From an uncultured Bacilli bacterium (GTDB taxonomy: Bacteria; Bacillota_I; Bacilli_A; RF39; UBA660), in NCBI GenBank assembly GCA_934190785.1, contig CAKPTA010000001.1, positions 13,514 through 77,513 of the forward strand: 64,000 nucleotides of DNA, written 5' to 3'. Positions 1 through 64,000 of this stretch are shown one piece after another (positions within the stretch are counted from its first letter, which is position 1; each line of letters starts with the position of its first letter). The translations under genes and the position numbers were made by a program. The notes beneath the pieces were generated by a model. It saw only the letters and a list, made by a program, of their open reading frames with translations, searched no databases and was not told where the DNA came from.

Positions 1-641
1 ATTATTCATGTGTAGAGTGTTTTGTTCTTGATGTTACATCTAAAATTGATAGAGAAAAACTTAGAAAAATAGATATTGATGTTATTGTATTAAATGCCGC
101 ACTATGTATTGGTGGAACGCTGGTTAATTTAGATTCTTCATTAATTAGAAAAAATTATGAAGTTAATGTTTTTTCTAATTTAGAATTAATCCAAACTATT
201 TTACCTAATATGATAAAAAAGAGAAGTGGTAAGATAATTGTTATGTCTTCACTTGCAGGAATTTATCCTGTTAGCTTTATTGGAAGTTATTCTTCTAGTA
301 AAGCTGCTTTAATTAAAATTACTGAGACGCTTAGGCGTGAAGTTAAACTAATTGATAAAAATATAAAATTTTGTTTAATAGAACCAGGATTTTATTATAC
401 TGGATTTAATCAAGTTATGTTTGATGAAGCTTATGATACATTAAATATATATTTTAAAAACAAAAAGAATGTTATAATTAATAGAGGTAAATTGATTCAT
501 AAATTTATAGAAAAGAAGAATTTTGACTCAATTGTAAAAAAGATAATTAAAGCAATCAATAGTACAGGTAATAAGTTTATATATAGAGCTCCATTCTTGC
601 AAGTTGTTGGTGCAAAAATATATAGTTTATTTTTTGAATAA
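1..641 (+). CDS. short-chain dehydrogenase/reductase (SDR), 5'-truncated by the window edge
   Basis: Frame is open from nt 3. Contains 'VLDVTSK', 'VLNAA' and the catalytic 'YSSSKAAL' (YxxxK) SDR motif. Confidence 0.75.
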   Translation, partial: YSCVECFVLDVTSKIDREKLRKIDIDVIVLNAALCIGGTLVNLDSSLIRKNYEVNVFSNLELIQTILPNMIKKRSGKIIVMSSLAGIYPVSFIGSYSSSKAALIKITETLRREVKLIDKNIKFCLIEPGFYYTGFNQVMFDEAYDTLNIYFKNKKNVIINRGKLIHKFIEKKNFDSIVKKIIKAINSTGNKFIYRAPFLQVVGAKIYSLFFE

Positions 642-687
642 CTTTTATATAAATCTTTTTTGTGTTAAAATATATAAGGTGATAGAT

Positions 688-2187
688 ATGGGTGAAAAGG
701 GGAGCCTAAAAAATAGAATAAAAGAATGGAATTTAAGACGAAAGATAAGACTTAAAAAGAAACAGGAAGAAGTTTTAGAGAAAAAAAAGAAAGCAAAAGA
801 AAAAGCTGAGAAGAATAATTTAGAGAGATTACCACTAAAAGAACGCATTAAGGTTTCACTTAAGTTTGTGTTTGGAATATTTTTAGGTTTTGTAGAACAT
901 ATAAGTAATAATTTATTAAAGAAAACAGAAATTGTAAGAAAAGACGAAAAAAATAATAATGAAAATAAAAATATTAAAGATGCTATAGATATAAAAGATA
1001 ATGAAAAAGAAAAAGATAAAAACATGGAATATGAGTCTTTAGATAAATCTAGTAAAGATATTAAACCTATAAAAGAAACGTATAAGGAAGACGTGTATCC
1101 TTATACAAAAGGAGTAAAACAAAAGCCTCATAAAATTATACCTTTTATTTTGAGTATACCTTTTGCTGTAGCAGAAAATAGTAGTAAAATTAAGCCAATA
1201 AAGATTTTATATAGTAATCATTTTAATGAATCAAAAAAATCTAAGGAAAGAGAGCTTGAAACAAAAAAAGCAAGAGAAAAATATGTTCAAAATAGAATTA
1301 AAATGTTTACAGCTAATATAAATGATGTTAAAAACAGTTTAAGTAAAGTATCAGAACTAGATGACTTTGATAAAAAAAGAGAATTAATAGAACTAAGAAG
1401 TAGGGTAGTTAATTTAAAAAAACAATATTTGAGCTTTAGAGATGAGTGTAATGCTATTGGGTTTAAAAAAATAAAGGTAATAGATGATATTGACCCATAT
1501 AATTTAAGATATAGTGCTAGTTATATCACAGCACTCATAAGTGAATGTGAAAATGAACTTTCAGGTATTAAAAGAAGAAAAATAGATAAAATTGATTCTG
1601 TTAAGAATGATATGAACACTATAAAGAATTTGATAAATACAAATATAAATGAACAAGATATGGATATTGACAAAATTAGAGTTGCTTTTAAGAATGCAAG
1701 TATGGGAAAGAAAAGAAGTAGTATTGTAACAGGTGTTCATAATTTTTTAACAAAAACAATTAATATTGGGATGAGTTTAGTGCCAGTAGCTGTTTGCAAA
1801 AATAAGGCTATAGGTATGCTTGGTAGTGTGGTTGTTTTAAATAATCGTATACGTTCTATGAGAAAAATGATAAATAAAAAAAATCAGAATATAAATGATA
1901 TTTTATATAGTGATATATCATCATCAATTCAAACAGAAAAAAATTGTGTTTTAAAGACAAGAGAAATGCTTAATGATGCTAAAATGCAACTAGAAAATTT
2001 GAAACAAGAATTTATAATGGAATTTTATTATGATATGGATCGCTATACCGAAGCAAATGATATTATGTTAGAATTTTCTGATATTATGTATCAACTTTCT
2101 AGTAGAGAAGATGCACTAGATGAATATGAAAATAAATTATTTAATGAAGATGAAAAATTAAAACAAAAAGTAAAAATAATGAATTAA
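688..2187 (+). CDS. hypothetical Lys/Glu-rich coiled-coil protein with predicted hydrophobic segments
   Basis: Long ORF with AAGGTGA RBS 7 nt upstream of ATG 688. The track ORF 604 start lacks an RBS. KEKxEK-rich low-complexity N-terminus; no recognisable catalytic motif. Confidence 0.5.
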   Translation: MGEKGSLKNRIKEWNLRRKIRLKKKQEEVLEKKKKAKEKAEKNNLERLPLKERIKVSLKFVFGIFLGFVEHISNNLLKKTEIVRKDEKNNNENKNIKDAIDIKDNEKEKDKNMEYESLDKSSKDIKPIKETYKEDVYPYTKGVKQKPHKIIPFILSIPFAVAENSSKIKPIKILYSNHFNESKKSKERELETKKAREKYVQNRIKMFTANINDVKNSLSKVSELDDFDKKRELIELRSRVVNLKKQYLSFRDECNAIGFKKIKVIDDIDPYNLRYSASYITALISECENELSGIKRRKIDKIDSVKNDMNTIKNLINTNINEQDMDIDKIRVAFKNASMGKKRSSIVTGVHNFLTKTINIGMSLVPVAVCKNKAIGMLGSVVVLNNRIRSMRKMINKKNQNINDILYSDISSSIQTEKNCVLKTREMLNDAKMQLENLKQEFIMEFYYDMDRYTEANDIMLEFSDIMYQLSSREDALDEYENKLFNEDEKLKQKVKIMN

Positions 2188-2307
2188 AATGGGGTTTATT
2201 AATTCCATTTTTTATTTGCTTTTTTGGAATATGAGATTTAACTTATTTAAATACTTTATCTATTGTTTAATAAATGATATACTACTAGATAGGATAGAGG
2301 TGATTTT

Positions 2308-3324
2308 ATGAATTATATTGATAATGTTAATTATAGAATAAAAGAATATTTTAATGTTTTAGAACCAAAATATCCAAGATGGCTTAATGATTATATAAAT
2401 ACTAAAGAAATGTTGCATCAACAATACATAAGTATTACTTGTGGAACAATTTATTCTGATTTATATAAAAGTGATTTCTTTTTTTCTACTTTAGACCATT
2501 CGATTGCCGTAGCACTTATTATTTGGCATTTTACTCATGATAAAAAACAAACTTTAGCTGGACTTTTTCACGATATTGCAACACCTGTTTTTAAGCATTG
2601 TATTGATTTTTTAAATGGCGACTATATGAATCAAGAATCTACTGAGGATTTAACAACTTTGATTATTAGTAATTCCAATGAAATAATGAAATTATTAAGA
2701 CGTGACAATATTAATATTGATGATGTATGTGATTATCACATATATCCTATTGCAGATAATGATACACCAAGGCTTTCATCTGATCGATTAGAATATTCTC
2801 TTTCTAATGCTTTATTTACATATGATTTAAAAGATATTGATTGGGTATTTAAAATATATAATGATATTGAAGTTGGTACTAATGAAGATGGTATAGCAGA
2901 ACTTGTATTTAAAACAGAGGATGCTGCATTATCTTTTGTTGATGTGACTAGCAAGTTATCAATAATATATAGGGAAGATAAAACAAGATATTCCATGCAA
3001 CTACTAGCTGATATTATTAAACGCTTAAATAATGATAATGTTATTAATAAAAGTGATTTATATACTAAAAAGGAAGAAGAGATAATTGACATTATAAGAA
3101 AATCTAATTGTAGTAGTATTTTTAATAAGTGGGAACATGCTAGGGAGGTAATTTCATCAAAAACAAAACCAGAGGGTGTATATTATGTTCACCATGCCTC
3201 AAAAATAAGATACATTAATCCGCTTGTTAAAAATTCTAGAATATATAATATAAATAAATCAGCCAAAGAAATGATAGATAATAATTTAGCATATGATATG
3301 TCAAATTATATTTATCTTGGTTAA
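2308..3324 (+). CDS. HD-domain phosphohydrolase family protein
   Basis: 'HS..VA…LAGLFHDIATPVFKH' H…HD motif; AGGTGA-like RBS ('agaggtgatttt ATG'). Confidence 0.6.
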   Translation: MNYIDNVNYRIKEYFNVLEPKYPRWLNDYINTKEMLHQQYISITCGTIYSDLYKSDFFFSTLDHSIAVALIIWHFTHDKKQTLAGLFHDIATPVFKHCIDFLNGDYMNQESTEDLTTLIISNSNEIMKLLRRDNINIDDVCDYHIYPIADNDTPRLSSDRLEYSLSNALFTYDLKDIDWVFKIYNDIEVGTNEDGIAELVFKTEDAALSFVDVTSKLSIIYREDKTRYSMQLLADIIKRLNNDNVINKSDLYTKKEEEIIDIIRKSNCSSIFNKWEHAREVISSKTKPEGVYYVHHASKIRYINPLVKNSRIYNINKSAKEMIDNNLAYDMSNYIYLG

Positions 3325-3350
3325 AAATAGTTTAGTTGGGAGGATTTATT

Positions 3351-3980
3351 ATGGCATCTGCTATAATACATATTGCTGTTGCAAAAAAAGTTAATGATAT
3401 AATAAACAGAAATAAAAAAGATTTATATTTAGGTGCAATAGCACCTGATGCGGCAAAAATAATTGGCATTGATAGAAATATAACTCATTTTATAAAAGAA
3501 GATAATGTTGATACACCTAATATAGCGTATTTTAAGCAACTTTATTTTGATAAAATAAAAAGTGACTATGATCTTGGTTATTACATTCATCTTTTAACTG
3601 ATGAATTATGGTTTAGCGAGTTTTTACCTAATTTTGTGTTAGATGATGAAACAATAATTGATCCATCTGGCGAAAAAGTTTCACTTGTTGGTATTACAAT
3701 TGGTGATATCATTTATAATGATTATACAAACTTGAATGCTAAAATAATTGATTATTATAATCTTGATTTAAAACTTTTTTATGAAGAATTTGAATATCCT
3801 AGTCCAACTATAAAAGAAGTACCAGAATGTGCTTTTCCACAAGTTATTGATAAAATGGGACTTATAATAGCGAATTCTACAAAGTATAATTATATTTTGA
3901 AGTTGGATAAAATAACTCATTTTGTTGAATATGCAACAGTATACGTGTTAGAAAAATTGACGGAAGATAATTTAATTTAG
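3351..3980 (+). CDS. hypothetical protein (possible metal-dependent hydrolase fold: N-terminal 'HIAVA…APDA…THF' and 'HLLTDELW')
   Basis: ORF with GGGAGGA RBS 7 nt before ATG 3351. Motifs are reminiscent of Zn-dependent phospholipase C-like small proteins, but the assignment is weak. Confidence 0.45.
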   Translation: MASAIIHIAVAKKVNDIINRNKKDLYLGAIAPDAAKIIGIDRNITHFIKEDNVDTPNIAYFKQLYFDKIKSDYDLGYYIHLLTDELWFSEFLPNFVLDDETIIDPSGEKVSLVGITIGDIIYNDYTNLNAKIIDYYNLDLKLFYEEFEYPSPTIKEVPECAFPQVIDKMGLIIANSTKYNYILKLDKITHFVEYATVYVLEKLTEDNLI

Positions 3981-3997
3981 TGTTAAGGAAGATATAT

Positions 3998-5137
3998 ATG
4001 GAAAATGATATTAATTTATTTAAAGATAGAGCTTGGATTGAAATTGATTTGGATAATCTAAAGCACAATATAAATGAGATAAAAAAAGTTATTTCAGATA
4101 AAACAAAGATTATGGCAGTTGTAAAAGCAAATGCTTATGGACATGGAAGTATCTTAATTGCCAAAAAATTAGAAAGTATAGGTATTACTGATTTTGCTGT
4201 TGCAACATTGGATGAAGGAATTGAACTTAGAAAAAATAATATATCTGGTAATATTTTAATACTAGGGTATACTAATCCAACAGATTTAAAATATGTTATT
4301 AAATATAATTTAATTCAAACGATCGTTGATTATGATTATTCACTTGCTATTAAAAGTTTAGATTTACCTTCTAAACTTAAATGTCATGTAAAGATAAATA
4401 CAGGTATGAATCGTATTGGAGAGAAATTCAATGATTTAGATAAAATAGAGGATATTTACAATAATAAGAAACTTGAAATTCTTGGTATCTTTAGTCATTT
4501 ATGTGTGGCTGACTCAAATAATGAAGATGACATTAAGTTTACAAGAATGCAAATTGCTAATTTTGATAACTGTATTAAAAATCTTAAGGAAAAAGGTTAT
4601 TGTGTTGGACTAACTCATATTCAAAGTAGTTATGGTATTATTAATTATAATAATCTTGAATATGATTATGTTCGCCCAGGATTAATCATGTATGGTGTAG
4701 ATGGAAATGATGATATATACAAGAATATAAAACTTGATTTAAAACCAGTTTTATCACTTAAAGCAAGAGTAACTAGTATTAAAGAGATAGACGTAGGTGA
4801 GAGTATTAGTTATGGTAGAACTTATGTAGCCTCATCAAAACAAAAAATTGCTACTGTTGCAATTGGATATGCTGATGGAGTGCCAAGATGTTTATCTAAT
4901 AAAGATGTAGTAGTAAAAATTAACGGTACATATAAACCTATTTTAGGAAAAATATGTATGGATCAATTAGTTATTGATATGAATGATGTAGACGATATAA
5001 AAGTTGGCGATACTGTTTATTTTATTGATAGTGATGATGATAAATTAAGTGCACTTTCGCTTGCTGATAAAGCTTGTACTATAACTTATGAAATTTTAAG
5101 TAGATTAGGTAGTAGATTACCAAGAGTGAAAAAGTAA
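3998..5137 (+). CDS. alr: alanine racemase
   Basis: PLP-binding signature 'AVVKANAYGHG', 385-aa size class, AAGGAAG RBS before ATG 3998. Confidence 0.9.
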   Translation: MENDINLFKDRAWIEIDLDNLKHNINEIKKVISDKTKIMAVVKANAYGHGSILIAKKLESIGITDFAVATLDEGIELRKNNISGNILILGYTNPTDLKYVIKYNLIQTIVDYDYSLAIKSLDLPSKLKCHVKINTGMNRIGEKFNDLDKIEDIYNNKKLEILGIFSHLCVADSNNEDDIKFTRMQIANFDNCIKNLKEKGYCVGLTHIQSSYGIINYNNLEYDYVRPGLIMYGVDGNDDIYKNIKLDLKPVLSLKARVTSIKEIDVGESISYGRTYVASSKQKIATVAIGYADGVPRCLSNKDVVVKINGTYKPILGKICMDQLVIDMNDVDDIKVGDTVYFIDSDDDKLSALSLADKACTITYEILSRLGSRLPRVKK

Positions 5138-5167
5138 TATTAGAAAATTTAGATTTATGGTGATTAT

Positions 5168-5740
5168 ATGAAAAATAATGATTTAGAATTTCTTTTTAAT
5201 ATTCTTATGTCTGATGTACCTTCTTTATCAATTAAAAAGTATGAGGCTGATATTTTTGATTTAATACCTGAGTTAAAATTGTGTCAAGGTTTTAATCAAA
5301 ATAATGATTGGCATATTTATGATGTTTATTCACATATTATTCATGTTGTAGATTTGGTATCTAGGAATTTACCATTACGTTTAGCTGCACTTTTTCATGA
5401 TATTGGTAAACCTTATACATATACGGAAGATAAATTTAAAGTAGGACATTTTTATGGTCATTATAAAGAATCAAATAGAATTTTCTTACTGTTTGCTAAA
5501 AAATATAATCTAGATGATAAATTAGTAAGTATAACATCTAAACTTATTTATTATCATGATGTAAATTTTGATTCATTAGAAGATAATGAATTAAAAGAAA
5601 TATTAAATGAATTTAGTAAAGAAGAATTATTACTTTTATTTGAATTAAAAAGAAGTGATTTGCTCGCACAAAATAGTAAGTATCATTATTTACTTCATAG
5701 TTATGATGAAACTTTTAATAAACTTATGAAATTCTATTGA
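5168..5740 (+). CDS. HD-domain protein (CCA-enzyme C-terminal-like phosphohydrolase domain)
   Basis: 'WHIYDVYSHIIHVVD' and 'AALFHDIGKP' motifs typical of the HD domain of CCA-adding enzyme/YqeK-like phosphohydrolases. Confidence 0.6.
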   Translation: MKNNDLEFLFNILMSDVPSLSIKKYEADIFDLIPELKLCQGFNQNNDWHIYDVYSHIIHVVDLVSRNLPLRLAALFHDIGKPYTYTEDKFKVGHFYGHYKESNRIFLLFAKKYNLDDKLVSITSKLIYYHDVNFDSLEDNELKEILNEFSKEELLLLFELKRSDLLAQNSKYHYLLHSYDETFNKLMKFY

Positions 5741-5938
5741 TAATGCTATAAAAGTAGAACTATTTTTGAAGAAATGTATGAAATCAAAAACTCAAATTTA
5801 ATTATATTGTTCAACAAATAAAAAGAGGTGTTTTGTGCAAAATTTAATTAATATTGAAGCTTTAGATAAAAATAATATAAACAGTATTTTTTACTGAAGA
5901 TTTTGATTTGTTATTAGAAGAAACCAAAAATAACGGAA

Positions 5939-6382
5939 GTGGTAATAATGAATAATGATAAAATAACAAAAAGATATATAATACCAAATTTTTTAACTAT
6001 TTTAATACTAATAATTAATTTCATATTATGCTATTTTAATTTAGATAATTTAATTAATTCTAATGATACAGTTGGTAATTTGATTGGTGTATTTGGTTCT
6101 ATAATATTACCTTATATAGTTATAGATATTATAATTCAATTTATAGTATTAATTTTAAATTTGATTAATAAACAAAGTAAACAATCGTTAAATATATTTT
6201 TATTAATTATTGAAGTCATATATTTTATTTTTACTAATTTTGCAGTTATACCTTTTATGCTTTTAAATTTATTGTTTTTCAATAAACTATTAGCATATTC
6301 AGTTTTTCTGATTTTTGAATTTTTAAATGTATATATAATTGTGTTAATGATAAAAAATATAATTAAATGTAAAGAAGAATGA
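5939..6382 (+). CDS. hypothetical small integral membrane protein
   Basis: Four predicted hydrophobic helices, no known motifs. Confidence 0.4.
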   Translation: MVIMNNDKITKRYIIPNFLTILILIINFILCYFNLDNLINSNDTVGNLIGVFGSIILPYIVIDIIIQFIVLILNLINKQSKQSLNIFLLIIEVIYFIFTNFAVIPFMLLNLLFFNKLLAYSVFLIFEFLNVYIIVLMIKNIIKCKEE

Positions 6383-6479
6383 ATTATATTATATTATATT
6401 ATAATTAATGAAATATTAAAAAATGAATGGTCAAAAGAAAAATTTAGTATTAGTAATCAAAAAAATAGTCTAATAGTAT

Positions 6480-6870
6480 AACTAATCAAAGGCAAATTAC
6501 AGATGCTTATTTAGAAGATTACAAAGAATATAAATTAGTTGATTATTATATAGATGATGAAGATTCTAGTACTAATTTTGATAGACCAAAGTTTCAAAGA
6601 ATGTTAGAAGAAATAAAAAATAAGAAAATAGATGTAATACTTATAAAAGATTTGTCAAGATTTGGTAGAAATTATATTGAAACTGCTAATTTTGCAGAAA
6701 TAGTATTTCTTACTATGGGAGTATCTGTAAAAATTATGAAATAGAGTCATTAGATTACTATGATAATGATTATGTTTTGTTAAAAACTTTATTTAATGAT
6801 ATGTATGTAAAAGATATATCAAAAAAAGTAAGAAGTTCTTTAATTGTTAAGAAAGATAATGGAAGTAATA
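6480..6870 (+). pseudogene. serine recombinase fragment (copy A: resolvase-domain pieces, no start, internal stops)
   Basis: Translations 'NFDRPKFQRMLEEIKNKKIDVILIKDLSRFGRNYIE' and 'LFNDMYVKDISKKVRSSL' match the large serine recombinase N-terminal region. The catalytic-Ser N-terminus is absent and the two pieces lie in different frames. Confidence 0.6.
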
Positions 6871-7059
6871 AATAATGGATATACATCAAAAAAGAGAAAT
6901 GAGAGCAGAAAAGAAAAATAATGATAGCCAAGAATTTTTTCAATGTTTCCATTTCGTGGTAAAGAACGACTTATGGAAAACTTTTATATGAAGCAATAAA
7001 TGAGAAGGTAGTAATTAAAAAATTGGAGACAGATATACTAACCATATTTTTGAGAATAT

Positions 7060-7180
7060 TAAACACATAGATGAATACGGAAATGAATATTGGTATGCTA
7101 TGGAACTTTCAAAAGTTTTAGAATATAAAGACTGGAGAAAATTCTTAAAGGTTTTAAACAAGGCAAAAGAAGCTTTGTAA
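7060..7180 (+). other. fragment of a dinD/Bro-N-like (DNA damage-inducible protein D) gene
   Basis: Translation 'HIDEYGNEYWYAMELSKVLEYKDWRKFLKVLNKAKEAL' resembles the DinD core (…W…F…KAK.AC) and is flanked by stops. Confidence 0.4.
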
Positions 7181-7265
7181 AAATTAATTAAAAATGAGTA
7201 AAATATGTTAAAAATTGCATAGGAATTAAGATGGTGATTATGAGATAATAATTCGTAATAATATA

Positions 7266-8270
7266 AAGAAAGATTTATCTAGACTTGGTAGGAACTATAT
7301 TATGGCTGGTCATTATTTACAACACTATTTTCCAACTAAAAAAGTTAGATTTATTTCTATTAATGATGAGTATGATAGTTTAAAATATAATAATATTATG
7401 GATAGACTAGATGTTCCATTAAAAAATATGATGTATGATCATATAGCTTATGATATGTCTAATAAAATTAAAAAATCTCTAAGGATAAGTAAAGAAAATG
7501 GAAATTTTGTAGGGGCTTCTGTGATATATGGTTATAAAAAAGATCCAAATGATACTCATAAATTAGTTATAGATAATGAAGCTGCAGATGTTGTTAGAAA
7601 AATATTTCATATGTATTTGCTTGGTATGACTAAATCTGAAATAGCAGATGAATTAAATAAAAACGAAACATTAACACCTGCATTATATAAAAAAAATAAT
7701 GGTTTATGCTATACAAAACCTAAAAAAGATAATAAATGGAATTATGAAATAATAAATAGAATACTTAGAGATGAAAACTATACCGGCACTTTAGTTCAAG
7801 GAAGACGAAGAAACGAAAGTTATATTACACATAAGGAAGTTAAGAATCCAGAAGAAGATTGGATAAAATATGAGAATCATCATGAGGCAATTATTGATAA
7901 GGTTAATTTTATAAAAGTTCAAGAAAGATTAAAGATTCAAAGAAGAAAAACTAATAAAAATGATATATTATCATGATACTTAAAATGTGTTGATTGTAAT
8001 GGTGCCATGATGTTAGTTAAAGGTAAAAAGAACGAATACTATTATTGTAGAAATAGCATAAGTAAAAAGATTTGTACAAAGCATACTTTTAGAAAAGAGA
8101 ATTTACTTGAAGAAGTATTAAATCAAATAAATTTAAAGAAATTAGATGACCAAAAAATCAAAGAATTAAGTAGGGAAGTTGTCATCAAATATCTTGACTC
8201 TGTTATTGTTTATGAAGATAATAAATTAGAAGTAATTATGAAATATGATATAGAACTAATGAAAAATTAA
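7266..8270 (+). pseudogene. large serine recombinase (copy B), 5'-truncated and frameshifted
   Basis: 'KDLSRLGRNY…VRFISINDEYDS…' is followed by the recombinase domain. A frameshift near 7976 separates the zinc-ribbon part 'LKCVDCNGAM…YYYCRNS…C'. There is no N-terminal catalytic region. Confidence 0.65.
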
Positions 8271-8296
8271 AGTTAATAATATTGAAGGAGGAACTT

Positions 8297-8592
8297 ATGA
8301 AAGTAGTAACAATATGTGGTAGTATGAAATTTAAAGATAAAATGATGGAAGTTGCTAGAGATTTAGAAATTAAAAATAAATATGTAGTTATTCAATGTGT
8401 TTATAGTAATGATAAATTTAATTAAGAAGAACAAGTTTTATTAGCAGATTTGCATTATAAAAAAATTGATATAAGTGATGCAATATATGTAGTTAATGTT
8501 GATGGTTATATAGGTACATCAACCAAAAAAGAAATAGAATATGCAAAATCATTAAATAAAGAAATTTTTTCTTTAGAACCTCTAAACTATTA
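8297..8592 (+). pseudogene. small mobile-element-type ORF interrupted by an in-frame TAA
   Basis: GAAGGAGG RBS then ATG 8297; 'MKVVTICGSMKF…' runs to a TAA at 8422–8424, then continues in frame to 8592. Confidence 0.45.
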
Positions 8593-8677
8593 AAATTAAA
8601 ATAGATTTTGAGCTAATTCAAAAATCTAATTTTTTTATGATATAATAATAAAGAAATGAAAAAAGGAAGTGACTAAA

Positions 8678-9568
8678 ATGAATGAAAATCAAGATAAGGT
8701 GTTTAGTAAAACAAATATCAACTGGTATCCGGGGCATATGGCTAAAACAAAAAGACTTATTAAGGAAACCATTCATTTAATTGATATTGTGTATGAAATT
8801 GTTGATGCTAGAATTCCATATTCATCGAAGATTGTTGATATTGATGAATATATTAAAGATAAACCAAAAATTATGATTTTTTCTAAATACGATTTATGTG
8901 ATATAAATGAAACGAAGAAATGGATTAAATATTATCAAAATAAGGGTTATACTGTAATTCCTCTTGATAACATTCATAATCCAAATGTACAAGCTATAAT
9001 TAATGAAACTGAAAAAATAATGGATAATAACATTAAACAAAGGACAGACAAAGGTATGAATAAAAGAAAAATTCGTGCTTTAGTTGTTGGTATTCCTAAT
9101 GTTGGTAAATCAACTTTAATTAATCGTTTTGCAGGAAGAAAGGCTCTTGATGTTGGAAATAAACCTGGTGTTACAAAAGATTTACGATGGATTCGTATCA
9201 ATGATAAAATTGAACTTTTGGATAGTCCAGGTATGTTATATCCTAAGTTTACAAGTGAGAGTGTTGCTCTTAATTTAGCAAGCCTTACTGCTATTAAAGA
9301 GGAAATACTTCCTTTAGATAAAGTCGTTCAGTATATTTTAGATATGCTTTATAAGTATTATCCTGATATTTTAGAAAATCGGTATGGTATAAGTGAGTTA
9401 TCAGATTCTATATATGAAAATATAGATATTATTGGTAAAAAAAGAGGGTGCCTTGTAAGGGGTGGATTTGTAGATGAAGAGAAGGTTTATTCTATTATTA
9501 TGAATGATATAAAAGATGGTCATATTAAAAATATTACTTTTGATAGAATAGATGAAATTAATAATTAG
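8678..9568 (+). CDS. rbgA: ribosome biogenesis GTPase A (YlqF/RbgA)
   Basis: 'NWYPGHMAKTKR' signature, G-motifs 'GIPNVGKST' and 'DSPG'. AAAGGAAG RBS before ATG 8678; the track's GTG 8669 is less likely. Confidence 0.85.
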   Translation: MNENQDKVFSKTNINWYPGHMAKTKRLIKETIHLIDIVYEIVDARIPYSSKIVDIDEYIKDKPKIMIFSKYDLCDINETKKWIKYYQNKGYTVIPLDNIHNPNVQAIINETEKIMDNNIKQRTDKGMNKRKIRALVVGIPNVGKSTLINRFAGRKALDVGNKPGVTKDLRWIRINDKIELLDSPGMLYPKFTSESVALNLASLTAIKEEILPLDKVVQYILDMLYKYYPDILENRYGISELSDSIYENIDIIGKKRGCLVRGGFVDEEKVYSIIMNDIKDGHIKNITFDRIDEINN

Positions 9569-9580
9569 TAGGGGTGTTTT

Positions 9581-9958
9581 ATGGATGATACACTTTGTAT
9601 AAATTCACTTGCTTTAGCTTATTTAGGTGATAGCATTTATGAATTTTATGTAAGAAAATCTTTAATAAGAAAAGGTATTTTAAAAGTAAATGAATTACAA
9701 AAAAATGCAATTTTATATGTAAGTGCTAAAAATCAATCAATTTACTTGGAAAAATTAATTAATGAAAATTTCTTTAGTGATGAAGAAGTTCTAATTATTA
9801 AAAGAGCTAGAAATCATAAAAGTCATTCTAGTAAAACAACGGATATTAGAACTTATAAAAATTCAACTGGTTTAGAGGCTGTTATTGGCTATTTATATTT
9901 AGAAAATAATATAGCTAGAATTGATGAAATAATGAAGGAAATAATAGGTGATATTTAA
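9581..9958 (+). CDS. mrnC: mini-ribonuclease III
   Basis: 'LAYLGDSIYEFYVR' RNase III-like signature, about 125 aa, upstream of rlmB as in Bacillus. Confidence 0.8.
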   Translation: MDDTLCINSLALAYLGDSIYEFYVRKSLIRKGILKVNELQKNAILYVSAKNQSIYLEKLINENFFSDEEVLIIKRARNHKSHSSKTTDIRTYKNSTGLEAVIGYLYLENNIARIDEIMKEIIGDI

Positions 9959-10653
9959 TGTATATATATGGTAAAAATGTTGTCGAAGAAGCAATTTTAA
10001 AAAAAGAAAAAATAACAAAAGCTATAATTTATGAAAAATTTAATGATAAAAATTTAATTTCTGCTTTACAGAAATTGAATATTCCAATTCGTTATGCTCC
10101 AAAATTTGAATTAGATAAACTTGTAAATGGAATGCATCAAGGTATAATTGTAAGTGTCCCTGATTATGAGTATGCTAGCATAGATGATTTTATACATGAA
10201 GATAATGCACTTGTTGTTATTTTAGATCACCTAGAAGATCCACATAATCTTGGAGCTATTATTCGTACATGTGAGGCTGCAGGAGTATCTGGGATAATTA
10301 TACCAAAGGATCGATCTGTTTTAGTTAATGCTACTGTAATAAAAGTTAGTACTGGTGCTACTAGTAATATGAAAATAGCTCGTGTTACTAATATTGTTAA
10401 AACCATTGAAGAAATGAAAAAAGATGGATTTTGGATTGTTGGAAGCGATATGAATGGAACTAGTTATGATGAGATTGATTACCGTGGTAAAACTGCTATA
10501 GTTATTGGAAATGAAGGCTCTGGGATGAGTAGATTAGTTCGTGAATCTTGTGACTTTATTGCTAGTATTCCAATGATAGGGACAACTAATAGCTTGAATG
10601 CCAGTGTTGCAACTGGAATTCTAATTTATGAAGCTTTGCGTAAAAGAAAGTAG
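9958..10653 (+). CDS. rlmB: 23S rRNA (Gm2251) 2'-O-methyltransferase, SpoU/TrmH family
   Basis: SpoU motifs 'HLEDPHNLGAIIRTCEAAGV' and 'IVIGNEGSGMS'; conserved position before sigH. Confidence 0.8.
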   Translation: MYIYGKNVVEEAILKKEKITKAIIYEKFNDKNLISALQKLNIPIRYAPKFELDKLVNGMHQGIIVSVPDYEYASIDDFIHEDNALVVILDHLEDPHNLGAIIRTCEAAGVSGIIIPKDRSVLVNATVIKVSTGATSNMKIARVTNIVKTIEEMKKDGFWIVGSDMNGTSYDEIDYRGKTAIVIGNEGSGMSRLVRESCDFIASIPMIGTTNSLNASVATGILIYEALRKRK

Positions 10654-10659
10654 GTAGAT

Positions 10660-11274
10660 ATGAATTATAGTGACTACAATGACTATGAATTACTTAGTTA
10701 TGTTCAGGAAAATAATGAAGAAGCTGTAGAGGTATTATATAAAAAATATGAACCATTAATATCTTCAATCGCACATAAAATGTATAGGTATACTCCTAAA
10801 TGTGGTATAGATGTAAATGATTTAAAACAGGAAGGTCGTCTTGGGTTATCAAAAGCTATTTTAGAGTATAAAGATTCTATGAATACAACTTTTTATACTT
10901 TTGCTAAGACTTGTATTGAAAGAAAAATAATTACAGCTGTAATTGCAACAAGGAGATTGAAACATAAGTTTTTAAATGAGTCGCTATCTTTAAACATTGA
11001 ATCTGATGGTAAATCTATTTCATTAGATGAGTTTTTAGGTGATAATGGAAGTAATCCAGAATATGTACTTTTGGATGTTGAAAATTATAATTATATCTTA
11101 GACAAAATATCTGAGGAATTAACAGTACTTGAGAAGCAAGTCTTTAGTCTTCGAATTAGCGGCCTTAGTTATAAAGAAATTGCTGATATTTTATCTTATA
11201 AAGAAAAAGTTATTGATAATTGTTTACAGAGAATAAAAGCAAAAGCTAAAAAAGTTTTGAAAAATATGGAATGA
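10660..11274 (+). CDS. sigH: RNA polymerase sigma factor, SigH-like (sigma-70 family)
   Basis: Sigma-70 regions 2 and 4 ('ELTVLEKQVFSLRISGLSYKEIADIL'); synteny rlmB–sigH–…–secE–nusG matches Bacillus. Confidence 0.65.
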   Translation: MNYSDYNDYELLSYVQENNEEAVEVLYKKYEPLISSIAHKMYRYTPKCGIDVNDLKQEGRLGLSKAILEYKDSMNTTFYTFAKTCIERKIITAVIATRRLKHKFLNESLSLNIESDGKSISLDEFLGDNGSNPEYVLLDVENYNYILDKISEELTVLEKQVFSLRISGLSYKEIADILSYKEKVIDNCLQRIKAKAKKVLKNME

Positions 11275-11395
11275 TAAATTTTATTTAAAAAAGTAAAAAA
11301 AGATGTACATTTTACTTTTTTTTTGTTATACTAATTGTGATATTAGTAATATAGGGGACTAATGATTATACAAAAGAATAAAAGGAGATGTTTTT

Positions 11396-12418
11396 ATGGC
11401 GGAAAAAAAAGATAATGCAGTAGAAGAGATTGAAAGTAAAATTACTGATGAAGAAAATATAGAACCTATTGAAATGGATGATGATTTTTATTATCCTGAA
11501 ATTGATACTTTAGATGACGAAATTAATGCACATAGTGATAAGGATATTAAGGTACCAGATATAAAGCTTGATGAATCTTTAGGTCTTGGTGATGATATAA
11601 AAGAACCACTTGTTTTTAATGCACCAATAGAAAATGAAAAAATGATTTCTTCTTCAAATACTTCTTCAGCAAATAATTCTGATTTTGATACTTTGTTTGA
11701 CAATTTATACAATGATGTTGCAGGAGCAAATAAATTTATATCTAATTTAATTGAGCAAAAGAAAAGTGTTACTGATAATGCAGCAAATCTTGAAGAAGAT
11801 AGAGATAAATTAGAAAAAGAAAAAGCTGAATTTGAACGCTATGTTGAAAGTCAAAAACAAAGTATTGAACTTGCTAAAGCTCAATGTGACGAGTATGTTC
11901 GTACACAAAAGGCAAGAATTCAGAATGAAGAAGCCCAATTTAATGCTGACCAAGAAGCAGCACGAGCTGAGTTAGATCTTAATGATGCCTCTGTTAAAGC
12001 AGCTTCTGAAAAATTAGATTCTGAAAAAACACAATTTTATGTTTATAAAGAGCTAGAAGAAAAGAGACTTGAAGCAGAAAAAGAAAAAGTAGAAAGTGAT
12101 AGAAAAAAATTAGATGCTGATATAAAGCAATTTAATAATGAACAAGATGTTGCATTAACGAAATTAAAATCAGAGCAAGAAGAACTTCAAAATGAAAAAG
12201 ATCAATTCGAAAAATCTAAAAATATTGATTTAGAAAAAATAAAAAATGCACAATTAGAAATTGTAAGTCAAAGAGAACAATTTGAAAAGTTTAAAGATAT
12301 AGAAGAGAAAAAGCTTGAACTTGAAAGTAAAAACTTGTCACAAAGTGTAGCACGTTTTAGAGAACTTGTTTCACAATTTAATTCTGGATTCCAACAATTA
12401 CCTGAAGATAAACGTTAG
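11396..12418 (+). CDS. hypothetical acidic coiled-coil protein (paralog 1)
   Basis: AGGAG RBS. Acidic N-terminus, then long heptad-like 'KxDxEKxQFExxK' repeats; C-terminus 'ARFRELVSQFNSGF'. Confidence 0.6.
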   Translation: MAEKKDNAVEEIESKITDEENIEPIEMDDDFYYPEIDTLDDEINAHSDKDIKVPDIKLDESLGLGDDIKEPLVFNAPIENEKMISSSNTSSANNSDFDTLFDNLYNDVAGANKFISNLIEQKKSVTDNAANLEEDRDKLEKEKAEFERYVESQKQSIELAKAQCDEYVRTQKARIQNEEAQFNADQEAARAELDLNDASVKAASEKLDSEKTQFYVYKELEEKRLEAEKEKVESDRKKLDADIKQFNNEQDVALTKLKSEQEELQNEKDQFEKSKNIDLEKIKNAQLEIVSQREQFEKFKDIEEKKLELESKNLSQSVARFRELVSQFNSGFQQLPEDKR

Positions 12419-12432
12419 TAGAGGTATAAGTA

Positions 12433-13350
12433 ATGAATGAGAATAAGGTTAGGGATAATGAGTCTTTAGATATTAAATTTAAAGATAAGAAAAAGGACAA
12501 AAAAAATAAACCAAAAGACGGAAGCTTTGATTTACTTTCAAGTGCTGGTGATGATTATTTAAATAAATTGTCAGGTGAAAACGAGGCTATCAAGGAAAGT
12601 GAAGAAAAAGATGCAGATACATTACTTGATACGCATGAATTTGATCTTTCAATTGATTTAAATAATTCTGATGCAGCTACTTTAGACTCTAATGATGAAA
12701 AAAATACTTCTACAATTGAAACAAAAGTAGTTAATGATGACTCTAGAAAACTAAGTGATGAAAAAAATAGTAGTTCAGAAAAAAAAGATACTAAGGATTT
12801 AAATAGCATTTTTGAAATAGTTAATAACAACGTAAAAGAAGCTACTAATTTATTCAATAAAAATATTGAAATGAAAAGAAAAATTGAAGAACAACTTGAT
12901 GCTCTTAGAAAAGATAAAGAAGAACATGAAGCTAAAAAGAATGCTGATTATCAAAAAATTAAAACTTATAAACAAGAAGTATATGATAAATTAAAAGCAA
13001 AAAAAGAAGAAGTTGAAAGTGAAATTGCTTCTTTAAAAGAAACACAAATAAAAATTATTAACGAAAAAAACAAGTTTGAAAAATATAAAAGAGAAGAGCT
13101 TACTAGATTAAAAGAACAGGAAGCAAAGAATCAAATTATATTGGAGGAAGAAAAGGCAAAACTTGAAGAAGAAAAAAATAAATTGAAAGTAGAAAAAAAT
13201 TCATTAGAGGAAGCTAAACATTCTTTAGAGCTTGATAGAATTAAATATGAAAATGATAAAAATGAACTTGCCAATAATTTGATGAAATTTAATGAATTGG
13301 TTGGAGATTTTACCGTTGGAATTGATAGATTCAATTTAGATGATAATTAA
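12433..13350 (+). CDS. hypothetical acidic coiled-coil protein (paralog 2)
   Basis: Same architecture as 11396..12418; C-terminus 'MKFNELVGDFTVG' is parallel to paralog 1. Confidence 0.6.
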   Translation: MNENKVRDNESLDIKFKDKKKDKKNKPKDGSFDLLSSAGDDYLNKLSGENEAIKESEEKDADTLLDTHEFDLSIDLNNSDAATLDSNDEKNTSTIETKVVNDDSRKLSDEKNSSSEKKDTKDLNSIFEIVNNNVKEATNLFNKNIEMKRKIEEQLDALRKDKEEHEAKKNADYQKIKTYKQEVYDKLKAKKEEVESEIASLKETQIKIINEKNKFEKYKREELTRLKEQEAKNQIILEEEKAKLEEEKNKLKVEKNSLEEAKHSLELDRIKYENDKNELANNLMKFNELVGDFTVGIDRFNLDDN

Positions 13351-13373
13351 GAGATTTTAAATCTCTTTTTTTG
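13351..13373 (+). terminator. rho-independent terminator
   Basis: Hairpin GAGATTTTAAATCTC followed by T7. Confidence 0.6.
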
Positions 13374-13397
13374 TATATATTTTAGTTGTAAATATGA

Positions 13398-13426
13398 TTG
13401 ACGAAACATAAAATGTATGGTATTAT
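13398..13426 (+). promoter_or_regulatory. sigma-A-type promoter for secE–nusG
   Basis: TTGACG, 17-nt spacer, TGgTATTAT extended −10. Confidence 0.5.
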
Positions 13427-13480
13427 TTACTTAGACACGTAAGTGTTTTTTATTTGGAAATTTTGAAAGTTGGTGGAGAG

Positions 13481-13651
13481 ATGAAAAATTTTTTAATTGA
13501 TGTCAAAAATGAATTAAAAAAAGTCAGATGGCTTAATAAAAAAGAAATGACTAAATACTCTATCGCTACAGTTGCATTTATTCTAATTTTTTCTATATTT
13601 TTTGGAGGACTTGATTTAATTCTTGCAGGAATTAAATCAATTATTAAATAG
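13481..13651 (+). CDS. secE: preprotein translocase subunit SecE
   Basis: 56-aa single-TM protein 'KKVRWLNKKEMTKYSIATVAFILIF'. GGTGGAGAG RBS before ATG 13481; immediately upstream of nusG. Confidence 0.8.
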   Translation: MKNFLIDVKNELKKVRWLNKKEMTKYSIATVAFILIFSIFFGGLDLILAGIKSIIK

Positions 13652-13652
13652 T

Positions 13653-14177
13653 ATGCAAAAAGAATGGTATGTAGTAAATACTTATTCAGGACATGAAAAT
13701 AAAGTAAAAGAAAAATTAGAAATGCGTGCAAGTTCAATGGGAATGGAAGACTATATATATAGAGTTGTTGTTCCAGAACAAGTAGAGGTAGATGAAAAGG
13801 GAAAAGAAAAAACAAAAAAAATGTTTCCAGGATACATTTTGGTTGAAATGGTAATGAATGATGAGGCTTGGTTTATTGTTCGTAATACACCAGGTGTAAC
13901 AGGATTTATTGGTTCTTCTGGTAAAGGAGCTAAACCATTTCCTTTAACTCCAGCTGAAGTTGATAAAATACTAGGAAGTATGGGAATGAGCAGACTTGAA
14001 ATTGGAAACTCATTAAATGTTGATGACAGTGTTAAGGTAATTAGCGGACCATTTGCTAATATGTACGGAAAAATTAAAAAGATTGATATGGAAAACCAAA
14101 AACTAGAAGTATTACTAGATTTATTTGGACAAGAAACTTCTGTTGAGCTTGGGCTTACAGAAATAGAAAAGGCTTAA
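13653..14177 (+). CDS. nusG: transcription termination/antitermination factor NusG
   Basis: 'KEWYVVNTYSGHENKV' N-terminus, and KOW motif 'GPFANMYGKIKKID'. Confidence 0.9.
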   Translation: MQKEWYVVNTYSGHENKVKEKLEMRASSMGMEDYIYRVVVPEQVEVDEKGKEKTKKMFPGYILVEMVMNDEAWFIVRNTPGVTGFIGSSGKGAKPFPLTPAEVDKILGSMGMSRLEIGNSLNVDDSVKVISGPFANMYGKIKKIDMENQKLEVLLDLFGQETSVELGLTEIEKA

Positions 14178-14187
14178 TTGGTGAGTT

Positions 14188-14952
14188 ATGATAAAACTTG
14201 ATAACAGAATTAACAACAATAGTGATGCAGCAGAATGCTTTTCATTAATTGGTGAATGTATAAAATTTTATGATGAAATGGATGGTAAGGCACTAGAACA
14301 TATAAAAGTTTTATATGATGTATTAAATAGAGATATTGATACAAGATTGCTTAGTGATAAGTATTTAGGAAAATATCTTGGGCTTAAAGTTTTCTTTTGT
14401 AGTGGACTAGATGGTTATGGCATATTTTCTGGAAATGAAGTTATTAGTCAAAAATGTGAAAAAGAAATGTATAAAACTTTAAAAGATCTATGCTTTCTTA
14501 GTAAGGCTTGTAGTTATAGTGAATTTAAAGATGCTAATAAGGACGTTTGTTTAGAAACTAATGAAGAGTTAAATAAAATCTATAGTATATTAAATAATGA
14601 TTTTAAAATATTATTTGATAATATGGATTCATTTAAAAGAAGAAGTGATTTTTCTTCAGAACTTCGTTTTGTCTTAAATAGCTTTGATGATATGCGTCAA
14701 CCATCATTAAATAGAGAATATATGGATAGTAGCGAGGATATTTCTATTATTCCATATTATTATGTATCTAGTTCATTTATAAAAGAATATTCTAAATTAG
14801 GACAAGAATATAAGAATTTTTTTCAAAAATTATATGAGTATCAGTTAAAATATAATTTGAAGACGAATAAAATAAATGTGGATTCATATGTTAGTGAATC
14901 TAATCGTTTAGTGTGTATTGTTTCTAAGAAAAAGCAAAAGATAAATAAATAG
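14188..14952 (+). CDS. hypothetical protein (no recognisable domain) inserted between nusG and rplK
   Basis: 254-aa ORF with biased composition typical of this genome. The weak GGTGAG RBS is close to the ATG. Confidence 0.45.
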   Translation: MIKLDNRINNNSDAAECFSLIGECIKFYDEMDGKALEHIKVLYDVLNRDIDTRLLSDKYLGKYLGLKVFFCSGLDGYGIFSGNEVISQKCEKEMYKTLKDLCFLSKACSYSEFKDANKDVCLETNEELNKIYSILNNDFKILFDNMDSFKRRSDFSSELRFVLNSFDDMRQPSLNREYMDSSEDISIIPYYYVSSSFIKEYSKLGQEYKNFFQKLYEYQLKYNLKTNKINVDSYVSESNRLVCIVSKKKQKINK

Positions 14953-15083
14953 TTATTTACAAATAAAATAAAGTATGATATCATTATAGGGCTATATGTA
15001 TTTGTACATATAGGAAAAGTGGGAGATGTTTTATGCGGATATCATTAATACCACTCGCGAAAAAAATATAGGAGGTGTTTTTC

Positions 15084-15509
15084 GTGGCAAAAGAAATAGT
15101 TAAGGAAATTAAATTACAAATTCCTGCTGGAAAAGCAACACCAGCGCCACCAGTCGGAACTGTTTTAGGACCTGCTGGAATTAATTTACAGGAATTTTGT
15201 ACAAAATATAATGATGCAACAAGAGATAAAATGGGAGATATAATACCAGTTGTAATTCATATTTATGATGATAGAAGTTTTGACTTTGTATTAAAAACTC
15301 CACCAGCTGCTGAGTTAATTAAGAAAACTGCTGGAATTAAAAAGGGTTCTACTAAAGGTGCAAGTGAAACAGTTGCAACTATAACAAAGGATCAATTAAA
15401 AGAAATTGCAGAAATTAAATTGCCAGATTTAAACGCTTATAGTATTGAAGAAGCTATGAAAATAGTTGAAGGTACTGCTCGTAACATGGGCGTTGAAGTC
15501 AAAGATTAA
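15084..15509 (+). CDS. rplK: 50S ribosomal protein L11
   Basis: 'AKEIVKEIKLQIPAGKATPAPPVGTVLGPAGIN'. GGAGGTG RBS before GTG 15084; the track start at 15075 is upstream of the RBS. Confidence 0.9.
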   Translation: MAKEIVKEIKLQIPAGKATPAPPVGTVLGPAGINLQEFCTKYNDATRDKMGDIIPVVIHIYDDRSFDFVLKTPPAAELIKKTAGIKKGSTKGASETVATITKDQLKEIAEIKLPDLNAYSIEEAMKIVEGTARNMGVEVKD

Positions 15510-15574
15510 TTACATGTAGGTTTAACCTATGTGGGAGGAAAAATCCGCATATACCACATAAGGAGGTTTAGAAA

Positions 15575-16270
15575 ATGAAGAAAAGTAAAAAGTATTTAGA
15601 AGCTTCAAAGAAAGTAGAAAAAAATAAATTATATACTAAAGAAGAAGCTATTAATTTAGTTAAGGAAACAGCAACTGCTAATTTTGATTCTTCAATTGAA
15701 TTAGCAATGCGTTTAAACCTTGATACAAAAAAAGCAGATCAACAATTAAGAGGTGCTTTAGTATTACCTAATGGAACTGGTAAGACTAAGAGAGTACTTG
15801 TTATTGCAAAGGGAGAAGCTGCTAAGGCTGCAAAAGAAGCAGGTGCAGATTATGTAGGAGATACAGATTTACTAGATAAGATTGCAAATGAAAACTGGTT
15901 TGAATTTGATACTATGATTGCAACACCAGACATGATGCCAGCTTTAGGAAAAATTGGTAGAATTTTAGGACCAAAAGGACTTATGCCAAACCCAAAAACA
16001 GGAACAGTTACAATGGATACTAAAACTGCTGTTGAAGACGTTAAAAAAGGACGTGTAGAGTATCGTACAGATAGTTATGGTAATGTTCATGTTATTATTG
16101 GTAAAGCTTCATTTGATTCAGAAAAATTACTTGAAAATTTAAATGCTTTTGTATCTTTAATCGTTAAATCAAAACCAGCAGTAGTAAAAGGGAAATATAT
16201 TTTAAATATATCTGTTTCTTCTACTATGGGTCCTGGAGTTAAGATTGATACAAATTCCTTTGACAATTAA
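15575..16270 (+). CDS. rplA: 50S ribosomal protein L1
   Basis: Typical L1 sequence ('…[24 protein letters not shown]…'), AAGGAGG RBS. Confidence 0.9.
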
Positions 16271-16299
16271 TAATTAATATGTTATAATAACATTGTTTT

Positions 16300-16430
16300 G
16301 AAGAAATTGTACCGTAGACAGTAGGTGTGGCGACACTTAATATCCTACCGAGGAACTTGAATAATTTTAAGTCTTTCGGCCTTACTGTCTTTATGAAGTA
16401 AGGCTTTTTTATACGGCACTAGAAAGGTAA
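16300..16430 (+). promoter_or_regulatory. ribosomal protein L10 leader (rplJ autoregulatory cis element) with attenuator hairpin at 16378..16411
   Basis: 'GUACCGUAGACAGUAGG…CCUACCGAGG' motif characteristic of the Firmicutes L10 leader. GGCCTTAC…GTAAGGC hairpin plus T6 lies just before rplJ. Confidence 0.55.
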
Positions 16431-16440
16431 GGTGCAAGTT

Positions 16441-16932
16441 ATGGCAAATCAAAAAATTATTGACGCAAAAGCAACAGTTGTAGATGAAATCGCTGAAAAA
16501 ATGAAATCATCTGCTACATATGTATTATTTGATTACCAAGGACTTACAGTTTCTGATACTAATGAACTTAGAAGAAAATTAAGAGAATCAGGATCTGACT
16601 TAAAGGTATACAAAAATACATTAACAGCTCGTGCTTTAGAAAAATTAAATATCAATTTATCTGAACATTTAAACGGGCCAAAAGCAATCGCATTTGGAAC
16701 AGATGCAGTTGCTCCAATCAAAGCACTTAGTGACTTTGCAAAAACACATAGTGCTCTAGAAATGAGAGTTGGTGTTGTTGACGGAGAAGTTGCTGATATT
16801 AACATGTTAAATGAATTAGCATCTATTCCATCAAGAGAAGGATTACTTACAATGTTTGCAAGTGGACTTCTTGCAATTCCAAAAGATTTTGCAATTTGCT
16901 TAGATTTACATAGTAAAAATTTAGAAGGTTAA
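16441..16932 (+). CDS. rplJ: 50S ribosomal protein L10
   Basis: L10 sequence; ATG 16441 follows a GAAAGGTAAGGTG RBS. Confidence 0.9.
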   Translation: MANQKIIDAKATVVDEIAEKMKSSATYVLFDYQGLTVSDTNELRRKLRESGSDLKVYKNTLTARALEKLNINLSEHLNGPKAIAFGTDAVAPIKALSDFAKTHSALEMRVGVVDGEVADINMLNELASIPSREGLLTMFASGLLAIPKDFAICLDLHSKNLEG

Positions 16933-16954
16933 TAGAAAGAAGGAGGAATGTAGA

Positions 16955-17320
16955 ATGGCAAAATTAAGCGCAAAAGAAATTATCGATTCACTAAAAGAAA
17001 TGACTCTTTTAGAAATCAAAGAAGTAGTAGATTTAATGAAGGAAGAATTTGGTGTTGATCCAAGTGCTGTAGCTGTAGCTGCTCAACCTGCTCAAGCTGT
17101 TGAAGAAGGACCAAGTACATTTAATGTAGCATTAACTAGTGCTGGAGCTAACAAAATCCAAGTTATTAAATTAGTAAGAGAAATTACTGGTTTAGGATTA
17201 AAAGAAGCTAAAGACTTAGCTGACAACGGTGGAGTTGTTAAAGAAAATGCTGCTAAAGAAGAAGCTGAAGAATTAAAAGCTAAATTCGAAGAAGCAGGAG
17301 CAACTATCGAGTTACAATAA
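16955..17320 (+). CDS. rplL: 50S ribosomal protein L7/L12
   Basis: 'MAKLSAKEIIDSLKEMTLLEIKEVVDLMKEEFGV…', Ala-rich hinge, C-terminal 'KEAKDLADNGG'. Confidence 0.92.
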   Translation: MAKLSAKEIIDSLKEMTLLEIKEVVDLMKEEFGVDPSAVAVAAQPAQAVEEGPSTFNVALTSAGANKIQVIKLVREITGLGLKEAKDLADNGGVVKENAAKEEAEELKAKFEEAGATIELQ

Positions 17321-17334
17321 TTTGCAGAAATGGT

Positions 17335-17365
17335 AAGCCTATACTATAAAAAATAGTATGGGCTT
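17335..17365 (+). terminator. attenuator-like hairpin downstream of rplL (weak U-tract)
   Basis: AAGCCTATACTAT-aaaaa-ATAGTATGGGCTT stem with one G·U; the following T-run is poor. Confidence 0.3.
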
Positions 17366-17403
17366 TAACCGTTTATATATATGATTATATGAAGAGGTGA
17401 TCT

Positions 17404-17994
17404 ATGTCACATTATTTTGAAAATGATGCATCACTTAAAAGTAAAGTAGTTAAAACAACATCAGTTATAAATGGCATGAATTTTGAATTTTATACTGATA
17501 ATGGCGTTTTTTCTAAACGTGGACTTGATTTTGGGACTCGTACATTACTTGAAGCACTTGATATGAATAAAATTTCTGGCAGTGTGCTTGATTTTGGTTG
17601 TGGATATGGTCCAATTGGTATCTATATAGCTAAATTTGAGCAAAATAAGGTTCATATGATTGATGTCAACAGAAGAAGCTTGGAATTGGCAAGAAAGAAT
17701 GTTGATTTGAATCATGTGAATGTTTCACTATATGAAAGTGATATATATAGTAGTGTAACGTGTAAGTTTGATTATATTATTTCTAATCCTCCAATTAGAG
17801 TTGGTAAAGAAATTTTATATAAAATTTTATTTGGTGCGAAGGATTATTTGAAGAAAAATGGAGAACTTTGGATTGTTGTTCATAAAGATCAAGGTGCTAA
17901 ATCTTTGGTAAAAGATTTAATGAATAGTTATGGCAAAGTTGAGGTTGTAACGAAAAATAAAGGATTTTATGTAATCCGTTCTGTAAACAATTGA
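17404..17994 (+). CDS. class I SAM-dependent rRNA methyltransferase (RsmC/YbxB-like)
   Basis: 'VLDFGCGYGPIG' SAM motif and 'ISNPPI' (NPP) motif; conserved position between rplL and rpoB as in B. subtilis ybxB. Confidence 0.75.
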   Translation: MSHYFENDASLKSKVVKTTSVINGMNFEFYTDNGVFSKRGLDFGTRTLLEALDMNKISGSVLDFGCGYGPIGIYIAKFEQNKVHMIDVNRRSLELARKNVDLNHVNVSLYESDIYSSVTCKFDYIISNPPIRVGKEILYKILFGAKDYLKKNGELWIVVHKDQGAKSLVKDLMNSYGKVEVVTKNKGFYVIRSVNN

Positions 17995-18094
17995 CAATTT
18001 GCAATTGTTTTGGTAAAATTATAAATTGACATATACCCATTATTAGTGGAGTATGTTCTTTTTGCAAATAAATATAGTTATAGGGGTGAATTTA

Positions 18095-21000
18095 GTGGCT
18101 TATACGGTAAAAAAATTTGGAGATCATCGAGAAAGACGTAATTATGCAAAAACAAAAAACGCTATTGAATTAGGTAATTTACTAGAAATTCAAAAGAAAT
18201 CGTATGAATGGTTTATCACTGATGGAATCAAAGAAGTTATTGATGACATTTTTCCAGTTGAGAGCTTTACTGGAAATTTATCACTTGAATTTGGCGATTA
18301 TTCATTTGAAGAACCACGTTATTCGATAAAGGGTTGTAAAGAGAGAAGTGCAACTTATGCAGCACCTTTAAAAATTGAGGCTAGACTTTTTAACCAAGAA
18401 ACTGGTGAAGTAAAAGAGCAAGATATTTATTTAGGTGATATGCCGCTTATGACAGAAAGTGGAACATTTGTCATTAATGGTGCTGAACGTGTTATTGTAT
18501 CGCAATTAGTGCGTTCACCTAGTGCTTACTATGGAAAAGAAATTGATAAAAATGGACGTGTAGTAATCACTTCACAAATTATTCCTAACCGTGGTACATG
18601 GTTAGAGTACGAAACAGATGCAAGGGATATTGTATATGTTCGAATTGATAGAACAAGAAAGGTTCCAATTACAACATTGCTTAGAGCAATAGGACTTTCT
18701 AGTGATGAAGATATTATGGATTTATTTGGTGAAAATGAGTATCTAGAGAAGACAATTGCTAAGGATACTAATAAAAATACTGATGAATCTTTAATTGACA
18801 TTCATTCTAAACTTCGTCCAGGTGAACCATCTACACTTGATAGTGCTAAAAATCAATTAATCACAAGATTTTTTGATGCATTCCGTTATGATTTATCTAA
18901 AGTAGGACGTTATAAATTTAACCGTAAGTTAAATGTAAGTGATCGTCTTTTAGGGTGTACACTTGCTGAAAATATAAATGTAGGCGGTGAAGTTTTATAT
19001 AGTGCTGGTACTGTAATTGATAAAGATGCATTAGAGGGAATTAAAAAGATTTTAGCTGATGGATATGGTGTTCGTGAAGTATTAGTTAATAATGAACTTG
19101 ATTCTTATAATAAGATTCAAGAAATTAAAGTATATTCTAAAAAAGACAGTTCTAAAATTGTTAAAGTAATCGGAAATGATCAAACTATTACAGAAAAAAG
19201 ATTAACAATTTCTGATATTTATGCAAGTGTTTCTTATTATTTGAACTTACTTGAGGGAATTGGAAATTTTGATGAAATAGATCATTTGTCTAATCGTCGT
19301 GTAAGACAAGTAGGAGAGCTTTTACAAAATCAATTTAGAATTGGTATTTCAAGAATTGAACGTGTTATTCGTGATAGAATGTCTACACAGGAGATTACTG
19401 AAGTAACACCAAAATCATTAATTAATATAAGACCTCTTACAGCTGCTATTAAAGAATTTTTTGGAAGCAGCCAGTTGTCACAATTCATGGATCAAACAAA
19501 CCCAGTTGCAGAGCTTACAAATAAACGTCGTTTATCTAGCTTAGGGCCAGGTGGTCTATCTCGTGATAGAGCAGGTATGGAAGTTCGTGACGTTAATCCA
19601 TCTCACTATGGTAGACTTTGTCCAATTGAGTCTCCAGAAGGACCAAACATTGGACTTATTACATCACTTGCAAGTTATGCAAGAGTTAATGAATATGGAT
19701 TTATTATGACACCATATCGTAAAGTTAATAATAAAAAGTTAACAGATGAAATTGTTTATATGACTGCTGATGAAGAACTTGATTATTATATTTCACAAGC
19801 ATCTGTTGAAGTAAATGACAATGATGAAATTGTAGCAGATCGTGTTGCTGTTCGTTATCATGGAGATAATATTATCATTTCAACTGATAAGGTTGATTAT
19901 ATCGATGTTTCTCCACAACAAGTTGTATCAATTACAACAAGTGGAATTCCATTCTTGGAACATGATGATGGTAAACGTGCCCTAATGGGTGCTAACATGC
20001 AACGTCAAGCAATTCCATTATTAAAAGCAGAAGCGCCTCTTGTTGGTACTGGAGTTGAAGCTATAGCTGCAAGAGATTCTGGGGCTGTTATAATGGCTAA
20101 AGCTGATGGAGTTGTTGATTATGTTGATGCTAAAAAGATTTTAGTTAAAACAATGGGTGGTATGGATACATATTACTTAAATGGATATGAAAGAAGTAAT
20201 GCTGGTACTTGTTATCACCAAGTTCCAATTGTACGTACAGGTGATAAAGTAACAAAAGGTATGGTTATTGCTGATGGGCCTTCAACTGACAAAGGTGAAC
20301 TTGCCCTTGGAAAGAATGTAACAGTAGCATTCATGAACTTTAATGGATATAACTATGAGGATGCTGTTATCTTAAATGAAAGACTTGTTAAAGATGATGT
20401 TTATACATCAATTCATATTGAAGAATATCAAACTGAATGTCGTGATACAAAGCTTGGGCCAGAAGAATTTACACGTGATATACCAAATGTTGGAGAAGAT
20501 GCACGTAAGAATTTGGATGAAACAGGAATTGTTCGTATTGGTACAGAAGTAAAAGATGATGACATTTTAGTTGGTAAAGTAACACCAAAGGGAATGGCAG
20601 AGTTAACAAGCGAAGAAAAATTATTACATGCTATTTTTGGTGAAAAAACAAGAGAAGTACGTGATACATCCCTTCGTGTACCTCATGGTGGAGAAGGAAT
20701 TGTTCATGATGTTAAAATATTTACTAAAGAAAACACTGATGAACTTCCAGCAGGAGTTTCAAAGATTGTTCGTGTTTATATAGCACAAAAACGTAAAATT
20801 CAAGTTGGAGATAAGATGGCTGGTCGTCATGGTAATAAAGGTGTTATCTCACTTATCTTACCAGAAGAAGATATGCCATATTTACCAGATGGACGTCCTG
20901 TTGATATCTTATTAAACCCACTTGGAGTTCCATCTCGTATGAATATTGGACAGATTTTAGAGATGCATCTTGGTATAGCTGCAAAGAATTTAGGTATTTA

Positions 21001-21727
21001 TGTAGCAACACCAGTATTTGATGGTGCAACTCGTGAAGAGATTATTGATGCATTAAAAGAAGCTGGACTTCCAGAAGATGGAAAAACTGATTTATATGAT
21101 GGACGTACAGGAGAAAAATTTGATAATCGTGTAGCCGTTGGTGTTATGTATATGATCAAACTTCACCACATGGTTGATGATAAGTTACATGCTAGATCAA
21201 CTGGTCCTTACTCTTTAGTAACACAACAACCTCTAGGAGGAAAAGCTCAATTTGGTGGACAGAGATTTGGAGAAATGGAAGTTTGGGCTTTATATGCATA
21301 TGGAGCTGCTAATGTATTACAAGAAATGATGACTATTAAGTCAGATGACGTTGTTGGTCGTGTTAAAGTATATGAAGCATTAGTTAAGGGTACACCAATA
21401 CCAACATCAGGAGTACCAGAAAGTTTTAGAGTTTTAATTAAAGAATTCCAAGCTTTAGGTCTTGATATAACTGTTTTAAATAAAGATGGTGAATTTGTTG
21501 ACATGAAAGAATTAGAAGAAGCTGATGATGACATGTTACCAATGGATGGAATTGATTCTAAGGAAGCTTTACCAGAACCAGAAGAAAATATAGATAATTT
21601 AGAACCTGAAGGTGAAGATGAATTTGATTCATTAGATGATATTGATGATATTGATGCGTCTGACTTAGATGATGTAATGAAGTTAGAACGCACACTTGAT
21701 TTAGAGAATATGGAGGGAGAGGAATAA
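18095..21727 (+). CDS. rpoB: DNA-directed RNA polymerase subunit beta
   Basis: Full-length RpoB. The N-terminus '[19 protein letters not shown]' aligns to Bacillus 'LVQYGRHRQRRSYAR'. AGGGGTGA RBS before GTG 18095; the track ATG 18053 is upstream of the RBS. Confidence 0.9.
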
Positions 21728-21728
21728 T

Positions 21729-24700
21729 ATGGATGTAAATAACTTTGAAGGGTTAAGAATATCAATCGCCTCTCCAGAGCGTATTCGCGAGTGGTCGCAT
21801 GGAGAAGTAAAAAAAGCTGAAACTATTAATTATCGTACTTTAAAACCAGAACGTGACGGTTTATACTGTGAGAAGATATTTGGACCAACTAAGGATTATG
21901 AATGTGCTTGTGGTAAATATAAGCGTCTTCGTTATAAGAACATTGTTTGTGATAGATGTGGAGTTGAAGTAACTCGTTCTAAAGTACGTCGTGAACGTAT
22001 GGGACATATTGAACTTGCAACACCTGTATCACACATTTGGTTCTTTAAGGGTATTCCATCTCGTATGGGACTTGTCCTAGATATGTCACCTAGGGATTTA
22101 GAGGAAGTATTATATTTTGTTTCTTATGTTGTTTTGGATCCAGGGGCAGCGCCTTTAGAGAAAAAACAAATAATTAGTGATAAAGAATATCGTGCTTACT
22201 ATGAAAAATATGGAAATACATTTAGAGTAGGTATGGGAGCAGAGGCAATTAAAGAGCTTTTGTGTCAAGTAGATATTCAAGGTGAAGTAGATGAAATTAA
22301 AAAGGAAATTGATGATATTAAAGATTCTACAAGCCAAAAGAGAATTCGTTTAATTAAACGTCTAGATGTATTAAATGCATTCTTAGAATCTGGAAATAAA
22401 CCAGAATGGATGGTTATGGATGTAATCCCAGTTATTCCACCAGAACTTAGACCTATGATTCAACTAGATGGTGGAAGATTTGCAACATCCGATTTAAATG
22501 ATTTATATCGCCGTGTTATTAACCGTAATAATCGTTTAAAGAAACTTATGGATTTAGGAGCTCCAAGCATTATTATTCAAAATGAAAAACGTATGCTTCA
22601 AGAAGCTGTTGATGCTTTATTTGATAATGGTAGACGTGGACGTAATATAACTGGTGCTGGAAATAGACCTCTTAAATCATTATCAAGTATGTTAAAAGGT
22701 AAACAAGGTCGTTTCCGTCAAAACTTACTTGGAAAACGTGTTGACTACAGTGGTCGTTCTGTTATCGTTGTTGGACCAACACTTAAAATGTATGAATGTG
22801 GTATTCCAAAGGAAATGGCATTGGAATTATTTAAACCACATGTTATAAATGGACTTGTATCCAAAGAAATTGCATCTAATATAAAAGCTGCTAAGAAAAT
22901 GATTGATAATCAAGATGAAAGAGTATGGGATATTGTTGAGGAAAAGATTAAGGAACATCCGGTATTACTTAACCGTGCACCTACACTTCATAGACTTGGT
23001 ATTCAAGCATTTGAGCCAAAATTAATTGGTGGTAAGGCAATTCGTTTGCATCCGCTTGTTTGTACAGCATTTAATGCTGACTTTGATGGAGACCAAATGG
23101 CTGTCCATGTACCAATTAGTGAGGCTGCACAAGCTGAAGCACGTATTTTGATGTTAGGAGCTAATAACATCTTGAAACCATCTGATGGTACACCAATTGT
23201 TACACCAGGACAAGATATTATTTTGGGTAACTATTATATAACTATTGAAGAAGCAGGACTTCCAGGTGAAGGTAGAGTATTCAAAAGTCCAGATGAAGTA
23301 TTAATGGCTTATGAAAGAAGAGAAATTACATATCATACTCGTATTGCCCTTCCTGCAAAATCATTTAAACACAAAGTATTCCCTGATTCATACATGGATA
23401 AATATTTTGTTACAACAGCTGGTAAAATTAGATTTAATGAAATTTTCCCTGATACTTTCCAATTTATAAATGAAGGTACAGATGAAAATATAACAGGAAT
23501 CACTCCAAGTAAGTATTTCTTACCAATGGGTTCTAATATTCCTGAAGAAATTGCTAAAATGGAATTGGTTAAACCATTTGGTAAAAAGATATTAACAAAA
23601 TTAATTGCTCAAATCTATAAGAAATATCAAACAACTGAAACATCTGTTGTGCTTGATAAGATGAAGGATTTAGGATATAAAGAATCAACTATATCTGGTA
23701 TTTCAATTAGTATTGGTGATATTCTTCTTGCTCAACATAAAGAAGAAACATTAGCTGACGCTAATAAGTTAGTAGAACAAATTAATAAGCAATATCGTCG
23801 TGGTTTAATTACTGACCGTGAAAGATATGAAAATGTTGTTCAAACTTGGACAACTGCTACTAATAAGATTGCAGATGAATTATCTGGTATTATTAAGGGT
23901 AATAAAACTAATTCAATTTCAATGATGATTGACTCTGGTGCCCGTGGTAATATGTCACAATATAACCAAATGGCAGGTATGCGTGGATTAATCCTAAAAC
24001 CAACTGGAGAACCTGTTGAAATTCCAATTACATCTTCATTTGTTGAAGGTTTGTCAGTTAGTGAATTCTTCATGGGTACACATGGTACTCGTAAAGGAGC
24101 CGTTGATACAGCCTTAAAAACAGCCGATGCTGGATACTTAACAAGACGTCTTGTTGATGTTGCTCAAGATATTATTATCAAAGAAGAAGATTGTGGAACA
24201 GATGATGGTGTTGTTGTAGAAGCATTTACTAATGCTGATGGAACAATAATAGAGTCATTTAAAGAAAGAATTGTTGGTCGTTATACATCAAAACGTGTTA
24301 TCGATCCAAATACTAAAGAAGTTATTGTAGATAGAAATACATATATTACAGAAAACTTAGCAGATAAAATTGAAGCTGCAGGTATTAGTAAGATTGCAAT
24401 TCGTACAGTTCTAACATGTAAGAGTGAACATGGTGTATGTAAACATTGTTATGGACGTAACTTAGCTACTGGTCACATTGTAGAAATTGGAGAAGCTGTT
24501 GGTATTATGGCTGCTCAATCAATCGGTGAACCAGGTACACAGCTTACAATGCGTAACTTCAATACTGGTGGAGTTGCCGGTGGAGATGATATTACACAAG
24601 GTTTACCTCGTGTTACAGAATTATTTGAAGCTCGTAATCCAAAAGGAAAAGCAACTATTTCAGAAATTAATGGTGTTGTAAGCAAGATTGAAGAACAAAA

Positions 24701-25364
24701 TGGTAAATTTGTAATTAGTGTTAAAAATGATGTTGAAGTTAGGGAACATACTTCAAATTATGGGGCTAAGATAGCTGTTAGTCTAAATGAAGAAATTCGT
24801 GCTGGACAACGTTTAACACATGGTGCAATTTCACCTAAAGAATTACTTACAGTAACAGATCCAATTACTGTTCAACAATATATTTTACTTGAAATTCAAA
24901 AGGTTTACCGTAGTCAAGGTGTTGATGTTTCTGATAAACACGTTGAAATTATGGCACGCCGTATGATTTCTAAGATAAAGATTATATCAAGTGGAGATAC
25001 ATTATTCTTACCAGGTACAATGGTAAATATAAATCATTTCACAGATGTTAATAAAGAATTAATTCTAGAAGGAAAAACTCCTGCAACAGGACGTCCAGTA
25101 CTTTTAGGTATTACTAAAGCATCTTTAGAAACTGATTCATTCTTATCAGCTGCATCATTCCAAGAAACAACTCGTATCTTAACTGATGCTGCAATTCATG
25201 GTAAAGTTGATCATTTAAATGGATTAAAAGAAAATGTTATTATTGGTAAATTAATTCCAGCAGGAACTGGTGCTAGAAGATATCGTGATGTTGATTATTC
25301 ACTAGAAACACCACTTGCTTCGGAAGAACCACTTGAGGCTTTAGAACAAGAGCTTATGGATTAA
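21729..25364 (+). CDS. rpoC: DNA-directed RNA polymerase subunit beta'
   Basis: Zn-finger '[23 protein letters not shown]' and catalytic '[12 protein letters not shown]'. Confidence 0.95.
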
Positions 25365-25390
25365 AAACTAGGTTATTCCTAGTTTTTTTG
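25364..25390 (+). terminator. rho-independent terminator of the rpoBC operon
   Basis: CTAGGttattCCTAG hairpin followed by T7. Confidence 0.7.
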
Positions 25391-25471
25391 TTATATTTTG
25401 GTAATTTAATTGACATAGAATTGTTAAAAAGTTATAATAAAAGTGTAATATTAACACAAAGGAGTTTTAAT

Positions 25472-26137
25472 ATGAACGCTGAAATGAAGTATATGAATGA
25501 ACTTGAAGTTTTAATTAATTTATTTACTATTGAAAAAGGAGTTTTAAAAGTCTTACTTGTAAGAAGAGATATTGAGCCATACAGAGGATATTGGATGCTT
25601 CCAACAGGTCTTTTACTTTCAAATGAAACAATAGAGGAGTGTTCAAGAGAAGTTTTGTATGAATGGCTTGGACTTAAAGATATTCATCTTGAAAATTGTG
25701 GTATATATAGTGAACTTAAGCGTATCCCAGTTGAGAGAGTAATAGGATCGTCACTTACAGGAATAATTGATATTGATAGTTTTAATATTAAAAGAAAGAA
25801 AAATATTGAATCATTTGCGTGGTTTTCCGTTGATGAAATACCAAAGGTTGTTTATGATCATGATCAAATAATTATGGATGCTAGTAAATACATAAGAAAA
25901 AGACTTCGTCAAATTGATTTCTTAAAACATTTATTTCCAAGTGATTTTACGCTTCCTGAACTTCAAATGACTTATGAACAAATTATAGGTAAATCTCTAG
26001 ATAGAAGGAATTTCAGAAAGAAGATAATTAGTTTAGATATATTAGAAGATACTAAATATAAAAATGAAGAAACTAATGGAAGACCAGCAAAATTATATCG
26101 TTTTAAAGATGAAATAGAGGGGGAGATGATGTTTTAA
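25472..26137 (+). CDS. NrtR-like Nudix-related transcriptional regulator (degenerate Nudix domain + C-terminal winged helix)
   Basis: Nudix box-like 'GLLLSNETIEECSREVLYEWLGL' with an insertion in REUXEE; C-terminal 'RRNFRKKI…GRPAKLYRF' wHTH. AAGGAG RBS before ATG 25472. Confidence 0.55.
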   Translation: MNAEMKYMNELEVLINLFTIEKGVLKVLLVRRDIEPYRGYWMLPTGLLLSNETIEECSREVLYEWLGLKDIHLENCGIYSELKRIPVERVIGSSLTGIIDIDSFNIKRKKNIESFAWFSVDEIPKVVYDHDQIIMDASKYIRKRLRQIDFLKHLFPSDFTLPELQMTYEQIIGKSLDRRNFRKKIISLDILEDTKYKNEETNGRPAKLYRFKDEIEGEMMF

Positions 26138-26583
26138 TGCGATTAAATGAAAAAGGTTTTGAACTTTCAACTATGTTAGCATTTTGTCTTTGCTTTTGTT
26201 TATGTCTTATTTTTGTAGCAGTTTCATATAATCAAAAACTTTCTACTAATACACCTATTAAGAATAATAATACAGTAAGCAAAAGTGATAATGATACTAA
26301 TAAAATTCAAACAACAACTAAGGATTCTTCTAAATATCAAGAGATTGAACAGGCTTTAGCTAAAGAAATAGAAGATAGTATCGGAGATAAGGTTTCATAT
26401 GGGAAGCTTATTATTTCTAATGATAATATTAAAAGTAATTTTGAATCTTTATGGAAAGAGTATACTGAACTTAAAGATTGTACAGGATATGCTATTATAG
26501 ACGCTGATAAAAAAGAAACAAAGGTTTATTTAAACTGCTATAAAAATTATCAAACACAAAATTATAACATTGATTTTGAATAA
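26137..26583 (+). CDS. hypothetical exported/membrane-anchored protein
   Basis: N-terminus 'MRLNEKGFELSTMLAFCLCFCLCLIFVAV' is pilin-like plus TM; the start codon overlaps the preceding stop. Confidence 0.45.
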   Translation: MRLNEKGFELSTMLAFCLCFCLCLIFVAVSYNQKLSTNTPIKNNNTVSKSDNDTNKIQTTTKDSSKYQEIEQALAKEIEDSIGDKVSYGKLIISNDNIKSNFESLWKEYTELKDCTGYAIIDADKKETKVYLNCYKNYQTQNYNIDFE

Positions 26584-26598
26584 AAAGTCATCATATTA

Positions 26599-26627
26599 TT
26601 GACAACAAGCTGGATATAATGTAAAAT
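26599..26627 (+). promoter_or_regulatory. promoter for tRNA-Ser
   Basis: TTGACA, 17 nt, TAAAAT, ending 13 nt before the tRNA 5' end. Confidence 0.5.
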
Positions 26628-26640
26628 TATATTCGTAGCT

Positions 26641-26731
26641 GGAGACATACTCAAGAGGCTGAAGAGGCGCCCCTGCTAAGGGTGTAGGTCGGGCAACTGG
26701 CGCGAGGGTTCAAATCCCTCTGTCTCCGCCA
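26641..26731 (+). tRNA. tRNA-Ser (anticodon GCU), CCA encoded
   Basis: Acceptor stem GGAGACA/TGTCTCC. Anticodon stem CGCCC/GGGTG with loop CUGCUAA. Long variable arm, T-loop GGTTCAAATCC, 3' GCCA. Confidence 0.85.
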
Positions 26732-26741
26732 TTTATGATAT

Positions 26742-26777
26742 AAACGAATTTTATAATTCGTTTTTATTTTTTTATTT
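26742..26777 (+). terminator. rho-independent terminator after tRNA-Ser
   Basis: AAACGAATTttatAATTCGTTT hairpin plus T-rich tract. Confidence 0.65.
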
Positions 26778-26839
26778 TGATAAATTATAGTTTAGGCAAG
26801 AAAATAGATGCTCCATATATTAAAGTAAGGAGGTATTTT

Positions 26840-27433
26840 ATGTCATTAAAAAAATGTGCTGAAATAGAAAAAAATGCTAAAATTAAAAATAAATTATTAA
26901 ATATTGGCATTGGATATCCAATAATAGGTCCAACAGGACCAAGAGGTGAAGCAGGTCAAAGAGGAGAAAAGGGTGAAAAAGGTGATAAAGGAGATCCTGG
27001 AGTAGATGCTGTTGCTTCAAATGATGGAATTTTTTTCACAAGTTTTGTAGAAACTGATACATCAGAAAAGATGACTTTTCAAGACTCTTGGTTTGTACCA
27101 AATAAAACAGAATTTTTTCAAATATTAAATGATAGTGATGTACAGGTAAAAGCTGGTATTTATGAACTAGCCTTTTCAGGGTTAATAGAACAAGCAGATG
27201 ATACTCATGGAGCTCAAGTTTATCTTCAAACTAGCGAAGGCGAAGCGGTTCACGATTTAACATTTAAGTTGGAAGGTGGAAGTGGAAAACAATTGTCATT
27301 TTCACAGACAATATTGTTTAGATTTGAAAAAGATACAATATTGCAAGTGATGGCAAATATATTAGGTGATGAAGATACATCTGATATTATTATATCTGAT
27401 GTTAATTTACTCATGAAAAAAATTCATGAATAA
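26840..27433 (+). CDS. collagen-like (G-x-y)n repeat protein with C-terminal BclA/C1q-like globular domain
   Basis: 'GPTGPRGEAGQRGEKGEKGDKGDPG' triple-helix repeats followed by a roughly 140-aa beta-rich domain; AAGGAGG RBS before ATG 26840. Confidence 0.7.
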   Translation: MSLKKCAEIEKNAKIKNKLLNIGIGYPIIGPTGPRGEAGQRGEKGEKGDKGDPGVDAVASNDGIFFTSFVETDTSEKMTFQDSWFVPNKTEFFQILNDSDVQVKAGIYELAFSGLIEQADDTHGAQVYLQTSEGEAVHDLTFKLEGGSGKQLSFSQTILFRFEKDTILQVMANILGDEDTSDIIISDVNLLMKKIHE

Positions 27434-27465
27434 ATTTATACGAATAGTCCAGGTACACCCACACG

Positions 27466-27501
27466 CCACTTGACAAGTGGGGGTGGGGTGTATGCTAAAA
27501 T
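27466..27501 (+). promoter_or_regulatory. putative promoter/operator upstream of the pilin-like gene
   Basis: Perfect inverted repeat CCACTTG-a-CAAGTGG (27466..27480) overlaps a TTGACA hexamer (27470..27475). TAAAAT at 27496, but spacing to −35 is non-canonical. The surrounding segment is unusually GC-rich. Confidence 0.35.
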
Positions 27502-27529
27502 ACACTTTAGAATAGAGGTGTATTTTTTT

Positions 27530-29122
27530 ATGAAAAAGAAAGGTTTTACGCTTATAGAATTACTTGCCGTAATAGTTGTTCTAGCAGTAGTCACATTAAT
27601 ATCAATGCCACTAGTATTAAATACAATAGATAAGGCAAAGAAAGGTGCAGCTATAGAATCAGCTAATGGTGTTATATCAGCAGCTGAGAATAAATACATG
27701 AGTAGTATGATAACAGGAGATAAAGATACAAGATTTGATTTTCCAAGTGATACCAAGTTATCAATCAAAGGAACAAGACCAACAAGTGGAACAGTTGTCG
27801 TTGATAAGAAAGGTAATATAAGTGCTACTTTAGAAATAAATGGATACTGCATAGAAAAGACGTTTCTTGAAACATCACCAAAAGTAATAGAAAAAAGTCC
27901 ATGTACAATTAGTGATAGTGAGCTTTTTGAAGCAGAAAAATATAAAGATTCTGTTTTAAATGGAGCAGACCCTGTTATAAATAGTGACTTAGTAGCAGTA
28001 ACAATAGAAAATGATGGAACAGTAAAAAAAGCCGATATCAAAAAAGAATGGTATAACTATAAAAATAAAGTATGGGCCAATGCGATTATTCTAAAAGATA
28101 AAACAATAAACTATGAAGATAATGAAGTAATACCAGAAAGTAATATTGAATCATATTTTGTATGGATACCAAGATATAAATATAGAATATTTAATGAAGG
28201 AAATTATACAAACTATATAGAAGGAAAACCAGAAAGTTCAAGTAAACCAGATACAATAGAAATAGTATTTGAAGATAAAAACACAAGTGTATCAAAAGGA
28301 AGTAAAGTAGGAGAATACTTAACACATCCAGCCTTTACAAGTTTTGAAAGTAATGGATTTTGGATGGGAAAATTTGAAGTAACAGGAAGTACAAGTAATA
28401 TAACAGTAAAACCAAATAATACATCACTTCGAAATATAAATGTAAAATCAATGTTTGAGCTAGCTTACAATTATAATAGAAATTTAGATAGTCATATGTT
28501 AAAAAATACTGAATGGGGAGCAGCTACATACTTATCATATTCAGTATATGGAATAAATGATGAAGTAAATATAAATAATAATAGTAACTTTGTAACAGGA
28601 TATAGTGCGGTTTCTGGAACAGATCAAAGTAGTTATCCTGGAATATATGGAACCGCATCAAATATAACACTTGCATATAATACAGAAACAGGATATAGGG
28701 CAAGTACAACAGGAAATATAAGTGGAGTATACGATATGAGTGGAGGAGCATGGGAATACATGGCTTCATATGTAAAAGATACATATAAAGATAGTGGTTT
28801 TGATGCATCCTCAATATCTAAGTATAATTCAAAATACTTTGATGTTTATCCAAGTCCAAGTGGATGGACAAGCTATAACAAACGAATTTTAGGAGATGCA
28901 ACGGGAGAGATGGGACCATTCTATTATTACAAAGAAAAAGATGAAACTAGTAGAATACATAACTCTTGGTTTGGTGTCTCCTCTGACTTCGTTGTCGCTT
29001 CTTACCCTTGGTTCGGTCGCGGAGGCCGTTACACTGGCGGCGTTCTTGCAGGTCAGTCGGGCTTCGGTAGGTTCACTGGTGGTGCGCTCGGTTGGGGTGG
29101 CTTCCGCCTCGCTCTTACATAA
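27530..29122 (+). CDS. type IV pilin-like protein with large C-terminal domain (prepilin-type N-terminal cleavage/methylation signal)
   Basis: 'MKKKGFTLIELLAVIVVLAVVTL' class-III signal peptide. 530-aa body rich in N/T/S/Y. Gly/Arg-rich C-terminal tail. AGAGGTG RBS. Confidence 0.7.
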   Translation: MKKKGFTLIELLAVIVVLAVVTLISMPLVLNTIDKAKKGAAIESANGVISAAENKYMSSMITGDKDTRFDFPSDTKLSIKGTRPTSGTVVVDKKGNISATLEINGYCIEKTFLETSPKVIEKSPCTISDSELFEAEKYKDSVLNGADPVINSDLVAVTIENDGTVKKADIKKEWYNYKNKVWANAIILKDKTINYEDNEVIPESNIESYFVWIPRYKYRIFNEGNYTNYIEGKPESSSKPDTIEIVFEDKNTSVSKGSKVGEYLTHPAFTSFESNGFWMGKFEVTGSTSNITVKPNNTSLRNINVKSMFELAYNYNRNLDSHMLKNTEWGAATYLSYSVYGINDEVNINNNSNFVTGYSAVSGTDQSSYPGIYGTASNITLAYNTETGYRASTTGNISGVYDMSGGAWEYMASYVKDTYKDSGFDASSISKYNSKYFDVYPSPSGWTSYNKRILGDATGEMGPFYYYKEKDETSRIHNSWFGVSSDFVVASYPWFGRGGRYTGGVLAGQSGFGRFTGGALGWGGFRLALT

Positions 29123-29147
29123 AAACTGTATTATACAGTTTTTTTGA
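29123..29147 (+). terminator. rho-independent terminator
   Basis: AACTGTATtATACAGTT hairpin plus T6. Confidence 0.65.
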
Positions 29148-29187
29148 TATTAAATAATTTAAATCATATTCTATTATTGGTGATAAT

Positions 29188-29829
29188 ATGTTTATAGCAC
29201 ATAGGGGTCTTAACAATCATAAATATGGAGAAAATTGTATGGATGGTATTTTAGATAGTTTAGATAAAAATTATATATCTGGGATAGAATGTGATTTAAG
29301 ATTAACTAAAGATAATAAAATTGTCTTACTTCACAATATGCTTATAGATAGAGTTAGTAATGCAAGTGGTTTTGTTTATAAAAAAAATTTGGATGATTTA
29401 TTATCATACCAATTTCATTCTGGAAAAATAACCGTTTTATCTGATTTGTTATCTAAAATTAATAATAATAAGATATTACTCCTTGAAATAAAGGAAGAGA
29501 GAAATGTTATCAGTGAATGGGTTGTTGCAATCGAAAGTATTCTTAAAAACTATTCTGATCTTAATATTTATCTTTGTAGTTTTAATTATAATTTATTAAA
29601 AAACTTAAAAAATAGGTTTAAAAATATTAAGATGGGTTTAATTGTTGGATATAGTATGAATAAGAGTAAAGATTTATCTTTATTTGATTTTGTTATGTAT
29701 CATTATAATAGTTTTAAATATACACATAAAATGAGTATGGTATTTACTATTAATGATTTTTCTTTGAAAGAAAAATATAAAAAAAGAGTAGATTATATTA
29801 TTACGGATGTTGCTTATAAATTAGTATAA
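29188..29829 (+). CDS. glycerophosphodiester phosphodiesterase family protein
   Basis: 'FIAHRGL' N-terminal GDPD motif and 'ECDLRLTKD'. Confidence 0.65.
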   Translation: MFIAHRGLNNHKYGENCMDGILDSLDKNYISGIECDLRLTKDNKIVLLHNMLIDRVSNASGFVYKKNLDDLLSYQFHSGKITVLSDLLSKINNNKILLLEIKEERNVISEWVVAIESILKNYSDLNIYLCSFNYNLLKNLKNRFKNIKMGLIVGYSMNKSKDLSLFDFVMYHYNSFKYTHKMSMVFTINDFSLKEKYKKRVDYIITDVAYKLV

Positions 29830-30323
29830 CCACCTGTGATGTTATTAGCAATTTCTGATATAATCATACAATTAGGGTTAAGTGTTTTTATATCTTTTAC
29901 AACTTTAGATTTTTGCTTTCTAGCAGTAAATATTAAAAGTACGTATTTTTCTTTGTCCTTTCCATATCCAGGAACAGTTGTAATAGCGTAACCTTTACTT
30001 CTTAATTCATCTATGGTGTTAATATTTTCTTTGTCAATTATACAAGTAAGAAGATTGTTACCAAGTGCGATTTTATTTTCTACATAACTTCCTACATAAG
30101 AGCCAACAAAAGACCCAAGACAAAAAAAGATAACTTTTAAAATGTCGCTTTTAATATCAATGATAACAATTCCTGCTGTAATAACCCATATTATTGAAGT
30201 TATAAAGTTCAAAATAGCACCAAGCATTTTCTTATTATTAGAGACGACAATTAAACGTAGTGTAGCTAGAGCATTTTCAATAACTTTTGACATAAATATG
30301 GCAAAATATATAATTATTTTCAT
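29814..30323 (-). CDS. UPF0316/DUF2179 family membrane protein
   Basis: N-terminal TM helices 'ATLRLIVVSNNKKMLGAILNFITSIIWVITAGIV…YVENKIALG' and C-terminal DUF2179-like 'AITTVPGYGKDKEKYVLLIF'. Confidence 0.55.
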   Translation of the reverse strand: MKIIIYFAIFMSKVIENALATLRLIVVSNNKKMLGAILNFITSIIWVITAGIVIIDIKSDILKVIFFCLGSFVGSYVGSYVENKIALGNNLLTCIIDKENINTIDELRSKGYAITTVPGYGKDKEKYVLLIFTARKQKSKVVKDIKTLNPNCMIISEIANNITGGYTNL

Positions 30324-30419
30324 ACTTCACCTCATTTTTATTTTAGGAAGTATTTTGTATTTTATACATATTCAAAAATTGGCGAAAATGTGCTACAATA
30401 TTTGGAAGTTGGTGATATT

Positions 30420-31052
30420 ATGAAAGTTAATTATAGTTTAGTGATGGAAAGTATTATAAAAGAAAATCAAGAAAAAGGTATAAAGCCAAGTCTTCTATTA
30501 CATGTGTGTTGTGCTCCTTGTAGTAGTGCTGCTTTAGAAAAATTAATTAAATATTTTAATATTACAATTTATTATTACAATCCTAATATCTCACCAATTA
30601 CAGAATATAAAAAAAGAGTATCTGAATTAAAAAAGTTTTTGCATGATACTAATATGGAAAATGAAGTTAATGTAATTGAAGGGGAATATGATAATAGTTC
30701 ATTTGATGAGATAGCACGTGGATTTGAGCATGAAAAAGAGGGTGGAACGCGTTGCTTTAAATGTTACTATTTAAGACTAAATAGTACAGCTAAATTGGCT
30801 TTAGAAAAAAAGTTTGATTATTTTACAACAACACTATCAATAAGTCCGTATAAATCAGCTTCTAAATTAAATGAAATAGGAAGTGTTTTAGAAAAAAAGT
30901 ATGGTGTAAAATATTTATATTCTGATTTTAAAAAGAAAGATGGTTATAAAAGATCAATCGAACTTTCTTATAAATATAATTTATACAGACAAAATTATTG
31001 TGGATGTATTTATTCATATGAGGTGATGAAAAATGAAAAAGCAGACATATAA
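30420..31052 (+). CDS. queH: epoxyqueuosine reductase QueH (DUF208)
   Basis: 'LLLHVCCAPCS' signature and downstream conserved Cys ('GGTRCFKCY', 'CGC'). A TGCTACAAT −10-like element lies upstream of ATG 30420. Confidence 0.7.
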   Translation: MKVNYSLVMESIIKENQEKGIKPSLLLHVCCAPCSSAALEKLIKYFNITIYYYNPNISPITEYKKRVSELKKFLHDTNMENEVNVIEGEYDNSSFDEIARGFEHEKEGGTRCFKCYYLRLNSTAKLALEKKFDYFTTTLSISPYKSASKLNEIGSVLEKKYGVKYLYSDFKKKDGYKRSIELSYKYNLYRQNYCGCIYSYEVMKNEKADI

Positions 31053-31743
31053 AGAACTTAGAGCTTTAATTTGTGCTTTAGTAGTAGCAAGTTTAGCAAG
31101 TGGATGTAAAACTAAAACAAACGATATTAATAGTGCAAGTAATATAGAAAAATCTAGTGAAACTGTAACTAATGATAATAGTGTTAGTACCGAAGAAAAT
31201 AGCGTTAGTAGTGATAATAAAGATAATTATAGTGTAGAAGAAAGTAAAGGAAGTGTAAGTACTAAAGAAGCAACAACTGTTTATGAAGAAAATAGTGATA
31301 AACAAGTTTTAGAATATATGGAAAATTTATATAATTCTATTTCTGAATTAGAAGATAGTGCTTCTATTAAAGCTAGGAATGGTTTTATAAGTACAATTGA
31401 TTTTTTATTCTATGATGGAGAAATTTGTGGAGTAACATTTGATAGTCTTAGTGCTAGTGCAAAAGAAAAGGTAATTATTATATCTACTAAGATTGTTGAA
31501 AAAATAGATAGTAAATTTCCAAATTTAAGATCGTCTGTTGGAGAAAAATATAGCGAAGCTTCAGCGTATTTAGTAAATAAAAAAGATGAACTTGTGGATG
31601 TTGTAAAAGGAAAACTTGGTAGTGATAATTGTGATAAAATATCTGATTACTATAAAAGTGCTAAAGATAAGGCTTCTAATACATATGACAAGGCAAAGGA
31701 AAAAGTAAAAAATTGGTATGAAAATTACCGTGATAATGAATAA
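31033..31743 (+). CDS. hypothetical lipoprotein
   Basis: Signal peptide with lipobox 'LASGC'; Ser/Asp/Glu-rich mature part; GAGGTGA RBS. Confidence 0.6.
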   Translation: MKKQTYKELRALICALVVASLASGCKTKTNDINSASNIEKSSETVTNDNSVSTEENSVSSDNKDNYSVEESKGSVSTKEATTVYEENSDKQVLEYMENLYNSISELEDSASIKARNGFISTIDFLFYDGEICGVTFDSLSASAKEKVIIISTKIVEKIDSKFPNLRSSVGEKYSEASAYLVNKKDELVDVVKGKLGSDNCDKISDYYKSAKDKASNTYDKAKEKVKNWYENYRDNE

Positions 31744-31766
31744 AAACGTCTTTAAGACGTTTTTAT
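31743..31766. terminator. bidirectional terminator shared by the lipoprotein gene and lexA
   Basis: AAACGTCTTtaAAGACGTTT hairpin flanked by A and T runs. Confidence 0.6.
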
Positions 31767-32440
31767 ATTTTTCTATATAAACCAATTGCTTTACCAAGAA
31801 TAGTAACATTATTTAAAATAATTGGAGCCATCGTATCATTTTCAGGTTGTAGTCGGAAATATCCATCCTCTTTATAATATGTTTTTAAGGTAACTTCATT
31901 TTCATCTGTCATAGCAACAACAATCTCACCATTAGACGCTGTATTTCTTCTTTCAACAATAACAATGTCACCACTTAAAATTCCTGCATTTATCATACTT
32001 TCACCATGAACATTTAAAGTGAAAACATCTTTATTTTTAGGAATTAAATAAGATGGTAGTGCAAAGTATTCATCTGGATGTTCAATTGCTTCAATTGGAC
32101 TTCCTGCGGTAATATTACCAAGTAGGGGGACTTCTACAACCATATCATTATCATTTATTGCAAATTCATTTTTAACTAATAATTCAATAGCTCTATTTTT
32201 AGCACCATCTCTTTTGATAAAACCTTTTTTTTCTAGATTAGTTAAATGTACATGAATAGTTGCTGGTGAAGATATATCTAATGCTTTTCCAATTTCACGT
32301 ACAGTAGGTGGAAATCCATGAGATACAATATATGATTTTATATAATTTAGAATTTCAGATTGTCTATTTGTTAAATTTTCGATATGAATCACTCCTTTAA
32401 ACTCTATGTCAATAATAACACTATTTTTTTTAAAAGTCAA
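31763..32440 (-). CDS. lexA: LexA repressor (5' end uncertain)
   Basis: N-terminal wHTH 'PPTVREIGKALDISSPATIHVHLTNLEKKGFIKRD' and C-terminal S24 peptidase 'GESMINAGI…GDIVIVER'. The maximal ORF starts at TTG 32440 inside a Cheo box, so the true start is probably downstream near the AAAGGAG at about 32400. Confidence 0.85.
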   Translation of the reverse strand: MTFKKNSVIIDIEFKGVIHIENLTNRQSEILNYIKSYIVSHGFPPTVREIGKALDISSPATIHVHLTNLEKKGFIKRDGAKNRAIELLVKNEFAINDNDMVVEVPLLGNITAGSPIEAIEHPDEYFALPSYLIPKNKDVFTLNVHGESMINAGILSGDIVIVERRNTASNGEIVVAMTDENEVTLKTYYKEDGYFRLQPENDTMAPIILNNVTILGKAIGLYRKI

Positions 32441-32451
32441 ACATTTGTTCG
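32438..32451. promoter_or_regulatory. Cheo/SOS box (LexA operator) proximal
   Basis: CGAACAAATGTTTG on the lexA strand; Gram-positive consensus is CGAACRNRYGTTCG. Confidence 0.7.
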
Positions 32452-32465
32452 AAAAACCATTGACA

Positions 32466-32479
32466 CAAACAATTGTTCG
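32466..32479. promoter_or_regulatory. Cheo/SOS box (LexA operator) distal
   Basis: CGAACAATTGTTTG, 28 bp from the proximal box, in the lexA/small-ORF divergent region. Confidence 0.7.
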
Positions 32480-32511
32480 TGATAAACTAAATACAGTTAA
32501 GGAGTGATAGT

Positions 32512-32661
32512 ATGAAAGAAATATTAGAAAGTAAAATATTTATAGGATTTATGTTGTTTTGTGTTGGATGTACTTATTTTATGACACCTGATAGTCATAG
32601 TGATAATATGGTAGCTAGTGATTCTAATACCATTTCAGTATCAGATTACGCTTACATTTAA
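32512..32661 (+). CDS. unannotated 49-aa lipopeptide-like small protein divergent from lexA (candidate SOS-induced gene)
   Basis: AAGGAG RBS 8 nt before ATG. 'MKEILESKIFIGFMLFCVGC…' is signal-peptide/lipobox-like. Both Cheo boxes lie in its upstream region. Confidence 0.45.
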   Translation: MKEILESKIFIGFMLFCVGCTYFMTPDSHSDNMVASDSNTISVSDYAYI

Positions 32662-32751
32662 GACAAATAATTTATTTGTTTTTTTTATTTTGTTTATAAT
32701 AAACGACATGATTATTCAAAGTAAATATATATAATTACTCTGGGTGATAAA

Positions 32752-33543
32752 ATGAAACTTTATTTAGATTTGATCTTTTTTCTGAATTTTAGTTTTGATT
32801 TTATGCTTTTACTTACTGTATCTGTAGTCCTTAAAAGAAATGTTTCTTTTAAAAGAATTTTTATGGGAGCTTTAATTGGTGCTATGAGTATTTTTTGTTT
32901 GTTTATTAAAATATCTTCTTTTACTCTTTTTTTATTTAAATTATTTATTAGTGTGATTATGATTATAGTTACATTTAAATTTAAAGATTTTTCATATTTT
33001 ATCAAAAATATGGGATATTTTTATATGGTAAGTATTATTTTAGGTGGTTTCTTATATTATCTAAATATTGAATTTTCTTATAAACAAGAAGGACTTGTTT
33101 TTTATCACCACGGCTTGTCAATTAATTTTGTTATCTTAGTTATAATTTCGCCTATTATTTTATATAATTATATAAGACAGGCACGTTTTTTTCGTAAAAG
33201 TGTTAGTTATTATCACAATGTTAGTTTGATGTATAAGGGCATTAAATATAATTTGTTTGGATATTTGGATACTGGTAATACTCTAAAGAGTCCATATTCT
33301 AACAAATGTGTTTCTATTATTAATAAAAATATTTTAACAGATATTAGTGACTCTGACGTTATATACATTAAGGCATCAACAGTATCGTCAAGTAAACTTA
33401 TGAAATGTATAAAAGTTAGTTATTTAAAAATTGATAATAAATATATTTATGATGCTCTTGTTGGAATTAGTTATGAAGATATTTTATTTGATGGGGTAGA
33501 TATTTTATTAAATAGGGATATATTGGAGGATGAAAATTTATGA
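32752..33543 (+). CDS. spoIIGA: sigma-E processing peptidase SpoIIGA
   Basis: Multi-TM N-terminus 'MKLYLDLIFFLNFSFDFMLL' and aspartic protease motif 'GYLDTGNTL'; immediately followed by sigE. Confidence 0.85.
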   Translation: MKLYLDLIFFLNFSFDFMLLLTVSVVLKRNVSFKRIFMGALIGAMSIFCLFIKISSFTLFLFKLFISVIMIIVTFKFKDFSYFIKNMGYFYMVSIILGGFLYYLNIEFSYKQEGLVFYHHGLSINFVILVIISPIILYNYIRQARFFRKSVSYYHNVSLMYKGIKYNLFGYLDTGNTLKSPYSNKCVSIINKNILTDISDSDVIYIKASTVSSSKLMKCIKVSYLKIDNKYIYDALVGISYEDILFDGVDILLNRDILEDENL

Positions 33544-34229
33544 TTAGAAAATTAATTAGCTTTTTTTATAGAATATTTAGAAGTAATAGTATTTTCTTTG
33601 TTGGTAGTGCAGATAAACTTCCAGAACCATTATCAAAAGAAGATGAGATTTTTTATGTTGAAAAAGCAACTTTGGGTGATACAGAAGCCAAAAGTAAATT
33701 AATAGAACATAATTTAAGATTGGTTGTCTTTTTAGCTAAAAAATATGAAAATACAGGTGTTGATTTAGAGGATTTAGTAAGTATTGGTACAATTGGACTT
33801 ATTAAGGGAATAAATACATATAAATTAGATAAGAATATTAAGCTTGCAACATATGCATCTCGTTGTATTGATAATGAAATATTAATGTTTTTAAGAAAAA
33901 ATAAAAAAAGAAAAAGTGAAATTAGTTTTGAAGATAGTCTTAGTTATGACAGTGAAGGTAATGAACTTCATTTAGAAGATATTTTAGGAACGGATGAAGA
34001 TATTGTTACATCTGGCCTAGAGAGAGAAACAGAAAAGAACTTATTATTAGGTGAAATAAATAGACTAAAGGGTAGAGATAGAGAAATTATGATTATGAGA
34101 TATGGACTTTTTGGAGCTGATGCAATGACACAAAAAGATGTTGCACTTACACTTGGAATTAGTCAGTCATATATATCGAGAATTGAAAAGAAAATAATTT
34201 TACGTTTAAAAAATAATATTCGTGTGTAA
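33540..34229 (+). CDS. sigE: sporulation sigma factor SigE (pro-sigma-E)
   Basis: Pro-sequence, then 'LSKEDEIFYVEKATLGDTEAKSKLIEHNLRLVVFLAKKYENTGVDLEDLVSIGTIGLIKGINTY'; overlaps the spoIIGA stop. Confidence 0.9.
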   Translation: MIRKLISFFYRIFRSNSIFFVGSADKLPEPLSKEDEIFYVEKATLGDTEAKSKLIEHNLRLVVFLAKKYENTGVDLEDLVSIGTIGLIKGINTYKLDKNIKLATYASRCIDNEILMFLRKNKKRKSEISFEDSLSYDSEGNELHLEDILGTDEDIVTSGLERETEKNLLLGEINRLKGRDREIMIMRYGLFGADAMTQKDVALTLGISQSYISRIEKKIILRLKNNIRV

Positions 34230-34236
34230 ACTTTTT

Positions 34237-34265
34237 AGAAATACTATAATGTATTTCTTTTTTTG
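34237..34265 (+). terminator. rho-independent terminator after sigE
   Basis: AGAAATACtataatGTATTTCT hairpin plus T7. Confidence 0.65.
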
Positions 34266-34313
34266 GTTTATTTAAATGGTATAATGTTACAAGAGGTGAT
34301 TTTTATAAAAAAG

Positions 34314-35090
34314 ATGATTGTAACAGACTTAGATGGAACATTACTTAATAGTAGTCATAAAGTTTCAAGTTTGTCAAAAACATATTTAAGTGATCTTAAA
34401 GAAAAAGGCTATGTTATTGTTTTAGCAACAGGAAGGGTTTTAAAAAGTGCTTTAGGTGCAACTGATGGGGCTTTATTTGCTGATTATATTATATCTGATA
34501 ATGGAAGTGTTATTTATGAAGTAGAAAGTGGTAAAATAATTTTTGAAGTTGGTATTGATAAAAGGGATGCTAGAAAAATTATTGATTTTTATGATGATAG
34601 TGTTAATTATATAGAAATTTGCGATTATTATGCATATAATATTTATACTGATAATTATCGTACTTATACAGAATCTTCTAAAAAAATAACAGATGTTTTA
34701 AAATATCTAGAAAATGTTAAACTTATCTCTCACATGGGTGTAATTATGAAGAATAATTTAGAATCTAAATACGGAGCATTAAAAACTAATTTTTCAAATT
34801 TGGATTTTTTAATTATGCAAGATTCATTTAGTAGTAATAAGTGGATTGAAATTTTTCCAAAAGGTGTTTCAAAATATCAAGGAATAACTTTCTTGATGGA
34901 AAAAGAACATATTAGTAATGAAGATGTTATTGCTTTTGGAGATGGACTTAATGATGCTTGTATGATTAAAAATGTTGGAGTAGGTGTTGCTATTGGAAAT
35001 GCTTTGGATGATGTAAAACGCGTATCTAAGTATGTTACTGATAGTAATGATTATGATGGTGTTGTTAAATTTTTAAAACAATATTTGTAA
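34314..35090 (+). CDS. Cof-type HAD-IIB family hydrolase
   Basis: 'MIVTDLDGTLL' motif I, 'VLATGR', 'IAFGDGLNDACM' motif IV. A TGgTATAAT −10 at 34277 precedes it. Confidence 0.75.
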   Translation: MIVTDLDGTLLNSSHKVSSLSKTYLSDLKEKGYVIVLATGRVLKSALGATDGALFADYIISDNGSVIYEVESGKIIFEVGIDKRDARKIIDFYDDSVNYIEICDYYAYNIYTDNYRTYTESSKKITDVLKYLENVKLISHMGVIMKNNLESKYGALKTNFSNLDFLIMQDSFSSNKWIEIFPKGVSKYQGITFLMEKEHISNEDVIAFGDGLNDACMIKNVGVGVAIGNALDDVKRVSKYVTDSNDYDGVVKFLKQYL

Positions 35091-35117
35091 AAAAAAGAGT
35101 GCTAAGCACTCTTTTAA
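35091..35117. terminator. bidirectional terminator between convergent genes
   Basis: AAGAGTGCTaAGCACTCTT hairpin flanked by A8 and T4. Confidence 0.65.
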
Positions 35118-35980
35118 CTATTATAAAGCTCTTCTTTTAATAGTGACATATTTTCATTCATTAAACTAATATAATCCATTTTATTAGTTCTATCTTTATC
35201 TGACATATTTGATAAATCATATAACTCGGCAATAGTAACATTTGTATTTTTTTCTATATTTTTAACAACATCACTTAAGTTATCTTTATCAGTTGTAAAA
35301 ATATAACTAATAGATCCATCTGCAATCATTTTTGTAACATCAGCAATATTTTTTTCTGTAACTGTTGTAGGGTCTAGTGATATAATTTTAAATCCATACT
35401 TTTCTAGAAACTTAAATTCATTATTATCAACAACTAAAGTATTGTTATCTGAACTTGAATTCATTAAATTAAAATTAGCGTCTATATTTGATATTTCTAA
35501 TTTTAAAGCTTCATATTTTTCTTCAATTTCATTTTTTAAGTAATGGTTTTCAATATATTCAGAAAGACCATTTTTAATATTTAATGAAAGCATTAAGAAA
35601 TTGGAAGGATCTAACCAAAGTTCATTTTGATTATATGTATATTCCATACTTTGAGAAGCATCAATAATCATTAAGTTTTTATTATATTTAAAAAGTGAAT
35701 TAACGTAATCTTTTTCTTTTGATAGACCATTAAATATATACATATCTGTTTTGCTATAGTCTTCAATTTGTTTAGATGTAAGACTATATTTAGTAATATC
35801 AATACTATTTGGATAAATACTATATACTGTGCTGTGTTCTCCATATAGGTAGTTTGTAATATATTCAATTGGGTAGGCTGTTGTATATATTGTTATATCT
35901 TCTAGATTATCTCTTTTAAAACATCCTGTCATTAAAAATGAGATAAATAAAATATTTAGTGTAATAATAAATTTTTTCAT
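35114..35980 (-). CDS. hypothetical lipoprotein
   Basis: Signal peptide with lipobox 'LMTGCF'; 288 aa; no catalytic motif recognised. Confidence 0.55.
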
Positions 35981-36210
35981 AAAATTTCCCTTTCTTTCTT
36001 TTTAATTGGTACAGGGTCTAAACCAGCTTTATGTAGAGGATTGCATCTTAAAACTCTTCTTACAGAAAGATATAATCCATATACTATTCCATAATTTTCT
36101 AAAGCTTCAATAGCGTAAGATGAGCATGTTGGAACATATCTACAGTGTGTATGTGAAGAAAAAGGTGCCCTTTGGTACCATTTGATAATTTTAATTAGTA
36201 GCTTTTTCAT
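35977..36210 (-). CDS. yidD: membrane protein insertion efficiency factor YidD
   Basis: '[31 protein letters not shown]…[14 protein letters not shown]' signature. Confidence 0.85.
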
Positions 36211-36305
36211 TTTAACACCAAAATAATTATACTAAAAATTATAAAAAAAGTAAAATAAATACACACTGTCTTTTATTTTTTGATATAATGTTTACAGGTG
36301 ATACT

Positions 36306-36971
36306 ATGGAAATATTAGATAAGTTAAATGTTAAAACAGAAAATATTGCTTTATATGAAACTGCATTTACTCATACATCTTATGCGAATGAATTTGGTGT
36401 AGAAAGTTATGAACGCCTTGAATATTTAGGAGATGCTGTACTAGAACTTGTTATGAGTGATTATTTATATAAAAATACGTCTTATGATGAAGGAACAATG
36501 ACTAAGATGCGTGCTCATTATGTTTGTGAAACTGCTTTATATGAATATTCTATGACACTTGGTCTTAATGAATATTTGCGTCTTGGTCATGGTGAAGAAG
36601 AAAATGGTGGAAAATTTCGTAAAGCAATTGTTGCTGATATATATGAGGCTTTTACAGGAGCACTATACTTAGATCAAGGTCTTGACAAAGCAAAAGAATT
36701 TATCTATATGACAGCTATTCCTTGTGTTATAAATAACTCTTTTGATTTCTTTCATGATTATAAATCAAAACTTCAAGAACTTGTTCAAACTGACAAAAGA
36801 AGCTTGGAGTATGAAATTGTAGATGAAGAAGGACCTGCTCATCATAAAATATTTACAGCTATTGTTAAAATAGATAATATTATATATGGAAAGGGAGTAG
36901 CTGGAAGTAAAAAAGAAGCAGAGCAAGAAGCAGCTCATGATGCTTTAAAAAAAAGCATTGGGAATGAATAA
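36306..36971 (+). CDS. rnc: ribonuclease III
   Basis: 'ERLEYLGDAVLELVMSDYLY' RNase III signature and C-terminal dsRBD 'GPAHHKIF…GSKKEAEQEAA'. AGGTGA RBS before ATG 36306. Confidence 0.9.
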   Translation: MEILDKLNVKTENIALYETAFTHTSYANEFGVESYERLEYLGDAVLELVMSDYLYKNTSYDEGTMTKMRAHYVCETALYEYSMTLGLNEYLRLGHGEEENGGKFRKAIVADIYEAFTGALYLDQGLDKAKEFIYMTAIPCVINNSFDFFHDYKSKLQELVQTDKRSLEYEIVDEEGPAHHKIFTAIVKIDNIIYGKGVAGSKKEAEQEAAHDALKKSIGNE

Positions 36972-36996
36972 TTATTAATGGTTTAAAAGTTAAATA

Positions 36997-37025
36997 AAAT
37001 CATAGTTTTGACTATGATTTTTTCG
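36997..37025 (+). terminator. rho-independent terminator after rnc
   Basis: AATCATAGTtttgACTATGATT hairpin plus T6. Confidence 0.65.
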
Positions 37026-37059
37026 TCTTCTTTGATATAATTGTATACAAGGTGAATGT

Positions 37060-38085
37060 ATGGAAAATATATATGGATATACACTTTCAAAATTAGAAGA
37101 TTACTTTCTTAGTATTGGAGAGAAGAAATTTAAAGCAGTACAAGTATATGAATGGTTATATAAAAAACGTGTTACATCAATATCTCTAATGAGTAATGTT
37201 AAGCATGATACTTTATTAAAAATGGAAGACTATTTTCTAATGGATAGAATTAAAATAGTTGCTAAAAAAGAAGGCTTAGATGTTATCAAATATTTATTTG
37301 AATTAAAAGATGGTAACCGTGTTGAAGCTGTTTTAATGAAACATGATTATGGAAATAGTCTTTGTGTTTCATCTGAAGTTGGATGTAATATGGGGTGTGC
37401 TTTTTGTGAAAGTGGTAGATTAAAAAAAATTAGAAATTTAGAAACTTATGAAATGGTTTTACAAATTCTTTTAGTTGAAGAAGATACTGGTATTAGAGTA
37501 TCTCATGTTGTTTTAATGGGGATTGGAGAACCTTTTGACAATTATGATAATGTTGTTTCTTTTGTTAATATAATTAATTCTGGTAAAGGTATTGATATAG
37601 GTGCTAGACATATTACAATATCAACATGTGGAATAGTTCCTAAAATAAAACAATTTATGAAAGAAGAGTGGCAAGTTAATTTAGCTATTTCACTTCATGC
37701 TCCAAACGATGAGATAAGAAATAGAATAATGCCTATAAATAAAGCTTATCCTTTAGAAGTTTTAATTGAAACACTAAAAGAATACATAAAAAAAACAAAT
37801 AGGAGAGTTACATTTGAATATGTAATGCTTAAGGATGTAAATGATTCTATTGAGTGCGCAAATGAACTTTCACATTTGTTAAAAGGAATGAATTGTTATG
37901 TTAATTTAATTCCATATAACGAAACAAGCCATATTGAATTTAAAAAAAGTCCAAAAGAAAATATAAGTGCGTTCTATGATACCTTAAAGAAGAATAAAAT
38001 TAATGTAACTATTAGACGTGAATTTGGAGCTAAATTAATGGCTGCATGTGGACAACTTAGATCAAATTATGAGGAGGGAAAATAA
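37060..38085 (+). CDS. rlmN: 23S rRNA/tRNA (adenine-C2)-methyltransferase RlmN (radical SAM)
   Basis: 'VSSEVGCNMGCAFCESG' CX3CX2C; Cfr/RlmN C-terminal 'CGQL'; conserved position before prpC–prkC. Confidence 0.85.
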   Translation: MENIYGYTLSKLEDYFLSIGEKKFKAVQVYEWLYKKRVTSISLMSNVKHDTLLKMEDYFLMDRIKIVAKKEGLDVIKYLFELKDGNRVEAVLMKHDYGNSLCVSSEVGCNMGCAFCESGRLKKIRNLETYEMVLQILLVEEDTGIRVSHVVLMGIGEPFDNYDNVVSFVNIINSGKGIDIGARHITISTCGIVPKIKQFMKEEWQVNLAISLHAPNDEIRNRIMPINKAYPLEVLIETLKEYIKKTNRRVTFEYVMLKDVNDSIECANELSHLLKGMNCYVNLIPYNETSHIEFKKSPKENISAFYDTLKKNKINVTIRREFGAKLMAACGQLRSNYEEGK

Positions 38086-38822
38086 TGGAGAGTTTCTATA
38101 TAACTGATCCTGGAAAGGTAAGAGATCACAATGAAGATAGTGTAACTATTGTCAGAAATGAAAGTGGTGAATACTTACTCGCTGTTGCTGATGGTATGGG
38201 TGGACATCTTTGTGGTGAAGTTGCATCGAGTTTAGCAATTACTTATATAGCTAATCGTTTTAAACAAATGAGCACAATTGGTAATAAAGAAGATGCAATT
38301 CATTGGATTCAAAATATTGCAGAAGAAGTAAATGTTCAAATATATAAATATACTGCAGAACATCCTGAAAGCGTTGGTATGGGAACAACATTTGTTATGG
38401 CAGTATTAACAAAAGATTTCCTACTATTTGGAAATATAGGTGATTCAAGTGGTTTTGTAATAAAAAAAGATAAAATAAAGAAAATTACAACAGATCATAC
38501 TCTTGTTAATTTACTTGTTAAATCAGGGGAACTTACAGAAGAAGAAGCCAAGAATCATCCAAGAAAAAATGTACTTATGAAAGCACTTGGTGCAGCTACT
38601 AAAGTAGAGATGGATGTTTTTGATGTTGAAAGAGATGTAAATGGAATATTTCTTTGTAGTGATGGTGTTACTAATCTTTTAGATGAAGATCAAATTCTTA
38701 GAGTTTTAGAAGAAGATTTGAGTATTGAAATGAAATTAGAAAAATTAGTTTATAAATGTAATAATAGAGGTGGAAATGATAATATTTCCATAGCTTATTT
38801 AAGAAAGGATGTATCAGAATAA
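38085..38822 (+). CDS. prpC: PP2C-family Ser/Thr phosphatase (Stp/PrpC)
   Basis: 'AVADGMGGH', 'GMGTT', 'LCSDGVTN' PP2C motifs. Confidence 0.85.
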   Translation: MESFYITDPGKVRDHNEDSVTIVRNESGEYLLAVADGMGGHLCGEVASSLAITYIANRFKQMSTIGNKEDAIHWIQNIAEEVNVQIYKYTAEHPESVGMGTTFVMAVLTKDFLLFGNIGDSSGFVIKKDKIKKITTDHTLVNLLVKSGELTEEEAKNHPRKNVLMKALGAATKVEMDVFDVERDVNGIFLCSDGVTNLLDEDQILRVLEEDLSIEMKLEKLVYKCNNRGGNDNISIAYLRKDVSE

Positions 38823-40621
38823 TGATAACAAGAGGTCAAAAAATTAATGATAGATATCAAATTATTCGTACCATAGGTGAGGGTGGAATGGCTAATGTAT
38901 ATTTAGCTCATGATATTATATTAGATAGAGATGTTGCTGTTAAAATTTTAAGAGGTGACTTAGCTGGAGATGAAAAGTTTGTTAGAAGATTTCAACGTGA
39001 GGCTATAGCTGCTAGTAGTCTTTCTCATCCTAATATTGTTGAAATGTATGATGTTGGAGAAGATGATGGTAAATATTTTATTGTTATGGAATATATAGAA
39101 GGTCAAACACTAAAAAATTTGATTAAAAAAAGAGGAGCTTTAACATTATCTGAGGTAATAGATATTATGTTACAACTTACAAGTGGTCTTGCTTGTGCTC
39201 ATGAATCCTATATTATTCATAGAGATATTAAGCCACAAAATGTTCTAATTTTAGATGATGGACGTGTTAAAATTACTGATTTTGGAATTGCTATGGCTTT
39301 AAATAGTAATGAACTTACACAAACAAATTCTGTAATGGGTTCTGTTCACTATCTTCCACCAGAGCAGGCTAATGGAAGTGGAGCTACTATCAAAAGTGAT
39401 ATTTATTCAACAGGAATTTTAATGTATGAATTGCTTACAGGAAAACTTCCTTTTAAAGGTGATAACGCTGTTGAGATAGCAATTAAGCAAATGAAAGATC
39501 CAATCCCAAGTATTTGTCTAGAAAATCCAGAAATACCACAAAGTATTGAAAATATTGTTTTAAAGGCAACAGCTAAAAATCCTAAAAATCGTTATGACAA
39601 TGTTTTAGAAATGCATAATGCCTTAAAAGTTGCTCTTGATAAAGATAAAAGAGATGAACCAAAAGTTGTTTTTCAATATCCAGAATATGAAATTATGGAA
39701 GATACACCTAAAGTTAGTCGTGCTAAACAAAATGAAGAAAAAAGAAATACTATAAAAGAAGAAAAAAAAGAAAAGAAAGTAAATAAGGCTTTGATTATAA
39801 CATCTATTATATCTTTAGTTGTATTAGTTTCTGTTGTTCTATTTTTCGTATTTACATCAATGAATGCTAAAACAAAAGAAATAGAAATTCCAGATGTATC
39901 AGGTCTTAGTGTTGCAAAAGCAGAAAAAAAACTAGAGTCACTTGGTTTTGAAGTTAAAGATGAAGTAACGGAAAAAAATAGTGACACTATTGAAGAGGGA
40001 AATGTTATTGAAACAAACCCTAAGATAGGGAGAACAGCTAAAAAAGGCTCAACTGTTACTTTAGTTGTTTCAAAAGGAGCAAGTGGCATTACACTTGAAA
40101 ACTATGTTGGTATGAATTATTATACGGTAAAAGCTACTTTAGAAGCCAATGGAATTGAAGTTGAATTAGAAAAAGAAGACCATACTGAAGAAGACGGCTT
40201 AGATCCTAACCTTGTCATAGCACAAGATAAATTAGCAGGTGATACTGTTAAAACAGGTGATAAAGTAAAACTTACAATTCCAAATATTATTACATTGTAT
40301 CCTGATTTTAGTACTTATACGTTAAAAGATGTACGTGCATTTTGTAAAAAATATAATATAATTTTAGAAGAATCTACAATTGAAACTTCAAGTTATTCTG
40401 AAAATACTATTATTTCACAAACAAAAAATATTGGTGATAAAGTATCGTCTGGTGATACTGTAAAAATTGTTATAGCAAAGGCACCAGCTGCTGTTATAAA
40501 ACCAGATGAAAAAGACGATACAACAAATGATAAAACAAATGGAGTAAGTGATAAAACTAATACAAATACATCAAACAAAGATAGTAGTTCTACTAGTGAA
40601 GAACAAAAAGAGAAAGAATAG
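38822..40621 (+). CDS. prkC: Ser/Thr protein kinase PrkC with PASTA repeats
   Basis: Hanks kinase motifs ('VAVKIL', 'HRDIKPQN', 'DFGIA'), a TM segment, three PASTA-like repeats and an S/T-rich tail. Confidence 0.9.
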   Translation: MITRGQKINDRYQIIRTIGEGGMANVYLAHDIILDRDVAVKILRGDLAGDEKFVRRFQREAIAASSLSHPNIVEMYDVGEDDGKYFIVMEYIEGQTLKNLIKKRGALTLSEVIDIMLQLTSGLACAHESYIIHRDIKPQNVLILDDGRVKITDFGIAMALNSNELTQTNSVMGSVHYLPPEQANGSGATIKSDIYSTGILMYELLTGKLPFKGDNAVEIAIKQMKDPIPSICLENPEIPQSIENIVLKATAKNPKNRYDNVLEMHNALKVALDKDKRDEPKVVFQYPEYEIMEDTPKVSRAKQNEEKRNTIKEEKKEKKVNKALIITSIISLVVLVSVVLFFVFTSMNAKTKEIEIPDVSGLSVAKAEKKLESLGFEVKDEVTEKNSDTIEEGNVIETNPKIGRTAKKGSTVTLVVSKGASGITLENYVGMNYYTVKATLEANGIEVELEKEDHTEEDGLDPNLVIAQDKLAGDTVKTGDKVKLTIPNIITLYPDFSTYTLKDVRAFCKKYNIILEESTIETSSYSENTIISQTKNIGDKVSSGDTVKIVIAKAPAAVIKPDEKDDTTNDKTNGVSDKTNTNTSNKDSSSTSEEQKEKE

Positions 40622-40629
40622 TTTAAGGT

Positions 40630-41475
40630 ATGCAGGGAAGAATTGTTAAAATAATAAGCAATGATTATACAGTATCAACAAATAATGGTATTTATGTATG
40701 CAAATCAAGAGGCAAATTTAGAAATATGAATATTACACCACTAGTTGGAGATTTTGTAGATATTGATACTTTAAATAATTATATTTTAGAAGTAAAAGCT
40801 AGAAAAAATGAACTTGTTCGTCCGCCAGTTTCTAATATAGATCAGGCATTTATAATTGCTAGTGTTAAACATCCTAATTTTGACTCCCTCCTTTTAGATA
40901 AACTTTTGTGTATTATAGAATTTAACAATATTAAACCTATTATATGTTTTACTAAATTAGATTTGCTCTCTTCTAGTGAAATAGAAAAAATAGAAGAATA
41001 TATTAATTATTATAAGAGCATTGGTTATAAAGTGTTTAAAAATACAGAACTTGATGAAATAGAGAAATGTTTCAAGGGTAAAGTATCGGTGTTTACAGGA
41101 CAAAGTGGTGCTGGTAAATCAACACTATTAAATCATTTAAACCCAGATATTTTGCTTAAAACAAATGAAATATCATATGCTCTTGGAAGAGGTAAACATA
41201 CAACAAGACATGTTGAATTAATTAGTGTTGCAGATGGACTTGTTGCTGATACACCAGGTTTCTCTGCATTAGCATTTGATTCAATGACAACTGCAGATAT
41301 TAGAGATAATTTTATAGAGTTTAACAAATATAGAGATTTATGTAAATATAAAGATTGCATGCATGATAAAGAAGATATTTCTGAGTGTTACATAAAAAAA
41401 TGTGTTAGTGAAAATAAAATACTTAAAAATAGATACGAAAACTATCTTTATTGCATCAATAAAAAGGAGAGGTAA
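40630..41475 (+). CDS. rsgA: ribosome small-subunit-dependent GTPase A
   Basis: OB-fold N-terminus, 'GQSGAGKSTLLN' P-loop, C-terminal zinc site 'CKYKDCMHDKEDISEC'. Confidence 0.85.
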   Translation: MQGRIVKIISNDYTVSTNNGIYVCKSRGKFRNMNITPLVGDFVDIDTLNNYILEVKARKNELVRPPVSNIDQAFIIASVKHPNFDSLLLDKLLCIIEFNNIKPIICFTKLDLLSSSEIEKIEEYINYYKSIGYKVFKNTELDEIEKCFKGKVSVFTGQSGAGKSTLLNHLNPDILLKTNEISYALGRGKHTTRHVELISVADGLVADTPGFSALAFDSMTTADIRDNFIEFNKYRDLCKYKDCMHDKEDISECYIKKCVSENKILKNRYENYLYCINKKER

Positions 41476-41477
41476 GT

Positions 41478-42089
41478 ATGGAGTTATCTGTTTCAATTTT
41501 AGGAATAAAGGATGAAAAAGAAAAGATTGAGCAAATTGAACAAACAAAAGTTGATTATCTTCATCTAGATGTTATGGATGGACATTTTGTTTCAAACATT
41601 ACTAATATGATGGGTATATATAGTAAGCCTCTTGATGTTCATCTTATGGTATGTGATGTTATGAAGTATGTAAATATATATGAAAAGTTAAAACCAACAT
41701 ATATAACTTTTCATATAGAATCAGTAGATAATCCAATAGAAATTATAAATTATTTGCACAAAAAAAATATAAAAGCTAGTATTTCTATTTGTCCAGAGAC
41801 AAATGTTGATACTTTAATTCCATATTTAGATGTTGTTGATATGGTACTTGTTATGAGTGTTCATCCTGGTCGTGGGGGACAAGGGTTTATGATGGAAGTT
41901 TTACCTAAAATAGAATCTTTATATAACATTCGTGAAAAAAACAATTATCATTATAAAATAGAGGTAGATGGTGGTGTTAATAAGGACACTATTAAATATT
42001 TAGATAAAGTTGATATTGCTGTTGTTGGAAGTTATATTACATCTGCAAGTGATTATAATTCACGTATTTTGACCTTAGAGAATGAGTAA
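41478..42089 (+). CDS. rpe: ribulose-phosphate 3-epimerase
   Basis: 'DYLHLDVMDGHFV', 'VMSVHPGRGGQGF'. Confidence 0.85.
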   Translation: MELSVSILGIKDEKEKIEQIEQTKVDYLHLDVMDGHFVSNITNMMGIYSKPLDVHLMVCDVMKYVNIYEKLKPTYITFHIESVDNPIEIINYLHKKNIKASISICPETNVDTLIPYLDVVDMVLVMSVHPGRGGQGFMMEVLPKIESLYNIREKNNYHYKIEVDGGVNKDTIKYLDKVDIAVVGSYITSASDYNSRILTLENE

Positions 42090-42163
42090 TCATTTTCTTT
42101 TTTCTTGCTAAGAAGTATATTTATCGGTATAATATATAAAGAAGGTAGAAGGTACTGATATTT

Positions 42164-43441
42164 ATGGAAAGATTAAAAAAGATAAATTCAATATGCAACA
42201 TCATAACTATAGCTTTATTAATTTTATATTTAAATATTGGAACAGCTATTTTAATTTTTTTTAAATTATCATATTTAGAATTTTCATATGGACTTTATAT
42301 ATTTGGTACTTTAGCTTTAATACAATATATAGTTTTTAAAATATTAAATAAAGAACGTATAATTTTAAAAGATTTATTTATATTACTTCTAATCTTTTTT
42401 CTAATTATATCTTATTTATTTGCTTACAAAAAAAATGATGCTTTATTTGGTGTAATTACAAGAAATGAAGGACTATTTAGTTTAGTTAGTTATTATGCAT
42501 TATATTTACTTGCATCTACTATAAACGTAAAATCGCAAAGAAAATTATTAAATATATTTTTATTTACAGGCTTTATTCAAATTATTATTGGTGTTATGCA
42601 AACAATGCAAATAACCAATATTTTGGGTTATGATAGAAGTTTAAATTGGAGTACTAATTTCAAGTTTGCCAGCGGAACACTGGGCAATCCTAATTTTTAT
42701 TCTACTTATATTCTTATGTGTACTTTGTATTCGCAAGGAAGATTATTAGAAAAAAAGAGTCTTGGTTGGATTATAATATTTTTAATATTTGTAAGTGGCC
42801 TTATAATTGGAAATACAACATCATGTATGATTGCGTTTATTTTATGTTTTTTTGCTGTTCTTATAAAAAAGATAAATAAAAAAAATATTAAAAAAGTATT
42901 TTTTACATTAGTTATTAGTTCTGTAGTAATTATATGTAGTCTTTCTTTTTTTGATAAATTTGTTAATCATAGAATCAGTTATACAATGAACAAAAATATA
43001 AATGAAATAAGAGAAATATTTAAAAATGGAATAACTGATTCAACTGGCAATTATAGAGTATATATATGGCGAAATACTATAAGTAAAATACCAGAATATT
43101 TTTTAACGGGAATTGGAATAGATAATTTTTCCTATATAAATGATGGACATTATTTATGTGCTGGAGATAAAAACTATCAATGTTTTGATAAAGCACATAA
43201 TGAATATTTACAAATACTCATTACAGATGGTGTGATTACATTTTTAATATACATAGCATTTATCGTTTATATTTTAATTACAAGCAAAAACTGTCTAAAA
43301 GGAACTAAATTTGCTGTATATGGATATTTAATTCAAGCGTTATTTAATATTAGTGTTATTCCAGTAGCACCTATATTTTATATTTTGTTAGGGTTTATGT
43401 CATATAAAAGTAAATTAAGTATGGAGGTAACACATGAATAA
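42164..43441 (+). CDS. O-antigen ligase/polymerase (Wzy_C) family membrane protein
   Basis: About 10 TM helices and a periplasmic-loop 'KAHNEYLQILITDG' motif typical of O-antigen ligase-like proteins. Confidence 0.65.
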   Translation: MERLKKINSICNIITIALLILYLNIGTAILIFFKLSYLEFSYGLYIFGTLALIQYIVFKILNKERIILKDLFILLLIFFLIISYLFAYKKNDALFGVITRNEGLFSLVSYYALYLLASTINVKSQRKLLNIFLFTGFIQIIIGVMQTMQITNILGYDRSLNWSTNFKFASGTLGNPNFYSTYILMCTLYSQGRLLEKKSLGWIIIFLIFVSGLIIGNTTSCMIAFILCFFAVLIKKINKKNIKKVFFTLVISSVVIICSLSFFDKFVNHRISYTMNKNINEIREIFKNGITDSTGNYRVYIWRNTISKIPEYFLTGIGIDNFSYINDGHYLCAGDKNYQCFDKAHNEYLQILITDGVITFLIYIAFIVYILITSKNCLKGTKFAVYGYLIQALFNISVIPVAPIFYILLGFMSYKSKLSMEVTHE

Positions 43442-44522
43442 TGAAGATATTTTGAATATAGAAAATTTGAAATATTCAAGTAATACTTATGTAATTAGAT
43501 GGAATATGACAAAATTGTGTAATTACTACTGTGATTTTTGTATTCAAGGTGACAAAGATAAACATATAAAAGATAGCATTGGTGAAAACAAAGAAGTAAG
43601 ACATGAAATAGCTTTAAAAATAGTTAAATTTATAGAAGAAAAAATAAATAATAAATATAGTAATCTTCATATCTATTTAATTGGTGGAGAAGTAACAATA
43701 TTAAGTGATTTTAGAGATATATTTAAAATATTACTTAATGTTAAATTTGAAGGTGATATGGAGTTTCATATAACTACAAATCTATCTTGTAGGACGGAAT
43801 TCTTAGAAAATTTAAAAAGTGATTTTTTAAGTGTAAAATCGAAGTATAGTCGTAAATTATCTATTTCAGCTAGTTATTATAAAGAATTTTCAAACGAAGA
43901 AGAATTTATAAAGAAAGCAAGAATACTTCATAGTAATAGTGCTATAAGATATTATTTGATTAGTAAAAAAAACAAGTTTAAAAAAAATAAAATTATTTAT
44001 AAATATTTAAATCATCTTTCTAAAAATCCAATTATCATTATTTCAATTTCTTATCCACTTGTTGAAGATAAAGATTACGATTTATATAGAGCATTTAAAC
44101 GTAAATATTCTAAGTATGTAAATGCGATTAATTATATAATTGTTAGAAATTACAAGAAATCTATTTCAAATGATTTAAAAGATAAATTAAGTAATTCTAA
44201 TCGTAAGAGAATAAAATTAACAACTAAAACTGGTAAAGTATATTATTTTTCAAGTACAAGTAAAATAGGACTTTTAATTAATAAAACAAAACATTTTACT
44301 CCTAAAGGCTTTTTATGTGATTCTGGAGTTAACAGTATATCTATTAATTCACATGGTCTAGTATCACGTTGTCCTAGTTGTTCAAATTTGACGATTATAG
44401 GTAGTATTTTAAAAGATGATATAGATATTTTAAAAACTAAAATATCATGTCCTAGTTTAAGTTGTAGTTGTGATTACTATCATGTTATTGAAAGTAGGAA
44501 AAAAGATGAAACAAAAAACTAA
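43434..44522 (+). CDS. radical SAM protein with C-terminal SPASM/twitch-like Cys-rich domain
   Basis: 'KLCNYYCDFC' CX3CX2C near the N-terminus; C-terminal 'CDSG…RCPSCSN…CPSLSCSCDYY' auxiliary-cluster cysteines. Confidence 0.65.
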   Translation: MNNEDILNIENLKYSSNTYVIRWNMTKLCNYYCDFCIQGDKDKHIKDSIGENKEVRHEIALKIVKFIEEKINNKYSNLHIYLIGGEVTILSDFRDIFKILLNVKFEGDMEFHITTNLSCRTEFLENLKSDFLSVKSKYSRKLSISASYYKEFSNEEEFIKKARILHSNSAIRYYLISKKNKFKKNKIIYKYLNHLSKNPIIIISISYPLVEDKDYDLYRAFKRKYSKYVNAINYIIVRNYKKSISNDLKDKLSNSNRKRIKLTTKTGKVYYFSSTSKIGLLINKTKHFTPKGFLCDSGVNSISINSHGLVSRCPSCSNLTIIGSILKDDIDILKTKISCPSLSCSCDYYHVIESRKKDETKN

Positions 44523-46674
44523 AATAATATTTATAATTTTATGTTTTTTAATTATAGCTGTTGCTTTATTATTTATTGTCTTTAAAGATAAAAAGGTTAT
44601 TCTTAATATTGATTTAAAAAAACAAAATAATGTTTATTATGTAGAAAATGATGATAATTTATCCATTCTAGATTTGAAATATCAAAATAGTGTTACAACA
44701 CTTATAAATAATAAAAAGAATGATAAAATATATACCGTTAAAGCTCCTTTATTAATTATTAATCCATATAGTACTAATATTACAGGGTTGTATATTTATT
44801 TTACTACTTTTAAAAAATATAAAATAGAGTATGTAATTCATACAACTGATGATGTAGCTGATTACACTAATACACTTGCAAGTGGTCTTAGTCACTTTCA
44901 TGAAGGGCAAATAATTGGTCTCATTCAAGGAACTAAGAATGTTATTACTATAAGATTAGTTGATTCAAATAATAATGTAAAAGATGAATATAAATATGAA
45001 ATAGATGTTCCTGATTTTAATACTAATTCTATTAAAAGAATAGAAAGTGATATGGAAGTTGATAGTTCTGAAATAGAAGATGGACTTTACATGTTTTCTA
45101 ATATATCAGCATCATCAGATGATATTAATATTCCTTTGTCATTTTATGATAAATATGGTATTTTAAGAGCTGAATTTACTGAAGAGAGCGGAAGACATAC
45201 TAATAGAGTTATTTATATAGACAACAAGTTTTTATATGCTTTTGATTCATATAATTTTGTTCTTGTAAATGGTCTTGGTAAAATAGAAAATATATATCAT
45301 ACAATTGATAAAAATGAACACGATTATATTTATGATGAGAGTAAAAATGCGATTTTATATGTAGCTGGGCTAGATATGGTTAGAATACTTAATTTAAATG
45401 ATTATAGTGATGAGTTATTATTTGATTTAAATGATGTTATGAAAGATTATAGTGATAAAGCAAAAGAATATGCTTCCATTCACAATCCAAGTGATACATA
45501 TGATTGGGCACACATAAATAGTATTGAAATAGTAAATGATAATGATTTAATATTATCACTTCGTGAGTCATCTAGTATAATTTATTTTGAAAATGTATAT
45601 AAATCACCTAAAATAAAATATATTATTGCCCCTAAAGCAATTTACGAGAATACAGGATATGAGGATTATTTATTAAAACAAGTAGGGGAATTTCCTGTTA
45701 ATGCTGGGCAGCATAGTGTTTATATAGAAAAAGATAACAGTTTAAAAGAAGGTAGTTATTATTTATATTTTTTCAATAATAACTATGCAAAAAGTTCAAC
45801 CGTTGTAAATGAAGATTGGGTTAATACTATTGAGGGGGTTGGACAAAGAAGTAATGGTGCTTCTAGATCTATGTATTATAAATATTTAATTGATGAGGAT
45901 AGTAGAACATTTGAACTTGTAGATAGTATGGATGTACCATATTCAAATGCAAAGAGTATTGTAACAAAATATCATAATAATTATATAGTTGCACTAGGAA
46001 AGCGTAGTTCAATTTATGAATATGATGAAAATAAAAAACTTCTTCTTAAACTTAGAATGAATGTTTATAAGGATATTTATAGAGGCTTTAAATTAGATAT
46101 GAATCACTTTTGGTTTGATACTAGTAGATATACAAAACAAGAAAATAAAAATTATGATACAATTATCGAGGAAGATAACGAAAGTATTTTTAATTATAAT
46201 AAAAAAACAGGAACTATTTTAGGTGTAAATAGTAATAATTCAGCTATAAATGAAAGTAATATTATTTATTATGATACTCTTTATTTTACAATATATGACT
46301 ATAGTGATGATACTATCATTATTCCAAGTTCAATTAATAATGTTAAAATAAAAAGTATAGCAGGAATAAACCTTAATAATGTAAAAAAAATAATCATTGA
46401 AGAAGGAATTGAAAAAATAGATAATTATGCTTTCTTAGGTTGTGATAATTTAGAAGAAATTATTTTACCAAGTACTTTAAAAAGTATAGGAAGTTACGCT
46501 TTCTTAAATTTAAAAAAAATAAAAAATATTTATATACCTGATAGTATAGATTACATAGGTGAATATGCTTTTAAAGGCTTCGATGATACTGAAACAATAT
46601 CACTGCCCAAAAATAGAAATTACGCAGCAAATTGGAAAACTAACATGAAGGCAAAAATAGAATGGAGAGACTAA
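44506..46674 (+). CDS. exported ASST-family (arylsulfotransferase-like) beta-propeller protein with C-terminal BspA-type leucine-rich repeats
   Basis: N-terminal signal anchor; 'DTYDWAHINSIEIVNDNDLILSLRESSSIIYF' ASST-like core; C-terminal 'IDNYAFLGCDNLEEIILPSTLKSIGSYAF…' LRR_5 repeats. AGGAA RBS before ATG 44506. Confidence 0.5.
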   Translation: MKQKTKIIFIILCFLIIAVALLFIVFKDKKVILNIDLKKQNNVYYVENDDNLSILDLKYQNSVTTLINNKKNDKIYTVKAPLLIINPYSTNITGLYIYFTTFKKYKIEYVIHTTDDVADYTNTLASGLSHFHEGQIIGLIQGTKNVITIRLVDSNNNVKDEYKYEIDVPDFNTNSIKRIESDMEVDSSEIEDGLYMFSNISASSDDINIPLSFYDKYGILRAEFTEESGRHTNRVIYIDNKFLYAFDSYNFVLVNGLGKIENIYHTIDKNEHDYIYDESKNAILYVAGLDMVRILNLNDYSDELLFDLNDVMKDYSDKAKEYASIHNPSDTYDWAHINSIEIVNDNDLILSLRESSSIIYFENVYKSPKIKYIIAPKAIYENTGYEDYLLKQVGEFPVNAGQHSVYIEKDNSLKEGSYYLYFFNNNYAKSSTVVNEDWVNTIEGVGQRSNGASRSMYYKYLIDEDSRTFELVDSMDVPYSNAKSIVTKYHNNYIVALGKRSSIYEYDENKKLLLKLRMNVYKDIYRGFKLDMNHFWFDTSRYTKQENKNYDTIIEEDNESIFNYNKKTGTILGVNSNNSAINESNIIYYDTLYFTIYDYSDDTIIIPSSINNVKIKSIAGINLNNVKKIIIEEGIEKIDNYAFLGCDNLEEIILPSTLKSIGSYAFLNLKKIKNIYIPDSIDYIGEYAFKGFDDTETISLPKNRNYAANWKTNMKAKIEWRD

Positions 46675-46675
46675 T

Positions 46676-48112
46676 ATGAAAGTTAAAAAAATTGTATTTA
46701 TTGTAGCTTTATTATTGATTTTATGTGGTATTTTTTATTGTTTACCATATAAAAATACCGTAGAATTATATATAAATGGTGAAAAATTCATTTTATCATC
46801 AACAGATGAAAATAGGGAATTTGATTTAAAAACATTATCATCTACTAGAGATAGTTATGTCAAAGTTACTACAAATGGGAAGACAAATGTTAAAGTTAAT
46901 GGGAAAAGAGTATTTAAGTATATAAAAAATAATATCGGAAAAATTGCTATAAATGAAGATAATAAAATTGAAATTGAAATAAAATTTGGTACAAACAAAA
47001 AAGCTACTAAATATGTTATTAATACATTACCATCAACATTTTTAGAATATGATACAAAAAATAACGGTGATAATTATGATGGCATTTATTATATGAGTAC
47101 TTATTCTTTAGCTGATCAAACAAGTTACATTTTTAATTTAAACAGTAATGGAGAGGTACTTTATTATAAAAGTGTGGAAGGTTTTTGTTCACAGTTTAGG
47201 CATGAAATTTCAAAGAGTGGTAAAGATAGATTTGTCTATACAGCCCAGGATTTATCTGATGACAAAACAGTTGATATGAACAATATATATGGTAAATTTG
47301 TTGTTATGGATGAAAATTATAAAGTAATAGATGAAGCTCGTTATATAACAGAAAGAGAAGATGAAAAAACATATACAATATTTGAATATATAGATGATTA
47401 TCACTATCTTATGACTTCATCATACAAATCATATGTGGATGATATTGAAGGCTTTGATAAGGTTATGTTAACACAAAATAACATTGAAGAAGTGGAAAAT
47501 GGTAAAGTCATCTTTAAGTGGGAAAGTGAAGAACATAAAGAACTTTATGATTATACTGATACAAGTACATTTACAAGTGAAGATACAAATGATTATTTGC
47601 ATATTAATAAGATTATAATTGATCCTGTAGATGGCAACATTATAGCTTCATTTAGAAATATCAGTACGATTTTAAAAATAGATAGAAAAACAGGTGATAT
47701 TATTTGGTCACTTGGTGGTAAAAAAGATGATTTTGGATTAACTCTAGATGAAATGTTCAATTATCAACATTCTCTATCATTCACGAGTGATCATTCACTT
47801 ATGATTTTTGATAATGGAGATAATAGACCTCTTCTTGGAATAAAAAATGAATCAAAAGTTGTTAAAATAAAATTGGATGAAAAAAATAAAAAAGTAGAAA
47901 ACTATAAAGCATATAAACTTAATGGTGTATATTCAATGGCCATGGGTTCAGTTCAAGTAATAGATGAAGAAAATGATGTGTTTTTAGTTACATATGGAAC
48001 AGGAATATTTAATAATGGACCAGTGGCACTTATTGATTTTAAAAATAATAAAAATTTATTTGAGTTTAATCTTCATTCTAATAAAATGATGTTTTCTTCT
48101 GAAAAAGAATAA
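46676..48112 (+). CDS. exported ASST-family (arylsulfotransferase-like) beta-propeller protein
   Basis: Signal anchor; 'HINKIIIDPVDGNIIASFRNISTILKIDRKTGDIIWSLGG…QHSLSFTSDHSLMIFDNGDN' matches ASST family hallmarks. Confidence 0.55.
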   Translation: MKVKKIVFIVALLLILCGIFYCLPYKNTVELYINGEKFILSSTDENREFDLKTLSSTRDSYVKVTTNGKTNVKVNGKRVFKYIKNNIGKIAINEDNKIEIEIKFGTNKKATKYVINTLPSTFLEYDTKNNGDNYDGIYYMSTYSLADQTSYIFNLNSNGEVLYYKSVEGFCSQFRHEISKSGKDRFVYTAQDLSDDKTVDMNNIYGKFVVMDENYKVIDEARYITEREDEKTYTIFEYIDDYHYLMTSSYKSYVDDIEGFDKVMLTQNNIEEVENGKVIFKWESEEHKELYDYTDTSTFTSEDTNDYLHINKIIIDPVDGNIIASFRNISTILKIDRKTGDIIWSLGGKKDDFGLTLDEMFNYQHSLSFTSDHSLMIFDNGDNRPLLGIKNESKVVKIKLDEKNKKVENYKAYKLNGVYSMAMGSVQVIDEENDVFLVTYGTGIFNNGPVALIDFKNNKNLFEFNLHSNKMMFSSEKE

Positions 48113-48134
48113 ATAAATAATAATGAGGTGTTTT

Positions 48135-49286
48135 ATGAGAAAAAATATTATGATGTTAATTGGATATTTAACAAATGGAGGAGCAGAAAGATCAATTACA
48201 AATGTTGCTAACGAATTATCAAAACATCATAATGTTATCTTAGTAGTGGCAGGAGCAAAAAAAATAGATTATCCATGTCATGTTAAAATAATTGAACTTA
48301 AGTCTCTTCGTAAAAGAAATAAGTTTAAAGCTATTCATGAATTAAAAAAATTAAAAAAAGAATATAAAATCGATGTTACAATTAGTTATACAACAGTTTA
48401 CAATTATTATAATGTAATGTCTAAATATAAAGATAAAACTATTATTTCAATTCGTAATCATTTATCAACAAAGCATGAAAAAAGAAGAGATAGAATTATG
48501 CATAGAATATCAATAAAACTAGCCCAAAGAATAGTATGTTGTTCACAGAGTGTTTATTATGATCAATTAAATAATTATTACGCTAATCCTAAAAAATTAT
48601 TGGTTATTCAAAATTTCTGTAATTTAGATGGTATTATAAGTGATATGGGTTGTGCGATAAAAGATTGTGACATGCATTTAGTAAATGATCATTTAATTAT
48701 TACGATGGCTCGTCTTGTACCACATAAAGGTCATAAACATATTATGAAAGCAATGTCACTTGTTGTAAAAGAAATTCCAGATGCACATTTACTTATATTT
48801 AGTAGAGGCCCATTACGTGAAGAATTAGAAGAATTTTCTAAAAAATTGCATTTAGAAAACAATATATTTTTTATGGATTTTCACCCAAATCCATATCAAT
48901 TTATAAAGTTAGCAAAAGCGTTTATTTTAGCTTCTGATTATGAGGGATTTCCAAATGTTTTAATTGAAGCTATGGCATGTGGAGCACCTATTATTGCAAC
49001 AGATGCTCCAGGTGGATCTAGAGAAATCGTAAGTAATACCGTTTCTAAGGGTGAATTTGTTAATGATTTAACAGAAATGGATTATGGAATTTTAATTCCA
49101 AGCTTTATTAATGAACATGATAGTTCTGATATAACTGAACATGAGAAAATGCTAGCACGTGCGTTTATAATACTTTTAAGTGATGATAATAAATATCATT
49201 ATTACCATAATAAATCATTAGAACGAACTGATGCGTTTGCACGTGATAAAATTTTAAAAAAATGGCTAGATGTTATTGGAGAGTGA
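48135..49286 (+). CDS. GT4-family glycosyltransferase
   Basis: 'EGFPNVLIEAMACGAPIIATDAPGGSREIV' EX7E motif; TGAGGTG RBS before ATG 48135. Confidence 0.75.
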   Translation: MRKNIMMLIGYLTNGGAERSITNVANELSKHHNVILVVAGAKKIDYPCHVKIIELKSLRKRNKFKAIHELKKLKKEYKIDVTISYTTVYNYYNVMSKYKDKTIISIRNHLSTKHEKRRDRIMHRISIKLAQRIVCCSQSVYYDQLNNYYANPKKLLVIQNFCNLDGIISDMGCAIKDCDMHLVNDHLIITMARLVPHKGHKHIMKAMSLVVKEIPDAHLLIFSRGPLREELEEFSKKLHLENNIFFMDFHPNPYQFIKLAKAFILASDYEGFPNVLIEAMACGAPIIATDAPGGSREIVSNTVSKGEFVNDLTEMDYGILIPSFINEHDSSDITEHEKMLARAFIILLSDDNKYHYYHNKSLERTDAFARDKILKKWLDVIGE

Positions 49287-49291
49287 TGAAA

Positions 49292-50461
49292 ATGAATATG
49301 AAGAAGAAAAATGTTATGTTTTTAATTGGTAAGATGCAAACAGGTGGAGCAGAGCATGTTGTATATAATTTATGTAATTCTCTAAAAGATGAATATAATA
49401 TAACACTTGTTACGCGTACGATGGAAGGTGCTGATTATATACCTGATGTTAATACTGTAGAAATACCTGAACTTGGTAGTAAAAAGAAATTATTCTTAGG
49501 ACTTAAAAAATTAAAAAAATTAAAAAAGAAGTTAAAAATTGATACTTCAATTAGTTTTTTGCTTAAGTATAATATTTATAATTATTTAACTAAAAATAAA
49601 GAAAGAGTTATTATATCTGTTAGAAATAATATAACATCTTCAAAGCGTATTTATTCTAAGACATATATAGCTTTATATAAAAAAATTATTAACAAAGTTG
49701 ATTTAGTTGTAAATGTATCAGCAACGACAATGGATGATTCTATTCGTAATTTTGGCGCTAACCGTAATAAAAATATTGTTATTCCAAATTTTTGTGATTA
49801 TGAATTTATAAATAGTGTTAAAAATGAAGAACTTCCAGATGAACATCGTGATATTTTTAAAAGGGATGTTATTATTTCTAATGGAAGATATAATTATCAA
49901 AAAGGGCAATGGCATTTAATTAGAGCATTTAAGAATGTTGCATCTAAAAATCCAAATGCTGTATTAGTTTTAACAGGAAGAGGTTCACTTAAAGAGTACT
50001 TTGAAGCATTAGTTGATGAATTAAATCTTAAAGATAATGTTTATATATTAGATTATGTAGATAACGTCTATAGATATATGCATCACGCAAAAATGTTCTT
50101 CTTAAATTCTTTTTATGAAGGTATGCCTAATGTTTTACTAGAAGCTATGGCGTGTGATTTACCTGTTATTGCAACCGATGCTCCAGGTGGTTCTAAAGAA
50201 ATATTAGAGCCTGGTTCTAATATTAATGAACGACTAAAAGAAGTAACTTGCGCTAGTTATGGGGTATTAGTTCCAATGTGTGATGGAAATATGTATAGTG
50301 CAAATGATGCTTTAACTAAAGAAGAAGAACAATTAGCTGATGCCATTAATATGATGTTAGAAGATGACAAGTTATATAATGACTATAAGAAAATTTCTGA
50401 ACAAAGAGTATTAGATTTTTCTAGGGATAAAATCTTGGATATGTGGCGAAAAATCATTTAA
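49292..50461 (+). CDS. GT4-family glycosyltransferase
   Basis: 'EGMPNVLLEAMACDLPVIATDAPGGSKEIL'; GGAGAG RBS before ATG 49292. Confidence 0.75.
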   Translation: MNMKKKNVMFLIGKMQTGGAEHVVYNLCNSLKDEYNITLVTRTMEGADYIPDVNTVEIPELGSKKKLFLGLKKLKKLKKKLKIDTSISFLLKYNIYNYLTKNKERVIISVRNNITSSKRIYSKTYIALYKKIINKVDLVVNVSATTMDDSIRNFGANRNKNIVIPNFCDYEFINSVKNEELPDEHRDIFKRDVIISNGRYNYQKGQWHLIRAFKNVASKNPNAVLVLTGRGSLKEYFEALVDELNLKDNVYILDYVDNVYRYMHHAKMFFLNSFYEGMPNVLLEAMACDLPVIATDAPGGSKEILEPGSNINERLKEVTCASYGVLVPMCDGNMYSANDALTKEEEQLADAINMMLEDDKLYNDYKKISEQRVLDFSRDKILDMWRKII

Positions 50462-50705
50462 AAACTTGACTTTTAAGTGAGGGGAAAGTATTATATATGC
50501 TAGTCAAATTACAAAAAAATAATATTACTGATACTATAATAAAATTCACAAAAAAATACAAAATTAAAATTAGAATTTTACATTATTAATTGAGATAATA
50601 AACGTTATCTTTTTTTTATTTCAGATGCATCTTATCTTGAAATAAATACTTATATTATTTATAATGTATATGTAATAGATAATAGATGGGAGTATAGGTG
50701 ATTTT

Positions 50706-51842
50706 ATGACTGATTCATATAAGTATAAATTATTTGTTCCATATAGGGTATCACCTCTTGGAGCTCACATTGACCATCAACTTGGAATTGTTACGGGATT
50801 TGCTCTTGATAAGGGAATAACTATTAAATATAATGCTACAAAAGATGGGAGATTTACAGTAGAATCACATGATTTTGAAGTTAAAACAAATTTTGATTAT
50901 GATTCAATACCTAAAATGGATGGATCATGGCATGATTATTTAGTTGGAAGTATCTTAGCATTAATGGAAAAGAATGATCTTAAATATGGAATAGATGCTT
51001 ATATATGTGAATCACTTCCAGTCGGTGGACTTGCTAGTTCTTCAGCTATTATAATTTCTTATATTTTATCAATTGCAACTGTAAATGATATTAAATTAGA
51101 AGAATATGATCTCATTAAATATGTTCAAAGTGTTGAAAATAAATATTTAAATACAAAAGTTGGAATATTAGATCCAAGTTGTGAAATATATGGAAGAGGC
51201 GATTCTTTGTTATGTTTTGATACTAAAAATAATCAACACAAGTTGATAAAAATGAATAGTAAAAGTAATTTTAAAATTTGTCTTATATATTCTGGTGTAT
51301 CAAGAAGACTTACAAATACAATGTATAATGTTAGAGTTGATGAATGTAAAGCATCAGCATTTCTTTTAAATTCGCTTCTTCAGAATAGTCCGATTGAGTA
51401 TAATAATGCTTATCTTAGAAATTTTTCATATGATGATTTTATTAAAAATAAGCAATATTTTCCAGTTAATTATTTGAAAAGAACTCATCACTTTTTTAGT
51501 GAAAGTGAAAGAGTAAATAAGGGAATTAAATATTTTATGAATGGTGATATGGATAATTTTGGAAAATTAGTATTTGAGTCTGGAACCAGTTCAATTGAAA
51601 ATTATGAAACAGGATCTGAACAATTAGAGGTTTTGCATAATATAGCAATGAAGACAAAAGGTATTTATGGTGGTAGATTTTCAGGAGCAGGATTTAATGG
51701 TTACTATATGGCTATCATTGATCCTAAATATGAAGATGAAATAATTAATGTGATAACAAAAGAATATCTTAATATCTATCCGCAATATAAAGATGATTTT
51801 AAAATATACTTATGTAATGTTGGGAGAGGAGTGAATTTATGA
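50706..51842 (+). CDS. GHMP-family sugar kinase (galactokinase-like)
   Basis: 'PYRVSPLGAHIDHQLG' motif I and 'LPVGGLASSSAIIISY' ATP-binding motif II. Confidence 0.7.
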   Translation: MTDSYKYKLFVPYRVSPLGAHIDHQLGIVTGFALDKGITIKYNATKDGRFTVESHDFEVKTNFDYDSIPKMDGSWHDYLVGSILALMEKNDLKYGIDAYICESLPVGGLASSSAIIISYILSIATVNDIKLEEYDLIKYVQSVENKYLNTKVGILDPSCEIYGRGDSLLCFDTKNNQHKLIKMNSKSNFKICLIYSGVSRRLTNTMYNVRVDECKASAFLLNSLLQNSPIEYNNAYLRNFSYDDFIKNKQYFPVNYLKRTHHFFSESERVNKGIKYFMNGDMDNFGKLVFESGTSSIENYETGSEQLEVLHNIAMKTKGIYGGRFSGAGFNGYYMAIIDPKYEDEIINVITKEYLNIYPQYKDDFKIYLCNVGRGVNL

Positions 51843-52564
51843 AATGTATTTTATTAGTAGGAGGTTATGCACGCCGTATGTATCCACTTACAGAAAATGT
51901 TCCTAAGCCTTTACTTAAAGTTAATGATAAAACTGTTTTGGATATTATTTTGGATATTATTGATGGTAGTACTAATGAAATAGATGAATATATATTAATT
52001 ACAAATGAAACATTTTATGAAAATTTTGTAGCTTGGAGTGAAAGCTCAAAATATAGAGAAAAAATAAAAATTATAAGTGATGGCTCTACTTCGAATGAAA
52101 AGAAAGTTGGTGCCACAACAGCACTTATTCAAACACTTACAAGTTATGAAGTTGATGATGATGTACTTGTTTTAGCTGGTGATAATATTTTAGATTTTTC
52201 ACTTGATTATATTTTTAAATATTTTATGAATAATCCATATTCTTGTATTATGTATTATAATGAAGATAAAAATGAAAAATTAAGAAAAACGGGTGTAATT
52301 GAAATCGATTGTGATGATTTTGTAAGTTCGATGGAAGAAAAACCAGAAAAGCCAAAAAGTCCTCATGCTGTTCCACCTTTTTATTGGCTAAAAAAGGAAG
52401 ATGTAAAAAAATTAATTAAGAAATTTGAAAATACTAGTCATATTGATTCGCTTGGAACAATAATATTAAAATTATGTGAGGAAACAAAAATTAAAGCTAT
52501 AAAAATGCATGGTAAAAGATATGATGTTGGTTCACTTGATGAGTATTATAAATTATTAGCGTAG
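51839..52564 (+). CDS. sugar-phosphate nucleotidyltransferase
   Basis: 'ILLVGGYARRMYPLTENVPKPLLKV' NTP_transferase motif; about 240 aa (HddC/GlmU-N-like size); start overlaps the kinase stop. Confidence 0.7.
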   Translation: MKCILLVGGYARRMYPLTENVPKPLLKVNDKTVLDIILDIIDGSTNEIDEYILITNETFYENFVAWSESSKYREKIKIISDGSTSNEKKVGATTALIQTLTSYEVDDDVLVLAGDNILDFSLDYIFKYFMNNPYSCIMYYNEDKNEKLRKTGVIEIDCDDFVSSMEEKPEKPKSPHAVPPFYWLKKEDVKKLIKKFENTSHIDSLGTIILKLCEETKIKAIKMHGKRYDVGSLDEYYKLLA

Positions 52565-52572
52565 GGGGATGT

Positions 52573-54222
52573 ATGGAATTATTTGGAGTAATAAAAAATG
52601 ATAAAGTAAGTATATTTGTTGATGAAGAAAAAGTAAAAAACAATAATTTATTTGTTTTTATTAAGGGTAAAATATTTAATTTTGATGAGTTAGTAAAGAA
52701 GTATAAAATTAAAGTAAATAACGAAAATGAATTAATAAGTGAACTTTACACTAAAGATGGTGTATCTTTTATAGATGAATTAGATGGAAATTTTTGTATT
52801 ATAATATATGATTATAAAATAAATAAAATATTTCTTTTGAGGGATAAACTAGGTAGTGAACCTATTTACTATTATACAAAAGATAATTTATTTATGGTTT
52901 CTACGTCATTAAAAAAATTAGAAGAAAATGAATTTTTTGTAAAAAAAATAAATAAACAAGCATTATCTAATTATTTAGGATATATGTATATTTATGAACC
53001 ATTAACAATTTTTGAAGATACTTATAAAGTAGAAGCAGGGTGCATTTTATGCAGAGATTCTTCTAATATAGAAGTAAATAGATATTTTGATTTAGCTAAG
53101 CTTTATAAAAAGACGAAAAGATTAAAGCATGTAAGCGAAGAAGAGTTAATTAATAATTATACAAAGTTATTTAAAAAATCATTATTAAAGCGTGGTAACA
53201 GAAACTCTAGTGTTGGTATTTTAATGAGTAGTGGTAAAGATTCTACTTTACTTGCTAAACTTTCTAGTATGTATTTTCATGGTAATATTAATACATATAC
53301 TCTGGGTTTTGAAAATGAAAGAGATGAAAGTAAAGGCGCTAATGCTATTGCAAATTATATTAAGAGCAATCATCATTTAATCCCTTTACATGATAATGAT
53401 GTTTTAAAAACTATTAAAGAAATGCCTAAATATTATGATGAACCATTTGCTGACCCATCTATTATTCCAAGTATGTATTTAGCATCTAATATTCATGATG
53501 ATAATGATTTTTATATTACGGGAGAAGGAAATGATGCAGTATTCTTAAATTCTAGTATGTATAATATTTATAATTTTTCTAAGAGAATTAAATTATATGT
53601 AAAAAAATTGATTAATATTTATAATCACAAAAGAGTTTATCACAACTTTAGTGAAATGGCACAAGTTAATATTTTAGGAAGATTTAATTATTCTGATAAA
53701 ATTACCGGCATAAAAGGAAAAGTTTATAAGTTGTCATATGTTAGAAATAGACGTATGCGTGCTATGATTGGTGATTTAAAACATACAGTTCCAGAAAAAT
53801 ATAAAGTAAAAACTAAATCTATTATGAAATTTTATAACAATAAATGTTATACTCCATATTATGATTTAGATGTTATAACATATTTATTTAAGACACCAAT
53901 AAATAAAGTTTATAAAAATAATCATGGAAAATATATATTTGAGAAGGTTTTATATAAAAATATTCCTAAAGAATATTATGAAAAATATAAAAAGAATGGC
54001 TTTGGAGTTCCACTTACAGTTTGGGTTAAGAAGATAATGCTTAATGATATAAAAACTTTATCTAAGAAAAAGACTATTGATAAGCAAGGATTATTTAATT
54101 ATGATGAATTAACAAAACTTATTTTAGATTTTGAAGAAAATAGTGATTATAATAAAGCTTGTGTGCTTTGGTGTTACTATATCTTTCAGTTATGGTATCA
54201 AGAAAATATAGAAAAATTATAA
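52573..54222 (+). CDS. asparagine synthetase B-like amidotransferase/amidoligase lacking the N-terminal Cys nucleophile
   Basis: AsnB core 'LRDKLGSEPIYYY' and PP-loop 'SSGKDST', but begins 'MELFGV…' with no Cys2 and a shortened glutaminase domain. Confidence 0.65.
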   Translation: MELFGVIKNDKVSIFVDEEKVKNNNLFVFIKGKIFNFDELVKKYKIKVNNENELISELYTKDGVSFIDELDGNFCIIIYDYKINKIFLLRDKLGSEPIYYYTKDNLFMVSTSLKKLEENEFFVKKINKQALSNYLGYMYIYEPLTIFEDTYKVEAGCILCRDSSNIEVNRYFDLAKLYKKTKRLKHVSEEELINNYTKLFKKSLLKRGNRNSSVGILMSSGKDSTLLAKLSSMYFHGNINTYTLGFENERDESKGANAIANYIKSNHHLIPLHDNDVLKTIKEMPKYYDEPFADPSIIPSMYLASNIHDDNDFYITGEGNDAVFLNSSMYNIYNFSKRIKLYVKKLINIYNHKRVYHNFSEMAQVNILGRFNYSDKITGIKGKVYKLSYVRNRRMRAMIGDLKHTVPEKYKVKTKSIMKFYNNKCYTPYYDLDVITYLFKTPINKVYKNNHGKYIFEKVLYKNIPKEYYEKYKKNGFGVPLTVWVKKIMLNDIKTLSKKKTIDKQGLFNYDELTKLILDFEENSDYNKACVLWCYYIFQLWYQENIEKL

Positions 54223-54235
54223 GGAGTAGGTAATC

Positions 54236-55345
54236 ATGAAAGTACTGTTTGTTGCTAATACAGATAAGCATATAAATTTATGTTATAGACCATACATGAA
54301 ATATTTAAAAGAAAACAATTTTACTGTACATACTGCAACAAACACGGATGTTATGCTTGATTACTCCATAAAAAAGTATAAGATACCTATTTATCGCAGT
54401 CCATTTCATGTTGGAAACATAAGAGCAATTTTAAAATTAAGGAAAATTATAAACAATGAACAATACGATATTATCAGCTGTAGTACACCAATGGGAGGTG
54501 TTATTGCTAGAGTAGCAGCTATTAAAGCGAGAGAGAAATATAATACTAAAGTTCTTTATACAGCTCATGGTTTTCATTTTTTTAGTGTTCATGGTAAATT
54601 AAAAGGTAAAATATATTATTTAATTGAAAAAATTTTAGCTAAATACACTGATATTTTAGTTACTATTAATGATGAAGATTATAATATTGCTAAAAAAAAT
54701 TTTAATACTGATACAAGGCTTATTAAGGGAATAGGTTTTAATAAAGAAAGATTAAATAACAAGTTAACAAAAGAAGAAATAAAAAAAATGCGCTCTATAT
54801 TAAATCTTAAAGAGAGCGATTATGTTATTATATATATTGCAGAAATATCAAAAAGAAAAAGACAAAAGTATTTAATAAAAGCATTATCAAAAATAAATGA
54901 TGATAATATTAAATTATTATTAGTTGGGGATGATATTTTAAATACAAATATAAACAAATATATTCATAAACTTTCTTTAGATAGTAGAGTTAAAATTTTG
55001 GGATTTAGAGATGATATTTCAAATCTTTTAGATATATCTGATTTGGTTGTCTCAGTATCTAGTCAAGAAGGACTTCCTTTGAATATAATGGAAGCTATGT
55101 ATAAAAATAAAGCAATTATTGTAACTGATTGTAGAGGAAATAGAGATTTAATTAAAAACAATTATAATGGAATAGTAGTTCCCATTAGTGATATTTGTGA
55201 ACTTAATAAAAATATAGTTGATCTAAAGAAAAATAAAAATAAAGCATTAAAGATGGGTGCGATTAATAAAGATATAATTAATGAATATAGTGTTGATAAT
55301 ATTTTAAGTAAATATGTAGATATTTATGAAGAGTTACTTAAGTAG
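54236..55345 (+). CDS. GT4-family glycosyltransferase
   Basis: 'EGLPLNIMEAMYKNKAIIVTDCRGNRDLI'. Confidence 0.7.
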   Translation: MKVLFVANTDKHINLCYRPYMKYLKENNFTVHTATNTDVMLDYSIKKYKIPIYRSPFHVGNIRAILKLRKIINNEQYDIISCSTPMGGVIARVAAIKAREKYNTKVLYTAHGFHFFSVHGKLKGKIYYLIEKILAKYTDILVTINDEDYNIAKKNFNTDTRLIKGIGFNKERLNNKLTKEEIKKMRSILNLKESDYVIIYIAEISKRKRQKYLIKALSKINDDNIKLLLVGDDILNTNINKYIHKLSLDSRVKILGFRDDISNLLDISDLVVSVSSQEGLPLNIMEAMYKNKAIIVTDCRGNRDLIKNNYNGIVVPISDICELNKNIVDLKKNKNKALKMGAINKDIINEYSVDNILSKYVDIYEELLK

Positions 55346-55353
55346 GTGAATTA

Positions 55354-57066
55354 ATGAAAAAAATTATAAATGATATAAAAGCAAGCAAAGCCTTTCTTAA
55401 AAATTGTAAAAAAGAAATCATATTAATAATTATTTTAAGTATTTTTGTAACACTTATTTCTATTATAAATCCATCTATCTGTGGTATGATTGTTAATAAT
55501 ATTTTAGCCTCTAATTTTAAAAAGTCATTCATCCTAGCAATTGCAATTAGTGTATTTCAATTTGCACTTGTTTCGTGCAATCTTTTAATTAGTAAAAACT
55601 ATTTAAAAGCTCAACAAAAAATGATTTTAAACATTAGAAAAAGTGCTTGTAGACTTTTACTTAATTTAAAACTTGGTGTTATCACAAAAAAAGGTCAAGG
55701 TAAATTCTTAAGCAGAATCAAAGGTGATTCTACTAAAATCGCATCTTATTTTAGTAATATGAAAGATAGTATTGTTCTAGCTTTGAGTAATATCGGAGTA
55801 TTGTTTATTATTTTTAAACTAAATTATATTATTGGAATTTATTATTTAATATGTACTATTATATTACTTACAATTCGTTATTATGGTGTAAAAAAGAGTT
55901 TATATTATAGGAAACTTAATTTAGAATTATCTGACAATAACTCTATGTTACTTGGACAAGTTATCAAAGGTGCTAGAGATATTAAGGTTTTAAAATTAAA
56001 AAGTATTTTTAATGAACAAGCAGATCGTTCATTTGAACAAATATCTAATTTAGAATACAAAAGTAATATTTATTTTGAATATACAAATAAAATATGTAAT
56101 TTCATAGAAACAGTATCTACTGGTTGTCTAATTTTTTTATCTATTTTTCTTATAAAAATAAATGCTTTGACAACTGATTCATTTGTTATTATTTTTATGT
56201 ATCGCACAAGTATTTTTACCTTTTCTAATAAAATAGGGCAGTTATTAAATCAATTTGGTCAATTTCAGTTATCACTTGATCGTATTTTAGCTATTTTTGA
56301 ATATAGTGTTGAAAGCTATGGTAATGTTGAAATGAAAGATTATTTAGGAAGTATTAAATTTGATCATGTTTCATATGAATATGAAGAGGGATTTTCTCTA
56401 AAGGATATATCATTTAATGTAGATAATGGTAAGTTTATATCATTTGTTGGAAAGAGTGGTTCAGGAAAATCAACTATCTTTTCACTTTTAACAAAAATAA
56501 TTGAACCGGATAAGGGATCTATCTATTTTGACTCCTATAATTTGAGTGATGTAACAGAGGATAGCATTCGTGAAAATATTTCTTTAGTAACACAACAACC
56601 ATTTTTATTTAATATGACCATTCGTGAAAATCTATCTATTATTGATGATAACGTTGATCATATTAATAAAGTTTGTCATGATGTTGGTCTAGATCGTCTT
56701 ATTTCTAATTTAGAAAATGGTTATGATACTGTTATAGATGAAGACGGAGGTAATTTAAGCGGTGGTGAAAAACAAAAATTAGCGCTTGCTCGAGTATTAC
56801 TATCTAATACTAAAGTAATCCTTTTAGATGAAGTTACAAATAATCTTGATAATACCGCTAGAAATGATATAAAAGAAATTATAAATAGTTTAAAAGGAAA
56901 ATATACAATTATTATGATTACACATGATATGGATATGGTTGACACATCTGACAATATTATTGTTTTAAACAATGGAGAAATAGTTGGCATGGGAACACAT
57001 AATGAATTATTAAAAACAAATAGTTATTATGAAAAATTATACTATGGAGATAAAGATGAAGCGTAA
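55354..57066 (+). CDS. ABC exporter, fused permease/ATPase (MsbA/PglK-like)
   Basis: Six N-terminal TM helices; Walker A 'GKSGSGKST', signature 'LSGGEKQKLALARV', Walker B 'ILLDE'. Confidence 0.8.
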   Translation: MKKIINDIKASKAFLKNCKKEIILIIILSIFVTLISIINPSICGMIVNNILASNFKKSFILAIAISVFQFALVSCNLLISKNYLKAQQKMILNIRKSACRLLLNLKLGVITKKGQGKFLSRIKGDSTKIASYFSNMKDSIVLALSNIGVLFIIFKLNYIIGIYYLICTIILLTIRYYGVKKSLYYRKLNLELSDNNSMLLGQVIKGARDIKVLKLKSIFNEQADRSFEQISNLEYKSNIYFEYTNKICNFIETVSTGCLIFLSIFLIKINALTTDSFVIIFMYRTSIFTFSNKIGQLLNQFGQFQLSLDRILAIFEYSVESYGNVEMKDYLGSIKFDHVSYEYEEGFSLKDISFNVDNGKFISFVGKSGSGKSTIFSLLTKIIEPDKGSIYFDSYNLSDVTEDSIRENISLVTQQPFLFNMTIRENLSIIDDNVDHINKVCHDVGLDRLISNLENGYDTVIDEDGGNLSGGEKQKLALARVLLSNTKVILLDEVTNNLDNTARNDIKEIINSLKGKYTIIMITHDMDMVDTSDNIIVLNNGEIVGMGTHNELLKTNSYYEKLYYGDKDEA

Positions 57067-58144
57067 GATAATGTTTTATACAATGACACTAAAAAAAGGT
57101 GGAGCAGAGAATACGATTGTTAATATTGCAAATGAATTTATTAATAAATATGATATTACAATTGTAACTAATATAAAGTGTAAATCAGAATATATTTTGG
57201 ATAGTAGAGTTAAACATATTTGTTTAGATAAGGATAATAAACAAAATGAATCTTTTCTAAAAAAAATTATAACTAAATTAAGCCCAAAAAGAACAAAATA
57301 TTTAAAGAAAGTAATCATTAGTGAAAAACCTGATCTTGTTTTTTCTTTCTTGCCAGAACCTTCAATTAGATTACTTAAATTAAAAAGATATTTTAAAATT
57401 CCTTTGCTTGTTTCTGTTAGAAATCATCCTGAACATGAATTTATTCATTTAAAAAAAATAAGAGATTTTTATTATAAAAAAGCAACAACAGTTATTGTAC
57501 AGGATAAAAGTTATATTAAATATTTTAGTGATGATGTGAAAAAAAATATGAATGTTATACCTAACTTTTTAACTGAAGAATTTACAAGGTATGAATCTAG
57601 TATAGAAAAAAGAAACAAAATAGTTACAGTAACAAGATTGGAACCACAAAAAAACTTACAGCTATTAATTAGGGCATTTTCTTTGCTTGATCATAAATTT
57701 GATGATTATGAATTATATATTTATGGGATTGGTAGTGAATATGAAAAATTAAAAAAACTAATTGATAAATATGATCTAAACAAGATAGTTATTTTGGCTG
57801 GAAGAGTTAAATCAATACCTGATGAGATAAGTGATGCTGTTTTATTTGTTTTACCATCTAACTATGAAGGTATGCCAAATGTTTTACTAGAAGCAATGTC
57901 ATTATCTATTCCTGTTATTACAACTTATTCAACAGAAGTCATTGATTCTATTATTACTAGTGATGAAAATGGTATAATTGTTCCAGTAGGTGATGCATTA
58001 GCACTAAGAGATGCAATGGATAGATTGCTTAGTAACAAAGAATTACAAAATAAACTTAAAACTAATGCAAGTAAGGTTAGAGAAATATATAATAAAGATA
58101 ATATTATTAAGTTATGGGAAGAAATTATTGAAAGGTATTTGTAA
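57056..58144 (+). CDS. GT4-family glycosyltransferase
   Basis: 'EGMPNVLLEAMSLSIPVITT'; GGAGA RBS before ATG 57056; overlaps the ABC gene by 11 nt. Confidence 0.7.
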   Translation: MKRKIMFYTMTLKKGGAENTIVNIANEFINKYDITIVTNIKCKSEYILDSRVKHICLDKDNKQNESFLKKIITKLSPKRTKYLKKVIISEKPDLVFSFLPEPSIRLLKLKRYFKIPLLVSVRNHPEHEFIHLKKIRDFYYKKATTVIVQDKSYIKYFSDDVKKNMNVIPNFLTEEFTRYESSIEKRNKIVTVTRLEPQKNLQLLIRAFSLLDHKFDDYELYIYGIGSEYEKLKKLIDKYDLNKIVILAGRVKSIPDEISDAVLFVLPSNYEGMPNVLLEAMSLSIPVITTYSTEVIDSIITSDENGIIVPVGDALALRDAMDRLLSNKELQNKLKTNASKVREIYNKDNIIKLWEEIIERYL

Positions 58145-58149
58145 TATTT

Positions 58150-59778
58150 ATGGAAGTATCAGTAGTAAAAAGTAAAAAAGAAATTAAATTGTATTTAGAT
58201 GGATATAGTAGAGTTATTAATGAAACATTTTGCTATATTCTAGGAAATATATATAATTTAGATAAACTTGCCCCAAGTGGTATAACAAATGAGGAAAAAT
58301 TAATAGAGGCATATAAAATATATAAAAATAAACTATTTAAAAAACTAGATGGTGAATTTGCTATAATACTCATTTTTAATGGGAATATTACATGTGTTAG
58401 AGATAGAATGGGTAGCAAGCAAATATATTATATGTTGAAAGATGATACAACAGTTATATCAACTTCATTAGGCTTTTTTATAAAAAATTATAAAGAAATG
58501 TTAAATATAGATAGACAAGTATTATCTAATTATTTATGTTATTCCTATATACAAGCTCCAAATACTATTTTTAAAGAAGTATCTAAATTAGAATCAGGCA
58601 GTTTTGTACAGTTTAAAAATAGTACTGTACTTATAAAAAAATATTATAATTTAGTTAATGAATATTTAAAAAGTAAAGATAAATTACATGGAAAAAAATC
58701 ATTTGCGGCAATGGAAGATAGTTTAAAAAAAGCTGTTTTAAAACGCGTAAAAAATAAAAATAAAATAGGTATATTTTTTAGTGCTGGAATTGATTCTACC
58801 TTATTAGCGTCACTCTCACATGAATTAACTGATAAGGAAATACATGCTTATACAATAGGCTTTTATGATGAAGAAAGAAACGAAGCTGTGAGAGCTAAGA
58901 AAATTGCTGAGTATATTGGCATTAATTATCACGAATTTTATATAGATGATATAGCTGCAAAAGAAATAATTCATCAACTTCCTTTCATTTATTCAGAACC
59001 ATTTGCAGATCCATCAATGATACCAACTGTATTTTTAAATCAAAACGTCGATAAGGTTGATGTTATTTTAACTGGAGATGGAGCTGATCAATTATTTTGT
59101 GGCTCTAGCGTTTATGATACAGTGTATGAACGCAATATCTTTGCACTGTTACAAAAAGAATTTCTAGAAATAATTCATAGAAGAAAAAAATACAAACAAG
59201 CAAAAGATAGTATTTTAAAGGTATATAATGGTAAAAAAGATATGGCTTTAAAATTTGTAGATATAGAACCAAACAGTTATTATGATCTAGCTTTAGTTCC
59301 TCTTAAAGCTCAAATTAAATATATGTTGTTTGATATTAAAACTTTTTTAGCAAATAGATTATTTAGTAAAGTTAGTTTTCCAGCAGGTTACTATAATCTA
59401 AACATTACGCATCCTTTTGTTGATAATGAATTTGTAGATAAAACATTAAAACTTAGTCATAAGTATAAATATAATTATAAAGTTAAAAAATATATTTTGA
59501 AGAAAATATTATATAAAAGAATACCAGAAGAATTATTAAATCAGAAGAAGTGTGGATTTGGAATTCCACTTAAGGAATGGCTTTATAATATATACAGAGA
59601 AGATATAATATTGTTATCAAATGAAGAATTTATAAAGAAACAAAATTTATTTAATTTTAATAAAGTAAATAATATAATACAAAAACTTAATAATAATTCA
59701 CTAAACCATAAGGAAGCCTATACTTTATTCGCATATTATATGTTTCAACTTTGGTATAAAGCTTATATAGAAAATTAA
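58150..59778 (+). CDS. asparagine synthetase B-like amidotransferase/amidoligase lacking the N-terminal Cys nucleophile (paralog of 52573..54222)
   Basis: 'VRDRMGSKQIYY', PP-loop 'FSAGIDST'; N-terminus 'MEVSVVK…' has no Cys2. Confidence 0.65.
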   Translation: MEVSVVKSKKEIKLYLDGYSRVINETFCYILGNIYNLDKLAPSGITNEEKLIEAYKIYKNKLFKKLDGEFAIILIFNGNITCVRDRMGSKQIYYMLKDDTTVISTSLGFFIKNYKEMLNIDRQVLSNYLCYSYIQAPNTIFKEVSKLESGSFVQFKNSTVLIKKYYNLVNEYLKSKDKLHGKKSFAAMEDSLKKAVLKRVKNKNKIGIFFSAGIDSTLLASLSHELTDKEIHAYTIGFYDEERNEAVRAKKIAEYIGINYHEFYIDDIAAKEIIHQLPFIYSEPFADPSMIPTVFLNQNVDKVDVILTGDGADQLFCGSSVYDTVYERNIFALLQKEFLEIIHRRKKYKQAKDSILKVYNGKKDMALKFVDIEPNSYYDLALVPLKAQIKYMLFDIKTFLANRLFSKVSFPAGYYNLNITHPFVDNEFVDKTLKLSHKYKYNYKVKKYILKKILYKRIPEELLNQKKCGFGIPLKEWLYNIYREDIILLSNEEFIKKQNLFNFNKVNNIIQKLNNNSLNHKEAYTLFAYYMFQLWYKAYIEN

Positions 59779-59804
59779 AAAGAAGACTTAATCTTCTTTT
59801 TTTG
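59779..59804. terminator. bidirectional rho-independent terminator
   Basis: AGAAGActtaaTCTTCT hairpin flanked by A-run and T7. The loop contains the stop codon of the minus-strand small ORF. Confidence 0.65.
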
Positions 59805-59958
59805 CTTTATAACTAGCACACATTGTAGTCTTTTTTTCGCCACAACCATCGCAGTTGCATACGTCAATTTTTTTAAGTCCACACTTGTCGCATTTACAAT
59901 CACAATGTTCACAGTCGTGAACTTTACAATTAATTGTTTGTTCATCGTTTTTTTTCAA
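59788..59958 (-). CDS. unannotated 56-aa cysteine-rich small protein (10 Cys; metallothionein-like/metal-binding peptide)
   Basis: GGGTGA RBS 5 nt before TTG 59958. Translation is 'MKKNDEQTINCKVHDCEHCDCKCDKCGLKKIDVCNCDGCGEKKTTMCASYKAKKED'. An alternative GTG start lies 9 nt upstream. Absent from the ORF track (<60 aa). Confidence 0.45.
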   Translation of the reverse strand: MKKNDEQTINCKVHDCEHCDCKCDKCGLKKIDVCNCDGCGEKKTTMCASYKAKKED

Positions 59959-60045
59959 TTTAATCACCCATTTTTATTTTTATCAAAGTTTAATAATTTA
60001 TTCATAAAATAAAAACAAATTCATACGATTATATGGGTGAATGAT

Positions 60046-60957
60046 ATGGACAAGATAGTAATTGGAATACCAAGAAGTTTATACTACTATTATTTTAAAG
60101 ATTTATGGCTTTCGTTTTTTCAAGGTTTAAACATAAAAGTCGTTGTTAGTCCAAAAACAACTAAAGATATTGTAATGCTTGGAAGCAAATATGGAAGTGA
60201 TGAGATGTGCACTGCTATGAAAAATTATTTAGGTCATGTTGCTTATCTTAAAGATAAATGTGATTACATTTTAATTCCACGAATTGATAATTATGGAATT
60301 GAAAATCAGACATGTACTAATTATTTATCATGTTATGACATTGTAAATAACTTAATCACAAATAAGATAATTGATTATAATATTGACATTAATCATGGAA
60401 AAACAGAAGAAAAAGCATTTATACAAATAGGAAAAATACTTGGGTATGATACAGAATTTACAAAAAGAGTTTACTATGAAGCATTAACAGTTGCAAATAA
60501 TAAAAAAGACGCTATAGTAAAAGCTAATATGGTTGCTTTAAAAAGTGAACACACGAAACTATTGATAGTTGCTCATCCATATATAATTCATGATTCATAT
60601 TTTGGTGATGAAATAAAAAATTATCTAAAAAAACAAAATGTTGATGTCATTTATAGTGATAGATTTAATAGTAGTTTAACATCTCGTATGAGTAAAATGT
60701 ATTCTAAAGAACTTTATTTTAAATATTCTAAAGAAAACATTGGTGCTCTTGCCCTTACAAGAAAACTAATAGATGGTGTTATTTTTTTGACAGCTTTTCC
60801 TTGTGGACCTGATTCACTTACAAATGAGTTAGTTATCCGAAAAATAGATATTCCATATTTACAGTTAATTCAAGATGATCTTGATGGTGTTGCTGGAATG
60901 GAAACTAGATTAGAAAGTTTTCTAGATATTATAGAAAGGAAAAAAGTACATGAATAA
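60046..60957 (+). CDS. DUF2229-type 'CoA-substrate-specific enzyme activase' domain protein
   Basis: 'IGIPRSLYYYYFKDLWLSFFQGLNIKVVVSPKTTKDIV…EMCTAMKNYLGHVAYLKDKCDYILIPRI' matches the DUF2229 N-terminal consensus. GGGTGA RBS before ATG 60046. Confidence 0.6.
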   Translation: MDKIVIGIPRSLYYYYFKDLWLSFFQGLNIKVVVSPKTTKDIVMLGSKYGSDEMCTAMKNYLGHVAYLKDKCDYILIPRIDNYGIENQTCTNYLSCYDIVNNLITNKIIDYNIDINHGKTEEKAFIQIGKILGYDTEFTKRVYYEALTVANNKKDAIVKANMVALKSEHTKLLIVAHPYIIHDSYFGDEIKNYLKKQNVDVIYSDRFNSSLTSRMSKMYSKELYFKYSKENIGALALTRKLIDGVIFLTAFPCGPDSLTNELVIRKIDIPYLQLIQDDLDGVAGMETRLESFLDIIERKKVHE

Positions 60958-62020
60958 ACTAAATGTTTCATTTCCACATATGGGTAATTACAGTATTCCT
61001 GTTGAATATTTACTATCACATATACTAAATTGTGATATTATGGTAGCTCCTAAAATAACTAGTTCAACGATTGAAGAAGGTACAAAACATAGTCCTGAAT
61101 TTGTTTGTACTCCATTTAAATATACACTTGGTACATTTATTGAGGCTTTAGATGGAGGTGCCAATGTATTAATTCAAGCTGGTGGTGGCTGTAGGTATGG
61201 ATATTATAGTGAACTGCAAGAAAAAATATTAAAAGATTTAGGTTATAATTTTACATATATTAATTTAGTTAGTAGAGGTTATACTGATATTCATAGAATA
61301 TATAAAAAAATGAAAAGTATTGACCCTAAATTTAGTAAAATAAAAGGTATTTATTATAGCTATATTACTAAAAACATGATTAAGTATATGGATAGAGTAG
61401 AAGATTTTATTCGCCTTCATATTGGTTTTGAAGTAAATAAAGGTTCTTTTGAAAAAATAGAAAAAGAAATGCTTCGTGATTTTTCAAATGTAAGTAATCC
61501 AGTATCACTCTATATTCTTTATAAGAAATATTTAAGAAAAATAAAAAAGGTAAAAGTTAATATTCCCAAAAATGCTATGAAAGTTGGTATTATTGGTGAA
61601 CTTTATACACTCATGGAACCATTTGCTAATTATGATCTTGAAAAATTATTAGCAAGTTATGGTATTGCTGTTAAAAGATATACTAATGTACATTATTTAT
61701 TATTTGAAAAAAAGTACAAAATAAAGAAATATTTAAAATATGCTCGTGAGTATGTTAAATATAAAATGGGAGCGGATGCTGCTGATAATATTGCACGTAC
61801 AAAATATTTATGTGCTAATAATTATGATGGAATTATACATATTAAATCGTCTTTTTGTACTCCAGAGATTGGAGCTATGCCTATCATTAATAAGATATGT
61901 AAGGAATATAATGTTCCTGTTATATTTTTTTCTTTTGATGCAGCAACATCAGAAGTTGGAATAAAAACAAGAATAGAAGCATTTTATGATATGTTAGAAA
62001 TGAGGAAGAAGCATGAATAA
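60950..62020 (+). CDS. 2-hydroxyacyl-CoA dehydratase component-D-like / double-cubane-cluster-protein-like subunit
   Basis: 'VCTPFKYTLGTFIEALDGGANVLIQAGGGCRYGYY' and 'SSFCTPEIG' resemble HgdB-family cluster-binding regions. Start overlaps the upstream stop in a 'CATGAATAA' junction. Confidence 0.55.
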   Translation: MNKLNVSFPHMGNYSIPVEYLLSHILNCDIMVAPKITSSTIEEGTKHSPEFVCTPFKYTLGTFIEALDGGANVLIQAGGGCRYGYYSELQEKILKDLGYNFTYINLVSRGYTDIHRIYKKMKSIDPKFSKIKGIYYSYITKNMIKYMDRVEDFIRLHIGFEVNKGSFEKIEKEMLRDFSNVSNPVSLYILYKKYLRKIKKVKVNIPKNAMKVGIIGELYTLMEPFANYDLEKLLASYGIAVKRYTNVHYLLFEKKYKIKKYLKYAREYVKYKMGADAADNIARTKYLCANNYDGIIHIKSSFCTPEIGAMPIINKICKEYNVPVIFFSFDAATSEVGIKTRIEAFYDMLEMRKKHE

Positions 62021-62972
62021 TTGTTATTTAGGAATTGATATAGGTTCAATTTCAACTAAAGGTGTTGTAATAGATGAGAATAATAATATTATTGCAAGAG
62101 AATATATTTGGACAGAAGGTAATCCTAAGGAAGCAGCATCTAGATTACTTGGTATTCTAAAAAGTAAATTAAGCAAAAAATATGTAGTTAAAGGTATTGG
62201 AACAACAGGTAGTGCCAGAAAATTAATTGGGTTAATGGTTGATGCGAATATCGTCAAAAATGAGATAACAGCTCATGCCGTAGGTACTTTATCAAAATAT
62301 CCAGATGTTAAAACAATTTTAGAAATAGGTGGGCAAGATTCTAAAATAATTATATTAGATAATGGTATTATCACTGATTATTCAATGAATACATTGTGTT
62401 CAGCGGGAACAGGATCATTTTTATCAAGTCAAGCTAAAAGACTTGGAATAGAGGTAGAAAATTTTGGATCCCTTGCTCTAAAATCAAAAAATCCCGTTAA
62501 AATAGCAGCAAGATGTACTGTTTTTGCAGAATCTGATTTAATTCATAAAGCCCAAGTAGGGTATAAATTAGAAGATATTGTAGCAGGATTATGTAAAAGT
62601 ATAGTTCTTAATTATTTGAATAATGTTGGCAAAGGTAAAAAGATTAAAGGCCCTATTATTTTTCAGGGTGGTGTTAGTAAAAATAAGGGTGTTGTTCATT
62701 TCTTTAAAGAAATTTTAAAAGAAGATATAATAGTTGATGAAGATAGTCATTTAATGGGAGCTCTTGGAATTGCTATTATGGCTCATGAAAAAGCAAATGG
62801 TAAAATATATAATTTAGATTTAAAACATATGAAACTTGATACTAAAGGGTTTGAGTGTAAAAGATGCGCTAATAATTGTGAAATCTTAAGAATATATAAA
62901 GAAGGAGAATTAGTTGATACTTGGGGAAGTAGATGTGGAAGAGATTTTTCAAGTGATAAAGTAAAACAATAG
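62013..62972 (+). CDS. BadF/BadG/BcrA/BcrD-type ATPase (HgdC-like activator) with C-terminal Cys-rich extension
   Basis: 'LGIDIGSISTKGVVID', 'EITAHAVGT', 'LEIGGQDSKIIIL'. Cluster-bridging Cys in 'CSAGTGSFL' and 'AARCTVFAESD'. C-terminal 'CKRCANNC…C'. Same 'CATGAATAA' junction. Confidence 0.7.
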   Translation: MNNCYLGIDIGSISTKGVVIDENNNIIAREYIWTEGNPKEAASRLLGILKSKLSKKYVVKGIGTTGSARKLIGLMVDANIVKNEITAHAVGTLSKYPDVKTILEIGGQDSKIIILDNGIITDYSMNTLCSAGTGSFLSSQAKRLGIEVENFGSLALKSKNPVKIAARCTVFAESDLIHKAQVGYKLEDIVAGLCKSIVLNYLNNVGKGKKIKGPIIFQGGVSKNKGVVHFFKEILKEDIIVDEDSHLMGALGIAIMAHEKANGKIYNLDLKHMKLDTKGFECKRCANNCEILRIYKEGELVDTWGSRCGRDFSSDKVKQ

Positions 62973-62979
62973 GCTAGGC

Positions 62980-63312
62980 CTATTGTTTTCTTATATTAAT
63001 ATAATTTTGTTCTTTTATCATTTTATATAATGCACTATCATGCGAAAATTCATATGTATAATATACATCTTTTTTATTAAAAATTATTCTATTTGGTTTC
63101 ATATTTTCTTTTGTATAAATAATTTCATTATTTTTATTAGTCATAATTACATCTATATTTTGAAACATAAAAAAAGTGTGAATACTGTTGCACCTAGGAA
63201 AACAATATATAGAGTTAATGTGACGTTTTTTAAAACTCATACCAAGTAGTCTTGCTTTAAAATTATTACAATATATAACAGGAATTGTTTTGTTCTTAAA
63301 TATAATTTCCAT
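62980..63312 (-). CDS. DUF192 domain protein
   Basis: 'ARLLGMSFKKR…CNSIHTFFMFQNIDVIM' DUF192 pattern. Internal ATG 63312 is preceded by an AGGTGA RBS; the track's TTG 63357 has no RBS. Confidence 0.6.
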   Translation of the reverse strand: MEIIFKNKTIPVIYCNNFKARLLGMSFKKRHINSIYCFPRCNSIHTFFMFQNIDVIMTNKNNEIIYTKENMKPNRIIFNKKDVYYTYEFSHDSALYKMIKEQNYINIRKQ

Positions 63313-63350
63313 GATATCACCTATAACTAATATATCACGTATAAAATAAA

Positions 63351-63377
63351 TTGACAAATGGTAGAAAAAAGTATAAT
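63351..63377 (+). promoter_or_regulatory. putative promoter of the flp pilin gene
   Basis: TTGACA, 15–16 nt, TATAAT; AGGAGGG RBS before ATG 63412. Confidence 0.45.
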
Positions 63378-63411
63378 ATTATATTAGATGATAGTAGCAG
63401 GAGGGATTTAG

Positions 63412-63609
63412 ATGAGACTAAATGAAAGAGGGCAAGCACTTGTTGAGTACTTATTAATTATCGCTGTTATAAGTGTTGTTGTTGTTAGTGTTGTAAAACT
63501 TCTTGGAGGTTATTTACACGATTCAATGGTTAAATCATCTTGTAATTTGGTAGATAAAGTTTATGTAGAGGGTTCAAAACCTGGAGAAGCTACTTGTGTA
63601 GATCAATAA
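63412..63609 (+). CDS. flp: Flp-family type IVb pilin
   Basis: 'MRLNERGQALVEYLLIIAVISVVVVSV' Flp motif (G/xxxxEY) plus hydrophobic helix; 65 aa. Confidence 0.7.
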   Translation: MRLNERGQALVEYLLIIAVISVVVVSVVKLLGGYLHDSMVKSSCNLVDKVYVEGSKPGEATCVDQ

Positions 63610-63699
63610 AACTTCTTTTAGAAGTTTTTTTTCTATTCCAATTATTGTATATAACTTCATTTTTTGATATAATTTGTATATGGTAAAGAGAGTGATTTA

Positions 63700-64000
63700 A
63701 TGAATAGAAAAGGGCAAGCATTAGTGGAATTTGTGCTTATTATACCAGTCTTTATTTTACTAGTTCTAGGTGTGCTTGAATTTGGTAATATTATTTATCA
63801 AAAGTACCAGTTAGAAAGTAAATTAGATTATATAGTGGAGTTATATAAAGCAGATGAATTAGATGAAGCAAGTAGTTATGCTTCTAAAGAAAAGATTAAT
63901 GTTAATTATAGTAGCGAAGATAATTTCACTAAAATTATTGCATCAAAACAAAAACAAGTTTCAGCGCCAGTTGTTTCTAATATTTTAGGAAAGAATTATA
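63700..64000 (+). CDS. TadE/TadG-like pseudopilin (3'-truncated by the window edge)
   Basis: 'MNRKGQALVEFVLIIPVFILLVLGVLEFGNIIY' TadE-like N-terminal motif. Confidence 0.65.
   Translation, partial: MNRKGQALVEFVLIIPVFILLVLGVLEFGNIIYQKYQLESKLDYIVELYKADELDEASSYASKEKINVNYSSEDNFTKIIASKQKQVSAPVVSNILGKNY

Follow-up and report, generated by a model that had tools for sequence, protein, structure and literature searches.

Downstream of a tRNA-Ser gene, the 64-kb stretch of DNA analysed here (referred to as the window) carries a gene for a collagen-like protein, followed by a gene for a 530-aa modular pilin-like protein (Table 1). The tRNA-Ser(GCU) and its terminator, both named in the original prediction, were recovered by ARAGORN and by reading a hairpin with a T-run immediately downstream. 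The genes neighbouring tRNA-Ser encode NrtR, GDPD and QueH. An exact-sequence look-up of the 530-aa protein gave no record. Two elements of the locus had been overlooked in the first reading of this DNA: the hypervariable 3' end of the pilin-like gene (60% GC; 28963-29118) and a G-rich promoter element upstream of it (27466-27501).

Table 1. Features of the tRNA-Ser, collagen-like and pilin-like locus (positions refer to the window)
Feature	Position	Strand	Basis or remark
tRNA-Ser (anticodon GCT)	26641..26731	+	ARAGORN; 100% identical in L049
tRNA terminator, 9-bp hairpin AAACGAATT-ttat-AATTCGTTT and T-run	26742..26779	+	read from sequence
Collagen-like protein, 197 aa, without signal peptide	26840..27433	+	
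Collagen-like gene, 8 G-X-Y triplets (residues 30-54)	26927-27001	+	
Collagen-like gene, TNF/C1q-type jelly-roll domain (residues ~62-197)	27023-27430	+	
Upstream region conserved in all close pilin-gene paralogues	27443..27529	+	alignment; blastn start points
Longer imperfect palindrome around the palindrome core	27454-27492		DNA fold z-scores -2.8 to -5.2
Perfect palindrome (7+1+7), CCACTTG-A-CAAGTGG, with the -35 hexamer TTGACA (27470-27475) at its centre	27466..27480	+	
G-tract of promoter spacer, GGGGGTGGGG in the window	27479..27488	+	
Extended -10-like element TGCTAAAAT	27493..27501	+	
CDS (with stop codon) of the 530-aa modular type IV pilin-like protein, a DGR variable protein	27530..29122	+	
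Pilin module: leader MKKKG, cleavage site G-1/F+1/E+5, alpha1 helix, 4-5-stranded sheet to ~residue 125	27530..27904	+	Pfam N_methyl, TIGR02532, AF2, PDB pilin matches
C-terminal module (residues ~138-530), FGE-type C-type-lectin fold	27942..29119	+	Pfam, Foldseek
DGR variable region (VR), last 156 nt, 52 codons (479-530)	28963..29118	+	
IMH-like GC-rich VR end GGCTTCCGCCTCGCTCTTAC	29099..29118	+	alignment; candidate IMH
Stem of ~12 bp (10-bp core), 3-nt loop and T-run, across the stop codon	29118..29146	+	DNA fold z -5.3

The 530-aa protein begins with MKKKG/FTLIELLAVIVVLAV, i.e. a basic leader ending in G, followed by F+1, E+5 and a hydrophobic alpha1 segment. It matches Pfam N_methyl (28 bits) and TIGR02532, and its AF2 model (pLDDT 91) has the pilin fold, with a helix (residues 8-62) and a small antiparallel sheet (strands 68 to 120). 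Solved type IV pilins are also matched by the family profile (e.g. PilE1, 8pfb, at 3e-9). These results bear out the earlier claim of a canonical prepilin signal on an unusually large body, and the suggested role as a minor pilin or pilus-presented adhesin is reasonable for a type IV pilin-like protein with a ligand-binding-type module. A search for the prepilin motif across the window (regular expression) returned this gene only. In line with the stated distance from pilus assembly genes, Pfam revealed none among the ~45 ORFs of the window. The tad locus thought to lie 34 kb away proved to be something else, since positions ~60-63 kb encode CoA-enzyme activase/BcrAD-type proteins; glycan-synthesis genes occupy positions 42-60 kb.

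The prepilin N-terminus might do no more than anchor the protein in the membrane or direct its export, or it might belong to a short Com/T2SS-like pseudopilus, with the large module acting at the cell surface and not on a filament. This would fit the lack of pilus genes in the window, the absence of pilus machinery and of a prepilin peptidase from all fetched flanks of the family genes, and the many orphan N_methyl proteins (125-1610 aa) in genomes carrying copies of the pilin gene. Moreover, in relatives the same C-terminal module is joined to non-pilin N-termini, which are TasA/camelysin-like (PF12389) or contain Big_2 domains. However, the N-terminus is canonical (G-1, F+1, E+5) and is followed by a complete pilin module. 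The TasA/camelysin family is itself fibre-forming, and the use of such alternative N-termini therefore favours filament display. Modular pilins of this design are, in addition, established adhesins in Streptococcus sanguinis (PMC8179133). We consider the anchor or pseudopilus explanation unlikely, and filament display the better one: the 530-aa protein is probably assembled into a pilus and is a putative adhesin.

Modelling of the large C-terminal module, proposed earlier as a check, placed it among DGR variable proteins. The top PDB match was TaqVP of Thermus aquaticus (5vf4; Foldseek E 8e-9, probability 1.0), which the family profile also matches by sequence (E 0.006), and BFVD phage fibre proteins were among the structural matches. 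The module scores just over the cut-off for Pfam FGE-sulfatase (23.7 bits). FGE/SUMF1 domains possess a catalytic cysteine pair; an enzymatic reading was ruled out, because residues 138-530 do not contain a single cysteine.

The VR at the 3' end of the gene differs sharply in composition from the genome, with 60% GC against 26%, and a GC3 of 65% against 13%. Among copies of ~90% overall identity, the VRs are only 42-73% identical, compared with 81-95% for the remainder of the gene. The pattern of substitutions was examined using a template repeat (TR) located beside a paralogue on a related contig, L045, and not taken from the window: the window VR differs from it at 23 of 33 template adenines and at 2 of the 123 other positions. 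The same bias is seen in cognate VR/TR pairs, in which adenine mismatches against other mismatches amount to 18/33 vs 2/123 (L045), 13/38 vs 4/112 (L001), 17/38 vs 4/108 (L003) and 14/32 vs 1/93 (L026). The variable VR codons (~15) correspond to AAY/GAY codons of the template. The GC-rich 20-mer which closes the VR is a candidate IMH (initiation of mutagenic homing); the L045 template reads GGTTTCC... at this point, with one C/T difference common to most VRs. The hairpin spanning the stop codon is probably a terminator, and possibly also a DGR target-site hairpin with a role in retrohoming.

No TR, RT or Avd gene was found in the 64-kb window (tblastn of RT/Avd/MSL; TR search), so that the window copy represents a target in trans, remote from its retroelement. 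Complete cassettes of the order target-TR-MutS_I-bAvd-RT occur in relatives, in which family genes are followed immediately by the TR, the MutS_I ORF, bAvd (PF22296) and RT (RVT_1). Such an RT is present at 8 of 42 genome loci and 9 of 80 metagenome loci. Most copies of the family are scattered and lie far from any RT. The sole TR found for the clade of the window copy is that of L045, and there is no RT within 10 kb of it; nor did an RT of the clade's own emerge when the window and all loci were searched by tblastn with RT/Avd/MSL. The abundant RT cluster P0187 was considered for this role; it comes with an entire cassette, but the TR there shares only 82% identity with that of L045 and is hence not cognate.

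Since no RT lies near the L045 TR, the DGR may no longer function in this lineage. The window gene would then be a fossil target, diversified in the past and left with a frozen VR allele and a decaying G-tract after loss or silencing of the retroelement. The absence of TR and RT from the window agrees with this possibility, as do the state of the promoter (tract interrupted in the window and degenerate in L054, core deleted in L047) and the VRs of L046 and L044, which depart from the L045 TR at 12 and 9 non-adenine positions, respectively. On the other hand, the window VR equals this TR at 121 of 123 non-adenine positions even though the two genes are only ~90% identical, which argues for retrohoming after divergence of the paralogues. 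Remote targets and separated DGR components are, furthermore, already known, and escape standard detection of a VR next to an RT (PMC8144416). We thus regard a fossil as improbable; the DGR is more plausibly still active in this genome.

Copies ~90% identical to the pilin gene occupy four or more further housekeeping contexts, and one assembly alone contains at least five copies. Close copies reside between the genes for YfhO and UvrA, between those for DUF212 and ClpB, after RnfC, and in a tandem array. Homology between copies extends from ~90 nt upstream of the ATG to the stop codon. In unrelated contexts each copy has its own promoter and no collagen-like gene, which lends no support to the single module of collagen-like and pilin-like genes that had been proposed. 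The whole family exceeds 7,900 clusters at 90% identity. Our analysis shows that this pilus- or fibre-borne, lectin-fold family of uncultured gut Bacilli comprises DGR targets.

The promoter core is identical across all close copies, and a poly-G tract lies in the spacer that separates TTGACA from TAAAAT. Its length differs between copies and strains, none of the differences coming from within one population: the tract is G5TG4 in the window and G7, G9 or G10 in paralogues, while the same locus in other strains (L049/L051) has an uninterrupted G10 in place of G5TG4. The TTGACA-TAAAAT spacer is accordingly 20 nt in the window and 17 nt in a G7 copy (L056); nearly all tracts of the clade (G9/G10) give spacers of 19-20 nt, which are non-optimal. 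In distant relatives the stretch from a near-consensus -35 to a near-consensus -10 hexamer contains (TA)n or a tract of G7-G10, and in one case (L036) the tract lies inside the coding region. A tract was present within 150 nt upstream of 20 of 106 family genes (only ~20%) against 5 of 762 other ORFs, and poly-G of 8 or more within this distance preceded 16 family genes and none of the other ORFs. Many genes of the family are thus shown to carry repeat tracts where phase-variable genes carry them. A G-quadruplex at the G-tract was ruled out by eye, as there are two G-runs only.

The tract may, alternatively, have nothing to do with switching, and be part of a palindromic operator or cruciform for a regulator, or a homopolymer artefact of assembly. 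It does pair with the C-rich arm of the long imperfect palindrome around the -35 hexamer, most copies share the same length (G10), and poly-G is error-prone in Illumina assemblies. An artefact is hardly compatible with recurrence of the tract across independent assemblies from different studies, and neither version accounts well for the variation in length (7, 9, 10) or the enrichment of poly-G of 8 or more (16 vs 0). Divergent relatives without the palindrome nevertheless keep a G-tract or (TA)n at the same spacer position. Such explanations seem to us rather unlikely. The sequences point instead to slipped-strand phase variation of the pilin-gene promoter, in which the length of the tract would control transcription. 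From its interrupted tract and 20-nt spacer, the window copy is predicted to be weakly expressed or off, and to switch less readily. The DGR variable region and this repeat-tract promoter are the features which define the locus.

The original prediction treated the two genes as one adhesion island, acquired horizontally and integrated at tRNA-Ser. Gene content beside this tRNA does depend on the strain: in L049 and L050 a 3.78-kb ABC/FtsX/TetR cassette separates the tRNA terminator from the collagen-like gene, and L048 has ICE-type genes (VirD4-like, sortase, serine recombinase) upstream. Comparison of the flank, proposed earlier as a check, thus revealed variability, but the ABC/FtsX/TetR indel lies upstream of both genes and contains neither. 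The tRNA-collagen-pilin segment of L049 is 98-100% identical to the window, against only 65-73% for the left-flank genes (ZnuA, RNase III), as might be expected of an island; this discrepancy could, however, be due to an assembly chimera with its junction at the conserved tRNA. No integrase adjoins tRNA-Ser, no att-like repeat was found, and a search for the tRNA 3' end did not find it a second time. Both genes have native codon usage (GC3 of 0.126 and 0.136; background 0.132 +/- 0.020), the VR alone being atypical, which also speaks against acquisition. None of the genes that flank relatives of at most 55% identity recur beside the window gene, and the island was therefore assessed on the ~90% identical copies and a 99% identical collagen-like homologue. 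The former occur in many non-tRNA contexts under promoters of their own, and collagen-like homologues elsewhere have no adjacent members of the pilin family. Integration of an island at this tRNA is, in our view, very unlikely.

The 197-aa neighbour corresponds to its original description as a BclA-like protein with G-x-y repeats and a globular C-terminal domain. An N-terminal helix is followed by 8 G-X-Y triplets and a confidently modelled TNF/C1q jelly roll; the Pfam Collagen match (24 bits) is below the gathering score, and the Pfam BclA_C model gave no match. The best structural matches of the C-terminal domain are cyanophage tail-fibre domains; 1wck and 2z5w were matched at E 2e-5 (Foldseek), as were BxpB, ExsFA and C1q-like proteins. 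The motif IGPTGP, conserved after the N-terminal helix, does no more than resemble the exosporium-targeting motif of Bacillus. Homologues in other species have different neighbours, and a functional linkage with the pilin gene was rejected, adjacency being confined to this species; the collagen-like gene looks independent of the pilin system. The window includes a sigE-like sigma-factor gene (Pfam) and spoIIGA (assigned by eye from its translation). Because the host is a spore-former, the protein, which has no signal peptide, is most simply interpreted as a putative spore-surface fibre with a BclA/C1q-type fold. It resembles the exosporium collagen-like proteins of Bacillus (BclA; 1wck, 2z5w) and C1q/TNF-fold phage fibre tips in the succession of G-X-Y repeats and jelly roll, and BclA also in the spore-forming host and the lack of a signal peptide. 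It differs from BclA in having 8 triplets only, ~10% identity and no BclA_C match, and its spore location is a prediction.

Taken together, we interpret the 530-aa gene, with a probability of about 75%, as encoding a modular type IV pilin with a DGR-rewritten ligand-binding module, a remote target and one of a set of dispersed paralogues with a poly-G-switched promoter. In the mechanism we propose, a class III signal peptide and small pilin module would carry the ~390-aa putative ligand-binding module of FGE-type C-type-lectin fold. An adenine-rich TR would be the source from which mutagenic retrohoming rewrites the VR of this module (28963-29118). The RT, bAvd and MutS_I-domain protein would be supplied from elsewhere in the genome and act on the window copy in trans. 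The length of the poly-G tract would set the -35/-10 spacing, and slipped-strand changes could switch individual copies on or off. The outcome would be a repertoire of surface adhesins which varies both by the copies expressed and by what each of them binds.

A more general scheme, which we rate at somewhat less than even odds, is that of two-tier programmed variation recurrent in uncultured gut Bacilli and in CPR bacteria (Saccharibacteria, Nomurabacteria). Repeat tracts, in promoters or 5'-coding regions, would pick the expressed members stochastically, and a single DGR acting in trans would rewrite the binding tips of modules borne on type IV pilins or TasA-like fibres. In cassettes of the L001 type, a promoter of the putatively switchable type lies upstream of target-TR-msl-avd-rt, and may thus gate mutagenesis itself too. 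DGRs are most abundant in gut microbiomes but, to our knowledge, little has been described of the cellular targets they have beyond Bacteroides. If both layers operate, the result would be a combinatorial receptor repertoire, heritable yet reversible, with a bearing on attachment to host or glycans, cell-cell contact and phage evasion. The locus offers a directly testable example of two classic diversity mechanisms coupled together, and its conserved promoter and GC-rich VR may serve as markers for remote DGR targets in low-GC genomes.

The closest known counterparts of the variable module are TaqVP of T. aquaticus (5vf4) and TvpA of Treponema denticola. The likeness covers the fold of the whole ~390-aa module, a VR placed at the very C-terminus, where it ends in G-F-R-L, the AAY-rich template with adenine-specific VR/TR differences, and the bAvd and RT cassettes, here found beside relatives. 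Identity to TaqVP is only ~14%. In contrast to both proteins, the module is grafted on a type IV pilin (or a TasA-like N-terminus in relatives), and the family is multicopy, with most copies RT-remote, a MutS_I-domain ORF in the cassettes and repeat-tract promoters.

In architecture, the protein is similar to PilB (vWA) and PilC (lectin) of the monoderm S. sanguinis (PMC8179133, PMC9934059), which likewise combine a small pilin module, a linker and a large module, with adhesion presented on a filament as the expected role. Here, however, the large module is a DGR-diversified CLec, and the genes are dispersed, off any pil locus, multicopy and hypervariable. [quoted passage not shown] In gut Bacteroides, DGRs diversify the tip adhesins of type V pili (bioRxiv 10.1101/2024.11.15.621889), and the locus would share with these that the DGR of a gut commensal acts on the adhesive component of a pilus; it differs in the type IV-type pilin and in belonging to another phylum (uncultured Bacilli, and CPR as well). 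No phase-variable or invertible promoter turned up in a term search of the Bacteroides study. The GspG-type pilin domain appears as a rare VR-bearing domain in one survey (PMC11661182). Full-text term searches brought up no title or abstract linking DGR targets with prepilin signals or repeat-tract promoters.

Phase variation through the promoter spacer is well known from (TA)n between the -35 and -10 elements of hifA/hifB in Haemophilus influenzae, from the poly-G/C tracts of the porA and opc promoters in Neisseria meningitidis, and from the poly-A tracts of vlp promoters in Mycoplasma hyorhinis. Poly-G tracts are also found upstream of tpr genes of Treponema pallidum (PMC7864442). The family described here shares with these systems a tract placed exactly between -35 and -10 of surface-protein genes, a tract length that changes from copy to copy, and a multigene family with a conserved promoter. 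What sets it apart is that a predicted switch of this kind is coupled to targets of a DGR, in an uncultured, low-GC spore-former.

Considered as a target of a diversity-generating retroelement (DGR) with a repeat-tract promoter, the 530-aa pilin-like gene is of greater interest than the island hypothesis which this reading replaces. The original prediction placed it, together with the collagen-like gene, in a single horizontally acquired adhesion module at tRNA-Ser. The described adjacency of the three genes was confirmed by ORF and tRNA calls, by matches to N_methyl and TIGR02532, and by a jelly-roll model. Their order within this Bacillota DNA (~26% GC) is rpoB-rpoC, a gene for an NrtR-type regulator, the 148-aa membrane protein gene, tRNA-Ser(GCT), the 197-aa and 530-aa ORFs and a GDPD phosphodiesterase gene. 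The 530-aa gene is indeed far from pilus-assembly genes: no pilus gene was found in the whole 64-kb window, nor any prepilin motif besides that of the 530-aa protein. The tad locus thought to begin 34 kb away is absent; CoA-enzyme-activase-type proteins are encoded at 60-63 kb, and there is no tad gene in the 64 kb.

Features of the window and of related loci (L numbers) fetched from other assemblies
Locus	Feature	Coordinates or context	Observation
Window	Three ORFs	604-3980	No Pfam match
Window	224-aa ORF	7302-7976	Of large serine recombinases it has the 'Recombinase' domain alone; probably a fragment
Window	Two ORFs	11396-13350	No Pfam match
Window	148-aa protein	26137-26583	Overlaps NrtR stop codon; N-terminus MRLNEKGFELSTMLAF... 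is loosely similar to a prepilin signal, without E+5; no family match
Window	tRNA-Ser(GCT)	26641-26731	Followed by hairpin/T-run terminator
Window	Junction corresponding to the ABC/FtsX/TetR cassette	26764-26779	Cassette absent
Window	197-aa ORF, collagen-like	26840-27433	
Window	530-aa ORF, pilin-like	27530-29122	
Window	Two arylsulfotransferase-like proteins	44470-48112	One fused to BspA-type leucine-rich repeats; within glycan-synthesis cluster (Wzy-like, radical SAM, GT4s, two asparagine-synthase-like genes)
L043, L047	Close pilin-gene copies	Between YfhO and UvrA	
L045	Close pilin-gene copy	RecO-DUF212, then ClpB on other side	
L046	Close pilin-gene copy	After RnfC	
L055-L057	Close pilin-gene copies	One assembly	Tandem array and further loci
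L056	Promoter		G7; 17 nt to TAAAAT
L044, L055	Promoter		G9; 19 nt to TAAAAT
L043, L045, L046	Promoter		G10; 20 nt to TAAAAT
L049, L051	Promoter	Window's locus, other strains	G10; 20 nt to TAAAAT
Window	Promoter		G5TG4; 20 nt to TAAAAT
L054	Promoter		Degenerate tract; 18 nt to TAAAAT
L047	Promoter		Core absent; no spacer
Window	VR against L045 TR	28963-29118	Differing: 23/33 template adenines, 2/123 other positions
L045	VR against own TR		18/33 and 2/123
L001	VR against own TR		13/38 and 4/112
L003	VR against own TR		17/38 and 4/108
L026	VR against own TR		14/32 and 1/93

The collagen-like and pilin genes are neither one unit nor an integrated tRNA island. No integrase lies next to tRNA-Ser, the tRNA 3' end occurs without a direct repeat, and both genes show native codon usage (GC3 of 0.126 and 0.136, versus 0.132 +/- 0.020 in 50 other ORFs). 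Integration of an island is decisively contradicted by the dispersal of the pilin gene, copies of which (80-92% identical) occur in unrelated housekeeping contexts of other assemblies, with homology that extends from ~90 nt before the ATG to the stop codon. Homologues of the collagen-like gene number only 28; in L049 and L051 the pilin gene again comes after a 99% homologue, and the neighbours of a 58% homologue are quite different. In other strains (L049 2998-6773; L050) a 3.78-kb ABC-ATPase/FtsX-permease/TetR cassette lies exactly between the T-run of the tRNA-Ser terminator and the collagen-like gene. The tRNA flank is therefore indel-prone, and the two genes form no unit. The cassette terminates in its own hairpin/T-run, and ICE-type genes (VirD4-like, sortase, large serine recombinase) lie upstream of it in L048. 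The left flank of L049 (1-2870; RNase III, ZnuA) is just 65-73% identical to window positions 35114-36971, and the tRNA-collagen-pilin part 98-100% identical, which reflects either a recent inter-species transfer of that segment or a chimeric metagenome assembly with its join at the tRNA.

The collagen-like gene is a separate gene, with a modelled BclA/C1q-type fold. Its product has eight G-X-Y triplets (Pfam Collagen, 24 bits, under the cut-off), no signal peptide, and a C-terminal TNF/C1q jelly roll (pLDDT above 90) matching cyanophage fibre tips, C1q-like proteins, BxpB, ExsFA and BclA. Among homologues (alignment A6) the triplet number varies widely, with conservation of the N-terminal helix, the IGPTGP junction and the C-terminal ...LLMKKIHE. 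Given the fold, the lack of a signal peptide and the sporulation genes of the organism, a spore-surface fibre is the simplest reading; the alternative is a phage-fibre remnant.

The 530-aa protein (N-terminus MKKKG|FTLIELLAVIVVLAV) belongs to a family with more than 7,900 matches, mainly from gut metagenomes and 'Bacilli bacterium' MAGs, which is multicopy within genomes and extends to Saccharibacteria and Nomurabacteria. In its AF2 model (pLDDT 91) a linker connects the pilin module (helix 8-62 and a small sheet) to a large module. Foldseek against the PDB gave a single clear match, the DGR variable protein TaqVP of Thermus aquaticus (E 8e-9, prob 1.0), followed by weak, non-significant matches to EgtB, OvoA and ToxD, which have FGE-type C-type-lectin (CLec) folds (E 0.04-0.2, prob 0.16-0.72). 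A family profile search by sequence recovered solved type IV pilins (PilE1, 3e-9) and TaqVP (0.006), and the BFVD matches were FGE-domain tail-fibre proteins of gut phages. An FGE enzyme was rejected, since the C-terminal ~390 residues (C-module, residues 138-530) contain no cysteine. This C-module is portable: relatives have it joined either to an N-terminus of the TasA/camelysin-like type (PF12389) or to a pilin with a Big_2 domain. In the family proteins P0067, P0068 and P0088 it is fused to a signal-anchor and Peptidase_M73/TasA-camelysin-like N-termini, which points to display on fibres of another type. In the CPR, C-module homologues in L036 (8924-11440; Saccharibacteria) and L034 (4733-7000; Nomurabacteria) are DGR targets with non-pilin N-termini.

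The DGR signature was recognized in L045, where a copy of the gene's final 156 nt lies 164 nt downstream of the stop codon as an adenine-rich template repeat (TR; 11760-11915) with nine AAC codons. Differences between variable regions (VRs) and TRs are given in the table; close copies share 42-73% identity over their last ~50 residues and 81-95% over the remainder. The window VR (60% GC, GC3 65%) agrees with the L045 TR at 121/123 non-adenine positions despite ~90% overall identity of the two genes, which argues for rewriting by retrohoming after the paralogues had diverged. As the 64-kb window contains no TR or reverse transcriptase (RT), the window copy is a remote DGR target. The TR of L045 is itself unusually placed, with no RT or Avd within 10 kb; the sole ORF between it and ClpB (11928-12197) encodes 89 aa with a weak DUF6273 match. 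Homologue searches did not reveal the RT of the pilin-gene clade. Elsewhere in the family, 8/42 genome loci and 9/80 metagenome loci have an RT next to a member, and in L134 an RT also occurs in a chromosomal infC-rpmI-rplT context. The cassettes of L001/L002, L003 and L026 consist of the TR, a MutS_I-domain ORF, bAvd (PF22296) and an RVT_1 RT. In L001 and L002, 130 kb apart on one 215-kb contig, a 7,039-bp segment (6911-13949; G8 promoter, target, TR, MutS_I ORF, bAvd, RT) is duplicated at 99.9% identity, so that one genome has two DGR cassettes, each with its repeat-tract promoter upstream of the entire target-TR-avd-rt string.

All close copies share the upstream arrangement ...CCACTTGACAAGT-Gn-TGTATGCTAAAAT...AGAGGTGTATTTTTTTATG, in which TTGACA is the centre of a 7+1+7 palindrome; a longer imperfect palindrome surrounds this core and pairs a C-rich arm with the G-tract (DNA-fold z -2.8 to -5.2). 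Relatives at 40-55% identity do not have this exact sequence, and carry G7-G10 or (TA)7-8 between near-consensus -35 and -10 hexamers (spacers 15-20 nt). In the 1.3 Mb of fetched DNA, a tract lies within 150 nt upstream of 20/106 family genes versus 5/762 other ORFs, and poly-G of 8 or more upstream of 16 versus 0. This anatomy is that of promoter-spacer phase variation, from which we infer the switching itself. For the TAAAAT -10, expression would be expected to peak at G7. Low expression and reduced mutability are predicted for the window copy, in which the tract is interrupted and the spacer is 20 nt long. In L036, a G9 tract lies within the 5' coding region of the cis-target, in its signal-peptide part; in L034, G9 separates TTGACG and TATAAT. 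Compared with L043 (9880-10000), L047 (1-56) lacks ~60 nt of promoter core (palindrome, G-tract, -10) flanked by short similar sequences; either this allele has no promoter or the assembly collapsed there. Of three tandem family genes in L055 (4281-7871), the second lacks its own promoter element, and the G9 promoter belongs to the third. Several contigs begin or end at, or just before, the tract or promoter (starts of L004 and L018; ends of L024, L048 and L050), which fits assembly breaks at multicopy or length-heterogeneous sequence.

Family knowledge and this anatomy together suggest that prepilin peptidase would cleave the 530-aa protein after G5, and that the pilin module would join a type IV filament, where it would probably be a minor or tip subunit, with S. 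sanguinis PilB/PilC as a parallel (described in PMC8179133). The CLec module may then bind its ligand via ~15 variable residues. Judging from the sequence signature, a DGR located elsewhere in the genome would rewrite these residues, and tract-length changes could choose which paralogue is transcribed.

In full-text term searches of the literature, no listed paper connected repeat-tract promoters with DGR targets in its title or abstract. Among VR-bearing domains, PMC11661182 mentions a GspG-type pilin domain as a rare case, and a passage of PMC8144416 acknowledges remote DGR targets as undetected. Modular pilins are already known, and the C-module is missing from the architectures that the text of PMC8179133 names. 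In a study of Bacteroides (10.1101/2024.11.15.621889), which describes DGRs that diversify the adhesins of type V pili, a term search revealed neither a phase-variable nor an invertible promoter.

Follow-up and report, generated by a model that had tools for sequence, protein, structure and literature searches.

The GC-rich 3′ tail of the pilin-like gene carried by the 64 kb stretch of DNA analysed here (the window) is very probably the variable region (VR) of a target gene of a diversity-generating retroelement (DGR). It differs from a template repeat (TR), which sits on contigs of the same species outside the window, only at positions that are adenine in the TR, and it encodes the C-terminus of a C-type-lectin fold of the Mtd/FGE-sulfatase type. 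The features identified are listed in Table 1.

Table 1. Features in and around the probable DGR target gene (coordinates in the window)
Feature	Position	Strand	Basis
Conserved promoter/5′ element of the gene unit	27445..27529	+	near base-for-base conservation upstream of paralogues at other loci
TTGACA; G-tract G5-T-G4	27470-27475; 27479-27488	+	in promoter/5′ element
TG-n-TAAAAT; RBS GAGG	27493-27501; 27515-27518	+	in promoter/5′ element
Probable DGR target gene, 530 aa	27530..29122	+	ORF, Pfam, AF2 model, Foldseek
Prepilin-type signal and long alpha-1 helix (aa 8-62) of pilin-like module	27530..27715	+	Pfam, AF2, phmmer
Probable variable region (VR), 154 nt	28963..29116	+	homologous to TR L072:586-739
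A-free, GC-rich invariant 3′ block of VR (GGCTTCCGCCTCGCTCTT)	29099..29116	+	alignments
AT-rich hairpin then T-run, directly past stop codon	29121..29145	+	10-bp stem in MFE and centroid folds

Comparison of the VR with its template repeat

The cognate TR was located by a pattern scan of metagenome contigs, using a 19-base core pattern (a 20-mer with one N). In the metagenome_contigs set, 49 of the 53 matches were chance matches in GC-rich contigs, with local alignment scores to the window tail of 23 or less, and the four real ones scored 111-185. A scan of the viral_contigs set with the lineage-specific core pattern gave no matches.

The VR and the TR (L072:586-739) differ at 21 positions, all of which are adenines in the TR (21 of the 30 TR adenines are changed), and none of the 124 non-adenine sites is altered (Fisher p = 3.5e-19). 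The adenine-derived substitutions are confined to 28977-29097 and change 13 codons. According to the paradigm of Bordetella phage BPP-1, TR RNA would be copied by an RT-Avd complex with misincorporation opposite template adenines, and the cDNA would then overwrite the homologous VR in trans.

Homologous genes in relatives were found to adjoin TRs of their own, and nearly all VR/TR mismatches were again at TR adenines (14/15 for L001/2, 17/18 for L003, 15/15 for L026, 22/24 for L036, 21/23 for L037 and 23/23 for L040); these relatives also carry MutS_I-like, bAvd and RT genes. A comparison for trans targets within the MAG of one relative (SIG197) was less clear-cut: 22/38 and 20/31 of the mismatches between the L003 TR and L007 and L010, respectively, were at adenines. 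The TRs of the 55%-identical relatives L001, L003 and L026 were rejected as the cognate template, as they show an excess at adenine sites but have 14-21 non-adenine mismatches to the window VR.

At the 3′ end, homology to the TR stops at 29116, and the GGCTTCCGCCTCGCTCTT block is identical in the TR and all TR-conforming VRs. At another locus, the TR-derived tract ends within this block, past GGCTTCCG, and the alignments suggest that the block may serve as the 3′ homing (IMH-like) homology. The adjacent hairpin looks ordinary and is probably a transcription terminator, which was not listed by the terminator scan because its stem has too few G-C pairs; in other paralogues a hairpin is likewise found directly past the stop codon. 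It may double as the hairpin required by some DGRs downstream of the VR.

Composition of the 3′ end of the gene

The earlier note had described a GC-rich tail in an AT-rich genome, and a sliding-window analysis confirmed this. The 163 nt at 28960-29122 have a G+C content of 57.7% (A15 C43 G51 T54). Across all 163-nt segments of the 64 kb (mean 0.270, sd 0.053), the G+C peak of 0.583 falls at 28950-28953, ~5.8 sd above the mean, and the runner-up, at 0.448, is the tRNA-Ser gene (26641-26731).

The tail is as extreme in its depletion of adenine, which the earlier note did not mention. The lowest A fraction in the 64 kb (0.086; mean 0.392) is in the same segment as the GC peak, with an AT skew of -0.51, and no other part of the window is as rich in G+C (0.58 vs mean 0.27) or as poor in adenine (9% vs 39%) as 28953-29115.

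The switch in codon usage that had been reported for the tail is real. Codons without adenine make up 80% of the tail vs 15% of the gene body, third-position adenine falls to 6% vs 50%, and third-position GC rises to 53% vs 14%. Synonymous choice flips from GGA to GGT/GGC, from AGA to CGC, from TTT to TTC and from TCA/AGT to TCT/TCG. Activity of a DGR would account for these codons, because scaffold codons must be A-free to escape mutagenesis; the codons that would be held constant are written without A (GGC/GGT, CGC, TCG, GCG, TTC and CTC). The TR is already 52% GC because the codons to be kept constant are A-free, and the VR rises to 60% GC because randomisation of the TR adenines loses most of the remaining A. 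A same-locus pair illustrates that the GC-rich block and the tract derived from the template coincide, as the TR-conforming L084 is GC-rich (GC 0.58) and L043 is AT-rich (GC 0.43).

The probable target gene and its product

The CDS, the quoted peptide and the pilin-like N-terminus given in the earlier note are correct. In the 530-aa protein, a middle region joins a type IV pilin-like N-terminus to a C-terminal domain with a C-type-lectin/FGE-sulfatase fold, the end of which is encoded by the VR. The N-terminus has a class III signal peptide (MKKKG/FTLIELLAVIVVLAVV, starting MKKKG/FTLIELL) with Glu at +5 and a hydrophobic alpha-1 helix. It matched Pfam N_methyl (PF07963; aa 2-25, E 1.3e-6, 28.2 bits vs a cutoff of 21.2), and phmmer matches to the N-terminal module included MshA, PilE1 and PilA (E about 1e-4 to 4e-3). 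In the AF2 model (pLDDT 85.6) the helix at 8-62 is followed by strands at 68-120. The pilin head was searched within the whole-protein query, and that fold search was dominated by the C-type-lectin part.

Only two PDB structures, TaqVP (5VF4) and Mtd (1YU0), were matched by Foldseek at E <= 1e-3, and both are DGR variable proteins. The C-terminal part also matched Pfam FGE-sulfatase (PF03781; aa 312-432, E 4.4e-5), with a score of 23.7 bits just over the cutoff of 23.3. A catalytic FGE/SUMF1 protein was considered and rejected, as this borderline match is limited to profile positions 101-205 of 255, the proteins of similar structure are DGR variable proteins without enzymatic function, and the enzymes EgtB/OvoA were matched only at E > 0.2. 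The protein has the FGE fold, not the FGE enzyme function.

The domain crosses the composition boundary unbroken and is conserved in >7,900 homologues, and the C-terminus is hypervariable among homologues that are 89-92% identical. An exact look-up of the window protein returned no record. The ten flanking window ORFs that were scanned are housekeeping genes, and further N_methyl proteins are encoded near the paralogues. Mutagenesis of the nine AAY codons and of about ten further codons that contain A would re-code the ligand-binding face of the C-type-lectin fold, which, carried on a type IV pilin-like stalk, would make the protein an adhesin or receptor on the cell surface whose tip can be rewritten.

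Location of the DGR cassette

No TR, Avd or RT was found within the 64 kb window. When the tail and its halves were compared ungapped with both strands, the best match elsewhere was 66/163, which is at chance level, and a six-frame search for YxDD and [ILV]GxxxSQ detected only unrelated matches and a resolvase fragment. Any RT is at least 27 kb upstream or 35 kb downstream of the site, and the gene is therefore probably a remote target.

A cassette comprising a paralogous target, the TR, a MutS-like ORF, bAvd and an RT was found on other contigs of the same species (L072 and L099/L100). The RT on L099/L100 (P0121; 343 aa) starts about 900 nt past the end of the TR, matches RVT_1 and contains IGNYTSQ and YMDD motifs, corresponding to the [ILV]GxxxSQ and YxDD motifs of the DGR clade. 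It is intact beside the same TR in two samples and belongs to a 61-member cluster. Between TR and RT, precomputed Pfam assignments identified bAvd (PF22296), a known accessory gene, and MutS_I (PF01624), and in the relative L001 hmmscan detected both (E 5.9e-22 and 3.6e-9, respectively). The TR-MSL-Avd-RT order matches that of the MSL class of DGRs (Wu et al. 2018, PMC5758913).

The RT encoded on L072 is frameshifted in a poly-A run and truncated at its C-terminus. Taken alone, this would point to a dead element, but the RT on L099/L100 is intact. Contig L072, with 4x coverage, departs from L099 just past the YMDD motif and may be misassembled. Contig L092, which is 99.4% identical to the window, and L072 are both from the metagenome assembly OUQF01, and the linkage of cassette and target is circumstantial, as it is drawn from contigs that share a species and an assembly and not from a single contiguous genome.

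Variation at the locus and among paralogues

At least four versions of the VR were found at the same locus across samples, between flanks that are >99% identical (0.1-0.8% differences). The same-locus VRs have 34 variable columns, 24 of them at TR adenines, and this comparison across samples points to ongoing diversification. Some of these VRs have non-adenine differences from the L072 TR (1-5 of 124), possibly because strains have different TRs, as seen for L044. An identical VR is shared by four assemblies (the window, L092, L101 and L105), and DGR activity in the window's strain can therefore only be presumed.

Near-identical paralogues occupy at least six dispersed loci, that of the target included, and their bodies differ by 4-9%. 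The same GC-rich block is present in every paralogue and in the TR.

The upstream promoter/5′ element

A second GC-rich patch with a 7-bp inverted repeat (CCACTTG-a-CAAGTGG; 27466-27480) had been reported upstream of the gene. Both are as described, but the patch differs in nature from the tail: it is a promoter/5′ element conserved in all paralogues, and the inverted repeat lies inside it. The element has a predicted structure (z = -5.0) and no Rfam family, and an Rfam search of 26500-29300 found the tRNA-Ser alone. A 'cin-box'-like sequence (TACGAATA; 27439-27446) was dropped from consideration, as it is not conserved upstream of the paralogues L043, L044 and L045.

The G-tract varies between copies (G10, G5TG4 and G7). 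G7 gives the optimal 17-nt spacer and G10 or G5TG4 one of 20 nt, and the promoter-like element with its 20-nt spacer was not listed in a consensus promoter scan. In Neisseria porA and opc, poly-G between the -35 and -10 elements gives promoter phase variation. The G-tract here is similarly placed, between a consensus TTGACA and TGnTAAAAT, and its length differences suggest a possible phase-variation switch.

A two-layer system is conceivable, though it must be regarded as speculative and rather unlikely, in which one chromosomal DGR would rewrite the tips of at least six pilin-like lectin copies in trans and the G-tract would switch copies on and off. If so, the choice of copy followed by hypermutation of the tip would amount to adhesin or antigen variation on a Gram-positive pilus. 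A search of the searchable literature for a system combining copy switching and tip hypermutation found none.

Alternative explanations for the tail

It is possible, though doubtful, that the tail is a relic, written by a DGR in the past and now frozen as coding sequence with the element dead in the window's strain. The damaged RT of L072, from the same assembly as the window-like L092, would be consistent with this, as would the VR shared by the window, L092, L101 and L105 and the AT-rich L043, which shows that copies can drift AT-ward. However, none of the 124 non-adenine positions has been altered, vs 4-9% between the paralogue bodies, other samples carry different adenine-site variants at this locus, the same TR lies beside an intact RT on L099/L100, and the low coverage of L072 and its departure from L099 past YMDD indicate that the damage may be an assembly artefact.

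Gene conversion between the dispersed paralogues could in principle make a mosaic tail without any reverse transcription. At least six near-identical loci are available as donors, and a comparison of L092 with the window revealed a cluster of 17 mismatches in the gene body (28732-28879) that looks like paralogue exchange or assembly mixing. Conversion is nevertheless very improbable as the origin of the tail, as it cannot confine differences to template adenines (21/21), nor can it yield a donor copy made up of AAC codons. None of the four causes offered in the earlier note fits; a recombination hotspot is nearest in spirit because the segment is repeatedly overwritten, but the mechanism would be adenine-specific mutagenic retrohoming from the TR, not general recombination.

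A structured RNA or protein-binding DNA element embedded in the tail had also been suggested, and RNA genes often stand out by their high GC in AT-rich genomes, as does the tRNA-Ser gene 2.3 kb upstream. This is hard to credit, as the tail folds no better than expected (z = -0.6; 58 of 200 shuffles fold as well), has no Rfam match at E <= 1 and is hypervariable in sequence between strains. It is just as hard to believe that the tail is simply a Gly/Arg-rich low-complexity sequence, in which amino acid composition alone explains the GC. The GC-rich codons of Gly, Arg and Ala do raise the expected GC from 0.30 to 0.46, the value predicted from the amino acids and local codon usage; however, 61% was observed, synonymous choice flips, 80% of codons are A-free, and L043 encodes a homologous tail at a GC of 0.43.

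Recent horizontal transfer of the tail from a GC-rich donor, another proposal of the earlier note, would explain why GC rises so sharply at the 3′ end of the gene, and mobility is common among DGRs in general (Wu et al. 2018, PMC5758913). It can be rejected with near certainty, as the MSL, Avd and RT genes have a host-like GC of 0.22-0.25 and only the TR and VRs are GC-rich, the block is present in every paralogue and in the TR, the domain kept in the >7,900 homologues runs on over the boundary, and outside the lineage the core pattern gave chance matches only. An assembly chimera or mis-join near 28960 can be dismissed equally firmly: many assemblies do break within or beside the gene, because of the multi-copy gene body and the VR/TR repeats, but the body-VR-flank join is the same in L092, L101, L105, L108, L109 and L110, the junctions recur in seven or more independent assemblies, and the reading frame and protein fold are continuous.

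Relationship to known systems

The DGR proposed here resembles that of BPP-1 (mtd VR, TR, avd, brt) in that VR and TR differ specifically at adenines, the VR sits at the very 3′ end of a gene for a C-type-lectin fold, and Avd is accompanied by an RT with IGxxxSQ and YMDD motifs; Mtd is also a significant structural match. It differs in being chromosomal rather than phage-borne, in the remoteness of the target from the cassette, in the additional MutS-like gene and in having a pilin-like cellular target in place of a tail-fibre tip; the IMH/IMH* and cruciform elements defined in BPP-1 have at most putative counterparts here.

The DGR targets of Treponema are lipoproteins, and its cassette uses HRDC (architecture C), whereas the targets here have a type IV prepilin signal and the cassette includes MSL and Avd. 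The T. denticola DGR, with TvpA and remote targets, is alike in that one TR serves several non-adjacent chromosomal targets, of which seven have been reported (Wu et al. 2018, PMC5758913). The MSL DGRs (architecture D of Wu et al. 2018), for example that of Legionella pneumophila, share the target-TR-MSL-Avd-RT order and a small MutS_I-like protein, and are likewise chromosomal and diversify a surface-displayed protein. However, the present system is found in another phylum, in AT-rich, spore-forming gut Bacilli, uses pilin-type rather than lipoprotein/Tat targeting and has many dispersed paralogous targets.

TaqVP of Thermus aquaticus, a cellular DGR variable protein with a C-type-lectin fold, is the best structural match (Foldseek E 3.2e-6, probability 1.00), at 15% sequence identity. 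The two superpose poorly overall (TM about 0.3-0.4), owing to the additional pilin module and middle region of the window protein. In gut Bacteroides, a commensal uses a DGR to diversify a pilus-associated adhesive protein (bioRxiv 10.1101/2024.11.15.621889). Those are adhesins of type V (FimA/Mfa-like) pili in Bacteroidota, unlike the type IV pilin-like N-terminus in Bacilli, and type IV pili and Firmicutes are not mentioned in that preprint.

Implications

The compositional anomaly is explained completely by a known mechanism; the multi-copy gene family is hitherto undescribed. In AT-rich genomes, an adenine-poor, relatively GC-rich island at the 3′ end of a gene can be used as a signature of remote DGR targets, which cassette-centred DGR finders miss when the RT and TR are far off or on another contig. 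The family is large, with the >7,900 homologues coming from gut Bacilli and CPR bacteria, and combines DGR-diversified lectin domains with a type IV pilin-like module. This suggests that uncultured Firmicutes of the human gut have adhesion or recognition that can be programmed, a parallel to the type V adhesins of Bacteroides.

The tail of the pilin-like gene as a DGR variable region

When all 163-nt windows of the 64-kb sequence were compared, both the G+C maximum (0.583; mean 0.270, sd 0.053) and the adenine minimum (0.086; mean 0.392) fell at the tail of the pilin-like gene, confirming the earlier note's description of a GC outlier. The segment 28960-29122 consists of A15 C43 G51 T54 (57.7% G+C), and the runner-up in G+C (26587-26749) is a tRNA-Ser(GCT) gene. 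The shift in codon usage reported in that note was also found, over the last 49 codons, where 80% of codons lack A (15% in the gene body) and 6% have A at the third position (50% in the body), with synonymous swaps of GGA to GGT/GGC, AGA to CGC/CGT, TTT to TTC and TCA/AGT to TCT/TCG.

The adenine-poor 3' end, together with an FGE-sulfatase/C-type-lectin-type domain, led to the suspicion of a variable region (VR) of a diversity-generating retroelement (DGR). Neither a second copy of the tail nor a reverse transcriptase (RT) was found within the 64-kb window. In nucleotide alignments with ~90%-identical genes on three contigs from elsewhere (L043, L044 and L045), the gene bodies were 91-96% identical and the tails only 55-87%. 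The window shares an invariant tail scaffold with L044 and L045; the columns that vary are mostly codon positions 1 and 2. The template repeat (TR) was sought with an invariant 20-mer of this scaffold (one N), and the scan of metagenome contigs returned four that belong to this lineage. Contig L092 is 99.4% identical to window positions 28713-32282 and has an identical VR. Contig L072, from the same human-gut assembly (OUQF01), carries a paralogue VR followed by an AAC-rich TR (586-753) and by MutS_I-like, accessory variability determinant (Avd) and RT ORFs.

The window VR and the L072 TR differ at 21 of 154 nt, all at TR adenines, so the changes affect 21 of 30 A and 0 of 124 non-A sites (Fisher p = 3.5e-19). 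Ten of them are A>G, eight A>T and three A>C; together they alter 13 codons, and homology to the TR stops three bases short of the stop codon. As judged from these alignments, the tail segment 28963-29116 is the VR of a DGR target gene. Gene conversion among paralogues cannot produce the tail differences, which are adenine-specific.

Coordinates of features in the window and contexts of the gene copies
Feature	Location	Details
Resolvase/serine-recombinase-like ORF fragment	6450-6744	...KFQRMLEEIKNKKIDVILIKDLSRFGRN...; no intact long frame
tRNA-Ser(GCT)	26641-26731	accounts for second GC-rich patch nearby, GC 0.45-0.47
Collagen-like protein gene	26840-27433	197 aa, Gly-X-Y stretch GPTGPRGEAGQRGEKGEKGDKGDPG; immediately 5' of pilin-like gene
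TTGACA	27470-27475	consensus -35; followed by AGT
G-tract, G5-T-G4	27479-27488	followed by TGTATGC
TAAAAT	27496-27501	TG-n-TAAAAT; spacer 20 nt
Pilin-like CDS	27530..29122 (+)	530 aa; prepilin-type start, Pfam N_methyl E 1.3e-6; weak FGE-sulfatase match aa 312-432
VR	28963-29116
Cognate TR	L072:586-739
SpoIIGA and sigma-E-like sigma factor	32725-34229
Copy context	window
Copy context	L117, L119	FtsX/TetR and collagen-like gene
Copy context	L043, L084	YfhO / UvrA flanks
Copy context	L044, L072	RecO/DUF212 on one side, TR on other
Copy context	L045	RnfC on one side
Copy context	L090

The RT ORF beside the cognate TR (L072:1650-2368) is frameshifted in a poly-A run and truncated, ending ~100 aa early, and departs from the L099 sequence directly after the YMDD motif. 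Either the cassette has decayed in that strain or the contig was misassembled at low coverage. A full-length 343-aa RT (P0121), 93% identical to the L072 RT, includes IGNYTSQ and YMDD and represents a cluster of 61 sequences. Its gene adjoins the same TR, with MutS_I-like and bAvd genes, on contigs L099 and L100 from two other samples; both contigs begin within the TR, and the context is chromosomal (ABC-F, YlmH, def, FtsW and Fur). On L044, the VR is followed by a TR-like copy (11760-11920) that has AAC at the variable columns and is slightly unlike the L072 TR. In place of MutS-like (MSL), Avd and RT genes, it is followed by an ORF of 89 aa and by a ClpB-like gene; either an orphan TR or a cassette rearrangement would explain this copy.

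Origin of the high GC content

Three explanations offered in the earlier note were contradicted. A structured RNA embedded in the tail is not consistent with its predicted fold (z = -0.6), and an assembly chimera is not consistent with the body-tail-flank arrangement, which was reproduced in same-locus contigs of other samples. Horizontal acquisition of the tail is contradicted as the DGR's own genes are AT-rich like the host (GC of MSL 0.25, Avd 0.22, RT 0.23) and the TRs of relatives are also GC-rich (43-53% inside loci of 24-29%); hence, the GC-rich island is not foreign DNA. Amino acid bias alone was also rejected, since the tail residues with local codon usage predict 46% GC, against 61% observed.

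The TR (A30 C39 G41 T44) is 52% GC, or 64.5% counting non-A positions alone. Constant positions need codons without adenine, being otherwise open to mutagenesis, and mutagenesis then strips most leftover adenines, raising GC from 52% in the TR to 60% in the VR. This account is supported by a natural comparison between contigs L084 and L043, which represent one locus (98% identity across 10.5 kb) and share a 3' end, GGCTTCCG joined to TATGGCATTAATTGGATAA. Upstream of this junction, L084 is TR-conforming, with 17 of its 18 mismatches falling at TR adenines and a GC of 0.58. L043 (11434-11596), by contrast, has a homologous tail in host-like codons (GC 0.43) that is not TR-conforming. The AT-rich L043 tail is either a decayed VR or a copy never homed.

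Relatives with their own cassettes

The protein family is large (>7,900 matches), and homologues with 80-92% identity differ nearly exclusively in the last ~50 residues, residues 200-480 being almost invariant. In distant relatives (uncultured gut Bacilli and Saccharibacteria), the 3' tail is repeated 140-1,700 nt away with 88-91% identity, and mismatches in six of them have A in the second copy in 14/15, 17/18, 15/15, 22/24, 21/23 and 23/23 cases. Beyond the repeats lie ORFs for a MutS_I-like and a bAvd-like protein and then an RT of ~345 aa, which is the MSL-containing arrangement reported in Wu et al. 2018 (PMC5758913). In a 55%-identical relative, a large serine recombinase (L001:14517-16307) follows the cassette and the entire block occurs twice on a single contig (L001 and L002), thus the cassette of this lineage may be on an integrative element.

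Dispersed copies and diversification at the locus

Copies of the gene occupy at least six genomic contexts in the species group; their nucleotide identity, counting ~85 nt of upstream sequence, is 91-96%. As the copies are dispersed, the window copy is a remote (trans) target; such targets have been described in Treponema and in further DGRs outside phages (Wu et al. 2018, PMC5758913). An identical 197-aa collagen-like protein precedes the pilin-like gene after another upstream context in L117 and L119, indicating that the duplicated unit sometimes takes in the collagen-like gene.

Same-locus contigs from other samples were found via an identical downstream GDPD protein. L108, L109 (and L102, which resembles it) and L110 carry other VRs, with the locus-specific 3' end CTTACATAA, a hairpin and the flank unchanged. 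Across the four full-length VR versions, variation is seen at 34 of 154 columns, and 24 of these correspond to TR adenines, while the ~2 kb downstream flank diverges by just 0.1-0.8%. Numerous assemblies stop less than ~100 nt from the VR or after a few hundred nt of the gene, as expected with repeated, heterogeneous sequence. Between the window and L092, elsewhere ~99.9% identical, 17 of 20 mismatches lie within 28732-28879, a part of the gene body immediately 5' of the VR, which suggests paralogue gene conversion or paralogue reads mixed in assembly.

In the window's own strain, the DGR may be frozen or still active. The broken L072 RT and the single VR common to four assemblies (the window, L092, L101 and L105) are consistent with a frozen state. 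However, zero non-A changes relative to the TR, intact RTs elsewhere and different VRs at this locus in other samples point to recent or ongoing activity.

Predicted product and neighbourhood

The earlier note's identification of a pilin-like gene was upheld by the prepilin-type motif at the start of the product. An AlphaFold2 model (pLDDT 85.6, pTM 0.82) has a 55-residue N-terminal helix, a beta-sheet head and further domains. Significant PDB matches were only to DGR variable proteins (TaqVP, 5VF4, E 3.2e-6; Mtd, 1YU0, E 4.8e-4), and the N-terminal 131 residues match type IV pilins MshA, PilE1 and PilA via the alpha-1 helix. We infer that the gene encodes a surface-displayed lectin that is processed by prepilin peptidase and has its binding face re-coded by the DGR. 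Nine AAY codons of the TR alone allow 15^9 (~4e10) combinations.

The neighbours are housekeeping or sporulation genes (rpoB/C, NrtR-like, tRNA-Ser, GDPD, QueH, LexA, SpoIIGA, sigma-E, RNase III and PASTA kinase), and no pilus machinery was found among the flanking genes. SpoIIGA/sigma-E, with SpoIIIAH, YabP and YqfD near paralogues, indicate a spore-forming gut member of the Bacilli (27% GC); the genome collection searched contained no species representative close to it. The resolvase-like fragment adjoins a very AT-rich stretch (6001-6400, GC 0.145-0.15) and may be a mobile-element remnant.

Upstream GC-rich patch

The patch before the gene is nearly base-for-base conserved across all paralogues and is predicted to be strongly structured (z = -5.0); no Rfam family matched it. 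Ten other copies have G10 as their G-tract, four (window included) have G5TG4, and L090 has G7, with which the predicted promoter spacer would be 17 nt, the optimum. G-runs occupy the equivalent place in more distant homologues (G8 in L001, G10 in L008). From its sequence, the tract looks like a candidate slipped-strand homopolymer phase-variation switch.

DGRs with remote targets or with MSL accessories have been documented before, and their mechanism is well known (PMC5758913). In the searchable literature, no paper linking DGR VRs with type IV pilin-like proteins was found, apart from PMC11661182, which names a 'GspG-type pilin' domain in passing among rare VR-holding targets. A further, unproven hypothesis that can be tested is a two-layer variation system, which would combine a phase-variable promoter with DGR hypermutation.

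Follow-up and report, generated by a model that had tools for sequence, protein, structure and literature searches.

A radical SAM enzyme that appears to tailor a cell-surface glycan shares an operon, in an uncultured Bacilli bacterium, with a separable, mobile pair of arylsulfate sulfotransferase (ASST) homologs. We favor, with moderate confidence, an explanation in which this pair sulfates the surface glycan outside the cytoplasm and independently of PAPS. The window analysed is a stretch of 64,000 nucleotides, and the glycan operon occupies positions 42164-59778 of it, from a Wzy_C gene to an AsnB gene. The radical SAM, ASST1 and ASST2 genes are tightly packed within the operon at 43434-48112; the initial annotation had placed three genes there inside a glycan locus, and all three open reading frames are as it described.

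Organization of the glycan operon

The annotated features are as follows.

42164..43441, plus strand: Wzy_C membrane protein, O-antigen ligase/polymerase-like (Pfam PF04932, 66.7 bits)
43434..44522, plus strand: radical SAM enzyme, 362 aa (Pfam Radical_SAM, 37.3 bits; cut-off 29.5 bits)
43518..43541, plus strand: CX3CX2C motif of the SAM-binding [4Fe-4S] cluster (C29, C33 and C36 in all 37 family members)
44316..44471, plus strand: C-terminal Cys region of the radical SAM enzyme (family alignment)
44506..46674, plus strand: ASST1, with Ig-like N domain, beta-propeller and C-terminal leucine-rich repeats (LRR) (Pfam)
46369..46623, plus strand: BspA-type LRR (LRR_5) region of ASST1 (PF13306, 74.6 bits)
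46676..48112, plus strand: ASST2, Cpz4-like beta-propeller, 478 aa (PF05935, 81 bits)
48123-49286, plus strand: GT4a, GT4 glycosyltransferase (Pfam Glycos_transf_1; GT4 pair 113-116 bits)
49262-50461, plus strand: GT4b, GT4 glycosyltransferase (as for GT4a)
50706-51842, plus strand: GHMP sugar kinase (Pfam)
51839-52564, plus strand: sugar-1-phosphate nucleotidyltransferase, NTPt (Pfam)
52573-54222, plus strand: AsnB-like 1 (Pfam)
54236-55345, plus strand: GT4c (Pfam)
55354-57066, plus strand: ABC exporter (Pfam)
57029-58144, plus strand: GT4d (Pfam)
58150-59778, plus strand: AsnB-like 2 (Pfam)

Wzy_C is the first gene of the operon, and its last 8 nt are shared with the radical SAM gene; in six other loci (L006, L007, L008, L033, L034 and L035) a Wzy_C ortholog likewise immediately precedes the radical SAM gene. 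The GHMP kinase and nucleotidyltransferase, which form a single fused gene in L004, constitute a salvage-type sugar activation step. The nearest NCBIfam model to GT4a and GT4b is PglJ, at a score far under its cut-off. Downstream of NTPt the gene order is identical in L007 up to GT4d, where that locus ends.

The locus genes (42164-59778) include no donor-making gene of the type III PKS or PAPS sulfotransferase kind. The earlier remark that neither a sulfatase nor an obvious precursor peptide is present holds among these genes: the Pfam scan revealed no sulfatase, and no plausible conserved RiPP precursor reading frame adjoins the radical SAM gene. The sole small intergenic reading frames on the plus strand (50497-50589 and 59905-60012) are low-complexity and lie away from that gene.

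Sequence and predicted fold of the radical SAM enzyme

The SAM-cluster motif CNYYCDFC, at residues 29-36, and the above-threshold Pfam match bear out the earlier identification of a CX3CX2C radical SAM protein. Its C-terminus is Cys-rich (C295, C313, C316, C339, C344 and C346); across the 37 family members C295, C313, C339 and C344 never vary, C346 is kept in at least 90%, and C316 varies. Because only four to five of these Cys are conserved and the Pfam SPASM model (PF13186) is not matched, the C-terminal domain looks like a one-cluster twitch-type domain, and the Cys region probably holds one auxiliary [4Fe-4S] cluster. The same observations speak against a full seven-Cys SPASM domain with two auxiliary [4Fe-4S] clusters; of the "SPASM/twitch-like" description, the Cys count fits the twitch-like part.

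The HMM classification proposed in the initial annotation returned matches that all lay under cut-off, the best scoring 43 bits against a required 200. Twitch-type model NF033640 was matched by 36 of the 37 members (best E 2e-11, scores far under the 170-bit cut-off), STM4011 by 33, and viperin and MoaA by 32 each; RiPP maturase models were matched by at most 14, and the anSME model TIGR03942 by a single member at E<1e-3. A weak N_Twi_rSAM match spans the core (residues 22-254), and weak NCBIfam matches to STM4011 and TIGR04133 span the C-terminal Cys region. An AlphaFold model (pLDDT 89) showed fold matches to MoaA, TigE, DesII, PqqE, AbmM and SpeY at TM of about 0.4, that to SpeY being weak, and a profile search of PDB sequences gave no significant match. 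The enzyme belongs to a separate, unnamed family. Identity as an anSME is not supported, given the single matching member, the lack of a sulfatase among the locus genes and the lack of a C/S-x-P/A-x-R motif in the ASSTs; RiPP maturase identity is likewise not supported, there being no adjacent precursor gene and the neighbours being GT4 and Wzy_C genes.

The family is rare: out of 1.84e9 searched, about 60 representatives reach E<=1e-30 (56 clusters at 90% identity). It lies in glycan loci of several phyla, in Bacilli, Clostridia, Lachnospiraceae, Coriobacteriia and Bacteroidales MAGs. Within four genes of 29 distinct family genes, GT4 genes were found in 18 cases, Wzy_C in nine and ASST in three. 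The most frequent Pfam families among 96 neighbours were GT4 (19), Wzy_C (9), pectate-lyase-like beta-helix proteins (5-8), GT2 (4) and UDP-glucose dehydrogenase (3). In L002 and L008 a single glycan locus contains two radical SAM paralogs, the behaviour of a tailoring enzyme. The radical SAM gene goes with the glycan locus and not with the ASSTs; from this gene context its substrate class would be a sugar and its reaction a form of sugar tailoring.

Two divergent ASST homologs

The ASST1 reading frame is open from GTG 44470, and ATG 44506 is its likely start because an AGGA motif lies upstream and orthologs of 722 aa are found (range 722-743 aa). The radical SAM and ASST1 genes thus share 17 nt, or 53 nt if GTG 44470 is used, which agrees with the translational overlap reported earlier for these two genes. 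ASST1 matches Arylsulfotran_N (PF17425) at 30.6 bits (cut-off 24.2), and its propeller falls narrowly short of the 27-bit cut-off of Arylsulfotran_2 (PF14269) at 26.5 bits. Its family profile matches E. coli AssT (E 2e-7), with WAHINS/SLRE of one opposite WAHVNS/SSRH of the other. The LRR_5 match lies far above its 27.7-bit cut-off, upholding the BspA-type repeats noted previously, and extends to LRR proteins in the PDB (4fs7, 4h09 and PcpA 4cp6; E 4e-29). Relatives without the LRR are 538-550 aa long and 49-51% identical, and relatives at 34% identity are ordinary 572-aa gut ASSTs carrying PF05935. ASST1 is a probably membrane-anchored ASST homolog of classical architecture.

ASST2 matches PF05935 and PF14269 (68.5 bits) well above their cut-offs of 24.2 and 27 bits. 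The initial assignment of both propeller proteins to the ASST family is therefore supported by Pfam for ASST2 and by profile evidence for ASST1; the propeller motifs quoted with it are present in the ASST2 sequence. The closest solved relative of ASST2 is Cpz4 (9kf4/9kf6, E 3e-21 by sequence). In Foldseek searches, the predicted ASST2 model (pLDDT 90, N-terminal helix 2-22) matched Cpz4 9kf4 at E 8e-18, 9kf6 with TM 0.63-0.67 and rmsd 3.3 A, and AssT 3ett at E 3e-13. BLASTP gave no match between ASST1 and ASST2, and the link was seen by profile comparison only (hhalign of the two families: 97% probability, E 4.5e-11, 341 columns); on this evidence they are not close paralogs.

In the active site of EcAST, His436 is the nucleophile and His356, Asn358 and Arg374 bind the sulfuryl group (PMC13426309). 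Both proteins here retain this His/Asn/Arg/His set. In ASST1, H272, H336, N338, R353 and Q402-H403 are invariant among 26 sequences. In ASST2, H309, N311, R327 and H365 (in YQH) stand unchanged in 12 close relatives and in most of 31 relatives, being lost only in a few distant ones; H243 is a candidate equivalent of EcHis252. Both N-termini are hydrophobic, and both proteins are predicted to be membrane-anchored with an extracellular catalytic domain.

The radical SAM gene and the ASST pair are separable

The initial annotation had suggested that the radical SAM enzyme modifies the propeller proteins, and we considered the possibility that it matures both ASSTs before export, by a cross-link, a formylglycine-like residue or another change, as anSME does for sulfatases. 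In favor of this, the order radical SAM-ASST1-ASST2 is kept in four loci, and the 17-nt overlap is compatible with some functional coupling in this clade. Many radical SAM enzymes that modify proteins or peptides carry a Cys-rich auxiliary domain, and the weak RiPP maturase matches point the same way. A precedent exists in the TIGR04133 system of Bacteroides, in which radical SAM/SPASM proteins are paired with beta-propeller lipoproteins; the enzyme described here matches that model weakly, at 28 bits (cut-off 425 bits).

Comparative genomics of the trio, as the initial annotation advised, argues against such maturation. No ASST lies near 26 of the 29 family genes with context. The initial annotation had named absence of the propeller genes from an otherwise identical relative locus as counting against its idea, and L007 (rlmN-PP2C-PrkC-RsgA-Rpe-WzyC-rSAM-GT4-GT4-GHMP-NTPt-AsnB-GT4-ABC-GT4) is syntenic and lacks both; L007 and L034, which has the ASSTs, are equally divergent from the window. 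Conversely, L038 carries GT4b (56%)-NTPt (59%)-AsnB1 (58%)-AsnB2 (46-48%)-ASST1 (55%)-ASST2 (60%), with no radical SAM gene within 10 kb. The radical SAM gene and the ASST pair, which is also conserved in L033, L034 and L035, thus dissociate in both directions. A search for target sites revealed neither an FGly-type [CS]x[PA]xR motif nor a conserved Cys in ASST1 or ASST2, the anSME model is matched by one member only, and both ASSTs appear to be membrane-anchored Sec-type proteins, which would normally be exported unfolded. Maturation of the ASSTs by the radical SAM enzyme is accordingly very unlikely. The broader suggestion of an unusual glycan/aryl-modifying module remains viable, not as one trio, the evidence favoring two separable modules.

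Possible roles of the ASST pair

Of 19 independent contexts of ASST2-type genes, at least eight are cell-wall glycopolymer loci, L038 being one of them. The other neighbourhoods include ManC-GT2-GT2-Wzx (L042), two TagF genes with an ABC-2 exporter (L044), a UDP-sugar dehydrogenase, 2-epimerase and GT4 (L057), Wzy_C, an acyltransferase and DegT (L060), GT2 and YfhO (L061), NTPt, a 4,6-dehydratase and UDP-galactopyranose mutase (L065), and LRR_5 and GT2 (L037). The ASST pair is an add-on that recurs in Gram-positive cell-wall glycan loci. ASST genes in such loci had been called an undescribed combination, and the literature searched indeed contained no description of one; the association is recurrent here.

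The pair might instead act on small molecules at the cell surface, moving sulfate between dietary or host phenolics in detoxification or nutrient processing. Classical ASSTs act on small phenols, and all characterised ASSTs other than Cpz4 use phenolic acceptors; the location of the ASSTs in a glycan operon could therefore be incidental. Such a position might mean no more than that the pair is co-expressed with surface structures, or that the site lends itself to insertion. Surface-glycan loci are insertion hot spots, as illustrated by an extra 2.1 kb in L035 at the position of window 50500-50566, and the 34%-identical relatives of ASST1 are ordinary gut ASSTs. Moreover, about half of the ASST2-type contexts (11 of 19, such as L045, L068 and L073) showed no verified glycan genes, five of the 11 having been scanned. 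On the other side, glycan and teichoic-acid loci of independent arrangement show the linkage repeatedly, orthologs of GT4b, NTPt and AsnB accompany the pair in L038, and the nearest solved homolog, Cpz4, sulfates a sugar hydroxyl. A GT2-ASST fusion protein (P0106) also exists, encoded in a non-glycan gene neighbourhood. We regard a small-molecule role as possible but rather unlikely.

More doubtful still is a reading of the pair as surface proteins, adhesive or active on glycans, in which the ASST scaffold serves non-sulfuryl chemistry. Examples of such chemistry would be transfer of a phosphoryl or other group via the His nucleophile, or cleavage or release of a polymer by analogy with pectate-lyase-like proteins. 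Pectate-lyase-like proteins, which flank the radical SAM gene in L002 and L004, hold the same position there, BspA LRR are typical of surface adhesins, and one ASST2-type gene adjoins TagF-type phosphotransferases. Against this, the sulfuryl-binding residues are all invariant in each of the two families, and the closest resemblance in fold and sequence is to bona fide sulfotransferases.

A proposed model for glycan tailoring and sulfation

In the explanation that we favor, the radical SAM enzyme would be a core tailoring enzyme of the surface glycan pathway. Most likely, a 5'-deoxyadenosyl radical would take hydrogen from a carbon of a nucleotide-activated or lipid-linked sugar; the sugar would be oxidised, epimerised or dehydrated, as happens with BtrN, DesII or SpeY, and a neighbouring GT4 would take up the product. 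ASST1, with its LRR, and ASST2 would make up a mobile accessory module of two genes, which in one clade has been inserted behind the radical SAM gene and ahead of the first GT4 gene. Catalysis would be ping-pong, the His nucleophile forming sulfo-histidine while His, Asn and Arg hold the sulfuryl group. There is no PAPS outside the cell, and ASST donors are aryl sulfates; since the acceptor of Cpz4, moreover, is a sugar hydroxyl, the pair would most likely serve in PAPS-independent O-sulfation of the exported glycan, with gut aryl sulfates as donor and the surface glycan as acceptor. Two points count against this: Gram-positive bacteria seldom have sulfated polymers in their cell walls, and no gene of the locus supplies a sulfate donor.

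Comparison with known systems

The radical SAM enzyme shares a CX3CX2C motif and a probable C-terminal auxiliary-cluster domain with sugar and nucleotide twitch/SPASM enzymes (BtrN, DesII, SpeY, AbmM, MoaA and viperin), and like them it sits in a sugar-pathway setting, although its structural neighbours MoaA, DesII, AbmM and SpeY are distant, with no significant sequence match to solved structures. With anSME and RiPP SPASM maturases it has in common the radical SAM core and a Cys-rich C-terminus, but those enzymes have seven to eight auxiliary Cys in place of its four to five conserved ones.

E. coli AssT (PDB 3ELQ/3ETS/3ETT) and ASST1 both comprise an N-terminal Ig-like sandwich (PF17425) and a 6-bladed propeller, and His356, Asn358, Arg374 and His436 of AssT correspond by alignment to H336, N338, R353 and H403. 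AssT resides outside the cytoplasm, as ASST1 is predicted to do. AssT is a soluble periplasmic homodimer dependent on disulfide formation by DsbL/DsbI, whereas ASST1 has no conserved Cys, is predicted to be anchored in the membrane, bears a BspA LRR at its C-terminus and invariably comes with a second, divergent ASST.

Cpz4, the caprazamycin sulfotransferase of Streptomyces sp. MK730-62F2 (PDB 9KF4/9KF6), is of the ASST type, as is ASST2, and the two share the DYxHIN...R...QH catalytic motifs at 21% identity over the structural alignment. Cpz4 is PAPS-independent and cytoplasmic, and its substrate is a small liponucleoside of an antibiotic pathway, whereas the ASST2 gene lies in a cell-wall glycan operon; unlike Cpz4, ASST2 has an extra beta-sandwich and is predicted to be anchored in the membrane by its N-terminus.

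Organization of the glycan operon

The genes considered here lie in a closely packed glycan operon (42164-59778) in DNA with a G+C content of about 25%, with the following order:

37060-42089, housekeeping block (rlmN, PP2C phosphatase, PASTA kinase, rsgA, rpe) upstream of the operon
42164-43441, + strand, Wzy_C, first gene of the operon
43434-44522, + strand, radical SAM protein (rSAM)
44506-46674, + strand, arylsulfate-sulfotransferase-like protein with LRR (ASST1)
46676-48112, + strand, second arylsulfate-sulfotransferase-like protein (ASST2)
48123-50461, + strand, two GT4 glycosyltransferases (GT4a and GT4b)
50462-50705, 245-nt gap between GT4b and the GHMP kinase
50706-52564, + strand, GHMP kinase and NTP-transferase
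as far as 59778, + strand, AsnB-like 1 (52573-54222), GT4c, ABC exporter, GT4d and AsnB-like 2 (58150-59778)

The Wzy_C and rSAM genes overlap by 8 nt, and rSAM and ASST1 by 17 nt if ASST1 starts at the ATG at 44506, which has an AGGA motif upstream; 1 nt separates ASST1 from ASST2, and 10 nt separate ASST2 from GT4a. Gene calls, Pfam matches and these junctions bear out the three-gene arrangement described by the initial annotation, whose observation, given the gene content of the operon, is therefore correct. A promoter and terminator scan was uninformative in this AT-rich DNA, yielding 176 promoter-like sites against 168 expected. The top promoter-like site of the region (TTGAAA-17-TATAAT, 50637-50665) lies inside the GT4b/GHMP kinase gap. 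This gap also holds the one exception to colinearity, at 98% nucleotide identity, with locus L035 of a close relative: an additional 2.1 kb (L035 11945-14059) replaces window 50500-50566 and includes two ORFs, of 353 and 328 aa, without Pfam matches. The difference is a gain or loss at strain level within the glycan operon.

Other genes of the region bear on the nature of the glycan. Because they begin with MELFG... and MEVSV..., neither of the two AsnB-like proteins has the N-terminal Cys that serves class II glutamine amidotransferases as nucleophile; both are unlikely to hydrolyze glutamine, and they may be amidoligases that depend on ATP and have sugar carboxylates as substrates. The GHMP kinase and the sugar-1-phosphate nucleotidyltransferase, separate here, form one fused 644-aa protein in the related locus L004 (19068-21002), an arrangement similar to Fkp-type sugar salvage and activation that suggests that the glycan takes in a scavenged sugar. 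Directly 3' of the operon (60037-62972) is a three-gene cluster that encodes a DUF2229 protein with a CoA enzyme activase domain, a protein with a 2-hydroxyglutaryl-CoA dehydratase D-component domain and a BcrAD/BadFG-type ATPase; it appears unconnected with the rSAM and ASST genes.

The radical SAM protein belongs to a rare, nameless family

The rSAM protein carries a CNYYCDFC motif and passes the Pfam Radical_SAM cut-off, and no NCBIfam model matched it at cut-off (the best, STM4011, scored 43 bits where 200 are required). Its family came to 56 clusters in a word-indexed search of 5.8 billion proteins and to 60 members with E<=1e-30, about 45 of them full length, when 1.84 billion representatives were searched exhaustively with a profile; the family is small, rare and without a name. 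In a 37-member alignment C29, C33, C36, C295, C313, C339 and C344 are invariant, C346 reaches at least 90% conservation and C316 varies. This pattern would fit a single auxiliary cluster (twitch-like) rather than a seven-Cys SPASM domain, for which no Pfam match was found in rSAM. The Cys-rich C-terminus, originally described as SPASM/twitch-like, looks more like the second than the first.

Across the 37 members, NCBIfam matches were weak but consistent for the twitch radical SAM (36 of 37), STM4011 (33), viperin (32) and MoaA (32) models, whereas RiPP maturase models matched at most 14 members and anSME only one. For rSAM itself the viperin model scored 34 bits against 180. Defence-system models gave only weak pVip matches, over the N-terminal cluster-binding region, and viperin was rejected as an identity because these scores are far under cut-off and because of the glycan-locus context. 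An AlphaFold model of rSAM (pLDDT 89) searched against the PDB with Foldseek best matched MoaA, TigE, DesII, PqqE, AbmM and SpeY, all generic radical SAM folds at a TM of ~0.4, and the sequence profile found no significant match in the PDB.

Distant relatives include tandem double radical SAM proteins and larger fusions (P0271, P0275 and P0277, of 590-623 aa, together with P0306, P0327 and P0262). The middle domain of P0262 (992 aa), between its two radical SAM halves, has a weak match to the GT4-like NCBIfam model TuaH (E 3e-9) that Pfam did not confirm, and a reading of this protein as a radical SAM-GT4 fusion was dropped as evidence.

The ASST pair and the radical SAM gene are separable

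The genomic context of rSAM homologs was examined in MAGs of Bacilli, Clostridia, Lachnospiraceae, 'Tenericutes', Coriobacteriia and Bacteroidales, most of them recovered from the guts of rabbits and ruminants. Homologs at 31-59% identity adjoin GT4, Wzy_C, AsnB-like, ABC, UDP-glucose dehydrogenase and pectate-lyase-like genes, and ASST genes are absent from those neighbourhoods. Context was available for 29 distinct family genes: within four genes of them, GT4 occurs in 18 cases, Wzy_C in nine and ASST in three.

Two relatives' loci bear directly on the main idea of the initial annotation, namely that rSAM matures both ASST propeller proteins. Locus L007 has the gene order of the window (rlmN-PP2C-PrkC-RsgA-Rpe-WzyC-rSAM-GT4-GT4-GHMP-NTPt-AsnB-GT4-ABC-GT4), with proteins 56-72% identical, and yet just 169 nt, without ASST genes, separate rSAM from GT4. 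This syntenic locus is decisive: rSAM does not travel with the ASSTs. ASSTs are present in L034, which is as divergent from the window as L007, and the complete trio recurs in L035 (97-99% identity) and L033 (~72%). Conversely, L038, on a 179-kb contig of a spore-former, reads GT4b(56%)-NTPt(59%)-AsnB1(58%)-AsnB2(46-48%)-ASST1(55%)-ASST2(60%), and tblastn found no rSAM, Wzy_C or ABC exporter match across the 21-kb locus. Orthologs of both AsnB-like proteins accompany the ASST pair there. The pair and rSAM therefore part in both directions, the pair remaining with glycan genes, and we consider it highly probable that they are two separable modules.

Neither ASST1 nor ASST2 contains a C/S-x-P/A-x-R target motif or a conserved cysteine. 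The lack of a precursor peptide noted at the outset was confirmed, in that a small-ORF search of the locus gave no credible candidate. Together with the failure of co-occurrence, the missing motif and cysteines lead us to discard ASST maturation by rSAM as very improbable.

Some glycan loci carry two rSAM paralogs (L002, 10001-11041 and 13317-14423; L008, 2719-3777 and 10001-11053), behaviour typical of sugar-tailoring enzymes. A 45-aa ORF (13180-13317) lies directly 5' of the second L002 copy. Secreted right-handed beta-helix proteins resembling pectate lyases (Pectate_lyase_4, Pel9A-like, PelX) are encoded directly upstream of rSAM homologs in several loci (L002 8363-9964; L004 7609-9978; 5-8 of 96 neighbours), at times with a UDP-glucose dehydrogenase nearby, which hints at a polymer with uronic acid. 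Nothing relevant came from searching the literature for radical SAM enzymes encoded in polysaccharide loci.

Both ASST proteins retain sulfuryl-transfer residues

ASST2 strongly matches PF05935 and PF14269, and its model (pLDDT 90) comprises an N-terminal helix (2-22), a beta-sandwich and a propeller. Its closest solved relative is Cpz4, both by sequence (E 3e-21) and by fold (9kf4, E 8e-18; TM 0.63-0.67 and rmsd 3.3 A against 9kf6), with E. coli AssT behind it in the fold ranking (E 3e-13). ASST1 combines an ASST-specific Ig-like N domain with a BspA LRR; 572-aa ASSTs of the classical kind, with PF17425 and PF05935, are related to it at 34% identity, and its family profile matches E. coli AssT, WAHINS...SLRE lying opposite WAHVNS...SSRH. 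BLASTP of ASST1 against ASST2 gave no match, and their kinship is seen at profile level only (hhalign 97%, E 4.5e-11). Both have a hydrophobic anchor at the N-terminus.

The E. coli active site comprises His252, His356, Asn358, Arg374, Thr501 and the sulfo-histidine nucleophile His436 (PMC13426309). The corresponding residues of ASST1, H336, N338, R353 and H403, together with H272, are invariant in 26 sequences; those of ASST2, H309, N311, R327 and H365, do not vary among close relatives, and only a few distant relatives have lost them. Both ASSTs therefore look catalytically competent. That they instead perform non-sulfuryl chemistry, or have an adhesin or processing role, we regard as improbable.

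ASST genes recur in glycan loci

A metagenome scan with an ASST2 alignment returned 34 loci, which with L037 and L038 make 21 distinct ASST2-type clusters, 19 of them with some neighbouring genes. Pfam analysis of neighbours, which covered 13 of these 19 contexts, placed glycan or teichoic-acid genes beside the ASST2-type gene in at least eight of the 19:

L042, ManC-GT2-GT2-Wzx
L044, two TagF-type glycerophosphotransferases and an ABC-2 exporter
L057, UDP-sugar dehydrogenase, UDP-GlcNAc 2-epimerase and GT4
L060, Wzy_C, acyltransferase_3 and DegT
L061, GT2 and YfhO
L065, nucleotidyltransferase, 4,6-dehydratase and UDP-galactopyranose mutase
L037, LRR_5 protein and GT2
L038, the eighth glycan context, with GT4b, NTPt, AsnB1 and AsnB2 beside the ASST pair

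The glycan setting is thus recurrent and not a one-off. Other contexts (L045, L068, L073) are not glycan-related, as might be found if the ASSTs transferred sulfate among small-molecule phenols and their position in glycan loci were incidental; we think this account rather unlikely. P0106 (L036 10001-12325) is a 774-aa fusion of an ASST with a GT2 glycosyltransferase. It stands alone, without other glycan genes, on a Gram-negative contig with Mla, AsmA and OMP neighbours.

In L037 an ASST2-type gene (37% identical) is directly preceded by the gene of a separate LRR_5 protein (6365-8620), which parallels the ASST1-LRR fusion and suggests that the LRR_5-ASST partnership recurs. L064 is a further case of paired ASST genes (489-2096 and 2704-4386), here on opposite strands with one small ORF between them. 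As the initial annotation had supposed, ASSTs in Gram-positive surface-glycan loci appear undescribed: full-text literature searches found no paper in which ASSTs are connected with teichoic acid or with polysaccharide clusters of bacteria.

Proposed roles and relation to known systems

From its genomic context and the kind of its nearest relatives, rSAM is probably a tailoring enzyme of twitch type in the glycan pathway, which would abstract hydrogen from a nucleotide- or lipid-linked sugar and pass its product to a neighbouring GT4. ASST1 and ASST2 form a mobile, obligately paired, membrane-anchored module that would perform ping-pong sulfuryl transfer outside the cell, from environmental aryl sulfates to an acceptor that would most likely be the exported glycan. 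The role of ASST1 may be donor capture or, through its LRR, tethering of the pair, and sugar hydroxyls may be the targets of the Cpz4-like ASST2. The pairing, like the catalytic residues and the link to glycan genes, is an observation. That the pair sulfates glycan specifically is a proposal we put forward tentatively. More doubtful still is the broader combination, in which a subfamily of anchored ASSTs, here the ASST1-ASST2 pair, would represent a hitherto unrecognized extracytoplasmic, PAPS-independent sulfation of Gram-positive cell-wall glycopolymers from aryl sulfates of host or diet, and rSAM a new cross-phylum, twitch-type family devoted to tailoring surface-glycan sugars.

A 2026 review describes the physiological roles of these enzymes as poorly understood to date, and notes that it has yet to be learned which acceptors bacterial PAPS-independent aryl sulfotransferases naturally use and what they do in the cell (PMC13426309). 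The maturase idea falls, sparing effort on that hypothesis, and a testable lead on ASST physiology stays: the linkage to glycan and teichoic-acid loci makes the surface polymer of the cell itself a concrete candidate substrate. If this is true, it would supply a long-missing physiological role for bacterial ASSTs; gut Firmicutes could gain negative envelope charge outside the cell, with sulfate from host-conjugated phenolics, which would matter for phage receptors, for recognition by the immune system and for the turnover of xenobiotic sulfate. The rSAM family, not tied to the ASSTs, is a clean, rare enzymology target in glycan biosynthesis.

What is new is the repeated occurrence of anchored ASST genes, as a two-gene module, inside Gram-positive cell-wall glycan loci, and the linkage of a rare radical SAM family to glycan loci across phyla. 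Both enzyme superfamilies were already known, as was sugar-hydroxyl sulfation by an ASST: a sugar hydroxyl is the preferred sulfation site of Cpz4 (PMC13426309), which provides the precedent for such chemistry.
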